The position numbers were made by a program, and so were the translations under genes. 24,937 bases of DNA. It comes from an archaeon. GTDB lineage: Archaea > Nanobdellota > Nanobdellia > Woesearchaeales > UBA9642. The notes under the pieces are model-generated. The model did not search any database, was not told where the DNA came from, and saw only the letters and a list, made by a program, of their open reading frames with translations. Below are positions 1 through 24,937 of this stretch, piece after piece (within the stretch, counting starts at the first letter, position 1; the number at the start of each line of letters is the position of its first letter). The stretch is from assembly GCA_043806035.1 (NCBI GenBank), contig JAZDHK010000034.1, positions 1 to 24,937 on the forward strand, written 5' to 3'.

Positions 1-90
1 CATGGCGTAGTCGTCATCGACGACCGACAACAAAAACTGAAAGTCTTTACCGCCGACGTGGATGCGACAAGCCCTCCGCAGAGGGCTTGA
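1..90 (+). CDS. 3' end of a CDS entering the window (partial)
   Basis: Frame 1 is open from base 1 (HGVVVIDDRQQKLKVFTADVDATSPPQRA) to TGA at 88-90, followed by a hairpin and a T-tract. Confidence 0.45.
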   Translation, partial: HGVVVIDDRQQKLKVFTADVDATSPPQRA

Positions 91-153
91 CGAGGAAGGA
101 GGCGGAACGGGGTCATAGGGGGTCGCAACCCCCTATCTCACTACACTTTTTTT
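68..153 (+). terminator. Twin 9-bp hairpins with identical CGCA loops, followed by T7; possible terminator or structured element
   Basis: CAAGCCCTC-cgca-GAGGGCTTG (68-89), ATAGGGGGT-cgca-ACCCCCTAT (115-136), T-tract 147-153. Confidence 0.55.
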
Positions 154-163
154 GGAGGAATGT

Positions 164-793
164 ATGTCACGAATGAATATTGCTGCACTGGTTGTTGCAT
201 TAGGCGCATTAGGTCTTTCTGCAATGAACACCGTGCAATTGCATCGGCTGAAAGAACACGACAACGGCGTCAAAGGAGAGCTCAGCGTGCAGACAGACAT
301 TAATCTCGACTCGCTGAGAAGCATCGTGGGAAAGGCGCACTTCAGGTCTGACCAGCAAGAGGACATGGCGAAGAACGGCTTCGAGTATGAATTCATGGTT
401 CAGAGCGAAGGGAGAAGGACGTTATACGTTTCTTCTGTTGATTGCCTGCCTTCTCATTGCGAACAGTCACTTAACATCTACACGTGGGAAGGATATGCCA
501 TGGTATCTTCAATCCACCTGGCCGATGAAGACCGTGATGGGCTGCTGGACCGTATTAGCCTATCTGATTTGAGGAATAATACATCCATCGTGTTAAGTAA
601 AGGAATACCCTCGCTCTTTTCTCGAGCATCCTGGGACGTGCAAGGAACAACACCTGCCGTTGCGGATTCCCTCAGGGCACTCTACTCGGCATTCTATCTG
701 CAATTCAACCACAATCATGACATTGGGCGAAGAATACAGGAATACTCGCCTCAATTGAACATCAGTTATGACTACAACCTTCCGACAGAATAG
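164..793 (+). CDS. Secreted or membrane-anchored hypothetical protein with a DxDxDG Ca-binding-like motif
   Basis: GGAGG at 154-158 precedes ATG 164; hydrophobic N-terminus IAALVVALGALGLSAM; DEDRDGLLD motif. Confidence 0.75.
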   Translation: MSRMNIAALVVALGALGLSAMNTVQLHRLKEHDNGVKGELSVQTDINLDSLRSIVGKAHFRSDQQEDMAKNGFEYEFMVQSEGRRTLYVSSVDCLPSHCEQSLNIYTWEGYAMVSSIHLADEDRDGLLDRISLSDLRNNTSIVLSKGIPSLFSRASWDVQGTTPAVADSLRALYSAFYLQFNHNHDIGRRIQEYSPQLNISYDYNLPTE

Positions 794-1592
794 TTGCTGT
801 CCGGTGTAGTTCTTCTAGCGCTTTGCTCGCCTGGCACGCATACCTCTCCGCTTTCTCAAAATTCAGCACGTCATCTCCGTACTCGGCAGAAAGCTTATCC
901 CTGATGCCACCCTCAGTGTCGATGCAGAAGTCAGTAGTGCCTATTCTCTGATAGATTTCCTTGACTCTGGAGAACGTGTTCTTGTCAGAAAAACCGCCGG
1001 CAAAGCCGACCATGGCGCCAGGTAGTGCTTCGCGTATTGCCCAGTAGAGTTCCACGCTCCTGCGCATGTTGAATTCCTCACCCTTTCCCCCTGACGGGTC
1101 GATGAGGACATAACTCACAAGCCCAGCATAATCCTGCATTCGTCTGCTGATTTCTTTCGTCTTTCCTTCCAGCACGCTCCGTGAAAGCTGCAAGACGATC
1201 TCAATATCAGGAAAATCATGGAAGATACGACATGTTTGCTGGAGCGGCGGCCAGGGAATGTTGAGCTGAAGGGCTCTGCATGTGCTGTTCGTGTACACAT
1301 CATCCATGAGCTGCTCGACCTGGTCGGCAAGCGTGCTGAGTTCTCTGCTGTTGTAGTGGAGCATGGCCAGAGCCTTGTTGCCTATGGCCGCCGTAAGTTG
1401 AGGAATGCTAGGTATGGCAGGATATCTTCTGTTGTTCGTGTGCTGCCCGTGCAATGTCTTGTATGATGCAAGAATGCCGATCATGGGAATGTGTCTGCTT
1501 TGCATGGTTATTCCCTGGTCGTCAAATAGTGAGAGCAGCTCCTCAATCTCAGCAGGAGTTGTCGCCCCAGTTATTCCTATGTATGGTTTCAT
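762..1592 (-). CDS. TrpF (phosphoribosylanthranilate isomerase)-like TIM-barrel protein
   Basis: Real start MKPYIGITG at 1592, just after the upstream stop at 1595. The motifs IGITG, LQL, VLIDPSGGKG, GFAGG and IDTEGGIR parallel TrpF KICG / LLDS..GG.G / LAGGL / VDVSSGVE. Confidence 0.65.
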   Translation of the reverse strand: MKPYIGITGATTPAEIEELLSLFDDQGITMQSRHIPMIGILASYKTLHGQHTNNRRYPAIPSIPQLTAAIGNKALAMLHYNSRELSTLADQVEQLMDDVYTNSTCRALQLNIPWPPLQQTCRIFHDFPDIEIVLQLSRSVLEGKTKEISRRMQDYAGLVSYVLIDPSGGKGEEFNMRRSVELYWAIREALPGAMVGFAGGFSDKNTFSRVKEIYQRIGTTDFCIDTEGGIRDKLSAEYGDDVLNFEKAERYACQASKALEELHRTATILSEGCSHN

Positions 1593-1594
1593 GC

Positions 1595-1984
1595 TCACCC
1601 GAATATTTTTCCCATGACATAATAGCCAATGACGTAACCGATGGCGGTCTGGATTCCCCCAACGACCGCACCGTATCCGAAGCCGAGACCTCCTCCCACT
1701 ACTGTTCCTGCGGCTCCTCCTTTTGCAAAGCCGCTGAGTGGGTTTTTGCTGCCTGCGCCGATGATACTTCCTGTCAGGCCTCCGCCAATCGCTCCTTTGA
1801 TGCCGCTCACTCCACCGCGTACGAGTGCTGGGCCGTACGTGAGCCACCACTCCGTGTTTTCTTGAGAAAAAGGAATGCCTTGCGCGTCACAATAGCCGTG
1901 ATAGGCGCCTGCACCAAGAGAGGCAAGACTGAGGACGATGTTTGTTAAAGAACGATGTTTGACAATGACTTTTGTTTCACCCAT
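1595..1984 (-). CDS. Glycine-rich (glycine-zipper) membrane protein
   Basis: 129 aa with repeated GxxxG motifs in hydrophobic stretches; abuts the downstream gene. Confidence 0.75.
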   Translation of the reverse strand: MGETKVIVKHRSLTNIVLSLASLGAGAYHGYCDAQGIPFSQENTEWWLTYGPALVRGGVSGIKGAIGGGLTGSIIGAGSKNPLSGFAKGGAAGTVVGGGLGFGYGAVVGGIQTAIGYVIGYYVMGKIFG

Positions 1985-2057
1985 GCACGATCACCCCTGC
2001 AAGAAAAATACCCTGTACTATAAAAGCCTTTCTAAAATGTCCATTCTTGAGTGAGAA

Positions 2058-2582
2058 CTACTTGATGTTCCATCCCTGTTCTGTCCTCTCGAGCATCCCC
2101 CGTTTTTTGTGCACCATCTGGTGGTGGTTAGGGCAGAGTATGATGACCTCGTCCGGCTGTTTCCTCAGCAGCTTGGCAAGCTTTGCAGGAGTATCCTTGC
2201 CCTTGAGCGCATGGAATTCGACGATTGCAGAGAACCCGCAGATGACGCATTTCCCTTTCGCAGTCTTCTTGAGCAGGATCTTGTCCTTCCTTTTCCTTGT
2301 CTTCTCGAGGGCTGCTCGTTGGCACGCCTCGCTGCAGTACTTCCAATTTTTCCTCTTCGTGTGGAAGACTGCCTTGCAGTGCTTGCATTTCTTCTCGATG
2401 AGCAACTTGTTCCCGAAGAGGTCGCACGCCCTATTCCAGCTGCCGAATCGCTCTCTGTAGACGGTGATGGAGGGATAGCCTGCTGCCTTGTTCATGTCCT
2501 CTTCTCGTGGCATTCTGCCTATCTTGTCCTGCAATTTCCTGAAGTAGAACGCCAATTGCTCTTTCGTGTAATGACGCTTCAC
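2058..2582 (-). CDS. HNH-endonuclease-like protein with an N-terminal homing-endonuclease-associated repeat and a zinc finger
   Basis: YTKEQL..IGRMP..YPSITVYRERFGSWNRA repeat motif; CKHC..YCSEAC; CVICG..FH..LCPNHHQMVH. The GTG start at 2582 has a GGGGTG SD and TTTAAATA upstream (the ORF track starts at 2636). Confidence 0.75.
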   Translation of the reverse strand: MKRHYTKEQLAFYFRKLQDKIGRMPREEDMNKAAGYPSITVYRERFGSWNRACDLFGNKLLIEKKCKHCKAVFHTKRKNWKYCSEACQRAALEKTRKRKDKILLKKTAKGKCVICGFSAIVEFHALKGKDTPAKLAKLLRKQPDEVIILCPNHHQMVHKKRGMLERTEQGWNIK

Positions 2583-2626
2583 GCTACACCCCAACAGCAT
2601 TTCTTGAGAAGGAGAAGTATTTAAAG

Positions 2627-3652
2627 CTATCGCCACGTCACGACAACGTCATCAGTCCTTTCGTACGGGTTAATGTCTGCTTTCTCTGCAGTAACGAAAA
2701 TTCCTGCCTTGAACATCACTAGCCCAGTCCAGGCAATCATGGCTGCGTTGTCGACAAGAAATTCATTGTCGGGAACATGACCTGTTGCATTCCTTGCCTC
2801 GCACATAAGCTTCGCCATTTCTTTCAGACGGGTATTGCACGCAACCCCTCCCCCCAATATTAATTCATTCTTTTGGCAGTGCGCCATTGCCCGCTCTGAC
2901 ACTTCGAGCAGCATAGCAAATGCAGTCTCTTGCGCGCTATAGCAGAGCTGCTCGGGCGTGTATGCCTTCTCTGCAATCTTTCTTTTGAGATTCGTGAACA
3001 TGCCGCCGAATGAGACATCCATGCCCTTGACGGAATAAGGAAGAGGAACGTACGGGAGTTTTTGCTCGACGGCTTTTTCTGCATACTGCTGTATGGTTGG
3101 CCCTGCAGGAAAGCCCATCCCTAAAAGTCTGCCGAAACTATCCAGGAAATTGCCTATTCCCATATCGAGCGTCTCTCCGAATATGCGATACTTGCCAGCG
3201 TCGTATGCTATTACTTGCGTGTTCGCACCCGACGCATACAGCAAGACAGGATCTTTTGCAGGCGTGACCAGTCTCGCTATTTCCAGATGGGCGATGCAGT
3301 GATTGACAGGAACAAGAGGCTTGTTGGTGATAACAGATAGGTATCGTGCGACAAACCCGCCTACACGCAACGCATTGCCTATGCCTGGGGCGTTGGAAAA
3401 TGCGATGCAATCAATATCATGAACGGTGAGATTTTTCTTCAGCACCTCACTTGCCACATCCAGTGCCTGCCGCAGTACTTTCTGGGAAACAGCGACGTGA
3501 TGGTCCGCAAGCTCTGAGGGGATCATGCCTCCTTGCTCCGTCTTGTACACGTCCTTGACATTGCAGAGAATCGCGTCCTTCCCTTGCCTAGTGCCATCTA
3601 CCAGGCTTATGCCGAACGTGTGCGCTGTCGTTTCGATGCCGAGGCAAAGCAT
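2627..3652 (-). CDS. kae1: tRNA N6-threonylcarbamoyladenosine (t6A) synthase Kae1, KEOPS complex, not fused to Bud32
   Basis: MLCLGIETTAHTFG start; HCIAHLEI metal-binding His pair; LYASGANTQ; GETLDMGIGNFLD; LPYSVKGMD; GGVACN; DNAAMIAW. TATA box upstream of 3652. Confidence 0.96.
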   Translation of the reverse strand: MLCLGIETTAHTFGISLVDGTRQGKDAILCNVKDVYKTEQGGMIPSELADHHVAVSQKVLRQALDVASEVLKKNLTVHDIDCIAFSNAPGIGNALRVGGFVARYLSVITNKPLVPVNHCIAHLEIARLVTPAKDPVLLYASGANTQVIAYDAGKYRIFGETLDMGIGNFLDSFGRLLGMGFPAGPTIQQYAEKAVEQKLPYVPLPYSVKGMDVSFGGMFTNLKRKIAEKAYTPEQLCYSAQETAFAMLLEVSERAMAHCQKNELILGGGVACNTRLKEMAKLMCEARNATGHVPDNEFLVDNAAMIAWTGLVMFKAGIFVTAEKADINPYERTDDVVVTWR

Positions 3653-3908
3653 GTCCTGGAGAGATTGTGCGTATTTATAAAATGTGTGCGCAGCATATCG
3701 TGGGCATGTTGTTGGCTTGTTTTTGGAAAGCATGTGTTTTGCTTATTTTGGATGGAATATTTTTTCTTAATCATTCGGTGATGAAAAGGAATATTTTTCT
3801 AGAACCACTATTGAATGGTTACAAAATAGATATGTTTTTAAATGCGGGTGCATTTCCCTCCTTACAACGATGCACGTATGTGCATTCATAGTGAAGGAGG
3901 AGTGAATC

Positions 3909-4133
3909 ATGACTACAAGAGCAAGTGGATTGGAAAAGACAGTGGGTGGCATGTACAATACATTGCCTAAGCCCCTGAAGCATGCAACGAATGCAGGACT
4001 CTATGGCGCTGCGGGTGCAGTGATATGTGGTCTTCTGCCCATTGTTACCGTGCCTATTGGCCTGATTGCTGGTGTTGGATTGTATGGTTACAAGACCTAT
4101 TCCAAATACAAGTCCAACAAGTCAAGGAAGTAA
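3909..4133 (+). CDS. Small two-TM membrane protein (paralog of 14279-14521)
   Basis: GGAGGAGTGA SD; hydrophobic Gly-rich helices with a basic tail; followed by a terminator. Confidence 0.8.
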   Translation: MTTRASGLEKTVGGMYNTLPKPLKHATNAGLYGAAGAVICGLLPIVTVPIGLIAGVGLYGYKTYSKYKSNKSRK

Positions 4134-4147
4134 GTTGCGCAAGATCT

Positions 4148-4202
4148 GCTGAGTAGTTGATGCTCAGTTATTTTTTTTTCTTTTCTTGTTCTGTTTTTTT
4201 TA
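4148..4202 (+). terminator. Hairpin plus poly-T terminator
   Basis: CTGAG..CTCAG stem (4149-4167) followed by long T-tracts. Confidence 0.65.
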
Positions 4203-4277
4203 TTGTTCTATCTGTGTGTTTGTCAAAGCGGACTGTTTCTGCAGTATGTTCTGGAATGATCCTTCCGTAGTATCTTG

Positions 4278-4293
4278 CCGAAACATTTAAATA
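4278..4293 (+). promoter_or_regulatory. Archaeal BRE/TATA promoter of the six-gene operon
   Basis: CCGAAACATTTAAATA; identical to 19145-19160. Confidence 0.65.
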
Positions 4294-4386
4294 TACTAGA
4301 TAATTCCTCTAAAGTAGTAACTTGATTATGTCATCATTATCGAGTTACAAATGTGGGTAATAGGATATTGTGAAGGAGGAAGGAAT

Positions 4387-5190
4387 ATGGCCTTATCGTT
4401 GAAAGATAAACTTACAGCAGGCAGAGCAGTCCTTAAGAAGAAAGTCACGGAAGCAAAAAGCAGTGCTGACAAGAGCATCACCGTCCAGACAGTCTTGGGT
4501 GCGGCTGACGGAGCATTCAGTGCATTGAAAAGAAAAGTAACTGATTATTCTGAACAAGCAACGGACTATCTCGAGACAAAAGCTGCAGAGGGCAGCGGTA
4601 TTGCACAGGCCGTCCTTGCAGGAAAGCAGCGAGTGGAAGCATTCACCACTGACATCAGGGAACGCTACCAAATCCTGCTCAATGAAACCAGTCCGTTGCG
4701 CATTCTCGTGCCAGGCTATGACGATATTGCAGCATTGCTCGATCAGGAACAGAAGACTGAGAGTGAGCAATCATACACGAAGAACCAGGACGGTCTCATC
4801 CTGCGCCTTGAAAAGACCATGAAGAAAGGAATGCTCGTGAACGGCGGCAGACTGCAGATTACTACAGAAAAGGAAACCGAAAACTTCGTAACGGCCTGTA
4901 ACGTAAGCATGAATTACTTGCCAAGACACGACAGGGACTATGTCTCGCTCTTTCACGCGCTTGCCAAGAATGCATTGACAGTCGTCCAGGATGAGTTCGG
5001 CATGGACGTCCAGCAAAAGACAACGACAGCGACATCCTATGCTGGACAGCGGTCAACGTTCATTCTCGTCGAGGACGTTCAATATCCGTACAAGCTCGAG
5101 ACGAATTTTGAGAACAGCGAATTCAAGATTGCCTACACGCCGAAAGGCGAAGGCATGACCTTTACAATAACAGGACAGGTGAAAGCATGA
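4387..5190 (+). CDS. Hypothetical protein with an amphipathic helical N-terminal half (operon gene 1)
   Basis: GGAGG SD before ATG 4387; ATGA overlap with the next gene. Confidence 0.8.
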   Translation: MALSLKDKLTAGRAVLKKKVTEAKSSADKSITVQTVLGAADGAFSALKRKVTDYSEQATDYLETKAAEGSGIAQAVLAGKQRVEAFTTDIRERYQILLNETSPLRILVPGYDDIAALLDQEQKTESEQSYTKNQDGLILRLEKTMKKGMLVNGGRLQITTEKETENFVTACNVSMNYLPRHDRDYVSLFHALAKNALTVVQDEFGMDVQQKTTTATSYAGQRSTFILVEDVQYPYKLETNFENSEFKIAYTPKGEGMTFTITGQVKA

Positions 5191-6437
5191 GCAAAGAAAA
5201 AGACGAGAAAACATTGGCAGTCTACACGCCTATAGGGTCGAAAACCACTCTCCAGCGTATGCAGAACTATGATCAAGTGAAAGAATCACAACATAACGTC
5301 GAGGAACGGATGGATCTCCTTCAGGAAGCACTCACCATCAGAGAACAAGAGGCAGTCCATGCAGCATACGGAAACATACCCCCACTCGTCACTTTTGGGA
5401 CAGGACTCGTTACGCTGAATAAGGACAAGATGCGCGTCGGATGGAAGCTTATGCGCGGCAAAGGCATAGCACTGAGTGACATCCTCCGCGACCAGTACAG
5501 AAACCTCGTCGAGAAGGCAGACAATCTTACTGATGAAGTGACAAAAAAAGACGAGCAGAAAAGAGAAATAAACGGCAAAATCAACACACTCTATACGGAC
5601 AGGGGGACGATATACAAAGGCATGGGTGCACTTAATGATGCGCTAGAAACGTGCCAACAGGAACTGGATACACTGCGTGCCCAGAAAGCTGAGGAAGACG
5701 CAAAAGAAGTCGCTGACTTTGGTGTCATCCACCAGTACGAAGAGGATATACGCAATAAAGAGCAAGAGTTCGTCCAACACCAGATTGAACGGGAAGTCAA
5801 GATTGCCGACGCCAACACCAAGGGAGAGACCATAGAGATCCTCACCGTGTTCGAAAAGCAGATTGATGCGCAACGACCTCTGCTCTACGGTCTGCAGAAA
5901 CGGGCGCAAGCAAGAGTGGAGCAAGCGGACACCATCATCGAGATTGAGGCAAGGAACCTCAACACGGCAGAGGCAGTCATTGCATTCACGACAGAATTCA
6001 GGCAGACGCGTGAAGTGCTCGGCTTCGCAGGAAAAGTGAACGCCTACTTCAACCAGAACCTGGACAGGGTACTTGACTACGTGAGCAATACGCCCATCGT
6101 TGATGAGAAGGATCTTGCCATCCGCGTGCAGAGCATAGGCACGATGCGAGAAGCAGCAAAGAATTACCTGACTGGCTGCAGTACGGAAGGGCAACTGCTC
6201 CTGCACGAATGCTACGAACGACTAGCCTTGCCGTTTGGCGCTTCAGAAGAGGAAATCGATGCGCGATGTGCCGTCATTGAACGGAACTCGAATGAAGAAA
6301 GGAAGATTGAAGCACGGCTTGCGGTAGGAACACTGCGTTCATTGAACAGTCTTGCAAAAGGCCAAGACGACCTCTTACGAACGGAATACAAGGCGTTGAC
6401 GGCAGGAAAACCAGCAGAAGAAGATGCAGCGGAGTGA
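5187..6437 (+). CDS. Long coiled-coil protein with a C-terminal degenerate J-domain-like segment (operon gene 2)
   Basis: E/K/Q-rich heptad pattern across the middle; CYERLALPFGASEEEI near the C-terminus with no HPD motif. Confidence 0.8.
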   Translation: MSKEKDEKTLAVYTPIGSKTTLQRMQNYDQVKESQHNVEERMDLLQEALTIREQEAVHAAYGNIPPLVTFGTGLVTLNKDKMRVGWKLMRGKGIALSDILRDQYRNLVEKADNLTDEVTKKDEQKREINGKINTLYTDRGTIYKGMGALNDALETCQQELDTLRAQKAEEDAKEVADFGVIHQYEEDIRNKEQEFVQHQIEREVKIADANTKGETIEILTVFEKQIDAQRPLLYGLQKRAQARVEQADTIIEIEARNLNTAEAVIAFTTEFRQTREVLGFAGKVNAYFNQNLDRVLDYVSNTPIVDEKDLAIRVQSIGTMREAAKNYLTGCSTEGQLLLHECYERLALPFGASEEEIDARCAVIERNSNEERKIEARLAVGTLRSLNSLAKGQDDLLRTEYKALTAGKPAEEDAAE

Positions 6438-7396
6438 CCATGTCCATCCTGAAGTTCTCTTCAGCAGAGAGGACGACATACCTCACTGCACTGCATAGCT
6501 GTCTCGTCCGTCTCGTACAAGTTATGAAGGAAGACAGCACCAGTCCTACGAGTACTGCATTTCACACGACATTTGCGGATCTCATCGGCCTGTACATGTC
6601 TGATACGACAGGAGTGCTTCCTGACTGTACGGTTAGTGCACGCTCAGGACTGCCCATGCTCTCGAAGCTTCTTTCCATAGCTCATGACCAGAGGAATCTG
6701 CTCCGTCAGATTACCTGGCGGGAAAAGAAAGACATTGCAGAAGATGTGCTTACGGCATTCTACCGACAGAGTAATGTGGACTTGTTCATGAACGAGTTCA
6801 GGAAGGCACACTATTATGAACGCTTGAAGGACATTAGCGAGTTCGACGAACAAGCGTTCTGCGAAGACATACAGGGCAATGCCATTATTGAAAAACAGGC
6901 AATCCAATACGCAGGATATCCCCTTGCGGAGATGAGCTGCATCAGCGTGCGTGCAGAATTTTATCGTGCCAAGACTATCCTGGAGCTTGCAGCGGCAAAG
7001 CCCCCTCTTGAGATGGTGCGCAGATATGCGGGCATGCCGGTGGAAGCGCTCTATCCTATGCTGGTCGACAAGCAATTCTTGTGCGGGCAGCTGGAAAAGA
7101 CAGAACTGATCTTCTATTTTGTGCAGAAAGAAGCCATCGTAGAAAACACGCCTGATGAGATACGCCATGTGCTCGCTGCGTATCCAGATGCGCACATCCT
7201 GCTCCAGAAGAGATCCATGCTGCAGAACCTCGATGTGCTCGTTGCAGAAAACCATCTGGAGCTGCACGATGCGCAAATCGAGAATCTCGAGCACGAAGTC
7301 ACGAATCTTTACTTTTGTATAGGCATCGATGATGCGAACTGGGAAGGAAATGAACTGCAACGGCGAGGAGAACTATGCAAAGTCTACAAGGCATGA
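6434..7396 (+). CDS. Hypothetical protein (operon gene 3)
   Basis: 320-aa ORF with a GTGA overlap upstream (alternative ATG at 6440) and an ATGA overlap downstream. Confidence 0.8.
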   Translation: MTMSILKFSSAERTTYLTALHSCLVRLVQVMKEDSTSPTSTAFHTTFADLIGLYMSDTTGVLPDCTVSARSGLPMLSKLLSIAHDQRNLLRQITWREKKDIAEDVLTAFYRQSNVDLFMNEFRKAHYYERLKDISEFDEQAFCEDIQGNAIIEKQAIQYAGYPLAEMSCISVRAEFYRAKTILELAAAKPPLEMVRRYAGMPVEALYPMLVDKQFLCGQLEKTELIFYFVQKEAIVENTPDEIRHVLAAYPDAHILLQKRSMLQNLDVLVAENHLELHDAQIENLEHEVTNLYFCIGIDDANWEGNELQRRGELCKVYKA

Positions 7397-8697
7397 CCTA
7401 TGCACATCCTGAAGAAAAGAAGGAATTGTACAGGCAGACACTTGCAGCGCTGCTCGATACGCAGCCGTTCGTCGCATCCTATCCGACATCGACGGACTGC
7501 CAACAGCACGATGTATTCGGCATGCCTCCCGACATGCACCCGCCATCACATGCACTGCTGGTATCGCGTAAACAACTACAGGATATCATCACGCGCAAGC
7601 CGAACACGGCAATCTCCTTTTTTGGAGAGATGCTTCACGAGCTTTGCGTGAAGAACCAACGGCTGCTCAATCTCGTGCTCGACACGGACATCGTTGTCGC
7701 CTCCTGCTCTGCATACGCAAAAAGCCAGAAAAATGACCCTTCTGCAATCGATGTGCTTGCTCTCATTGAAGGGCACTATCAGCCCTTGGCTCAGACACCA
7801 GTAACGAAGGACGTGGACTGGGAACTGTCCTGTGCGCTCTCCAGCCCGACGCTGGACACGATGCGGCTCGTGCTTGCAGGCGAGGAAAAAATCAGGGCAG
7901 AGCCAGATGCGCTTCTCAGAAACCTCGTGGGTGAATTGCAGGCAAGCTATGCCCCGCTCTTTGCACGATTTGGTGACATCAGGGCATATGAGCCTTTGCT
8001 TGAACTGAACAATACAACTCCAGAACCATTCACCTACGCGCTTCCTGGACAAACCTACGTGGTTGTGCCCCATGAAGGATTCTTTGTTGTAACGCTCATA
8101 GAAACTGAACAAGAGCTGTCATATCCATTCCTCTCAACAAAAGAGGGAAAAACCATCGTGGATAGAATGTTCGATGCAGGCTATTTGCGCGTCAACATAC
8201 CTTTTTGCGAAAAGAACATCCATGCGGTTGAGAAACGGGAAATCATGCACTTTTCCTCAACACGTGAAAAAGAAATCCTGCCCGAGGACAAGGAATACAT
8301 TGCACGGCTGAAACAGAAGCAGCCCACCAGCACGTTCGAGCATATACGATTCATACGAAAATACCTCCAAAAATCGCTTGCCGACAATAAGGACTGGACT
8401 GAACTCAGGGATGTCATGTACGATGGAAAGAAGGTCCGTTACTTCCCCCTTTCCTTAGAACTACTATTCGTGGAAAGCATAGGACATCCTGCAGTGAACG
8501 CAATAGTGGAAAGCCTGCACGCGTACGATCCGTTCCTGCACCAACAGAACGATCCTGAAGGGTTCATAGAAGCGTACAAGGACAGCAATTGGACGGAGAG
8601 AAGCAACAGGGCATTCTATCTGAGAACGATGATGCGGGCGGGCAAGCACCTCGCGCCTGAAGTCCATGGCTTCCTCAAGAAGGAGGGACGACTATGA
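7393..8697 (+). CDS. Hypothetical protein, possibly a distant DUF6638-like protein (operon gene 4)
   Basis: ATGA overlaps at both ends. The family resemblance is from memory only and unverified. Confidence 0.75.
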   Translation: MTYAHPEEKKELYRQTLAALLDTQPFVASYPTSTDCQQHDVFGMPPDMHPPSHALLVSRKQLQDIITRKPNTAISFFGEMLHELCVKNQRLLNLVLDTDIVVASCSAYAKSQKNDPSAIDVLALIEGHYQPLAQTPVTKDVDWELSCALSSPTLDTMRLVLAGEEKIRAEPDALLRNLVGELQASYAPLFARFGDIRAYEPLLELNNTTPEPFTYALPGQTYVVVPHEGFFVVTLIETEQELSYPFLSTKEGKTIVDRMFDAGYLRVNIPFCEKNIHAVEKREIMHFSSTREKEILPEDKEYIARLKQKQPTSTFEHIRFIRKYLQKSLADNKDWTELRDVMYDGKKVRYFPLSLELLFVESIGHPAVNAIVESLHAYDPFLHQQNDPEGFIEAYKDSNWTERSNRAFYLRTMMRAGKHLAPEVHGFLKKEGRL

Positions 8698-11072
8698 ACG
8701 ACATCAGCAAACTCCTTCTCGAATACGCACACACCCATCTTGACACGGTCTCGGAGCAAGAATGGGATGTGCGGGCTGAACTTCTTGATGATAAGCAACT
8801 CAAGAAAGTCGTGCTTGATAAGGTTGTCAGCAAGTATGATTCTCCGGCAAAACCCATTTCGCAATTGCAGGGTGTTGTCAAACGCCTTAATCCTCACGAG
8901 TATGATGACTTGAGGGAAGCGCTGGACGATATCGTCATGAGCATTAATGACTATTATGGCTATACGCAGGCATCAGGGAAAAAACCGCCGATGACCGTGG
9001 CACCAGTCATGACGATTGAGGAACGGCAACAAAAGGCGCTCGATGAGATGGAAAGCAGACGCATACGGAAAGTGATTGCGGCATTGGAACAGATGAAAGG
9101 CCAGTTTGATAATTCAGAGATGTACATTCGTGAACTCATCCAGAACGCCGTCGATGCGGGCAGCACGCGCATTGACGTACGCATGCGGTATGATGATGCT
9201 AAGAAGAAGGCCATCGTCAGCGTCAATGACAACGGCTGTGGCATGAACCTTGACAAGATCAGGGGCAAGCTGCTGACCTTGTTCGAGTCAGACAAGGAAG
9301 GAGATATAACAAAAATTGGCAGGTTTGGCATTGGCTTTGTCTCCGTCTTCGCCCAGAAAGGGCTAGAGCAGGTAGTAGTGCACACTTCTGATGGAACTGC
9401 AGAACACGTAGTGAAATTGCTCCCTCCTGCGCTCGGCTGGAAGGGTGAAATTTACGAATCAGGAAAGACGCGGGAGAAAGGGACGGAAGTCATCATCGAG
9501 GCATGCATCGGCAAGGAACACTACCTGGACCTCAGGAAAGGGCTGGTCAACGAGATCGGCAATTCGAGCGCATACATCACCACACCCTTGTACGTGAACA
9601 ACCACAAGATGAACAGAGAATTCAGAATTCCTCATGCAAAAGTGCAGTTTCACTTCGGCGGTGGCTCCGACCTTGAAGGCATACTTGCCATCACGCCACC
9701 AGAGATAAAAAACGGGAACACCATAGACAAAACATTCTATGCCATCTTTAATAGGAGGCTGTGCATCGCCAGGGAGAACAGGCCTTTGTTCGATGATGAA
9801 CCTGACCTCTCTATCATGTTGAGCTCATCGCATATTGACTACACCATCTCTAGAGATGCAATCATTGAGAACACGCGCTATAAGCAGATCCTGCGCCTGC
9901 TCAAGGAGAAGAAAGACCAATTGCATCACATCATCGCAAAATCGATAGCGACAGAAGAACAATTCAAGGTGGGTATTCCTCCCAAGGATGGAAAGGCGAG
10001 GTTCTGGTCATCCTCACCATCCGGCGAGTATGGTGCAGTTCCCGCGTATGCAGATGAACACAGAAAACAGCCCGTGTTTTTCAATGACAGTGAACGATTG
10101 CATTTCTGCGGTGACGAAGCATTATTTGACAAGTTGACCGAGTACATCAAGAAGAAGATAGCCCAGAAGAGGGAGCCCCTCTTGCGACGCATGAAGCATT
10201 TCTTTATGCGGAAGAATGGGACTGCCAGAATTCTCGAGCGGTTGCCTCGTGAGCTTCGGCATGAGAAGATACTCACGGGTATAGTCTATTTACCACAAGA
10301 GGATCGTGTTGGGTTTAAGCGGTATTCCCTCGCAGAGGTACTGGATCAGGCGGAGAAGGAGCATTGCGTGCTTTACACGTATGTCAGTCATCAACGCTAT
10401 ATTGAGTCTGTGGCTAAAGCCCTGCTCGATCGGGGAAAGATTCTGCTTGTCAACTTTGAGAAACATGATCCCCAGAAACGGCTGCTTGAGCTTTTCAGCA
10501 CGTATCAGGAAGTTCGCAGCAAGTATTCGTTGCCGAACTATGAGGATGTAGAGAAGCTGTCGCCCGCTGAGCGGACATTCATCACCGAACTGGATAGTAT
10601 CATCCAGAAGAGTCCGCTGAAAAAACACGTTGCGTACACGGTGATGGGCACGAAGCAGGATGTCCATAAGCAGAATGATGTGCCGTTGTACTTCTCCTCG
10701 AATGTTCTTGAAAAGGGATGGGGCAAGCGCCTGTTTGGCGTCAAGAGAACGTTCTATGAGCGGACAAAAGATGTGCTCATGGGGAAGGAGAAAGTCGTGC
10801 TGACGAGAAATCATGAGTTTGTCGAACGATGCGTCGCCCTCTCTCAGGACAGCATGTGGTCGTTCCTGCCGTATGTTGCGGTCATGACCGGCATCGCCTA
10901 TAAGCTGGCACACATGCACAGCGCTCTGCCCAAGGATATGCTGCAGTTCATCATGCAGGAGTATGGTGAGCAGCTCAAAGGCAAAGAAGTGGACATGGAG
11001 GCATTCATGTCGCAGTACAAGCGAGATGAGGCCTTTACCAGAACAACCGAGGTGCTGGTCGATGAACGATGA
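8694..11072 (+). CDS. GHKL (Hsp90/MutL/MORC-like) ATPase (operon gene 5)
   Basis: N box YIRELIQNAVDA, G1 DNGCGM, G2 KIGRFGIGFVSVF, G3 GTEV, followed by a transducer-like region (TISRDAII). Confidence 0.9.
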   Translation: MNDISKLLLEYAHTHLDTVSEQEWDVRAELLDDKQLKKVVLDKVVSKYDSPAKPISQLQGVVKRLNPHEYDDLREALDDIVMSINDYYGYTQASGKKPPMTVAPVMTIEERQQKALDEMESRRIRKVIAALEQMKGQFDNSEMYIRELIQNAVDAGSTRIDVRMRYDDAKKKAIVSVNDNGCGMNLDKIRGKLLTLFESDKEGDITKIGRFGIGFVSVFAQKGLEQVVVHTSDGTAEHVVKLLPPALGWKGEIYESGKTREKGTEVIIEACIGKEHYLDLRKGLVNEIGNSSAYITTPLYVNNHKMNREFRIPHAKVQFHFGGGSDLEGILAITPPEIKNGNTIDKTFYAIFNRRLCIARENRPLFDDEPDLSIMLSSSHIDYTISRDAIIENTRYKQILRLLKEKKDQLHHIIAKSIATEEQFKVGIPPKDGKARFWSSSPSGEYGAVPAYADEHRKQPVFFNDSERLHFCGDEALFDKLTEYIKKKIAQKREPLLRRMKHFFMRKNGTARILERLPRELRHEKILTGIVYLPQEDRVGFKRYSLAEVLDQAEKEHCVLYTYVSHQRYIESVAKALLDRGKILLVNFEKHDPQKRLLELFSTYQEVRSKYSLPNYEDVEKLSPAERTFITELDSIIQKSPLKKHVAYTVMGTKQDVHKQNDVPLYFSSNVLEKGWGKRLFGVKRTFYERTKDVLMGKEKVVLTRNHEFVERCVALSQDSMWSFLPYVAVMTGIAYKLAHMHSALPKDMLQFIMQEYGEQLKGKEVDMEAFMSQYKRDEAFTRTTEVLVDER

Positions 11073-14000
11073 GCAGTTGCGCCAAGTGACGGATGGCACG
11101 GAATTCATATGGGACATGAATCAGGAGAAGATGCAGCTCAAGACAACCACGAGCCTCCTCTCCGACCCTGTTGACTACGTCCTAGAATTCTTCTCACTCC
11201 TCCATAATTCGAATCCATCTGCCATACGTATCAAGACACACGCGTCTTCATTGGAAATGCTGGCTGATGGGGAAGGCTTGGACATGCAGGACATTACCGA
11301 GCTCTCCTCAACATTCTTCGTTTCTGAACAAGACAGTTCGCTCATGAAGAAATATGGTGGAATGACGCGGGCTGTGTATTCTGCCATGCATCTCAACACG
11401 GAAAAAGTCGTCATCGAGAGCAGAAAGCACAATGTTCCGCTTAAGTATACCTTCTCAAAGCTCTCGCCCAAAAAAATGTCCAAGGAAGAGCGTTTGAAAT
11501 CTGTCAGGTTCGGTGAGCATAATGTGAATTTCAAGCACGAGCAGCAGTCGAATGTCAAAGGAGGCATAAGGATAACTGTAGCAAAACAAGGCAAGGGTTT
11601 CTTCAGCAGGCTTAGCAGGGATAAGACTCCAGAGTATAGAAAGCTCATGGAGCGCTGCAGGAATTCAACCATTCCCGTCTATATCAATGGCAGGAAGATA
11701 AACATCGAACAGGAGGACTATGTCAAGAGGTCACTGTTCCACGGGGCATTGTTCAGGGAAACGAACGATCTGCCCTATCAGCACACGATAACGGATGATG
11801 GCCTGTCTGCGAAGATCTGGCTAGAGAGCAGGATTCCGAAAGGATTCATCAACCTGCTGAAGTCAGGCGTGTACTATCCTCAGGAAGAATTACTTCCCTC
11901 GGTTCCCTATCTTTGCGTGAACCTTGACTCGTTGGAATTCGTTGTCAGCCTGGGCAAGAAGAAGACAATCGCGAATTATGAAGGTGTTGTGCGAGAAGTT
12001 GGGAGAAACCTTCGCCCGCTCTTCGAACAAGTGCTGAATGGATATACGGAGAAGCTGCAACGGGAGTTTTACACCAGTAGCGCAGTCTCGCATCGGGAAG
12101 TCATAGCTAGGATGCTGCTCGACTTGAGCGAAAGTGACATTGCATCACTCTCTTCGGGCGATGCAACGCCGTATGTGAAAAAGTTGGTTTCAGCGAAAGT
12201 TTTCAGCATGAGCGAATACAACAAATCCGCATCGTTGGAGGATCTCCTTCACGAACCAGTTGTCGTTACAGTGCAGAACCGTCTTTTTTCACAGCATGAC
12301 TTTAACGTGTATGTTGCCGATGAATCGTTGGTTGCCGTGCTGCATAAATTCGGCCTGCGTACGAAGGATCTTTCGGCAATTCAGAAGGAGGAAATCCAGC
12401 GTACTCGTGAAGAATTAAATAGGATAAAAGAGGAGGAACGTCTCGCTAGCATGTCTGTCCATCAGCAACAGAACGCTATTGTTGGCGGCTACTTGGCAAA
12501 GCTCTTCGGGAAAAAGAATGCCATAACCCTTGATGAAGTGGTGCGCGTGGGCACATCCTCTTTGCGAGGGGCGTCATTGGTTGCGAGCGCAGTCATTGCT
12601 TCGCCGCTCCTCCTTGGTGGGGCGGCAGCCTATCATACAGTGAGATATGCTGGAAAAGCAGCTTTGCTTGCGCTGGTGACGGGTGTTGCTCTGGTAGGAG
12701 GAGCGGCAAAAATTAGCTATAAGGGAGTGGAGTGGACGGTGAAGAAGCCGCTGCGTGCCACCTGCAATGGTGTGGGGACGGGCATCGGTGCGGTGTATCA
12801 TGGAGTCCAGCGTTTCTATCATAATCATTTGTACAAGCCATTGCGTGCGACAGGTCGCGGCATAGCTGTGGGCGTTGGCACTGTCGCTACGGGTATAGGT
12901 GTCGGTGTTGGTGCTTTCTTCACTGGTATAGGTTATGTGCTCTATCACGCAGGCAAAGGCACGTGGGTGGCAACGAAGTATACGGCAGAACATACGGGTC
13001 GTGCTGCAGGCGCGACGAGGAGCGGCATTGCGCGGCTCGCGGGAAACATTTCTGATTACGTGAGTTCTACCTATCAGACGTGGAAATTGCAACGTGAGAC
13101 AAAACGTCACGCGCCCGAGGCAGTTCTCAAGAGGGATCAGCGTGATGAGCTGCGGAAGGCACAATATGCATTGAAGCAGAAAGCAAGAGATCAACGGAAA
13201 GCAGCACGTGAGCAAAAAGAGGAAGACAGAAAACAAAGCAAGGAAGAAAAGAAAAAGAGAAAGTATGAGGCGCATCAGGAAGAATACAGGCAAGATGTCG
13301 AAAACACCTTACGTGCAAGTCAGAAGATGGCGCACGCCATCCACTATCTCGCAGGTCACACCGATTTGTTCCAGTATCTCATCAATCACTCCTTGAATGA
13401 CACTTCACTTTTGGAATTCAAAATCCTCTGCCCGCGGGATTATCTCAGCGAATACAGCACGAAACTGGACAGTCTCGTTCTGCGACATCTGACAAAAAGG
13501 AAAGGCATTTTCTTCAACGTGCCGAAGTTCGACAGGAATCATCTTGGCATTGTTCACCAGTACGTGCACAAGTCAGTGAAGCCGTACGAGGCTCCGCTCA
13601 TTCCCTTTATTGATAAACGGCACTCAAACGATGAGAAGCGAACGCTCTCGCCCATGTTGACGATTGATGGACGTATTGACAAGCAGAACACGCTTGCGGA
13701 TGCACTCGGGTACGTTCCCGGACTGTATGCGCTTGCTCCGTACGTGTTTGCCTTTGCCGAAATGCCAGATGGCGTGTGGATTTCTGATGTGCAGCCGACA
13801 ACAACGTCATATTGGGATGAGCACAGGAATCTGATGGCGAGGACAGCCATCAAGTTTCTCAATCCGAACAAGCCCTACACGTCAGATGTGATTTCATTCT
13901 ATGATGCCATGTTCAAACGCATCCTCGAGGCAAAAGTCATTGATACGGTCGAGGCATACCAGCACGGCGATGAGAAACGCTTCAAGGAACTCTTCCCGCT

Positions 14001-14130
14001 CCTGGACAAGAAAGAAGTGCGAGATGTCGTGACACGACTATTGCAGGAACAGAAGCATTATCCTGCCCTTGACGATTATGTCGAGACGGCACAACCGCAG
14101 TTGGTGAATGAGCTCGGCAGGACGACATAG
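11062..14130 (+). CDS. Degenerate GHKL paralog with a central Gly-rich hydrophobic region and charged coiled coil (operon gene 6)
   Basis: GAGGTG SD before ATG 11062. DYVLEFFSLLHNS / ADGEGL / KKYGGM / GIRITV / IPVYINGRKIN are colinear with the gene 5 motifs. Confidence 0.8.
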   Translation: MNDEQLRQVTDGTEFIWDMNQEKMQLKTTTSLLSDPVDYVLEFFSLLHNSNPSAIRIKTHASSLEMLADGEGLDMQDITELSSTFFVSEQDSSLMKKYGGMTRAVYSAMHLNTEKVVIESRKHNVPLKYTFSKLSPKKMSKEERLKSVRFGEHNVNFKHEQQSNVKGGIRITVAKQGKGFFSRLSRDKTPEYRKLMERCRNSTIPVYINGRKINIEQEDYVKRSLFHGALFRETNDLPYQHTITDDGLSAKIWLESRIPKGFINLLKSGVYYPQEELLPSVPYLCVNLDSLEFVVSLGKKKTIANYEGVVREVGRNLRPLFEQVLNGYTEKLQREFYTSSAVSHREVIARMLLDLSESDIASLSSGDATPYVKKLVSAKVFSMSEYNKSASLEDLLHEPVVVTVQNRLFSQHDFNVYVADESLVAVLHKFGLRTKDLSAIQKEEIQRTREELNRIKEEERLASMSVHQQQNAIVGGYLAKLFGKKNAITLDEVVRVGTSSLRGASLVASAVIASPLLLGGAAAYHTVRYAGKAALLALVTGVALVGGAAKISYKGVEWTVKKPLRATCNGVGTGIGAVYHGVQRFYHNHLYKPLRATGRGIAVGVGTVATGIGVGVGAFFTGIGYVLYHAGKGTWVATKYTAEHTGRAAGATRSGIARLAGNISDYVSSTYQTWKLQRETKRHAPEAVLKRDQRDELRKAQYALKQKARDQRKAAREQKEEDRKQSKEEKKKRKYEAHQEEYRQDVENTLRASQKMAHAIHYLAGHTDLFQYLINHSLNDTSLLEFKILCPRDYLSEYSTKLDSLVLRHLTKRKGIFFNVPKFDRNHLGIVHQYVHKSVKPYEAPLIPFIDKRHSNDEKRTLSPMLTIDGRIDKQNTLADALGYVPGLYALAPYVFAFAEMPDGVWISDVQPTTTSYWDEHRNLMARTAIKFLNPNKPYTSDVISFYDAMFKRILEAKVIDTVEAYQHGDEKRFKELFPLLDKKEVRDVVTRLLQEQKHYPALDDYVETAQPQLVNELGRTT

Positions 14131-14278
14131 CAAACCCTAAAGTCTCGATATGTTCATAAATTGCCGAAAAAGCAATGTGAGAATGTGCAGAATGCGGCAA
14201 TTCTCCTGAAAAGCATTTAAAGAGGTGTACGTTGTATGTTTCTTACGTAACTACTACCACGATGTGGGGGAGGAAAAC

Positions 14279-14521
14279 ATGGATCTAGAAACGAAGGCAA
14301 ACGAATGGTATACCAATGTCCTGACATCAAAAGTGGCAAAGAATGCACTTCTGTATGCGGGTGTCGGCGGGGTCGGCAGCTTCTTTTTTGACAGCGTCGG
14401 CTTCCTCGGAGGAGCACTCCTCGGATCAGGCATCTACGTTGTTGGCAAGTGCATCAAGGAATACCGTGCGCACAACAGGACTACTGACAACCAGGTCAAT
14501 GACACGACACACACGGGCTAG
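14279..14521 (+). CDS. Small two-TM membrane protein (paralog of 3909-4133)
   Basis: GGGGAGG SD before ATG 14279; TTTAAA box at about 14216; Gly-rich hydrophobic helices. Confidence 0.75.
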   Translation: MDLETKANEWYTNVLTSKVAKNALLYAGVGGVGSFFFDSVGFLGGALLGSGIYVVGKCIKEYRAHNRTTDNQVNDTTHTG

Positions 14522-16845
14522 AACAGCTTGAAGAAGCTCAGCTGTTGGATAATGTCAGCGCCGCTGCCATGCGTCAGCATTATGCTGGGAAACGCATCGA
14601 AGAGGTTGTTGATATAGCCGAACTTGAACAGGGCAATGCACCAGATGATGATGAGTGCGGCAATGCCATAGGCGAACGTGAACAGCAATTGTTTTCTTAT
14701 CTTTTCTTCAAGCAAGCCGTACGTCTTGAACAGGAACAGCAAGGAGAGGCAGAACAGTACGTAGAGGGAGAGAGCAAAAAACATGCTCAGATAATTTTGC
14801 TTGAACACGATGTCGTGCAGCATAAACCATAGCCTGTCGGGTATGAGTTTGAAGACGAACACGTTCAAGAACAGGACGAAGAACGTGATGAACAGCATGA
14901 TGAGATGGGTGAAGAGCTTGCTCTTCTGCCTAAAGAATACCAGCCGCACGAGGACAAGCCATATGAGGAAGATGACCACGAGCAGGCAGCCGATGATGAC
15001 ATCATTCCTGGACATGAATGCCAACGGGCTTGATAGTGTTGCACCGATGAACACGGCGATGATTGCCCGATCTGTAACGGGATAGAGGGAAAGGATGCGC
15101 AGCAGGATAAGCACGGCAACGAGGGCAAATGCCAGCGTCGAAGTGATGAGCAGGAGCTGCCGTTGCTTATACCTCTCGACGCGCTCGATGAACTGGTATG
15201 CATCACTGAAGTCCATGCTCGGCAATGCCTCGTCCTTGCCATATTCGTGCTCGAGCTGCATGGCGAGGCTTTTTGCTTCTGCAGCGGTGGCCTGAGCGGC
15301 GAGTAAGTAGTTCTCGTCCTTTTTCTTGATGAACTCGTAGTAGGAGAGGAAGGCCAGCTTATACTTTGCAAGGAAGGAAAGCGTTTTTTCCTGATAGTCG
15401 AGGCTTTGCCGGATGAATGGTGTTGATGTGCCGTTCAGGATGGCTTGTTTGTGCATCATGAATCTGTCCAACGCAGCGTTCGTCCGTGAGGCTTCTTCGC
15501 TGACATTTTTTACTTGCAGATAAACGTGCACGAGTGCAAAGTGCGCATCCATCGGCCTGTCCCACCAGAGCCATAATAGTGTGGGGAGGGGAACGTTTCT
15601 CACGCGTGACGGTCGTTCCGCATACGCCTTGACGTACAGGATGTCCTGAATAATGGTATGACTGTCCTTGACGAATGCAAAGAGCGCGTCTGCTGCGCCT
15701 GTCGATTGCAAATTTTCTTGCAGTGCACGGTCCGTGTCATACGCTGGATTGTGCACGATTAGGGGAAATACAGCACTGTTCAGTTCTGTCCAGAAACCTG
15801 CAGGGGTGTCTGGTTGGTTGTTTGCCCTGTCCCATCCGCCGAAGTGCGTCCACACGTACACGCCAGCAAAATTCTTCCTCGTTGTGTAGTCTGCAAGGAG
15901 GTCCTTGTTGCTGTCCACGAGATAGTTCGTCAAGGAGCCATAGCCTTCGTATTCTCGCCTGAGTTGGAATTCTACGAGTTGCTGCACGGATCCTCTGCCG
16001 AGCAGCCGTTCTTTTGGGAGGAAGCTGAAGAAGTCGCCTTCACCGTTTTTTATGGACGTGATGAGATGGCTCGTGTTGTACGTTCTGAATATGTTGTCGT
16101 ACTTGTCGGGATTGTACATGAGATCCCCTATTTTTCCTATGCCCACTGTCCAGGTTCTGAAGATGAGCGTCTTGTTGTGCTTTTTTGCGAGGGGCAGGAG
16201 GGTGTCGATGAGCCTGCTGATGTCCTGCTCCGTTGTGTAGCTCAGCACGGACGTGTACTCTGCCGATGAGGTGTAGAATTGCCCTCCTTCTCCTATCCTG
16301 ATGATGATGCCAGACAGGCGCGGCATGCTCGTGCATACTTCTTCGAGTGCTGCCTTGTTCAGCTGCATGAGCCGTTCGTTCTCTGCGGAGAAATCATGTC
16401 TGACAAATGCACTGATGAATGAATCCGTGAATTGGTAGTCTGACGTGAGGTAGAAGCTGGCATTTTCCAGCTCTGGCGTTCGCATGATGTCGTTGAAGAA
16501 TGTCTTGTATGCCTCTGCCCTGATGACATAGCTGCTGTTTACGGGATAGACGTCGATGCTTGGCAGGGAGATGACCCGTTGCATGTCTCCAATGACGAAT
16601 GCATTGTATCCTTCTGCAAGCCGGTGCTTTGCGTATGCAATGAACCGTTCTTTGGCCACTGCTAATTTTGCTGTATCAACGTATGGTTGGCTAGTGGTGT
16701 CGTACTGGTGGTAGGGAAAGATGTTCCACGAATCTTTTTCTTTCGCATCAAGGTAGAATGTCCCGCCGGGATCCGTCATGATGAGTTGCGCTTGTGCTGC
16801 ACTCAAGATGACAAGCAGGGTGAGAAGGAGCAGCCAGGCCTTCAT
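14518..16845 (-). CDS. Secreted glycoside-hydrolase-like catalytic domain (GH67-like barrel?) with a C-terminal multi-pass membrane anchor
   Basis: Signal peptide MKAWLLLLTLLVILSAAQA; GIIIRIGEGG, LIFRTW and VEFQLRREYEGYG motifs; about 6 TM helices in the last 210 aa. Confidence 0.6.
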   Translation of the reverse strand: MKAWLLLLTLLVILSAAQAQLIMTDPGGTFYLDAKEKDSWNIFPYHQYDTTSQPYVDTAKLAVAKERFIAYAKHRLAEGYNAFVIGDMQRVISLPSIDVYPVNSSYVIRAEAYKTFFNDIMRTPELENASFYLTSDYQFTDSFISAFVRHDFSAENERLMQLNKAALEEVCTSMPRLSGIIIRIGEGGQFYTSSAEYTSVLSYTTEQDISRLIDTLLPLAKKHNKTLIFRTWTVGIGKIGDLMYNPDKYDNIFRTYNTSHLITSIKNGEGDFFSFLPKERLLGRGSVQQLVEFQLRREYEGYGSLTNYLVDSNKDLLADYTTRKNFAGVYVWTHFGGWDRANNQPDTPAGFWTELNSAVFPLIVHNPAYDTDRALQENLQSTGAADALFAFVKDSHTIIQDILYVKAYAERPSRVRNVPLPTLLWLWWDRPMDAHFALVHVYLQVKNVSEEASRTNAALDRFMMHKQAILNGTSTPFIRQSLDYQEKTLSFLAKYKLAFLSYYEFIKKKDENYLLAAQATAAEAKSLAMQLEHEYGKDEALPSMDFSDAYQFIERVERYKQRQLLLITSTLAFALVAVLILLRILSLYPVTDRAIIAVFIGATLSSPLAFMSRNDVIIGCLLVVIFLIWLVLVRLVFFRQKSKLFTHLIMLFITFFVLFLNVFVFKLIPDRLWFMLHDIVFKQNYLSMFFALSLYVLFCLSLLFLFKTYGLLEEKIRKQLLFTFAYGIAALIIIWCIALFKFGYINNLFDAFPSIMLTHGSGADIIQQLSFFKLF

Positions 16846-17114
16846 GGTTCAGACGAGGCATCATCATTTATATACTTATCTTCTTGCTTCACCCTGACAC
16901 GTTCGAGCGCCTTCCGTACTTGCTGGTTAAGCTCAGTAAGCTCGTCCTTCTTCAGTTCAAGAATGCCCGAGGCAGGCCCATCTTTGAAGCAAAGCTCGAT
17001 GATCTCGTCTTTTTCGTTGATGAGGTTCTCCCTGATGCGGACTTCCTTGATGATGACGTTCGCCTCAATTCTAGAAAGGTTCTTGTCATCACCCACCTTC
17101 ACCTTGAGATGCAT
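16842..17114 (-). CDS. Hypothetical protein
   Basis: ATG at 17114 with TTTAAATA upstream; ATGA overlap with the downstream gene. Confidence 0.75.
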   Translation of the reverse strand: MHLKVKVGDDKNLSRIEANVIIKEVRIRENLINEKDEIIELCFKDGPASGILELKKDELTELNQQVRKALERVRVKQEDKYINDDASSEP

Positions 17115-17274
17115 GCTCTCTTCATGCAGCAAGGGCTATTTAAAATTTCTTATTTTGTAACTATTCTGAAGAGAATACGTGATTTGGTATGCACGCTGTT
17201 GCAGCACTTGTGTGAGCAATATTCATATGCGCTACAACACCCTGCACTGTCCCCGAAGATAGAGTGGTGAAATC

Positions 17275-17523
17275 ATGGAAGATCCGAATGGTGAGAGTGT
17301 TGACGAAAACAAACGGCGTGTAGTGCAGCTTGATGACATAGCGTTATTGCTCTTCCTTGATTATGAGGCACGATTCGTCAAGAAGAGCAAAGAAGGGCAA
17401 TGCCTGCCAGGTAAGGACTACATCCCCTGTCTTGTCTGCAAGGCGAAGATTCCACCGTATCGTGCTATTGTCTCGTCTGAAGAATACTACTGTCCTGTCT
17501 GCGAGCACGAGTGGATGTACTAA
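17275..17523 (+). CDS. Small zinc-ribbon protein
   Basis: GGTGA SD; CLVC-x16-CPVC. Confidence 0.65.
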   Translation: MEDPNGESVDENKRRVVQLDDIALLLFLDYEARFVKKSKEGQCLPGKDYIPCLVCKAKIPPYRAIVSSEEYYCPVCEHEWMY

Positions 17524-17590
17524 TCGTTGTCGTTCCGTGTTAGGAACCGTGGTCAGCAGCATCAGTTGCCGGCTCAGACTTCTTTTTCAA

Positions 17591-18418
17591 CTAGACTTGA
17601 CCGGTCATTAGATTTATTATTCGCGGTGTTGCGTATGTTTCTTTGATGGTGTGTCTCATTCTGCGCAGAGTGAGTAGTGGGCAATAATCCCTCGTTACGT
17701 CAACAGACTTATTCATGATTGTATATGGCAATAATGAATGTCCTGCACCAAGACAATGATTTAATTCGTGTTTGAACACATTTTTGAATCTTTTCTCTTT
17801 TGTCGAGACTATCATCAAAGGATATCCTATATGTTGTACTGATCCTTTAATTGTGGATGTTGGATAAATGGTTATTTGCCGAAGGGAATTTAATAGTGTC
17901 TGAATGATGCGAGGAACATCCTCGATATTACCCTGTATCTCGATATTATCAACTATTGGTCTATTAATATCTTCAAAAAGTGCACAGTAGATGGCAGGTC
18001 TCGTGAGAGAGGCACATTCTTTTTCATAAACTGCTACCAGATCCAGGCCCCTTCTCTTATGAGGTTCACGCATTTCGTATTCCCTTATTAATTCTCGCAT
18101 TGCTTTCTGATCATGTTCTGTTTTTGCTATTTCATCTTGCAGTGTGCTGAGTGCTTTCTTGAACTGATGGTCATATTCCCAGACGCGGAATGTTGGCTCG
18201 AGTGCGAGATTAAGTTTTCGTGCGTACCAGTCAAATATGGTGTGAAAGGTCTTTTCTGTATCGCTGATACCTTCAGCATATTCTTCTTGTGTCAGATTTT
18301 GAGGAAAGACGCTTTTGTCGAAAAAAATGTGCAGGTCTATCGTGTGTGCGTCTCGTCTTTGAGGAGGATTCTTCCAGACACGATTCATGTCAGCAATGAA
18401 TTGTTCTGTTAGGTCCAT
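17591..18418 (-). CDS. Metzincin-type (matrixin-like) zinc metalloprotease
   Basis: HELNHCLGAGH (HExxHxxGxxH) followed by a Met-turn TIM; AAGGAG SD. Confidence 0.75.
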   Translation of the reverse strand: MDLTEQFIADMNRVWKNPPQRRDAHTIDLHIFFDKSVFPQNLTQEEYAEGISDTEKTFHTIFDWYARKLNLALEPTFRVWEYDHQFKKALSTLQDEIAKTEHDQKAMRELIREYEMREPHKRRGLDLVAVYEKECASLTRPAIYCALFEDINRPIVDNIEIQGNIEDVPRIIQTLLNSLRQITIYPTSTIKGSVQHIGYPLMIVSTKEKRFKNVFKHELNHCLGAGHSLLPYTIMNKSVDVTRDYCPLLTLRRMRHTIKETYATPRIINLMTGQV

Positions 18419-18445
18419 GTTTCGATGCTCCTTGCTAGTAACGCG

Positions 18446-18778
18446 TTATTTGTACACTTCAATCCTGATCTTTCTGACGGTGTCGGGATTGATGCCTGCC
18501 TGTTCTGGCATGGAGCGTTGCTCGAAATCGTTGAGTGCGTCGTTTACCATGTATTCTATGCTAGATGTTCCCCAATTGCCACCTGCGAATGCGTATTTGC
18601 CATTAAACGTGGCACCTTGTACCGTTGTAACCTTCTGAGAAGGCTCTTCTCTTGGTCCGGTCCGTTCGCACTGCCAGACAAGATCAGGTCCGAATAAGGC
18701 CTTGTAGGTAAGATACACTGCGGTGAGTGCAACGGCGCCAATCCCCGCAAACAATGTTCTGTCTTGCCATTTCTTCAT
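18446..18778 (-). CDS. Small protein with an N-terminal membrane anchor
   Basis: AAGGTGG SD before ATG 18778; TM segment LFAGIGAVALTAVYLTY; TATA at 18817-18824. Confidence 0.7.
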   Translation of the reverse strand: MKKWQDRTLFAGIGAVALTAVYLTYKALFGPDLVWQCERTGPREEPSQKVTTVQGATFNGKYAFAGGNWGTSSIEYMVNDALNDFEQRSMPEQAGINPDTVRKIRIEVYK

Positions 18779-19144
18779 GAAAACCACCTTGTATGATTAG
18801 AATGAAATCTTATGTCATTTATAAATTTTGTGTTTCGTAATCACTGTTAAGTGACTAATGGTGTGAAACACTAGAATTCTGCAATTCTAGGGCGTGGTGC
18901 GACTTTCTGCTCAAAAAAGGATTGCGCATGGTTCTCTGGATTTTTGGCGCAATTCTTTCTTCGAGGGTCGGGGATCTGATCATTCTTTTTGTTTACTGTT
19001 TGTAAGACGCTGGTTTATTTAAATGTTGTCCTACAATTCAGCAATTCGTGAGCCAGTATTTACTCGCAGATCGATGGTGTTGTAAAGGCCGTTTGCGAAT
19101 TTGTAGCTATCTCTGAATGTTATTACTATTTAGTGGTTATAAAA

Positions 19145-19160
19145 CCGAAACATTTAAATA
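19145..19160 (+). promoter_or_regulatory. Archaeal BRE/TATA promoter of the DGR target gene
   Basis: CCGAAACATTTAAATA, 45 nt upstream of ATG 19206; GGAGG SD at 19194-19198. Confidence 0.7.
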
Positions 19161-19205
19161 GGAGTTACGACACAACAAGAGCATACAGTCATTGGAGGTC
19201 ATACA

Positions 19206-20060
19206 ATGTTAACCTTTGAAAAAGAAGTTCGTGTCGTAAAAGATGTTCAAGGACAGGAATTTTACGCAAACAACATTCCAGATGCTCTAGAAGCAGCGCT
19301 GAAAGCTGCGGCAGGCGGCGGCTATGTGGCAAGCTTCCCGCAACTCGTACATGCACGCCTTATCACAGAGAACGGCAGCGATCCTATTTGGCAGAAGTGG
19401 TGGACGGCAAACGGCAGCGAGAATGTAGGCAAAACCAAGCAGGGAAAACCTGTCGTTCTGACTATTAATGGACAGCTGCCCTCGCCTGACAGAATAAGGC
19501 AAGCGCTTCGCGAAGGGCTCATTGGCGGACGCATGCAACATACAGACGAAGAGTTCCAGTATATGCTCACTGACCCTAATGTTCCTGAGCTGTCATACAA
19601 AGAAGTAAAAGAGGGTAAGAACCTTCCTATACTCTACAGGGTCGTCACAGATTTCAATGAAGAAGCAAAACTGCCCTCAGGCTACGAACCTATAGACAGA
19701 TGGAGAGGCAACCAACGCTTCATTATCAGAGCTGGCGGAGAAGAGAAGGCTAACCAGATCCTAGATAGAAGTGCACAGGTGTACAATACAAAGAAGTATG
19801 GAAATTGGACATTTTTCAAAGACGCTAACCCAGATAAGCCTCAGGGGCTTGTGCCTGTCCTTGGCGACGGCGGCGACTACGGCTTCGATGGCAGCTTCCT
19901 CGGCAGCAACGTGCGGTTTGGTGGGGTAGCGCCGGAGGCGCTCGTGGCGCGCGAAAAATTCGCACCTACTCTTGAGCAGATATCCGATGCTATGACTGAT
20001 CTTATAGCACCAAAGAATATGGATCTTGTGCAGGAGCGCTTGCGCCAGTTATACAAATAA
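19206..20060 (+). CDS. DGR variable (target) protein, putative C-type-lectin-like fold
   Basis: Contains the VR encoding GLVPVLGDGGDYGFDGSFLGSNVRFGGV; no signal peptide. The fold is inferred from characterised DGR targets. Confidence 0.9.
   Translation: MLTFEKEVRVVKDVQGQEFYANNIPDALEAALKAAAGGGYVASFPQLVHARLITENGSDPIWQKWWTANGSENVGKTKQGKPVVLTINGQLPSPDRIRQALREGLIGGRMQHTDEEFQYMLTDPNVPELSYKEVKEGKNLPILYRVVTDFNEEAKLPSGYEPIDRWRGNQRFIIRAGGEEKANQILDRSAQVYNTKKYGNWTFFKDANPDKPQGLVPVLGDGGDYGFDGSFLGSNVRFGGVAPEALVAREKFAPTLEQISDAMTDLIAPKNMDLVQERLRQLYK
19844..19929 (+). repeat. DGR variable region (VR)
   Basis: 86 nt aligning to TR with 15 substitutions at TR adenines (12 A>G, 3 A>T), one C>T and one 3-nt gap. 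Confidence 0.95.
19928..19942 (+). promoter_or_regulatory. DGR target-recognition hairpin 3' of VR
   Basis: AGCGCC-GGA-GGCGCT; absent downstream of TR. Confidence 0.8.
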
Positions 20061-20063
20061 GTA

Positions 20064-20095
20064 ACTTTTTTATACTTCTTCTTTTTATTTTCCTC
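20064..20095 (+). terminator. T-rich archaeal terminator after the target gene
   Basis: CTTTTTTATACTTCTTCTTTTTATTTTCCTCT directly after the stop codon. Confidence 0.55.
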
Positions 20096-20099
20096 TCGT

Positions 20100-20282
20100 C
20101 CCAGCTACAGCATCTAAACGGGTGCTGAGAGAGTAGCTTGGAACTACACGCTCGTTCACTACGGCAAAACTCTCATTTTGCCATAAAATACAGCCTCAAC
20201 AGCGATGAAGGGGCAGTGAACGCCGAGAATTAACGTTCTCGACCCTGAACAGTGATTCAGGAAAGTGAACGCGCTACTGTGC
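20100..20282 (+). ncRNA. Putative structured 5' leader of the DGR template RNA
   Basis: At least five stems plus a long-range 8-bp pairing in about 180 nt with no credible ORF. Confidence 0.55.
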
Positions 20283-20371
20283 GGGGCTTGTGCCTGTCCT
20301 TGGCAACAACGACAACAACGGCTTCAATGGCAACAACAACCTCAACAACAACGCGCGGTTTGGTGGAATAG
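20283..20371 (+). repeat. DGR template region (TR)
   Basis: 89 nt with 11 AAC/AAT codons in the VR frame and 26 adenines; ends 40 nt upstream of the RT start. Confidence 0.95.
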
Positions 20372-20411
20372 TCAGGCTATTAAACGCTGGGACACTTTTC
20401 TTTTCTCGAAC

Positions 20412-22082
20412 ATGGCTACCGACGAGGATATGTTTACTCGGCTATGTTCTTACACTAATCTTGAACTCGCTTTTCAAAAAGCGCGAAGAGGAAAGACTCT
20501 CAAATCATATGTTATAGACTATGAAGCCAATCTGAAAGAGAACTTGCTCAAATTAAGAAACGAGTTATTGTTGCTCACGTATCGCCCATTACCTCTTAAG
20601 ACATTCATTCTCCACGATCCAAAAACGAGAAAGATTAGCAAATCCGACTTCCGCGACAGAGTCATCCATCATGCAGTGTGTAACATTATCGAGCCTCTCT
20701 TTGATAAGACGTTTATTTATGACAGCCACGCTAACCGGCTGGGCAAAGGAACATTCAAAGCAATAATACGCTACGAGCAATTTGCGCGGCAAGTATCAAA
20801 AAACAACACGAGAACTGTCTTTGTGCTTAAGGTAGACGTCAAACATTATTTCGACACTGTTGACCACAAGATGCTCATGCAGATACTTGCAAGGAGAATA
20901 AGTGATGAACGGGTCTTGTGGCTTATTGGTGTTATTCTTGCCAATCATCACACGACAGAGGAAGGGAAGGGCATGCCGCTTGGTAATCTGACGAGTCAAT
21001 TCTTCGCTAATGTTTATCTCAACGAGCTTGATCAATTCGTGAAGCATGAACTCAGGGCAAAATACTACATTCGGTATGTTGATGATTTTGTCATCATGCA
21101 CACATCACAAAAAGTGCTTGATGAGTATAAGCGAAGAATTGATGACTTTCTGAACGATCATCTTGCTGTTGCATTGCATCCTGACAAGTCAAAAGTCATT
21201 CCACTTGTGCAGGGCGTGGTCTTCTTAGGCTTTAAAATCCATCCTTACCATAAGCGAGTGAGAGATAAGAATGTGCGCAAGTTCGAGAGAAAACTTGCAG
21301 ATCATGCAGCATCATGTGCTCAAGGGATGATTACAAGAGAGCAGGCGGTCGAGTGTTTTGAAGGATGGCTTGCCTACATCGCTCACGCCAACACGTACAA
21401 ATATCGTCGAGCAATCACAAGACGATTTAACGCGCTCTTTCCCATTGAGCCCATGCAACCGCTTGAGCATGTGAAGAAACATGAGCGTAATATACGACGC
21501 GCAGAAATTGCAGAGAACCAATTCACGACACAGAAAACATTACTGCTCTACAGAAAGGGATTGACCATCAAGCAGATTGCGGAACAGCGAGGCATCAAAG
21601 AATCTACGGTATGGCAACATTTCGCCAGTCTTATTGAGCATCATCAACTGTCCGTCTGGCAGTTGCTCGCTAAAGAGAAAATCATCAAGATACTGCATCA
21701 CATCCAATCTGAGCAGGACAGGCTTAAAGACATCAAAGAACGTCTCAACGACGCAACAATAACCTATGATGAACTGGCTTGCGTTCTTGCATTCGTGAAA
21801 AGAAAGAATAAGAAGAGCAACATCTGCTTTCTTGCAAACTGGTATCAGCACAATTACTGTTATCGAAAATGCCCACTATCGCAGCGTCGAGTATGCAAAT
21901 TCAAATTTGATGAGTTTATCAGGAAAAATCCGACGCTGGAGATGAGAAGAAAGGAATTTCTCGGCCTGTTCAATGTGTACATGACTATTTGCATATTATC
22001 TGATGCAAAGAAACGAGAATATGTCTCGTGGATTGAGTTCAGGCAGAGGCTCACTTCAGTTTCAAGAAATCGCTCGGCGTAA
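20412..22082 (+). CDS. DGR reverse transcriptase with C-terminal HTH and Cys-rich extension (556 aa)
   Basis: FRDRVIHHA, KVDVKHYFDTVDH, GMPLGNLTSQFFAN (DGR-type GxxxSQ), YIRYVDDF, FLGF; then TLLLYRKGLTIKQIAEQRGIKESTVWQH. Confidence 0.93.
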   Translation: MATDEDMFTRLCSYTNLELAFQKARRGKTLKSYVIDYEANLKENLLKLRNELLLLTYRPLPLKTFILHDPKTRKISKSDFRDRVIHHAVCNIIEPLFDKTFIYDSHANRLGKGTFKAIIRYEQFARQVSKNNTRTVFVLKVDVKHYFDTVDHKMLMQILARRISDERVLWLIGVILANHHTTEEGKGMPLGNLTSQFFANVYLNELDQFVKHELRAKYYIRYVDDFVIMHTSQKVLDEYKRRIDDFLNDHLAVALHPDKSKVIPLVQGVVFLGFKIHPYHKRVRDKNVRKFERKLADHAASCAQGMITREQAVECFEGWLAYIAHANTYKYRRAITRRFNALFPIEPMQPLEHVKKHERNIRRAEIAENQFTTQKTLLLYRKGLTIKQIAEQRGIKESTVWQHFASLIEHHQLSVWQLLAKEKIIKILHHIQSEQDRLKDIKERLNDATITYDELACVLAFVKRKNKKSNICFLANWYQHNYCYRKCPLSQRRVCKFKFDEFIRKNPTLEMRRKEFLGLFNVYMTICILSDAKKREYVSWIEFRQRLTSVSRNRSA

Positions 22083-22461
22083 GAACACGAATGCCCTCAA
22101 ACACCTTAAGTTTGAGCAGATGCTGGTCTTGTGAGATGATGCAATCAGCATTCGCTGCTTTGGCACATTCAAGAAAAATGTTGTCAGATGGGTCGTCGGT
22201 GATAACATTCACTTTCTGAGCGGGTTCGACGAGCGTCGCCAGTTCCACGATTTTCTGGAAAGAGTTACGAACCTCAAGATGCTTGTTTTTCACCTTATCT
22301 TTGATCTCTTTGTAATCGAGCACTCTTGAGAATTCGTCAAGAATGTCTTTTGAGACGAAGAGTTCGTGCTTTTTCTCCTCGATCAGTTTCACTATTCTAA
22401 ACGAGTCGCCATACCAGAACGTAGCCGAAAGCAAAACATTGGTGTCCAGAACCAGTTTCAT
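22051..22461 (-). CDS. PIN-domain (VapC-like) toxin
   Basis: MKLVLDTNVLLSA, ILDEF, DDPSDNIFLECA, IISQDQHLL; ATGA-coupled to the antitoxin. Confidence 0.92.
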   Translation of the reverse strand: MKLVLDTNVLLSATFWYGDSFRIVKLIEEKKHELFVSKDILDEFSRVLDYKEIKDKVKNKHLEVRNSFQKIVELATLVEPAQKVNVITDDPSDNIFLECAKAANADCIISQDQHLLKLKVFEGIRVLTPSDFLKLK

Positions 22462-22715
22462 CGTGATTTCCTGAACTTGTGCACCATGTCGGGAATGTCT
22501 GATTCTTTCATGCCTGTCTTTTTCATCTCTTCTTTGAGCGGCTTTGTTATCTGCTCAAATGTTTGAGACGTTACGCGTTTCATGATGAGCGCGTCGTTGC
22601 TAAGCATGAAGAGCACCTTGCTGCCTTCCTCAAGACCCATGCTGTCTCTGATGTTGTTCGGAATGCATACCTGTCCTCTGGAGCTGACCGTTCCCATTTC
22701 AATCATATCGTCCAT
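22458..22715 (-). CDS. AbrB/MazE/SpoVT-family antitoxin
   Basis: VSSRGQVCIPNNIRDSMGLEEGSKVLF; GAGGTGA SD. Confidence 0.92.
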   Translation of the reverse strand: MDDMIEMGTVSSRGQVCIPNNIRDSMGLEEGSKVLFMLSNDALIMKRVTSQTFEQITKPLKEEMKKTGMKESDIPDMVHKFRKSR

Positions 22716-22734
22716 CGTAAATCACCTCAACTTA

Positions 22735-22816
22735 CTTACTAGTAAGGTATAACTTATTTATAAATTTTGTGCTTTCCTTACCTCTTTTGTGGTAAGTCAC
22801 TACCACTTTTATGGTA
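22735..22816 (-). promoter_or_regulatory. TA promoter with palindromic operator candidates
   Basis: CTTACTAGTAAG palindrome (22735-22746); TATA/BRE 22756-22771; two TACC-N8-GGTA boxes starting at 22779 and 22801. Confidence 0.6.
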
Positions 22817-23017
22817 AACGCTGTTTGTCGGCGTTGTTCTTGAGGGGCACAATGTGCCCACGCCGCTTAAATACGATACGCAACCTTGCTTGTCAAGGAA
22901 ATGTACAAAATTTTTCACCTGACTGTTTAAATACTTAGGCGAGCATAAGAATGCTGGGGGAAATTGTAATACATCCTCCGAGCGCGCAATATAAACCGCC
23001 GCACGCTTAAAGAAAGT

Positions 23018-23045
23018 GTATAACATAATCGGACATAATGTAATA
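23018..23045. other. dif-like recombination site candidate
   Basis: GTATAACATAA-TCGGAC-ATAATGTAATA. The reverse complement of the left arm, TTATGTTATAC, matches the E. coli XerD arm TTATGTTAAAT at 9/11. Confidence 0.4.
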
Positions 23046-23080
23046 AATCATGGAAGCTAAAAGGGTATGAGGTGAAAAAC

Positions 23081-23635
23081 ATGGTATGGACTTACAAACG
23101 TGAACCCTTAGAAGATAACGAAGCCGACTTGCTCAGAAGAAACTGCAAAAGCTTTGAGGAAGAGCTTGTGATTAACGTGCTCCTTGATACGGGCATGAGA
23201 GTGAGCGAGCTTGCCCACCTCGAAGAGCAGAACGTGGCCTGGCAACGCAGTTGCATCAACCTTACAGGCAAAGGCGGTAGACGACGCGTCATTCCCATGA
23301 GCAATCTGGTGGGCTTCTATCTGACGCACACGTTTAGCAAGCAATCGAGGGTGCCGTTAGCTATTCGTACTATTGAGAAGTACGTCAAGGTTGTGGCAGA
23401 GCGCGCGCGGCTCAAGAAGAAGGTTAGCCCGCACATCTTACGACACACCTTCGCCGTCATGTACCTGCACCGTGGCGGCAATCTTCGAGCGTTGCAATCA
23501 ATTCTGGGGCACAGCAGCATAACCACAACAGACATTTACTTGAACTATTCTGGCAAACGGGTGATTGAGGATTTTCAGAAAGTGTGGCAGCAAAAGGAGG
23601 TCGGCAACGCGAGCTTGAAGCAGTTTTTCCCATGA
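23081..23635 (+). CDS. Tyrosine recombinase (Xer/integrase family), catalytic domain only
   Basis: TGMRVSEL, GKGG, HILRHTFA, LGHSS and TTDIY give an intact R-K-H-R-H-Y set; a GAGGTGA SD favours ATG 23081 (alternative GTG 23072). Confidence 0.92.
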   Translation: MVWTYKREPLEDNEADLLRRNCKSFEEELVINVLLDTGMRVSELAHLEEQNVAWQRSCINLTGKGGRRRVIPMSNLVGFYLTHTFSKQSRVPLAIRTIEKYVKVVAERARLKKKVSPHILRHTFAVMYLHRGGNLRALQSILGHSSITTTDIYLNYSGKRVIEDFQKVWQQKEVGNASLKQFFP

Positions 23636-24937
23636 GCGAATCCCTCACTAATGATGCGTTATTATGGACAATACTACTGGCTGGATTGGGCATTGTTATT
23701 AAGAACTGGTATGATAGCTTGTATATGCAGCAAATTTTGCACACTGTGCTCTTGCTGGTGTACGGCCTGGCTATTTTGTCAGCATTCCTTCTTGTGCTAT
23801 ACTTATTACTCAGGCATGGTCAGAAGAATAAGGAACACATCAATGATTTCAAAAGCAGCATAGCCAGCTATGAGCGAGAATATGCAAATCTTGTAGAATT
23901 GAAAGAGGCACAACACGGTCTCGACAACTATTTACGCTGGCAGCCATTTCTTGTGCGTCACTATCCATTACTTATTAACAAAAGCAAGCGGCACTTTCTC
24001 GTGCAAAAACACAAACTTCAGCTCCAAATTGAAAAGGCTGAACAGCGACGAATTCGTGCAGAACGTGCTGAACAAAAGGAACGAGAAAAAATCGAAAAAC
24101 TATACGAATATTTTAAGAAAAGGAACTCTTGCAAGTCCATTCCTGCATGGGCGTCATCGTACTCGCAAAGCATGGTTAAAAACGCAATAAGCTGGTTTAA
24201 GGATGATGAAGATGAACGCTGTGAACGACAACAAAAAGAAAGGCACAGGCAGGAGGACAAACAAAAGGCAAGAAGGTTTGTGCGTGCGCACAATGGTTTG
24301 CCAGTAGACTTTGCAAACTGCGACGATGAGGAACGCGCAGACTACCTTGAAGCCTTACAATTAAACAAGGAACATAAGCTCACCATTGATGAACCAATTA
24401 ACGAAGAGATAGACTTTGATGATGACGAACGACGATTTTATCATGCCAATAAACTCAAAGCACTCAAACGTGAGGAGCTGCTGCGCAAGCACGGCTACAG
24501 GCACAAAGCATTCATCAAGCTTGATGGCAAGCGCGGTAACAACCTCATCATCAAAAATGACACGCGCAAAGAGAGCGATTATCATTTCTGTCTCAAACAC
24601 CTGTTTGCAGAGCTTGATCCTGAGCAAGCAGAAATAGAATATGGCGCAGATGATAAACGCGCAGACGTCGTGTTCCATTTGCCACAGAATAAATTGTTAG
24701 CTGTTGAGATAGAAACGGGAACAAATAAGGAGCTTGCTACGCAAAAGAAAGTTGAATGGCTCAATGCTGCTTTTGATAATTGGATGATTGTGTGCAGCAG
24801 ACACAACAAGCAACACTACAAAAAATATGTTAACAATAAGAAGAGCTACTGTTTAACGGTCAAGCATGCAGCAGAGAAAATCAACCAGTTACTAGCAAGA
24901 CCTGCCCGCATAGGGATAATTAAGCCCGCTGTTGCAC
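23632..24937 (+). CDS. Membrane-anchored coiled-coil protein with a C-terminal PD-(D/E)XK nuclease-like domain (partial, >435 aa)
   Basis: Translated by hand: ATGA overlap with the recombinase and no stop to the window end; two N-terminal hydrophobic helices; ESDYH..EIEY..RADVV..AVEIETG. Confidence 0.8.
   Translation, partial: MSESLTNDALLWTILLAGLGIVIKNWYDSLYMQQILHTVLLLVYGLAILSAFLLVLYLLLRHGQKNKEHINDFKSSIASYEREYANLVELKEAQHGLDNYLRWQPFLVRHYPLLINKSKRHFLVQKHKLQLQIEKAEQRRIRAERAEQKEREKIEKLYEYFKKRNSCKSIPAWASSYSQSMVKNAISWFKDDEDERCERQQKERHRQEDKQKARRFVRAHNGLPVDFANCDDEERADYLEALQLNKEHKLTIDEPINEEIDFDDDERRFYHANKLKALKREELLRKHGYRHKAFIKLDGKRGNNLIIKNDTRKESDYHFCLKHLFAELDPEQAEIEYGADDKRADVVFHLPQNKLLAVEIETGTNKELATQKKVEWLNAAFDNWMIVCSRHNKQHYKKYVNNKKSYCLTVKHAAEKINQLLARPARIGIIKPAVA

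What the first reader, a model, noticed from the sequence alone, without database searches (positions are those of the whole stretch)
4387..14130. Uncharacterised six-gene coupled operon: coiled coil, two unknown proteins and an active/inactive GHKL pair
Seen: all five junctions overlap (ATGA, GTGA, ATGA, ATGA, 11 nt) behind one promoter. From memory and unverified, genes 2-4 resemble an uncharacterised bacterial cluster (a coiled-coil protein, a protein with SGxP..YYExL, and a DUF6638-like protein) that normally carries an AAA+ ATPase. Here a GHKL pair would occupy that role. Inference: an ATP-driven membrane-remodelling (PspA/ESCRT-III-like), host-interaction or defence machine. I know of no description of this system.
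Basis: partly seen in the sequence, partly recalled or inferred. Interest (0 to 1): 0.8.

Follow-up and report, generated by a model that had tools for sequence, protein, structure and literature searches.

The report
Archaeal Hsp90-like pair joined to DUF6638 module
A tiny DPANN archaeon carries a six-gene operon that couples a working and a dead, membrane-anchored copy of an Hsp90-type chaperone ATPase to three little-known proteins that elsewhere always travel with a different protein-pulling motor, so it looks like an undescribed protein-remodelling machine.

Summary
The six co-directional, overlapping genes are real (4387-14130, + strand). The same six genes in the same order occur in one other genome of the family at 21-34% identity. 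Genes 3-6 recur in a third genome.

Gene 5 is a full-length, very divergent Hsp90-family ATPase with all catalytic motifs. By profile it aligns end to end with HtpG, and its model matches GRP94, TRAP1 and Hsp90. Gene 6 begins with a paralogous domain that has lost the Mg-binding Asn, the glycine lid motif and the middle-domain Arg. It also carries hydrophobic hairpins.

- Gene 4 is a distant DUF6638 relative (hhalign 99.8%).
- Gene 3 is homologous to the SGxP protein of the bacterial coiled-coil/SGxP/AAA/DUF6638 operon (93.9%).
- A copy of that AAA operon lies on another contig of this genome.

Orthologs of gene 2 end in a J domain, but the window's copy has lost the HPD motif. In some bacteria the SGxP gene, the AAA gene and the Hsp90-like pair share one operon.

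No PspA, ESCRT-III, TelA or defence-system membership was found, and no paper was found for DUF6638.

The scan had already noted both the Hsp90-like active/dead pair and the AAA-DUF6638 operon on other DNA.

Function remains inferred. Most likely it is a membrane-tethered protein-remodelling machine.

The parts
4286..4293 (+). TATA-box-like TTTAAATA in the 253-nt AT-rich spacer upstream of gene 1. It is a candidate archaeal promoter.
   Evidence: Read from the sequence. Not tested.
4387..5190 (+). Gene 1 (w1, 267 aa): helical N-terminal half and beta-rich C-terminal half, with no known family.
   Evidence: ORF with GGAGG at 4375-4379. Ortholog in G015 at 27% identity, E 6e-23. Two weak paralog-like genes in G198. 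No Pfam, NCBIfam or PADLOC family.
5187..6437 (+). Gene 2 (w2, 416 aa): long coiled-coil protein.
   Evidence: Only weak coiled-coil-type Pfam hits. Ortholog in G015 at 27% identity, E 8e-37.
6198..6311 (+). Degenerate J-domain-like C-terminal region of gene 2 (about aa 338-375). The HPD loop is deleted.
   Evidence: It aligns with the J domains of the G198 ortholog (Pfam DnaJ E 1.1e-10, 41.8 bits) and the G015 ortholog (E 0.018, HPD present). The alignment shows the deletion. w2 itself has no DnaJ hit.
6434..7396 (+). Gene 3 (w3, 320 aa): SGxP protein with S71-G72-L73-P74 and a YYERL motif. The model shows a helical bundle followed by a long-stranded beta sheet.
   Evidence: G72 and P74 are invariant in 10 sequences. 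hhalign against the second gene of AAA-DUF6638 operons: 93.9%, E 1.5e-7. AF2 pLDDT 71.3, pTM 0.71. No PDB fold match at E<=0.001.
7375..8697 (+). Gene 4 (w4, 440 aa; alternative start 7393): distant member of the DUF6638 superfamily.
   Evidence: No Pfam hit of its own. A profile of 3 orthologs found 39 proteins among 1.84 billion, and 11 of 38 carry PF20343. hhalign against a DUF6638 alignment: 99.8%, E 1.7e-29, 367 columns.
8694..11072 (+). Gene 5 (w5, 792 aa): divergent full-length Hsp90-family ATPase with a 135-aa N-terminal extension.
   Evidence: Pfam HATPase_c_3 E 1.2e-11. NCBIfam sacsin ATP-binding domain 50.7 bits against a cut-off of 50. The 50-sequence profile aligns with full-length HtpG 2iop_A, E 4e-22. 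AF2 pLDDT 78.2. Foldseek top hits are GRP94, TRAP1 and Hsp90, E about 1e-21 over about 700-750 columns.
9105..9593 (+). Bergerat-fold ATP-binding domain of gene 5 (about aa 138-300) with motifs ExxxNxxD, DxGxG, GxxGxG and GT intact.
   Evidence: Invariant columns. Aligned to the same motifs of HtpG.
9843..9857 (+). T-I-S-R-D loop of gene 5 (aa 384-388). R387 is the counterpart of the Hsp90 middle-domain catalytic arginine.
   Evidence: R387 is invariant in 50 sequences. The profile motif aligns with HtpG 'LPLNVSRE'. The role of that arginine in Hsp90 is recalled knowledge.
11062..14130 (+). Gene 6 (w6, 1022 aa from the ATG at 11062; the frame opens at 10963): pseudo-Hsp90 paralog with a membrane segment, a charged linker and a conserved C-terminal domain.
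   Evidence: Orthologs in G015, G054, G198 and G277. Alignment.
11158..12288 (+). Degenerate Hsp90-like N and middle region of gene 6 (aa 33-409). It keeps E42 and D69-G70-x-G72 but lacks the Mg-binding Asn, GxxGxG and the catalytic Arg.
   Evidence: hhalign of the gene 6 family against the gene 5 family: 99.4%, E 9.3e-22, 368 columns. Columns shown.
12559..12720 (+). Hydrophobic, Gly/Ala-rich stretch of gene 6 (aa 500-553). It is a likely membrane hairpin.
   Evidence: Kyte-Doolittle windows up to 1.96. A hydrophobic stretch lies at the same place in all 7 archaeal gene 6 relatives tested.
12859..12942 (+). Second hydrophobic glycine-zipper-like stretch of gene 6 (aa 600-627).
   Evidence: Kyte-Doolittle 1.81.
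13774..14127 (+). Conserved C-terminal helical domain of gene 6 (about aa 905-1022). It is also found on four small paralogous proteins of a third module variant in G277.
   Evidence: Conserved columns. The gene 6 profile hits the G277:C72 proteins of 311, 428, 413 and 417 aa at E 2e-6 to 6e-4, in their C-terminal parts.

Best explanation
The operon encodes a membrane-tethered, asymmetric Hsp90-type ATPase together with the scaffold it works on.

Components:
- Gene 5 is the catalytic Hsp90-like subunit.
- Gene 6 is a dead paralog. It probably pairs with gene 5, anchors the pair in the membrane through hydrophobic hairpins, and carries a C-terminal docking domain.
- Genes 2, 3 and 4 are a long coiled coil, the SGxP protein and a DUF6638-like protein. 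Genes 3 and 4 are homologs, and gene 2 the positional counterpart, of the three proteins that accompany a classical AAA ATPase in many bacteria and on another contig of this same genome.

Both kinds of ATPase act on proteins. In sister operons the coiled-coil protein also ends in a J domain that would recruit DnaK. The most likely job of the ATPase is therefore ATP-driven assembly, disassembly or unfolding of the coiled-coil/SGxP/DUF6638 complex, or of clients held by it, at the membrane.

Shown: homologies, motif states, gene order and its recurrence.
Inferred: heterodimer formation, membrane insertion, action on the scaffold, and the biological trigger (stress, damage or an invader).
For: (1) The operon is real and conserved. 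All six genes are syntenic in G015. Genes 3-6 plus a J-domain coiled coil recur in G198 with three tandem pairs. The flanks are not shared.

(2) Gene 5 belongs to the Hsp90 family, not the MutL, MORC or topoisomerase types. The profile aligns with whole HtpG at E 4e-22, including the middle-domain Arg loop. The best Foldseek hits are full-length GRP94, TRAP1, Hsp90 and Hsc82 at about 1e-21.

(3) Gene 6 is a paralog with a degenerate site. An active gene followed by a gene 6-like gene recurs behind 50 of 78 bacterial Hsp90-like genes examined.

(4) The complex prediction of w5 110-600 with w6 1-430 gave weak support: score 0.47, best of 3 controls 0.00.
- The mark was reached by 58 of 80 solved complexes and 2 of 110 mismatched pairs.
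- At 0.60 or under it was reached by only 7 of those 80, and by both mismatches that passed.
- The runs agree in at least 56% of their contacts, and the partner pLDDT is at least 70.
- The pass may reflect likeness to solved Hsp90 dimers.

(5) Link to the AAA module:
- Gene 4 against DUF6638: 99.8%.
- Gene 3 against the SGxP gene: 93.9%.
- A bona fide coiled-coil/SGxP/AAA/DUF6638 set lies on G000:C6, and also in S. meliloti pSymB and a Vibrio megaplasmid.

(6) SGxP travels with the Hsp90-like pair in bacteria. Of 20 loci fetched around SGxP genes:
- 7 read SGxP, then Hsp90-like, then pseudo.
- 2 read SGxP, then AAA, then Hsp90-like.
- 2 have the pair nearby in another order.
- 6 have neither.
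- 3 are cut by a contig end.
L089 reads coiled coil, SGxP, AAA, Hsp90-like, pseudo.

(7) J domains are present on 2 of 3 gene 2 orthologs. DnaK and DnaJ are present in 5 of 5 carrier genomes.

(8) Hydrophobic stretches lie in the middle of all 7 archaeal gene 6 relatives tested.
Against: - No experiment and no RNA data exist.
- The window's own gene 2 has lost the HPD motif, so Hsp70 recruitment cannot be general.
- The coiled-coil proteins of the two module types are not detectably homologous (hhalign 4%).
- Gene 1 has no counterpart in the AAA module.
- The AAA gene and the Hsp90-like pair co-occur in some bacteria, so they may do different jobs rather than the same one.
- DUF6638 was found in 0 of 20 bacterial SGxP loci, so the triad is not constant.
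- The heterodimer prediction is only a weak pass.
- Membrane anchoring rests on hydropathy alone.
- The sporadic spread fits a conflict system as well as a chaperone: w6 in 5 of 401 genomes of the phylum and w4 in 2 of 41 relatives. So do the fast divergence and the tandem duplication.
Confidence: 0.5

Rival explanations
1. It is an anti-virus or other conflict system. The Hsp90-like pair would be a sensor-switch of the Tiamat/sacsin-related kind. On sensing an invader, through the coiled-coil/SGxP/DUF6638 proteins, it would drive the hydrophobic hairpins of gene 6 into the membrane and stop the cell (abortive infection).
For: - Patchy distribution: 5 of 401 genomes.
- A self-contained cassette with unshared flanks.
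- 21-34% identity between genera of one family.
- Three tandem pairs in G198.
- Swappable partners, as in the G277:C72 variant.
- The ATP-binding domain matches PADLOC TmtA models (best E 3.4e-13) and the sacsin domain model. A 2026 preprint, of which I read passages, places Tiamat, sacsin and Hsp90 as neighbouring GHL clades and mentions putative antiphage Hsp90-like proteins (10.64898/2026.09.30.754977).
- The coiled coil of the paralogous C6 module gives a borderline EAD9 hit (26.1 bits against a cut-off of 25).
- A stand-alone reverse transcriptase and an integrase fragment lie 6-9 kb downstream.
- Bacterial carriers are mostly Myxococcota by record title.
Against: - No nuclease, protease, NADase or other recognised effector domain in any of the six proteins.
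- The PADLOC hits cover only the generic ATP-binding domain.
- No member of the pair or the core was found in the 37 viral-contig loci.
- The neighbourhood was not tested for enrichment in defence islands.
- Earlier scan notes, which I did not check, describe the AAA version as strongly conserved and heat-shock-type in Rhodobacterales.
Confidence: 0.25
2. It is a membrane-remodelling or membrane-repair machine of the polymer-plus-remodeller type (PspA/Vipp1 or ESCRT-III with Vps4). The coiled-coil protein would form the polymer.
For: - A long coiled-coil protein stands first in the shared core.
- A protein-remodelling ATPase is always present.
- Gene 6 has membrane-type hydrophobic stretches.
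- Membrane proteins (DUF2333) follow the AAA version in S. meliloti.
Against: - Neither w1 nor w2 matches PspA_IM30, Snf7 or TelA in Pfam at E<=1. Their G015 orthologs do not either.
- No structure was predicted for w1 or w2, so a fold-level likeness is untested.
- Nothing shows polymer formation.
Confidence: 0.12
3. It is a dedicated folding, assembly or export helper for particular clients of DPANN cells, for example their giant surface proteins. That would make it a private Hsp90 system with its own co-chaperones.
For: - Hsp90-family fold.
- J-domain partner.
- Membrane anchor.
- The genome holds large surface-protein loci according to earlier scan notes, which I did not check.
Against: - The cassette is missing from most relatives that have the same life style: 36 of 41 and 396 of 401 lack it with these queries.
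- The same pair occurs in large free-living Myxococcota.
- No client gene is linked to it.
Confidence: 0.08
4. It is a DNA-acting GHKL machine (MORC, MutL or topoisomerase VI-like) with a coiled-coil partner, serving restriction, repair or segregation.
For: - Weak NCBIfam hits of the ATP-binding domain to MutL, Topo VI B and a GHKL restriction enzyme.
- GHKL ATPases are common in restriction-type operons (recalled).
Against: - The whole-length profile and fold matches are to Hsp90 proteins, including the Hsp90-type Arg loop.
- No nuclease, helicase, methylase or DNA-binding domain in the operon.
- The partner is membrane-anchored.
Confidence: 0.05

Closest known systems
Hsp90 family (bacterial HtpG, mitochondrial TRAP1, GRP94, cytosolic Hsp90)
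   Same: Gene 5 has the N-terminal Bergerat ATP site with all motifs, the middle-domain loop with the catalytic Arg, and a C-terminal part. Both the profile and the predicted fold align along the whole length.
   Different: - About 14% identity in structural alignments.
- It scores far below the NCBIfam HtpG and PRK14083 cut-offs (33.3 against 371 bits; 46.3 against 455 bits).
- It has a 135-aa N-terminal extension.
- It is encoded with a dead, membrane-anchored paralog and with SGxP, DUF6638-like and coiled-coil genes.
- It occurs in an archaeon, a domain in which Hsp90 is said to be generally missing (PMC1525184, passages read; PMC12874294, passages read).
Uncharacterised bacterial operon coiled coil - SGxP protein - classical AAA ATPase - DUF6638 (for example S. 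meliloti pSymB, a Vibrio parahaemolyticus megaplasmid, and contig C6 of this genome)
   Same: Genes 3 and 4 are homologs of its second and fourth genes. A coiled-coil gene stands first in both. The order coiled coil, then SGxP, is kept.
   Different: - There is no AAA gene here.
- An Hsp90-like active/dead pair follows the DUF6638-like gene.
- There is an extra gene 1.
- A J domain sits on the coiled coil in sister operons.
- The coiled coils are not detectably homologous.
- No paper holds the word DUF6638.
Sacsin and the Tiamat/Tiamat-like GHL clade
   Same: The ATP-binding domain reaches the sacsin-domain model (50.7 bits against a cut-off of 50) and the PADLOC TmtA models. As in sacsin, several Hsp90-like ATPase modules, some degenerate, are combined with a J domain. 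The sacsin architecture is as described in passages of 10.64898/2026.09.30.754977.
   Different: - The modules are separate polypeptides.
- There is no HEPN, NOV_C or PD-(D/E)xK nuclease domain.
- The whole-length likeness is to Hsp90 proper.
Vps4 with ESCRT-III; PspA/Vipp1
   Same: Only the general logic is shared: a helical protein plus a protein-remodelling ATPase near a membrane.
   Different: There is no sequence match of w1 or w2 to Snf7, PspA or TelA. The ATPase here is not an AAA protein.

Membership tests
Hsp90 family | Bergerat-fold ATP site with the catalytic Glu, Mg-binding Asn, DxGxG, GxxGxG and GT motifs | tested here: met
   E147, N151, D154, D179, G181, G183, G209, G212, G214, G263 and T264 are invariant or nearly so. 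They align to the same motifs of HtpG.
Hsp90 family | Middle domain with the catalytic arginine loop (HtpG 'NVSRE') | tested here: met
   R387 (TISRD) is invariant in 50 sequences. The profile motif aligns with HtpG LPLNVSRE.
Hsp90 family | Three-domain N-M-C architecture with a C-terminal dimerisation domain | tested here: inconclusive
   The profile covers HtpG residues 13-608, and Foldseek alignments span about 700-750 columns of full-length Hsp90s. However, TM-scores are only 0.33-0.44, the profile is dominated by shorter bacterial relatives, and dimerisation was not tested.
Hsp90 family (HtpG orthologs as named by NCBIfam) | Score above the curated cut-off of NF003555 (HtpG) or NF010683 (HSP90 family protein) | tested here: not met
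   33.3 bits against 371, and 46.3 bits against 455. Gene 5 is a distant family member, not an HtpG ortholog.
DUF6638 (PF20343) | Match to the Pfam model above its gathering score (27 bits) | tested here: not met
   w4 has no Pfam hit at E<=1. The G198 ortholog scores 17.3 bits.
DUF6638 (PF20343) | Homology along the whole length to bona fide members | tested here: met
   hhalign of the gene 4 alignment against 10 DUF6638 proteins: 99.8%, E 1.7e-29, 367 columns. 11 of 38 exhaustive-search hits carry PF20343.
J-domain proteins (PF00226) | J domain with the HPD motif | tested here: not met
   w2 has no DnaJ hit and its HPD loop is deleted. It is met in the G198 ortholog (41.8 bits against a cut-off of 27.8, HPD present). 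It is sub-threshold, but with HPD present, in G015 (15.6 bits).
PspA/Vipp1, ESCRT-III (Snf7), TelA | Sequence match of the helical proteins to PF04012, PF03357 or PF05816 | tested here: not met
   None of these families is listed for w1, w2 or their G015 orthologs at E<=1. The fold was not tested. The accession numbers are recalled.
Tiamat (TmtA) defence protein | GHL ATPase fused to a NOV_C / PD-(D/E)xK nuclease, as defined in the preprint passages read | tested here: not met
   PADLOC TmtA hits cover only aa 135-221 of w5. Pfam finds no nuclease domain.
Known anti-phage systems (PADLOC-DB 2.0) | Component proteins match the models of one system | tested here: not met
   w1 and w6 have no hits. 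w2-w4 have only chance-level hits (E 0.004-0.25). w5 has only ATP-binding-domain hits.
Coiled coil / SGxP / AAA / DUF6638 operon (undescribed) | Presence of the classical AAA ATPase gene between the SGxP and DUF6638 genes | tested here: not met
   No AAA domain occurs in any of the six proteins. The AAA gene is present in the paralogous module on G000:C6.

The most novel reading that the evidence does not exclude
The coiled-coil/SGxP/DUF6638 proteins form a scaffold or sensor shared by bacteria and archaea that can be plugged into different protein-remodelling motors: an AAA unfoldase, an Hsp90-like active/dead pair with a J domain, or both. In the Hsp90 version, the motor converts a signal on the scaffold into insertion of the dead subunit's hydrophobic hairpins into the membrane. 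That would make it a new class of membrane-directed stress or anti-invader switch. It would also be a free-standing prokaryotic counterpart of the sacsin design (several Hsp90-like modules plus a J domain).
Probability: 0.15. Interest if true: 0.85.

Novelty: new variant of a known kind. Interest (0 to 1): 0.72.

Why it matters
- Archaea are generally said to lack Hsp90, and bacteria to lack dedicated Hsp90 partners. Here a divergent Hsp90-type ATPase is encoded with a dead paralog, a J-domain-type coiled coil, and two protein families of unknown fold or function.
- Two undescribed gene sets can now be studied as one. These are the Hsp90-like active/dead pair of DPANN archaea and Myxococcota, and the widespread coiled-coil/SGxP/AAA/DUF6638 operon of Proteobacteria. 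They are linked by homology (genes 3 and 4) and by hybrid operons.
- The AAA and Hsp90 versions constrain each other's mechanism, because both motors act on proteins.
- Tractable hosts exist for experiments: S. meliloti, Vibrio and myxobacteria.
- If the dead subunit is a regulated membrane effector, this would be a new type of switch.

Tried and rejected
- PspA, Snf7 and TelA: no such Pfam hit for w1 or w2 or for their G015 orthologs.
- Carnitine acyltransferase lead for w3. The Atlas features scored 0.92 with 178 shared. Neither Pfam nor Foldseek on the AF2 model supports it (0 of 284 listed matches at E<=0.001).
- Atlas structure rows for w3 and w4 were useless, because the Atlas models have pLDDT of only 0.35 and 0.39.
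- Word-based homolog search with w4 returned only itself.
- Coiled-coil homology between the two module types: hhalign 4%.
- Gene 1 against the 255-aa gene upstream of the C6 module: 0.1%.
- Direct hhalign of the gene 4 profile against the single C6 DUF6638 protein gave only 54%. The comparison with a 10-sequence alignment was decisive.
- Metagenome scan. The patterns chosen were generic GHKL motifs. None of the 80 loci held genes 1-4, and only L102 showed a pair.
- Viral contigs: 37 loci, all generic GHKL domains, with 0 hits for the gene 3, gene 4 or gene 6 profiles.
- Sequencing runs: no RNA holder was listed. The DNA holders come from one study of a biofilm metagenome.
- The listing of cluster members gave only nameless singletons.
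- The small membrane ORF at 3909-4133 has no counterpart upstream of gene 1 in G015, so I left it out of the system.
- I did not open supplementary files of papers. Data S1-S3 of the Tiamat preprint might list this family among 'Tiamat-like' or 'Hsp90-like' proteins.

Full report
**What is there**

The window is contig C34 of a 1.5-Mb, 42-contig genome. Earlier scan notes call it a Woesearchaeota-type DPANN archaeon.

Six + strand ORFs fill 4387-14130. There are two caveats:
- An ATG at 6440 would give a 2-nt gap instead of the GTGA overlap. The Atlas record starts there.
- The ATG at 7375, used by the database protein, gives a 22-nt overlap instead of ATGA.

Upstream lies a 253-nt AT-rich spacer with TTTAAATA at 4286-4293 and GGAGG at 4375-4379. 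Downstream the next long gene is convergent, at 14518-16845 on the minus strand.

**Is it more than chance?**

A genome of the same family but another genus (G015) has six genes of similar sizes in the same order. Each is the best match of its window counterpart:

| Pair | Identity | E-value |
|---|---|---|
| w1/g1 | 27% | 6e-23 |
| w2/g2 | 27% | 8e-37 |
| w3/g3 | 27% | 3e-33 |
| w4/g4 | 22% | 4e-19 |
| w5/g5 | 34% | 4e-126 |
| w6/g6 | 26% | 1e-77 |

A tblastx of the window against that locus finds nothing substantial outside 4402-14121, so the six genes are a cassette with unshared flanks.

The cassette is rare. With w4 as query, 2 of 41 related genomes match. With w6, 5 of 401 genomes of the phylum match.

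G198 has gene 3-, 4-, 5- and 6-like genes, followed by two more 5/6 pairs. G277 and a Nanoarchaeota MAG (L054) have a shorter form: a coiled coil, a gene 3-like gene, a gene 5-like gene and one or two gene 6-like genes.

**Gene 5 is an Hsp90-family protein**

- Pfam sees HATPase_c_3 (E 1.2e-11).
- NCBIfam sees the sacsin ATP-binding domain (50.7 bits against a cut-off of 50), and HSP90 and HtpG models far below their cut-offs.
- Six archaeal relatives keep every Bergerat motif.
- A scan of species genomes found 439 relatives among 600 candidate stretches. Of the 79 loci kept, 77 are bacterial by record title, mostly Myxococcota, with some Elusimicrobia, Vulcanimicrobiota, Burkholderiales and Nitrospirales.
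- A 50-sequence alignment gives a profile that aligns with full-length E. coli HtpG (2iop_A, E 4e-22, profile positions 10-515 on residues 13-608). It places the invariant R387 loop (TISRD in w5) on HtpG's LPLNVSRE.
- The AF2 model has pLDDT 78.2 and pTM 0.69. It finds only Hsp90 proteins at the top of the PDB: GRP94, TRAP1, Hsp90-beta, Hsc82 and a DnaK-HtpG model. E-values are about 1e-21 and alignments span 700-750 columns, although TM-scores are only 0.33-0.44.

That the arginine of this loop is catalytic in Hsp90 is recalled knowledge. Papers state that HtpG is missing from archaea, or from most of them (PMC1525184, passages read; PMC12874294, passages read).

**Gene 6 is a dead paralog with a membrane segment**

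The gene 6 family profile matches the gene 5 family at 99.4%, E 9.3e-22, over 368 columns, with w6 33-409 on w5 138-587. Across eight gene 6 relatives, E42 and D69-G70-x-G72 are invariant. The position of the Mg-binding Asn holds Leu, Phe, Ala or other residues, and GxxGxG is gone. The Arg loop reads VSLGK in w6.

Hydropathy shows Gly/Ala-rich hydrophobic stretches at aa 500-553 and 600-627 of w6. A stretch lies at the equivalent place in all 7 archaeal relatives tested, and none occurs in w1-w5.

In bacteria, 50 of the 78 Hsp90-like genes examined are followed on the same strand by an ORF that matches the gene 6 N-terminal profile. Several of the other 28 lie at contig ends.

A complex prediction of w5 110-600 with w6 1-430 gave weak support:
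- The score was 0.47 and the best of 3 controls was 0.00.
- The mark was reached by 58 of 80 solved complexes and 2 of 110 mismatches.
- At 0.60 or under it was reached by only 7 of those 80, and by both mismatches that passed.
- The runs agree in at least 56% of contacts, and the partner pLDDT is at least 70.

This pass may come from likeness to solved Hsp90 dimers.

**Genes 2-4 and the AAA-DUF6638 operon**

None of w1-w4 has a family in Pfam, NCBIfam or PADLOC.

Gene 4:
- A profile of the three gene 4 orthologs, run against 1.84 billion representatives, found only 39 proteins at E<=0.001.
- 11 of the 38 scanned carry PF20343, DUF6638 (best E 1e-30).
- Against a 10-sequence DUF6638 alignment, the gene 4 profile scores 99.8%, E 1.7e-29, over 367 columns.

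The AAA module:
- PF20343 itself is found on another contig of this genome (G000:C6, E 8.6e-27).
- There the genes read coiled coil (387 aa), SGxP protein (374 aa), AAA ATPase (660 aa, PF00004 E 8.6e-16) and DUF6638 (466 aa).
- The same four genes stand in S. meliloti pSymB and in a Vibrio parahaemolyticus megaplasmid.

Gene 3 shares with the second gene of these operons the SGxP and YYERL/LYLERL motifs. The profile match is 93.9%, E 1.5e-7, over 192 columns. The AF2 model of w3 (pLDDT 71.3, pTM 0.71) is a helical bundle plus a long-stranded sheet, with no PDB match at E<=0.001.

The coiled-coil proteins of the two module types do not match, and gene 1 has no counterpart.

**J domain**

The G198 ortholog of gene 2 has a Pfam DnaJ domain (E 1.1e-10, 41.8 bits, HPD present). 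The G015 ortholog has a sub-threshold one with HPD (E 0.018). The window's w2 aligns there but lacks the HPD loop and has no DnaJ hit.

All five carrier genomes have DnaK and DnaJ. G198 also has a 430-aa Hsp70-like ORF about 6 kb downstream of its third pair.

**Hybrids in bacteria**

The SGxP profile hits ORFs just upstream of Hsp90-like genes in L084, L089 and L064. L089 reads coiled-coil-like, SGxP, AAA (PF00004 E 9.6e-6; closest in a small set to the AAA proteins of the DUF6638 operons), Hsp90-like, pseudo.

In 301 sampled genomes of that phylum, 31 have an SGxP gene. I fetched 20 of these loci, and they sort as follows:

| Arrangement | Loci |
|---|---|
| SGxP, Hsp90-like, pseudo | 7 |
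| SGxP, AAA, Hsp90-like | 2 |
| Pair nearby in another order | 2 |
| Neither ATPase | 6 |
| Cut by a contig end | 3 |

None of the 20 has a DUF6638 hit. In four of the six loci without an ATPase, a conserved protein of about 345 aa precedes SGxP.

A third archaeal variant (G277:C72) has two coiled coils, an SGxP-like gene and a short DUF6638 (PF20343 E 2.8e-7). It also has four paralogs whose C-terminal parts match the C-terminal domain of gene 6.

**Reading**

The ATPases that travel with SGxP and its partners are an AAA protein, an Hsp90-like pair, or both. All are protein-remodelling motors, and a J domain points to Hsp70. This makes a protein substrate far more likely than DNA. It also suggests that the substrate is the coiled-coil/SGxP/DUF6638 assembly itself, or something it holds.

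The dead subunit's hydrophobic stretches place the Hsp90 version at the membrane. Which event triggers it is open. The patchy spread, fast divergence, tandem duplication and swappable parts fit a conflict system. The lack of any effector domain, and the absence from PADLOC models, do not.

I put 0.5 on the remodelling-machine mechanism as stated. Of that, I leave the biological role undecided between a stress response and a defence role. The rivals are listed separately.

**Literature and earlier notes**

No paper in the library holds 'DUF6638'. Searches combining sacsin, GHKL, Hsp90-like, conflict systems and Hsp70 gave no description of this pair or operon in the listings and passages I read. 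The Tiamat preprint (passages) places Tiamat and sacsin next to Hsp90 and mentions other Hsp90-like defence proteins with different architectures.

The scan itself has noted both halves before on other DNA:
- An active/dead Hsp90-like pair in DPANN archaea (e1-1063612 and e1-1095297). I read these after my own analysis.
- The AAA-DUF6638 operon in many bacteria and in this genome. This gave me the lead to contig C6 and to the plasmid records, which I then checked.

**Limits**

- Only two folds could be run.
- No RNA data exist.
- ORF calls in GC-rich bacterial loci are my own crude ones, so start sites and lengths there are approximate.

Noticed in passing
window 3909-4133 (+): A 74-aa ORF behind a GGAGG encodes a small Gly/Ala-rich membrane protein just upstream of the operon's spacer. 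G198 has a 112-aa protein of similar character inside its cassette (L012:6411-6749). G015 has none upstream of gene 1.
   Followed up: partly
G000:C6:45-5743 (locus L178, minus strand): A paralogous module lies in the same genome: coiled coil (387 aa, borderline EAD9 hit of 26.1 bits), SGxP protein (374 aa), classical AAA ATPase (660 aa) and bona fide DUF6638 (466 aa).
   Followed up: yes
G277:C72 (locus L179:3660-12639, minus strand): A third module variant has no detected ATPase. It holds two coiled coils, an SGxP-like protein, a short DUF6638 and four paralogs (311-428 aa) that share the C-terminal domain of gene 6.
   Followed up: partly
G198:C7:97523-98698 (L013:11506-12792): A 428-430-aa ORF with Hsp70 (PF00012) similarity over the nucleotide-binding part lies about 6 kb downstream of the third Hsp90-like pair.
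   Followed up: no
window 20265-22082 (+) and 23072-23635 (+): A stand-alone reverse transcriptase (RVT_1 plus HTH_40; PADLOC RT 2.7e-49, UG17 2.2e-34) is followed by a 187-aa phage-integrase-family fragment. This is a possible mobile or defence islet 6-9 kb downstream of the operon.
   Followed up: partly
window 17591-18418 (-): A 275-aa protein carries an HELNHCLGAGH motif (a metzincin-like HExxHxxGxxH) but has no Pfam or PADLOC family.
   Followed up: no
window 14518-16845 (-): A 775-aa protein has an N-terminal signal-like segment, a large soluble part and a C-terminal block of many hydrophobic helices. It has no Pfam family.
   Followed up: no
L064:3543-9059: In one Myxococcales MAG the Hsp90-like gene and its large partner appear as a single 1838-aa ORF directly behind the SGxP gene. 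This may be a fusion, or an artefact of my crude ORF call.
   Followed up: no
L263 and L266 (G523:C5, G533:C13): SGxP genes are followed by conserved proteins of about 580 and 570 aa that match none of my ATPase profiles. They may be yet another partner type.
   Followed up: no

Follow-up and report, generated by a model that had tools for sequence, protein, structure and literature searches.

An RT-16 RNA as the probable template-RNA scaffold of an Avd-less archaeal DGR

The leader that separates the target gene from the TR in an archaeal DGR belongs to the Rfam RNA family RT-16, and we put at roughly 0.8 the probability that a dedicated transcript (RT-16, TR, a short spacer and the RT mRNA) of an Avd-less DGR of the Nanoarchaeota/DUSEL4 type has RT-16 as its structured 5' half, where RT-16 would act as a scaffold that positions the template end for putative priming from upstream. 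Judged from its sequence and those of its relatives, the RT-16 stretch is very probably the scaffold of the template RNA, and analogy with known systems suggests that priming probably occurs from upstream of the template in a retron-like manner. In the survey by Wu et al. (2018, PMC5758913), about a quarter of DGRs are without Avd, and how such elements prime and bound reverse transcription is the question addressed here. DGRs of this kind are also present among the tiny archaea of our sample, in which 35 of 151 genomes have RT-16. The stretch of DNA that was analysed (24,937 nt; GCA_043806035.1 JAZDHK010000034.1:1-24937; hereafter the window) together with 30 related loci yields a base-pair-level, testable model for the RNA of an Avd-independent DGR. 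To our knowledge, the sole structural model of a DGR is that of the Avd-dependent Bordetella phage system. The analysis also points to a likely function for the orphan Rfam motif RT-16, and for RT-11, and a system of one RT and one RNA of ~300 nt would be a compact candidate for targeted-mutagenesis tools.

A complete Nanoarchaeota-type DGR

The window contains a complete Nanoarchaeota-type DGR, with target gene, VR, TR and RT ORF all on the plus strand:

19206..20060, plus strand: target gene, AvpA-type variable protein of 284 aa (ORF call; phmmer)
19844..19929, plus strand: VR, ending in the IMH TGGGGT (19922-27) plus AG (TR/VR comparison)
19928..19942, plus strand: GC hairpin AGCGCC-GGA-GGCGCT with a GRA trinucleotide loop, directly 3' of the VR and within the target gene (sequence)
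20283..20371, plus strand: TR, ending in the IMH* TGGAAT (20364-69) plus AG (TR/VR comparison)
20412..22082, plus strand: DGR reverse transcriptase of 556 aa (RVT_1 1.8e-22; HTH_40 4.7e-19; LGNLTSQ and YVDD motifs)

The target protein was matched to AvpA (PDB 5ioo) over residues 14-284 with a phmmer E of 1.9e-19, and the gap between the target stop codon and the TR is 222 nt. Comparison of the VR with the TR revealed 15 substitutions at TR adenines (the fixed AA>GG included), one at a non-adenine position and one 3-nt gap, and the differences are thus concentrated at TR adenines, as is characteristic of a DGR. The VR is 3 nt, or one AAC-type unit, shorter than the TR, and at the single non-adenine difference a C of the TR (in GCGCGG) is a T in the VR (in GTGCGG). 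RTs of the DGR clade carry the signature [LIV]GxxxSQ together with YxDD, and the window RT contains both, as LGNLTSQ and YVDD, in addition to its RVT_1 match at 1.8e-22. The C-terminus of this RT (window 21480-22082, residues about 357-556) comprises an HTH_40 domain and a Cys-rich tail. Full-length matches were confined to the closest clade (G140, G053, G129, G083, G094 and G137), while the remaining RT-16-linked RTs are of ~340-430 aa and the extension is matched by a separate ORF in a few genomes.

In the upstream flanks of loci L003, L006, L010, L016, L022, L027, L029 and L031, an A-run and next a TATA-like box often come after the GC hairpin that adjoins the VR, all within ~40 nt, suggesting that the target-gene end, a likely terminator and the template-RNA promoter are tightly packed.

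An archaeal Kae1 encoded in the window (TIGR03722, 409 bits versus a cut-off of 375) places the 1.5-Mb genome among the archaea. Abutting the RT stop codon are genes for a PIN-domain toxin (22051-22461, minus strand) and an AbrB/MazE-type antitoxin (22458-22715, minus strand), after which a phage-integrase-family gene follows (23072-23635, plus strand), and the DGR may lie on or beside a mobile island. On the other side, a GHKL/sacsin-like ATPase of 792 aa is succeeded by ORFs of 1055 and 775 aa without a family match (8694-16845), and an HNH-repeat protein is encoded at 2058-2636; this region could be a defence or mobile-element neighbourhood. The same genome carries a second DGR on the minus strand of contig C1 (about 1526-5240; locus L002), with an RT-16 copy at 2730-2919 (58.4 bits), a TR at about 2632-2731, a VR ~2.4 kb upstream at about 5180-5240, and an RT homologue with an in-frame TAG.

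The leader is a full-length RT-16 RNA

The initial annotation of this DNA described a highly structured non-coding leader at the place where avd would normally sit, and interpreted it as an RNA scaffold or switch of an Avd-independent DGR. All of the inverted repeats and octamers on which that description was based were recovered at the coordinates it gave:

20103-08 and 20133-38, plus strand: AGCTAC and GTAGCT, around CAGCATC (20108-14) and GGTGCTG (20121-27)
20153-60, plus strand: octamer CGTTCACT
20163-69 and 20176-82, plus strand: GGCAAAA and TTTTGCC
20215-22 and 20264-71, plus strand: two copies of octamer AGTGAACG
20224-29 and 20236-41, plus strand: CGAGAA and TTCTCG
20244-49 and 20256-61, plus strand: CCTGAA and TTCAGG

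A 230-nt RNA of the plus strand folded at -71.4 kcal/mol, versus -55.2 ± 4.2 kcal/mol for 200 dinucleotide shuffles (z -3.88; none as good), and for the full RNA (20096-20411) z was -5.44 (0/100 shuffles). The minus strand likewise folds well (z -3.04), as expected for the complement of a structured stretch. The longest ORF within 20061-20282 is of 31 aa, in agreement with the non-coding nature claimed for the leader.

Positions 20099-20282 (plus strand) were matched by the Rfam model of RT-16 RNA (RF03019) over model positions 1-158 of 158, with 61.1 bits against a gathering score of 50 (E 8.4e-09 in a 901-nt search), and this was the sole match above threshold in an Rfam scan of the window. 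With a full-length match above the gathering score, covariation in P2 and P4, and an adjoining RT gene whose ORF starts 130 nt 3' of the motif, the leader belongs to RF03019; RT-16 has been an Rfam family since 2017, and the leader is not an uncatalogued element. The window copy shares with the family the conserved strings CUACACGC, AUAAAAUACAG, UGAAG, GCAGUGA and GCUAC, as well as the covarying helices P2 and P4 and the adjacent RT gene, but differs from it in a minimal P4 arm and a 40-nt insert with two hairpins. The Rfam model, for its part, is without the P3 hairpin and both long-range helices described below, and its P1 competes with the latter. The window sequence is an ordinary member of RT-16 and of a published archaeal DGR type.

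The motifs RT-1 to RT-19 were described as lying near RT genes, with no function assigned; in the available text of that study a DGR connection is made for RT-10 alone, which is the TR-RT spacer of phage BPP-1, and a role in retrons or DGRs was a speculation of the authors for other RT motifs (Weinberg et al. 2017, PMC5737381). As far as the available text goes, a JAR3D paper lists for RF03019 only a weak sarcin-ricin-like loop match (PMC13085918). In the literature searched for RT-16/RF03019 as a DGR template RNA, which did not include the supplement of Weinberg et al. 2017 that may bear on novelty, no paper making this assignment was found. The RT-11 model (RF03106) also matches RT-16 sites (e.g. 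G133:C67, G123:C6, G011:C8 and G068:C17), at scores below its gathering score (best 114 bits versus 143.5), and RT-11 shares core strings with RT-16; the two models seem to describe a single RNA superfamily that is located upstream of the TR.

The core helices of RT-16 covary

The sample comprised 151 genomes of the same phylum, 35 of which were found to contain RT-16, at 47 places. Of these places, 31 were examined (at most one per genome, except for G000 with two copies), 30 of them with downstream DNA. The features of the core in the window are as follows:

20108..20127, plus strand: P1 inner hairpin, CAGCAUC / GGUGCUG (MFE folds)
20150..20160, plus strand: P2 5' strand, partner 20264-20274 (97.7% and 94.4% of cells paired for helices 1 and 2; double changes in 9/11 pairs)
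20163..20182, plus strand: P3 hairpin, GGCAAAA/UUUUGCC, conserved in position and outside the Rfam model (73.9% of cells paired; double changes in 7/7 pairs)
20183..20193, plus strand: conserved single-stranded AUAAAAUACAG (invariant columns)
20193..20214, plus strand: P4 (GCCUC/GGGGC; 20193-97 with 20210-14) around a minimal 2-bp arm, CA-GCGA-UG (98.6% of cells paired; double changes in 7/7 pairs)
20215..20272, plus strand: 9-nt direct repeat AGTGAACGC (20215-23 and 20264-72) around a 40-nt insert with two hairpins (20224-41 and 20244-61) (sequence; 35-nt insertion versus the model)
20264..20274, plus strand: P2 3' strand, 9 nt upstream of the TR, a candidate cDNA stop (covariation and MFE fold for the helix)

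The core was assessed in a MAFFT alignment of the 31 sequences (A1), with partners slid by 1-3 columns and 500 shuffles as controls. This revealed that 91.4% of the cells of P2, P3 and P4 are paired, versus 37-50% when slid, and that covariation is 0.727 versus 0.12-0.17, with 0/500 shuffles as high, although support for the outer part of P2 and for P4 is inflated, both being already encoded in the covariance model with which the loci had been retrieved. This caveat does not apply to P3, the inner four P2 pairs, S2:S3 or S1:S4, which are absent from the search model. The core helices thus have support from covariation across the related loci. The inner stem of the Rfam model was also considered; it carries a non-canonical flag in the window, where the P3 hairpin fits better.

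The P4 arm is longer in the relatives than in the window. The insert hairpins at 20224-61, put forward earlier as part of the leader's structure, did not prove to be conserved, as they sit in the 40-nt insert, and the insert site differs in length and sequence among the 31 aligned sequences. The repeat-flanked insert looks like an insertion or duplication event at this variable site of RT-16.

Two long-range helices are predicted to enclose the core and the TR

Beyond the core, the relatives point to two helices that join the leader to the region 3' of the TR, and to a promoter in front of the leader:

20067..20074, plus strand: TATA-like box TTTTTATA, 31 nt before S1 (octamer search)
20098..20105, plus strand: S1 GUCCCAGC, 5' strand of the outer long-range helix and of the Rfam P1 hairpin (duplex energies, MFE fold)
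20132..20146, plus strand: S2 (AGUAGCUUGG), an AA bulge and the CUA of the invariant CUACACG; proposed primer strand (covariation)
20369..20381, plus strand: UAG of the IMH* region and S3 (UCAGGCUAUU, 20372-81), which pairs with CUA plus S2 (covariation, MFE fold)
20386..20393, plus strand: S4 GCUGGGAC, which pairs with S1 and ends 19 nt before the RT start codon (duplex energies, MFE fold)

A box in the TR-RT spacer, CURGGACA, is complementary to a strand that coincides with the RT-16 start or lies immediately 5' of it. Cognate S1:S4 duplexes had an energy of -14.8 kcal/mol versus -10.8 kcal/mol for non-cognate ones (0/20000 permutations; 29 loci, L028 and L030 dropped), where the positions of S1 and S4 were chosen by a helix search and only the permutation tests control for this choice. 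Scoring by the longest contiguous helix gave the same outcome (0/20000 permutations; 28 loci), with an automatic IMH* pick that was wrong for about six loci, which added noise and kept the signal. Compensatory variants of S1/S4 include GUCCUAG/CUAGGAC, GUCUCAGC/GCUGAGAC, UCCCAACUU/AAGUUGGGA and UGUCCCUGCC/GGCAGGGACA.

For the inner helix, S2:S3, in which S2 is the 3' strand of the Rfam P1, the corresponding energies were -11.1 and -8.0 kcal/mol (0/20000 permutations; 23 loci). In a further alignment (A3), whose ends were anchored solely on two bases, the invariant A in CUACACG and the U in GGAAU, 79.7% of the cells of the ten pairs outward from A:U were paired versus 30-43% when slid, covariation was 0.571 versus 0.09-0.21 (0/500 shuffles), and double-sided changes were seen in 9/10 pairs of S2-CUA:UAG-S3. 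Beside the invariant A, 21 loci have U:A, 7 have C:G and 1 has G:C, so that this pair is Watson-Crick in 29/29. The covariation of S2-CUA with UAG-S3 indicates base pairs between the CUA of CUACACG and the UAG of GGAAUAG, which lies directly 3' of the two TR adenines that are fixed as GG in every VR. Both A20146 and A20148 are invariant in 31/31 sequences. A point against the duplex is a 2-nt bulge that alters its register in the clade closest to the window.

The full-length MFE fold of the window RNA contains S1:S4, the P1 inner hairpin, S2:S3 and P2. Among the MFE folds of 21 relatives, S2:S3 (at least 5 bp) is present in 12 and absent in 9, and the local S1:S2 hairpin occurs in 1; the presence of S1:S4 in 21/21 carries no weight, because the RNA ends were set by the S1:S4 helix. 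Taken together, covariation, duplex energies and folding predict that S1:S4 and S2:S3 are nested helices that enclose the core and the TR. Two other pairings were considered. A local hairpin of AAUAG (20367-71) and CUAUU (20377-81) was dropped as the primer duplex since most relatives have only 2-10 nt between IMH* and S4 and S2:S3 is favoured in the full-length MFE fold. A helix between GGGCUA, the 3' tail of RT-16, and UAGCCC at the TR end found no consistent support by eye and would compete with P2.

A search for the best TATA-like octamer over the 70 nt that precede S1 placed it uniquely 26-32 nt upstream in 13/20 loci, tied with other positions in 4 and elsewhere in 3. With the usual archaeal spacing between TATA box and transcription start, the transcript of the window is predicted to begin at about 20096-20100, at S1.

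A transcript with this start would place the leader in the 5' UTR of the RT mRNA, with S4 ending shortly before the start codon, and the leader could then be a regulator of the RT gene only, through control of translation or stability or as a ligand switch, with no part in cDNA synthesis. The pairing of S1 with either S2 or S4, both of them cognate-specific, would permit a toggle of this kind. However, the leader RNA shows covarying base pairs with the IMH* end of the TR and abuts the TR in 27/30 loci; a translation regulator has no need to enclose a template, and the Rfam scan returned no match of the leader to a ligand-binding family. We consider a purely regulatory leader unlikely and retain the template-RNA scaffold as the preferred reading.

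The alternative pairing of P2 is not a family feature

The initial annotation proposed that CGTTCACT pairs with either of the two AGTGAACG copies, which would allow the leader to alternate between two folds and so gate RT recruitment. Both pairings are possible in the window, where copy 1 offers 8 bp and copy 2 offers 10 bp and one mismatch, the isolated 230-nt MFE fold pairs CGTTCACT with copy 1, and the copy-1 duplex, at -11.7 kcal/mol, is among the strongest in the family. Across the relatives, however, the conserved P2 uses the second copy only. The P2 5' strand and the second-copy site gave -15.5 kcal/mol for cognate versus -7.0 kcal/mol for non-cognate pairs (0/20000 permutations), in contrast to -5.29 versus -4.82 kcal/mol (1065/20000 permutations; 31 sequences) for the first-copy site after P4, a weak and barely cognate-specific pairing. 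Moreover, the full-length MFE fold pairs CGTTCACT with copy 2, copy 1 overlaps the conserved GCAGUGA motif, and copy 2 comes after the 40-nt insert at the variable site. A switch between the two copies is thus very improbable. What stands of the earlier proposal is, very probably, the scaffold: a structured, non-coding RNA that is a member of RT-16, abuts the TR and covaries with the TR 3' end, in a DGR without a detectable Avd; the switch is not conserved.

RT-16 accompanies DGRs and an Avd was not detected

Homologues of the window RT were found in 34/35 RT-16 genomes, the exception being a motif at a contig end. Seven genomes have an RT homologue and no reported RT-16 match, and several of these homologues are fragments at contig ends. 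A TR/VR pair with adenine-specific differences, the VR upstream and on the same strand, was identified in 27/30 loci with downstream DNA; for L002, L011 and L026 there was no such pair within the flank, and the VR of L002 was found later, 2.4 kb upstream. The TR homology reaches the first base after the RT-16 motif in 21/27 loci.

Many RT motifs have been speculated to be retrons (Weinberg et al. 2017, PMC5737381, in its available text), and the primer-upstream topology that we infer is retron-like, so that RT-16 might be the msr-msd RNA of an element that makes msDNA for defence and not part of a DGR. The RT adjoining it nevertheless bears the DGR signature LGNLTSQ and scores 57 bits against a retron RT model with a cut-off of 235, which leaves it outside the retron RTs; most loci have a cognate VR, as does the window; and the target is an AvpA homologue, with IMH, IMH* and a GRA-loop hairpin that match published archaeal DGRs (PMC4372165, in its available text). 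A retron is thus a highly implausible source of this RNA, and an RNA of a DGR is the reading kept here.

The absence of Avd asserted for the window held: the Avd family PF05635 was not detected in the 22 window ORFs scanned. The same was found genome-wide, where there was no PF05635 match at E<=1 in a genome that is 93.7% complete, and a phylum-specific profile built from six Avd-like proteins reached a best E of 0.32 against the 19,728 six-frame ORFs of the genome. Given this completeness, Avd is likely, and not proven, to be absent from this genome. Among the 151 genomes, 33 encode a PF05635 protein, which occurs together with RT-16 in 8 only and never on the RT-16 contig; 27/35 RT-16 genomes have no PF05635 match. 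The gap between VR and motif is at most 237 nt in 24/27 loci, leaving no room for avd. In the survey of Wu et al. (2018, PMC5758913), as far as its available text shows, avd was present in 74% of 372 DGRs and hence not universal, Architecture A, without an accessory gene, made up 29%, and Avd-independent homing was proposed. An unrecognised protein may play a helper role. That the leader is a decayed avd or another small protein-coding gene, as its position at the avd site of canonical DGRs might suggest, can be dismissed, as its longest ORF is of 31 aa, it gives no PF05635 signal, and its substitutions track base pairs, G-U included, and not codons.

A proposed mechanism for priming and termination

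In the Bordetella system, Sp 47-56 forms a duplex with the 3' part of the TR, and priming starts from the 2'-OH of A56; after a further two nucleotides, Sp 59-70 and the strand immediately upstream of the TR make up the 'cPRT Stop' duplex, and the stem-loop that binds Avd is situated between TR and primer strand, according to the available text of the preprint, whose survey of RNA elements covered 278 Avd-containing DGRs (Handa et al., bioRxiv 10.1101/2023.10.23.563531). By analogy, the S2-CUA:UAG-S3 duplex would be the counterpart of the Bordetella template:primer duplex, and the 2'-OH for priming would come from an invariant adenosine at the end of that duplex (A20146, or A20148). P2, whose 5' strand begins 3 nt (CAC) after the primer strand and whose 3' strand lies 9 nt upstream of the TR, would be the stop duplex that ends the cDNA, and the P3/P4 domain may bind the RT. 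The far end of the duplex would be clamped by S1:S4 in place of an Avd-binding stem-loop, and with no such stem-loop Avd would be unnecessary. The RNA may therefore be viewed as a putative circular permutation of the Bordetella avd-TR-Sp RNA, in which the primer would stand upstream of the template, in the topology of a retron. The priming nucleotide, the stop role of P2 and the binding of the RT are assigned by this analogy and are meant as candidates.

In every VR, a fixed GG stands opposite template A20367/A20368. Initiation of the cDNA at A20368 or A20367 predicts variation in the VR at these positions, yet they are fixed, which suggests that initiation occurs 5' of them or that the first bases are not transferred. 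In the clade of the window, the local P1 (S1:S2) and the long-range pairs compete for strands, and the RNA may toggle between the two conformations. The full proposal, in which RT-16 would be the circularly permuted equivalent of the Bordetella spacer RNA, with priming through the 2'-OH of A20146/A20148, cDNA ended by P2 at the TR 5' edge, Avd unneeded, and a toggle between P1 and S1:S4 plus S2:S3 that divides the RNA between RT messenger and template use, is tentative, and we rate its chances at somewhat below even.

Comparison with known systems

Among the closest known systems are the DUSEL4 Nanoarchaeota DGRs, which have the IMH TGGGGT, the IMH* TGGAAT and a GC hairpin with a GRA loop after the VR (Paul et al. 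2015, PMC4372165, in its available text). The window shares with them IMH and IMH*, the GRA-loop hairpin within the target gene, an AvpA-like target, the order target-TR-RT and an archaeal host, and is a DGR of their type. It differs in the HTH_40/Cys-rich C-terminal extension of its RT, present in its closest clade only, and in the RNA structure upstream of the TR, which the available text of PMC4372165 does not mention. Architecture A/Lineage 3 of Wu et al. (2018, PMC5758913) likewise consists of a TR-RT core without an accessory gene, and the profile search reported there also gave no avd elsewhere in the genomes; unlike the present analysis, the available text of that study describes no RNA element able to replace Avd.

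With retrons, the RT-16 RNA would share a putative priming nucleotide at the end of a duplex and a structured RNA between primer and template. In retron msr-msd RNAs, as in the arrangement proposed here, the primer strand is 5' of the template, and a 5' strand is base-paired to the template region at its 3' end. The window differs from retrons in that its RT is of the DGR clade, its template is a TR with a cognate VR and adenine mutagenesis, and its candidate priming base is an A, where retrons use a G; we know of no msDNA from an RT-16 element.

The Bordetella BPP-1 system differs in that its primer and RT-binding elements are downstream of the TR, whereas in the RT-16 RNA the elements to which we would assign these roles are upstream, and in its Avd; the archaeal spacer between TR and RT is ~40 nt, with no Avd and no room for an Avd-binding stem-loop. 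Both systems nevertheless surround the template with structured RNA, and in both a duplex at the TR 3' end, template:primer in Bordetella and its putative counterpart here, stands beside a second duplex whose strands lie just upstream of the TR and 2-3 nt after the primer strand.

Follow-up and report, generated by a model that had tools for sequence, protein, structure and literature searches.

No natural system of targeted protein hypermutation is known other than diversity-generating retroelements (DGRs). The element studied here lies in a window of 24,937 nucleotides (the whole stretch of DNA that was analyzed), and its reverse transcriptase (RT) continues well beyond the thumb. This raises the question of what the C-terminal tail consists of and what it does, above all whether it stands in for the accessory protein Avd, as the first-pass annotation had proposed.

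A compact cassette with an AvpA-type target

The element is a DGR, with a DGR-type RT, adenine-specific differences between template repeat (TR) and variable repeat (VR), and an AvpA-type target. Upstream of the RT gene, the cassette comprises the following:

19206..20060, + strand: target gene, 284 aa, AvpA homolog (phmmer versus PDB 5ioo_A, E 1.9e-19)
19844..19932, + strand: VR, repeat pair with the TR
19928..19942, + strand: candidate hairpin AGCGCC-GGA-GGCGCT at the VR 3′ end (DNA fold, centroid structure)
20098..20105, + strand: leader element GTCCCAGC, which forms the 5′ arm of the helix around the TR (exact reverse complement of 20386-20393)
20283..20374, + strand: TR, adenine-rich, repeat pair with the VR
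20386..20393, + strand: GCTGGGAC, which forms the 3′ arm of the helix around the TR and starts 12 nt past the TR end

The target matched no Pfam family and aligned over essentially its full length (aa 14-284) to residues 6-255 of the AvpA chain 5ioo_A; it belongs to the largest cluster of neighboring ORFs, present at 28 loci. The VR is situated in the 3′ part of the target gene and ends 43 codons before the stop. Of its 16 mismatches with the TR, 15 fall on TR adenines and the other is a C>T exchange; there is also one 3-nt gap. Because the z-score of the VR-end hairpin (6-bp stem, GGA 3-nt loop) is only −1.03 versus shuffles, the case for this structure rests on its position and shape.

No ORF was found in the interval from the target stop (20060) to the TR (20283). 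The TR lies behind a leader of ~220 nt and 37 nt ahead of the RT start; it is bracketed by a helix that covaries across loci and whose 3′ arm ends 18 nt ahead of the RT ATG. The sequence GTCCCAG, considered as a leader motif specific for extended RTs, was discarded as such: it is an arm of the RNA helix, which is kept in RT-only forms with other sequences.

An intact RT with two further domains

The RT is encoded at 20412-22082 on the + strand (ATG at 20412, stop at 22080-22082) and has 556 aa. A GTG-started ORF at 20265-22082 is mere read-through of the TR, upstream of the RT ATG. The protein is divided as follows:

20412..21446, + strand: RT core with thumb (aa 1-345; RVT_1, E 1.8e-22)
21447..21809, + strand: linker helix and HTH_40 (aa 346-466; PF14493, E 4.6e-19)
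21810..22079, + strand: Cys4 domain (aa 467-556; four Cys invariant in 40/40)

RVT_1 matched residues 70-275 (Pfam; numbered from 20415, i.e., one lower than in the protein). The nearest fold to the RT core, and the top match in Foldseek, was the Bordetella DGR RT (8ub7_A; E 4.3e-18, TM by target 0.85, 27% identity). The motifs LGNLTSQ and YVDDF were kept across the aligned homologs, and the former fits the DGR signature [I/L]GxxxSQ.

The alignment with the solved Bordetella chain (328 aa) was confined to the RT core, and RT-only relatives span 292-434 aa, with the exception of one locus (L062). That the RT carries a C-terminal extension, as had been noticed at first sight, was borne out: the frame is intact, ~210 residues follow the thumb, and PF00078 and PF14493 were both present in all of the 120 best database homologs (54-62% identity, mostly ~97% coverage, 472-618 aa; the named ones all Woese- or Nanoarchaeota), which rules out a frameshift or an assembly artifact. 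The protein is a DGR RT of a DPANN (Woese/Nanoarchaeota-type) archaeon with two further C-terminal domains.

Among 80 loci from DPANN genomes, HTH_40 was found inside the RT frame at 25, and at 19 of these the Cys domain as well; six natural RTs have a tail with HTH_40 and no Cys domain. A sample of 301 genomes from the phylum contained 44 with a match to the C-terminal profile. Mean pairwise identity falls from 0.63 in the RT core to 0.54 in HTH_40 and 0.48 in the Cys domain. The model of the full-length RT reached a pTM of 0.51 and does not define the relative placement of the domains. A predicted complex of the RT core with the C-terminal module scored 0.00 in two runs without controls and carries no weight either way.

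HTH_40, a domain of helicases

Pfam placed HTH_40 at aa 372-459 (DNA 21525-21788; residues 371-458 if numbered from 20415), with a score of 68.9 bits (gathering cut-off, 27) and with profile positions 1-89 of 89 covered, which agrees with the HTH_40-like domain that had been suggested at 21525-21794. The C-terminal model (pLDDT 90.2) predicts a mostly helical tail. Its closest fold in the PDB was the RecQ C-terminal domain 3iuo_A (probability 0.98 but E 0.45), and the search of PDB and BFVD gave no match at E ≤ 0.001. The linker and HTH_40 region is basic (net charge +5.5, pI 9.4).

In literature searches, nothing was found on the function of HTH_40. Six of ten sampled non-RT carriers of the domain are helicases (four RecQ-type and two PIF1-type), and two more are RQC+HTH_40 proteins of ~220 aa; in RecQ/PIF1 helicases, HTH_40 co-occurs with RQC and HRDC. 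An HTH could also be the domain of a transcription regulator, with which the RT would repress or activate its own cassette. Indeed, the HTH core resembles DNA-binding HTHs of the LuxR/GerE/NarL type in sequence (NarL 1je8, E 0.031, C-terminal profile versus sequences of solved structures) and in fold (several response-regulator DNA-binding domains among the matches), and weak Pfam matches to Sigma70_r4_2 and HTH_23 were obtained. However, the best family is HTH_40, whose sampled carriers are mostly helicases and not regulators. Furthermore, the k-mer comparison of leaders yielded no palindromic operator that would set extended forms apart, the motif that it did yield is the RNA-helix arm common to RT-only forms, and the conserved Cys domain would be left unexplained. 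A regulatory role thus appears very unlikely.

The Cys4 domain and free-standing homologs

The codons of the four putative ligands are as follows:

21858-21860, + strand: C483
21870-21872, + strand: C487
21894-21896, + strand: C495
21990-21992, + strand: C527

All 40 full-length homologs in the alignment have Cys at each of these positions. Of the Cys-rich tail as first described, the motif CYRKC-x7-C (C483-Y-R-K-C487-x7-C495) therefore stands, joined by C527, whereas other cysteines of the protein, C457 and C472, are not conserved among homologs. The domain comprises ~85 residues, is predicted to be mostly helical, follows the pattern C-x3-C-x7-9-C/H-x31-C, and is even more basic than HTH_40 (net charge +12.8, pI 10.0). 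The four Cys/His positions are conserved, as expected of a structural zinc-binding domain, and the third is His in five of nine free-standing Cys-only homologs; since such alternation of Cys and His is seen in structural zinc sites, the pattern points to a candidate zinc site.

The Cys domain is hitherto undescribed: it corresponds to no family in Pfam, NCBIfam, or PADLOC, the C-terminal profile found no match for it among solved structures (weak HTH matches only), and the ESM Atlas, after removal of RVT_1 clusters, returned no usable feature match and only structure rows with TM <0.5. Both tail domains also occur free-standing, as HTH_40+Cys proteins of ~205-225 aa and as Cys-only proteins of ~87-135 aa, an occurrence that is new here. 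At the 80 loci, no ORF with HTH_40 or the Cys domain was found outside the RT frame (Rosetta-stone test). The search among proteins of 105-335 aa gave seven matches to the module; on alignment, four of them proved to be fragments from the C-terminus of fused RTs.

Avd is mostly missing as well where the tail is missing

The first-pass annotation saw in the fusion a module that replaces Avd and defines a single-protein DGR class. In molecular terms, the HTH_40-Cys module would take over in cis the tasks that the Avd pentamer performs in trans, namely binding to the RT and to the DGR RNA, and the licensing of priming. Part of this was confirmed: avd is absent from the cassette, and in the genome of the host (93.7% complete), PF05635 and PF22296 gave no match at E ≤ 1. 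Nor was bAvd (PF22296) found over the cut-off in 17 other fusion-bearing genomes (0/11 long-form and 0/6 HTH_40-only). As a positive control, two loci of Aenigmatarchaeota (L054 and L078) did show bAvd, located between the TR and the RT. The basic character of the tail (pI 9.4-10.0) also resembles that of Avd (pI 9.5 ± 0.7; Wu, 2018; PMC5758913). Moreover, HRDC, another helicase C-terminal domain, which co-occurs with HTH_40 in helicases, is a known accessory gene of some DGRs, as had been mentioned in the annotation and is stated in the same paper.

The proposal does not, however, withstand comparison with closely related RT-only elements. bAvd over the cut-off was found in three of their 33 genomes and was missing in the other 30, and in 25 of the 33, the module is not encoded in trans either. 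Hence, the fusion does not correlate with the absence of avd, and being a single-protein DGR is, in this sample, a trait of the wider DPANN RT group and not of the fusion. The RT-only loci keep the compact layout of the fusion loci (target-TR-RT, ~300-530 nt from VR to TR) with no conserved small ORF, and judged from the adenine-specific TR/VR pairs at 40 of 55 loci, these elements look active. In addition, no likeness of the tail to the four-helix bundle of Avd was found in fold or sequence, and six natural RTs have HTH_40 alone as their tail. What stands of the first reading is a conserved basic module of HTH_40 type plus Cys4 in an element without avd; a replacement of Avd by this module is rather unlikely.

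Other helpers were sought among the neighbors. BLAST clustering of 1477 neighbor ORFs revealed no conserved small accessory ORF that is widely common. In the Pfam tallies, bAvd was found in 2 of the 134 small ORFs in the vicinity of RT-only genes. Around extended RTs (62 small ORFs), it was absent from the 25 families listed of 45, so a single weak match might have escaped this tally; the genome-level count (0/17 fusion-bearing genomes) covers that gap. PF05635 genes located elsewhere were rejected as helpers, the six best having no RT within 1.5 kb; one PF05635 gene lies ~2.1 kb from the RT of locus L048. Because Avd proteins are poorly conserved, as noted by Wu (2018; PMC5758913), a very divergent helper may escape PF05635, PF22296, and BLAST clustering.

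On the RT-core tree (74 rows, unrooted), the distinction between RT-only and extended forms needs one change (SH-aLRT 73), and the Cys-less forms need three. The tree allows the extended RTs to be one group, set among RT-only elements of which most have no Avd, and it would accommodate a single gain of the tail in a lineage that was without Avd before, gain and loss being indistinguishable on an unrooted tree. The natural variants without the Cys domain either lost it or never had it.

A proposed role for the tail

Since both domains are strongly basic, the tail may be read as a nucleic acid-binding module tethered to the RT, which would give the enzyme extra grip on its DGR RNA or cDNA, or on VR DNA. 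Because sister elements use the same compact cassette without a tail, it is probably not an indispensable stand-in for Avd. It would rather represent an enhancement or specialization, linked to AvpA-type targets, which occur at 20 of 26 extended-RT loci and at 8 of 55 RT-only loci. This is the reading we favor, with about even confidence.

A neighboring idea places the action of the module on the DNA side of retrohoming, where it would recognize the VR end or its hairpin, or recruit a host helicase or the replisome, and so deliver the cDNA to the target. The region after the thumb is occupied in group II intron RTs by the DNA-binding D/En region, of which the tail would be a positional analog, and HTH_40 is otherwise helicase-associated. 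SF2/SNF2 helicase genes adjoin two free-standing HTH_40+Cys genes, which are both of the free-standing loci with >3 kb of context; the other four are too short or different. A helicase beside every such gene was rejected: tblastn with the helicase of L101 found none in L110-L114, with L110 carrying a different, SNF2-type helicase near its HTH_40+Cys gene. The preference of extended RTs for AvpA-type targets would also fit, as would the hairpin motif CCGGAGGC, present in five of eight extended-form leaders and in 0 of 34 RT-only leaders. These associations may, however, reflect shared ancestry, as the extended RTs group together, and 3-nt-loop hairpins after the VR were found in long and short RT forms alike. 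Moreover, Pfam detected neither HNH nor another nuclease family in the tail, and the helicase contexts number only two. A DNA-side action is rather unlikely. Its more specific version is quite unlikely, namely that the tail is a device derived from a helicase-partner protein and docks at the end of the VR or at its hairpin, or brings in a host helicase, for handover of the mutagenized cDNA to the target gene; if true, this would be the first DGR family whose cDNA integration step uses a recognizable domain of the RT itself.

This family of elements bears on two poorly understood steps of DGRs: the priming of cDNA without Avd and the installation of cDNA in the VR. Close relatives form a natural series (RT only, RT+HTH_40, and RT+HTH_40+Cys4), whose members have in common the compact cassette and the type of RNA helix that brackets the TR, so the contribution of each added domain is directly testable. 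Context is also gained for two uncharacterized pieces, HTH_40 and a new small Cys/His domain. As the function is inferred and the replacement of Avd was not upheld, the scientific value is considered moderate.

Comparison with known systems

The closest solved RT core is that of the Bordetella phage BPP-1 DGR (mtd-avd-TR-brt; bRT-Avd-RNA complex, PDB 8ub7/8ubd), with which the element shares the adenine-specific transfer from TR to VR, the VR in the 3′ part of the target, and a candidate hairpin after the VR. In contrast to BPP-1, there is no Avd gene, the RT has 556 instead of 328 aa and carries HTH_40 and Cys4, and the TR lies behind a leader of ~220 nt and 37 nt before the RT, not behind avd.

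With the AvpA-type DGRs of Nanoarchaeota and other DPANN archaea, it has in common the host group, an AvpA-homologous target, a compact cassette, and, as a candidate, the trinucleotide-loop hairpin reported for nanoarchaeal DGRs (Paul et al, 2015; PMC4372165). Small ORFs between RT and target, of Avd-like size and pI, are described there for DPANN DGRs (Paul, 2015; PMC4372165; Handa, 2016; PMC5006420); here, such an ORF is absent, and the RT carries an extension, a feature that the available portions of these papers do not mention. The two loci of Nanoarchaeota SCGC AAA011-G17 (L048 and L051) are RT-only.

"Architecture A" DGRs (TR-RT) likewise have no accessory gene (Wu et al, 2018; PMC5758913). 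For C-terminal RT extensions, that paper reports no motif, apart from three RTs with a weak MutS_I, unlike the ~210 aa with a clear HTH_40 and Cys4 found here; the supplementary tables of that paper may list members. Literature searches at the level of main texts found no paper joining DGR RTs with HTH_40. The D/En region of group II intron RTs differs in its HNH endonuclease motif, which is absent from the tail (Pfam, E ≤ 0.1). The HTH_40 of helicases (RecQ/PIF1, RQC+HTH_40, and P. gingivalis 3iuo) is alike in the full-length PF14493 match and in the best fold, 3iuo_A; here, the domain comes after a reverse transcriptase and is followed by Cys4. As with the HRDC accessory genes, a nucleic acid-binding domain from the C-terminus of helicases has been recruited by a DGR. 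HRDC, however, belongs to another fold family and, according to Wu (2018; PMC5758913), is a separate gene whose product is not basic (pI 6.9 ± 1.3), whereas the module described here is fused to the RT and basic.

A DGR reverse transcriptase with two additional C-terminal domains

The window, which belongs to a genome of 1.50 Mb (42 contigs, 93.7% complete), carries a compact DGR composed of a target gene, VR, TR and an RT gene:

19206-20060, + strand: target gene, AvpA homologue
19844-19932: VR of the VR/TR repeat pair
19928-19942: hairpin at the VR end (6-bp stem, 3-nt loop; z = -1.03, shuffles not beaten)
20283-20374: TR of the VR/TR repeat pair
20412-22082: RT gene, encoding 556 aa
22051-22715 and 23072-23635: PIN-domain gene with a MazE/AbrB-type partner, then a tyrosine-recombinase gene

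VR and TR differ by 16 mismatches, 15 of which fall at TR adenines, the other being a C>T change, and by one 3-nt gap. Within 19890-19913, one AAC codon of the TR is missing from the VR, and one non-adenine change converts TR GCG to VR GTG. The target gene matched no Pfam family; its homology to the nanoarchaeal variable protein AvpA (5ioo_A, E 1.9e-19) extends over the full length. The closest named relatives of the RT are from Woesearchaeota and Nanoarchaeota MAGs.

Besides RVT_1 (E 1.8e-22), Pfam recognized a complete HTH_40 domain at aa 372-459 of the RT (E 4.6e-19; 68.9 bits vs a cut-off of 27), exactly where the first-pass annotation, made from the sequence alone, had placed an HTH. The Cys-rich tail which that annotation had described behind the HTH is equally real: C483, C487, C495 and C527 are invariant in an alignment of 40 full-length homologues, which share the pattern NWY..N.C.RKC-x7-9-C-x31-IC.L. 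With net charges of +5.5 for the HTH_40 part and +12.8 for the Cys part, each of the two is basic. The AlphaFold model of the full-length RT (pLDDT 81.8, pTM 0.51) had the Bordetella DGR RT as its top PDB match (8ub7_A, E 4.3e-18, TM by target 0.85), followed by group II intron RTs; these top matches align solely to the RT core. When aa 346-556 were modelled separately, the result was confident and almost wholly helical (pLDDT 90.2, pTM 0.77); its notable fold matches, none of which reached E 0.001, covered the HTH part alone and comprised P. gingivalis RecQ (C-terminal domain, 3iuo_A, probability 0.98, E 0.45), LuxR/NarL-type HTHs and a viral DEAD/SNF2-like helicase. The Cys domain had no match in PDB, BFVD, Pfam, NCBIfam, PADLOC or Atlas.

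The PIN-domain gene (PIN_3, E 7e-21) is convergent with the RT gene, whose last 32 nt are overlapped, and the short recombinase gene (Phage_integrase, E 1.6e-27) follows it. The genome encodes a second DGR-type RT (locus L002, contig C1:1526-2581, minus strand; 49% identity over aa 3-340), which contains one in-frame TAG and ends soon after the thumb, lacking both the HTH_40 and the Cys tail; upstream of it are a TR-like stretch rich in A and a candidate target of 350 aa.

Distribution of the fusion

All of the 120 best database homologues (54-62% identity) combine RVT_1 with HTH_40. When one genome per species was sampled, 592 of 598 pattern-matched stretches encoded a relative, and the best 80 were studied, using HMMs built from the homologue alignment to tell three forms apart. 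The long form (RT, HTH_40 and Cys domain) was present at 19/80 loci (12 intact, 5 interrupted, 2 cut by contig ends). Six encode an HTH_40-only form of 451-494 aa, ending just past the HTH at stop codons within contigs, and the remaining 55 an RT-only form of 292-434 aa, except L062 with an unrelated 167-aa extension. The core of this RT (L062:561-2141) groups with the RT-only forms, and its run-on has no match to the HTH_40 profile or the Cys-domain profile and may represent another type of C-terminal extension. Across the phylum, an HMM of the tail (C-terminal profile) matched in 44 of 301 genomes sampled. Because few representatives remain once the family is clustered at 50% (27 proteins at E<=1e-30, mostly fragments, with 1 full-length representative among the 150 matches listed), the fused RTs form a shallow, well-conserved group. 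At L100:4767-5141, a 125-aa open frame joining approximately the first 90 residues of the RT core to the last 45 or so of the Cys domain appears to be what an internal deletion has left of a fused RT.

Absence of Avd and the origin of the tail

The first-pass annotation had proposed that the fused tail replaces the accessory protein Avd. That Avd is missing held true: in the window's own genome neither PF05635 nor the bAvd family PF22296 gave any match at E<=1, and among 50 related genomes PF22296 exceeded its cut-off in 0/11 with the long form and 0/6 with the HTH_40-only form. However, it was also missing from 30 of the 33 RT-only genomes, so the expected correlation between fusion and absence of avd did not materialize, and that the tail is a substitute for Avd appears unlikely. 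The three positive genomes are all labelled Aenigmatarchaeota. In two RT-only loci with this label, a bAvd-family gene lies between TR and RT (L054:7661-8014 and L078:5182-5550), the sole clear archaeal Avd genes adjoining an RT in the set studied; their detection indicates that the search picks up archaeal Avd where present. PF05635 was found in 2/11 long-form, 0/6 HTH_40-only and 10/33 RT-only genomes (8 of these 10 over the cut-off), and the six best copies had no RT within 1.5 kb.

The order target, TR, RT is common to both forms, and the distance from VR start to TR start (∼300-530 nt) leaves no room for a gene between VR and TR. Clustering of neighbouring ORFs revealed no widely shared small ORF. 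A-specific TR/VR pairs were found at 40/55 RT-only, 13/19 long-form and 5/6 HTH_40-only loci, the upstream flank being absent in many of the loci without a pair. Nor is the module commonly supplied in trans, as the C-terminal profile matched nothing in 25/33 RT-only genomes and a free-standing Cys-domain ORF was present in only two of the 33. Since most RT-only relatives lack bAvd and a trans module and share the layout, absence of Avd is a trait of the wider group sampled.

In an unrooted tree of RT cores (74 rows; the incomplete cores of L023, L024, L025, L027, L042, L047 and L071 were dropped), one change separates RT-only from extended forms, with weak branch support (SH-aLRT 73), and a clade of 23 RT-only elements adjoins the latter; the Cys-less forms require three changes. 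The tail appears to have been added later, to a group already without Avd. AvpA-type targets accompany 14/20 long-form (window included), 6/6 HTH_40-only and 8/55 RT-only elements, an association that can be due to shared ancestry.

A predicted RNA helix around the TR

GTCCCAGC in the leader (20098-20105) and GCTGGGAC (20386-20393), the latter beginning 12 nt past the TR end, are exact reverse complements of each other, and the pair is present in 7/7 long-form loci with target-TR-RT layout. RT-only loci contain, in the equivalent places, differing yet mutually complementary pairs, for example GTCTCGAC/GTCGAGAC and GTCTTAG/CTAAGAC. The mean longest helix between a locus's own leader and downstream segment was 7.35 bp, compared with 5.90 bp when leaders of other loci were used, and the observed mean was reached in 0 of 2000 permutations. 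Because own-locus pairing exceeds cross-locus pairing and the complementary pairs vary between loci, the comparison suggests that, in extended as well as RT-only forms, the TR is enclosed by a covarying RNA helix.

Free-standing relatives and the role of the tail

A phylum scan and an exhaustive profile search showed that both tail domains also exist as separate proteins (L, loci; P, proteins):

Cys-only proteins, ∼87-135 aa: L095, L096, L097/L098, L099, L109; P0179, P0188, P0217, P0273
HTH_40+Cys proteins, ∼205-225 aa, six distinct: L101, P0146 (apparently identical to L112), P0156 (apparently identical to L111), L110, L113, L114

No RT core was present within the DNA fetched around any of them. 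Their alignment with the RT tails is clean, and ligands 1, 2 and 4 are Cys throughout; the third is His in 5/9 Cys-only proteins and Cys in 8/8 HTH_40+Cys rows (six distinct proteins) and 6/6 RT tails shown. A structural zinc site would be expected to tolerate such a Cys/His exchange at one of its ligands. Most Cys-only proteins (L095, L096, L099, L109; P0188, P0217, P0273) carry an additional C-x2-C-[KRV]-x-[FL]-G-[IMV] motif at their end, which is absent from RT tails.

What is established here for the tail is its domain composition, conservation, charge, phyletic pattern and independence from Avd; beyond that, it would be a basic extension of the RT that binds nucleic acids and is stabilised by zinc. 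We give roughly even chances to its providing a general extra grip on RNA, cDNA or DNA. A DNA-target or helicase-recruiting role is rather improbable. Among ten sampled HTH_40 carriers other than RTs, four were RecQ-type helicases with RQC, HRDC and RecQ_Zn_bind, two PIF1-type helicases and two ∼220-aa RQC+HTH_40 proteins; L101 lies directly upstream of an SF2 helicase gene, and L110 belongs to a run of genes on one strand that also encodes an SNF2 (DpdE/ZorD-like) helicase and a SEC-C protein, an integrase being next. The gene contexts of the free-standing forms are mixed: Cys-only L096 follows an AbiEii gene and L095 a HEPN gene, and L097 precedes a Schlafen/AlbA_2 gene and L109 a YgjP-like peptidase gene. 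Several Cys-only genes thus adjoin toxin-antitoxin or defence-type genes. That the tail is a device for self-regulation is very improbable. On a 2.7-kb metagenome contig, a gene of the Avd-like four-helix-bundle family PF05635 (L113:1319-1762) neighbours a free-standing HTH_40+Cys gene, the two being on opposite strands; this single case may be chance.

A literature search, with supplements outside its reach, found no paper joining DGRs with HTH_40. Nanoarchaeal DGRs and AvpA are described by Paul (2015; PMC4372165) and Handa (2016; PMC5006420), the accessible portions of which mention no RT extension, and the words accessory, Avd and HRDC are absent from Roux (2021). According to the accessible portion of Wu et al (2018; PMC5758913), ∼20% of DGR RTs have extensions, of up to ∼150 aa and with MutS_I as the sole motif, and 29% of elements are of the accessory-less 'Architecture A', with one avd-less lineage.
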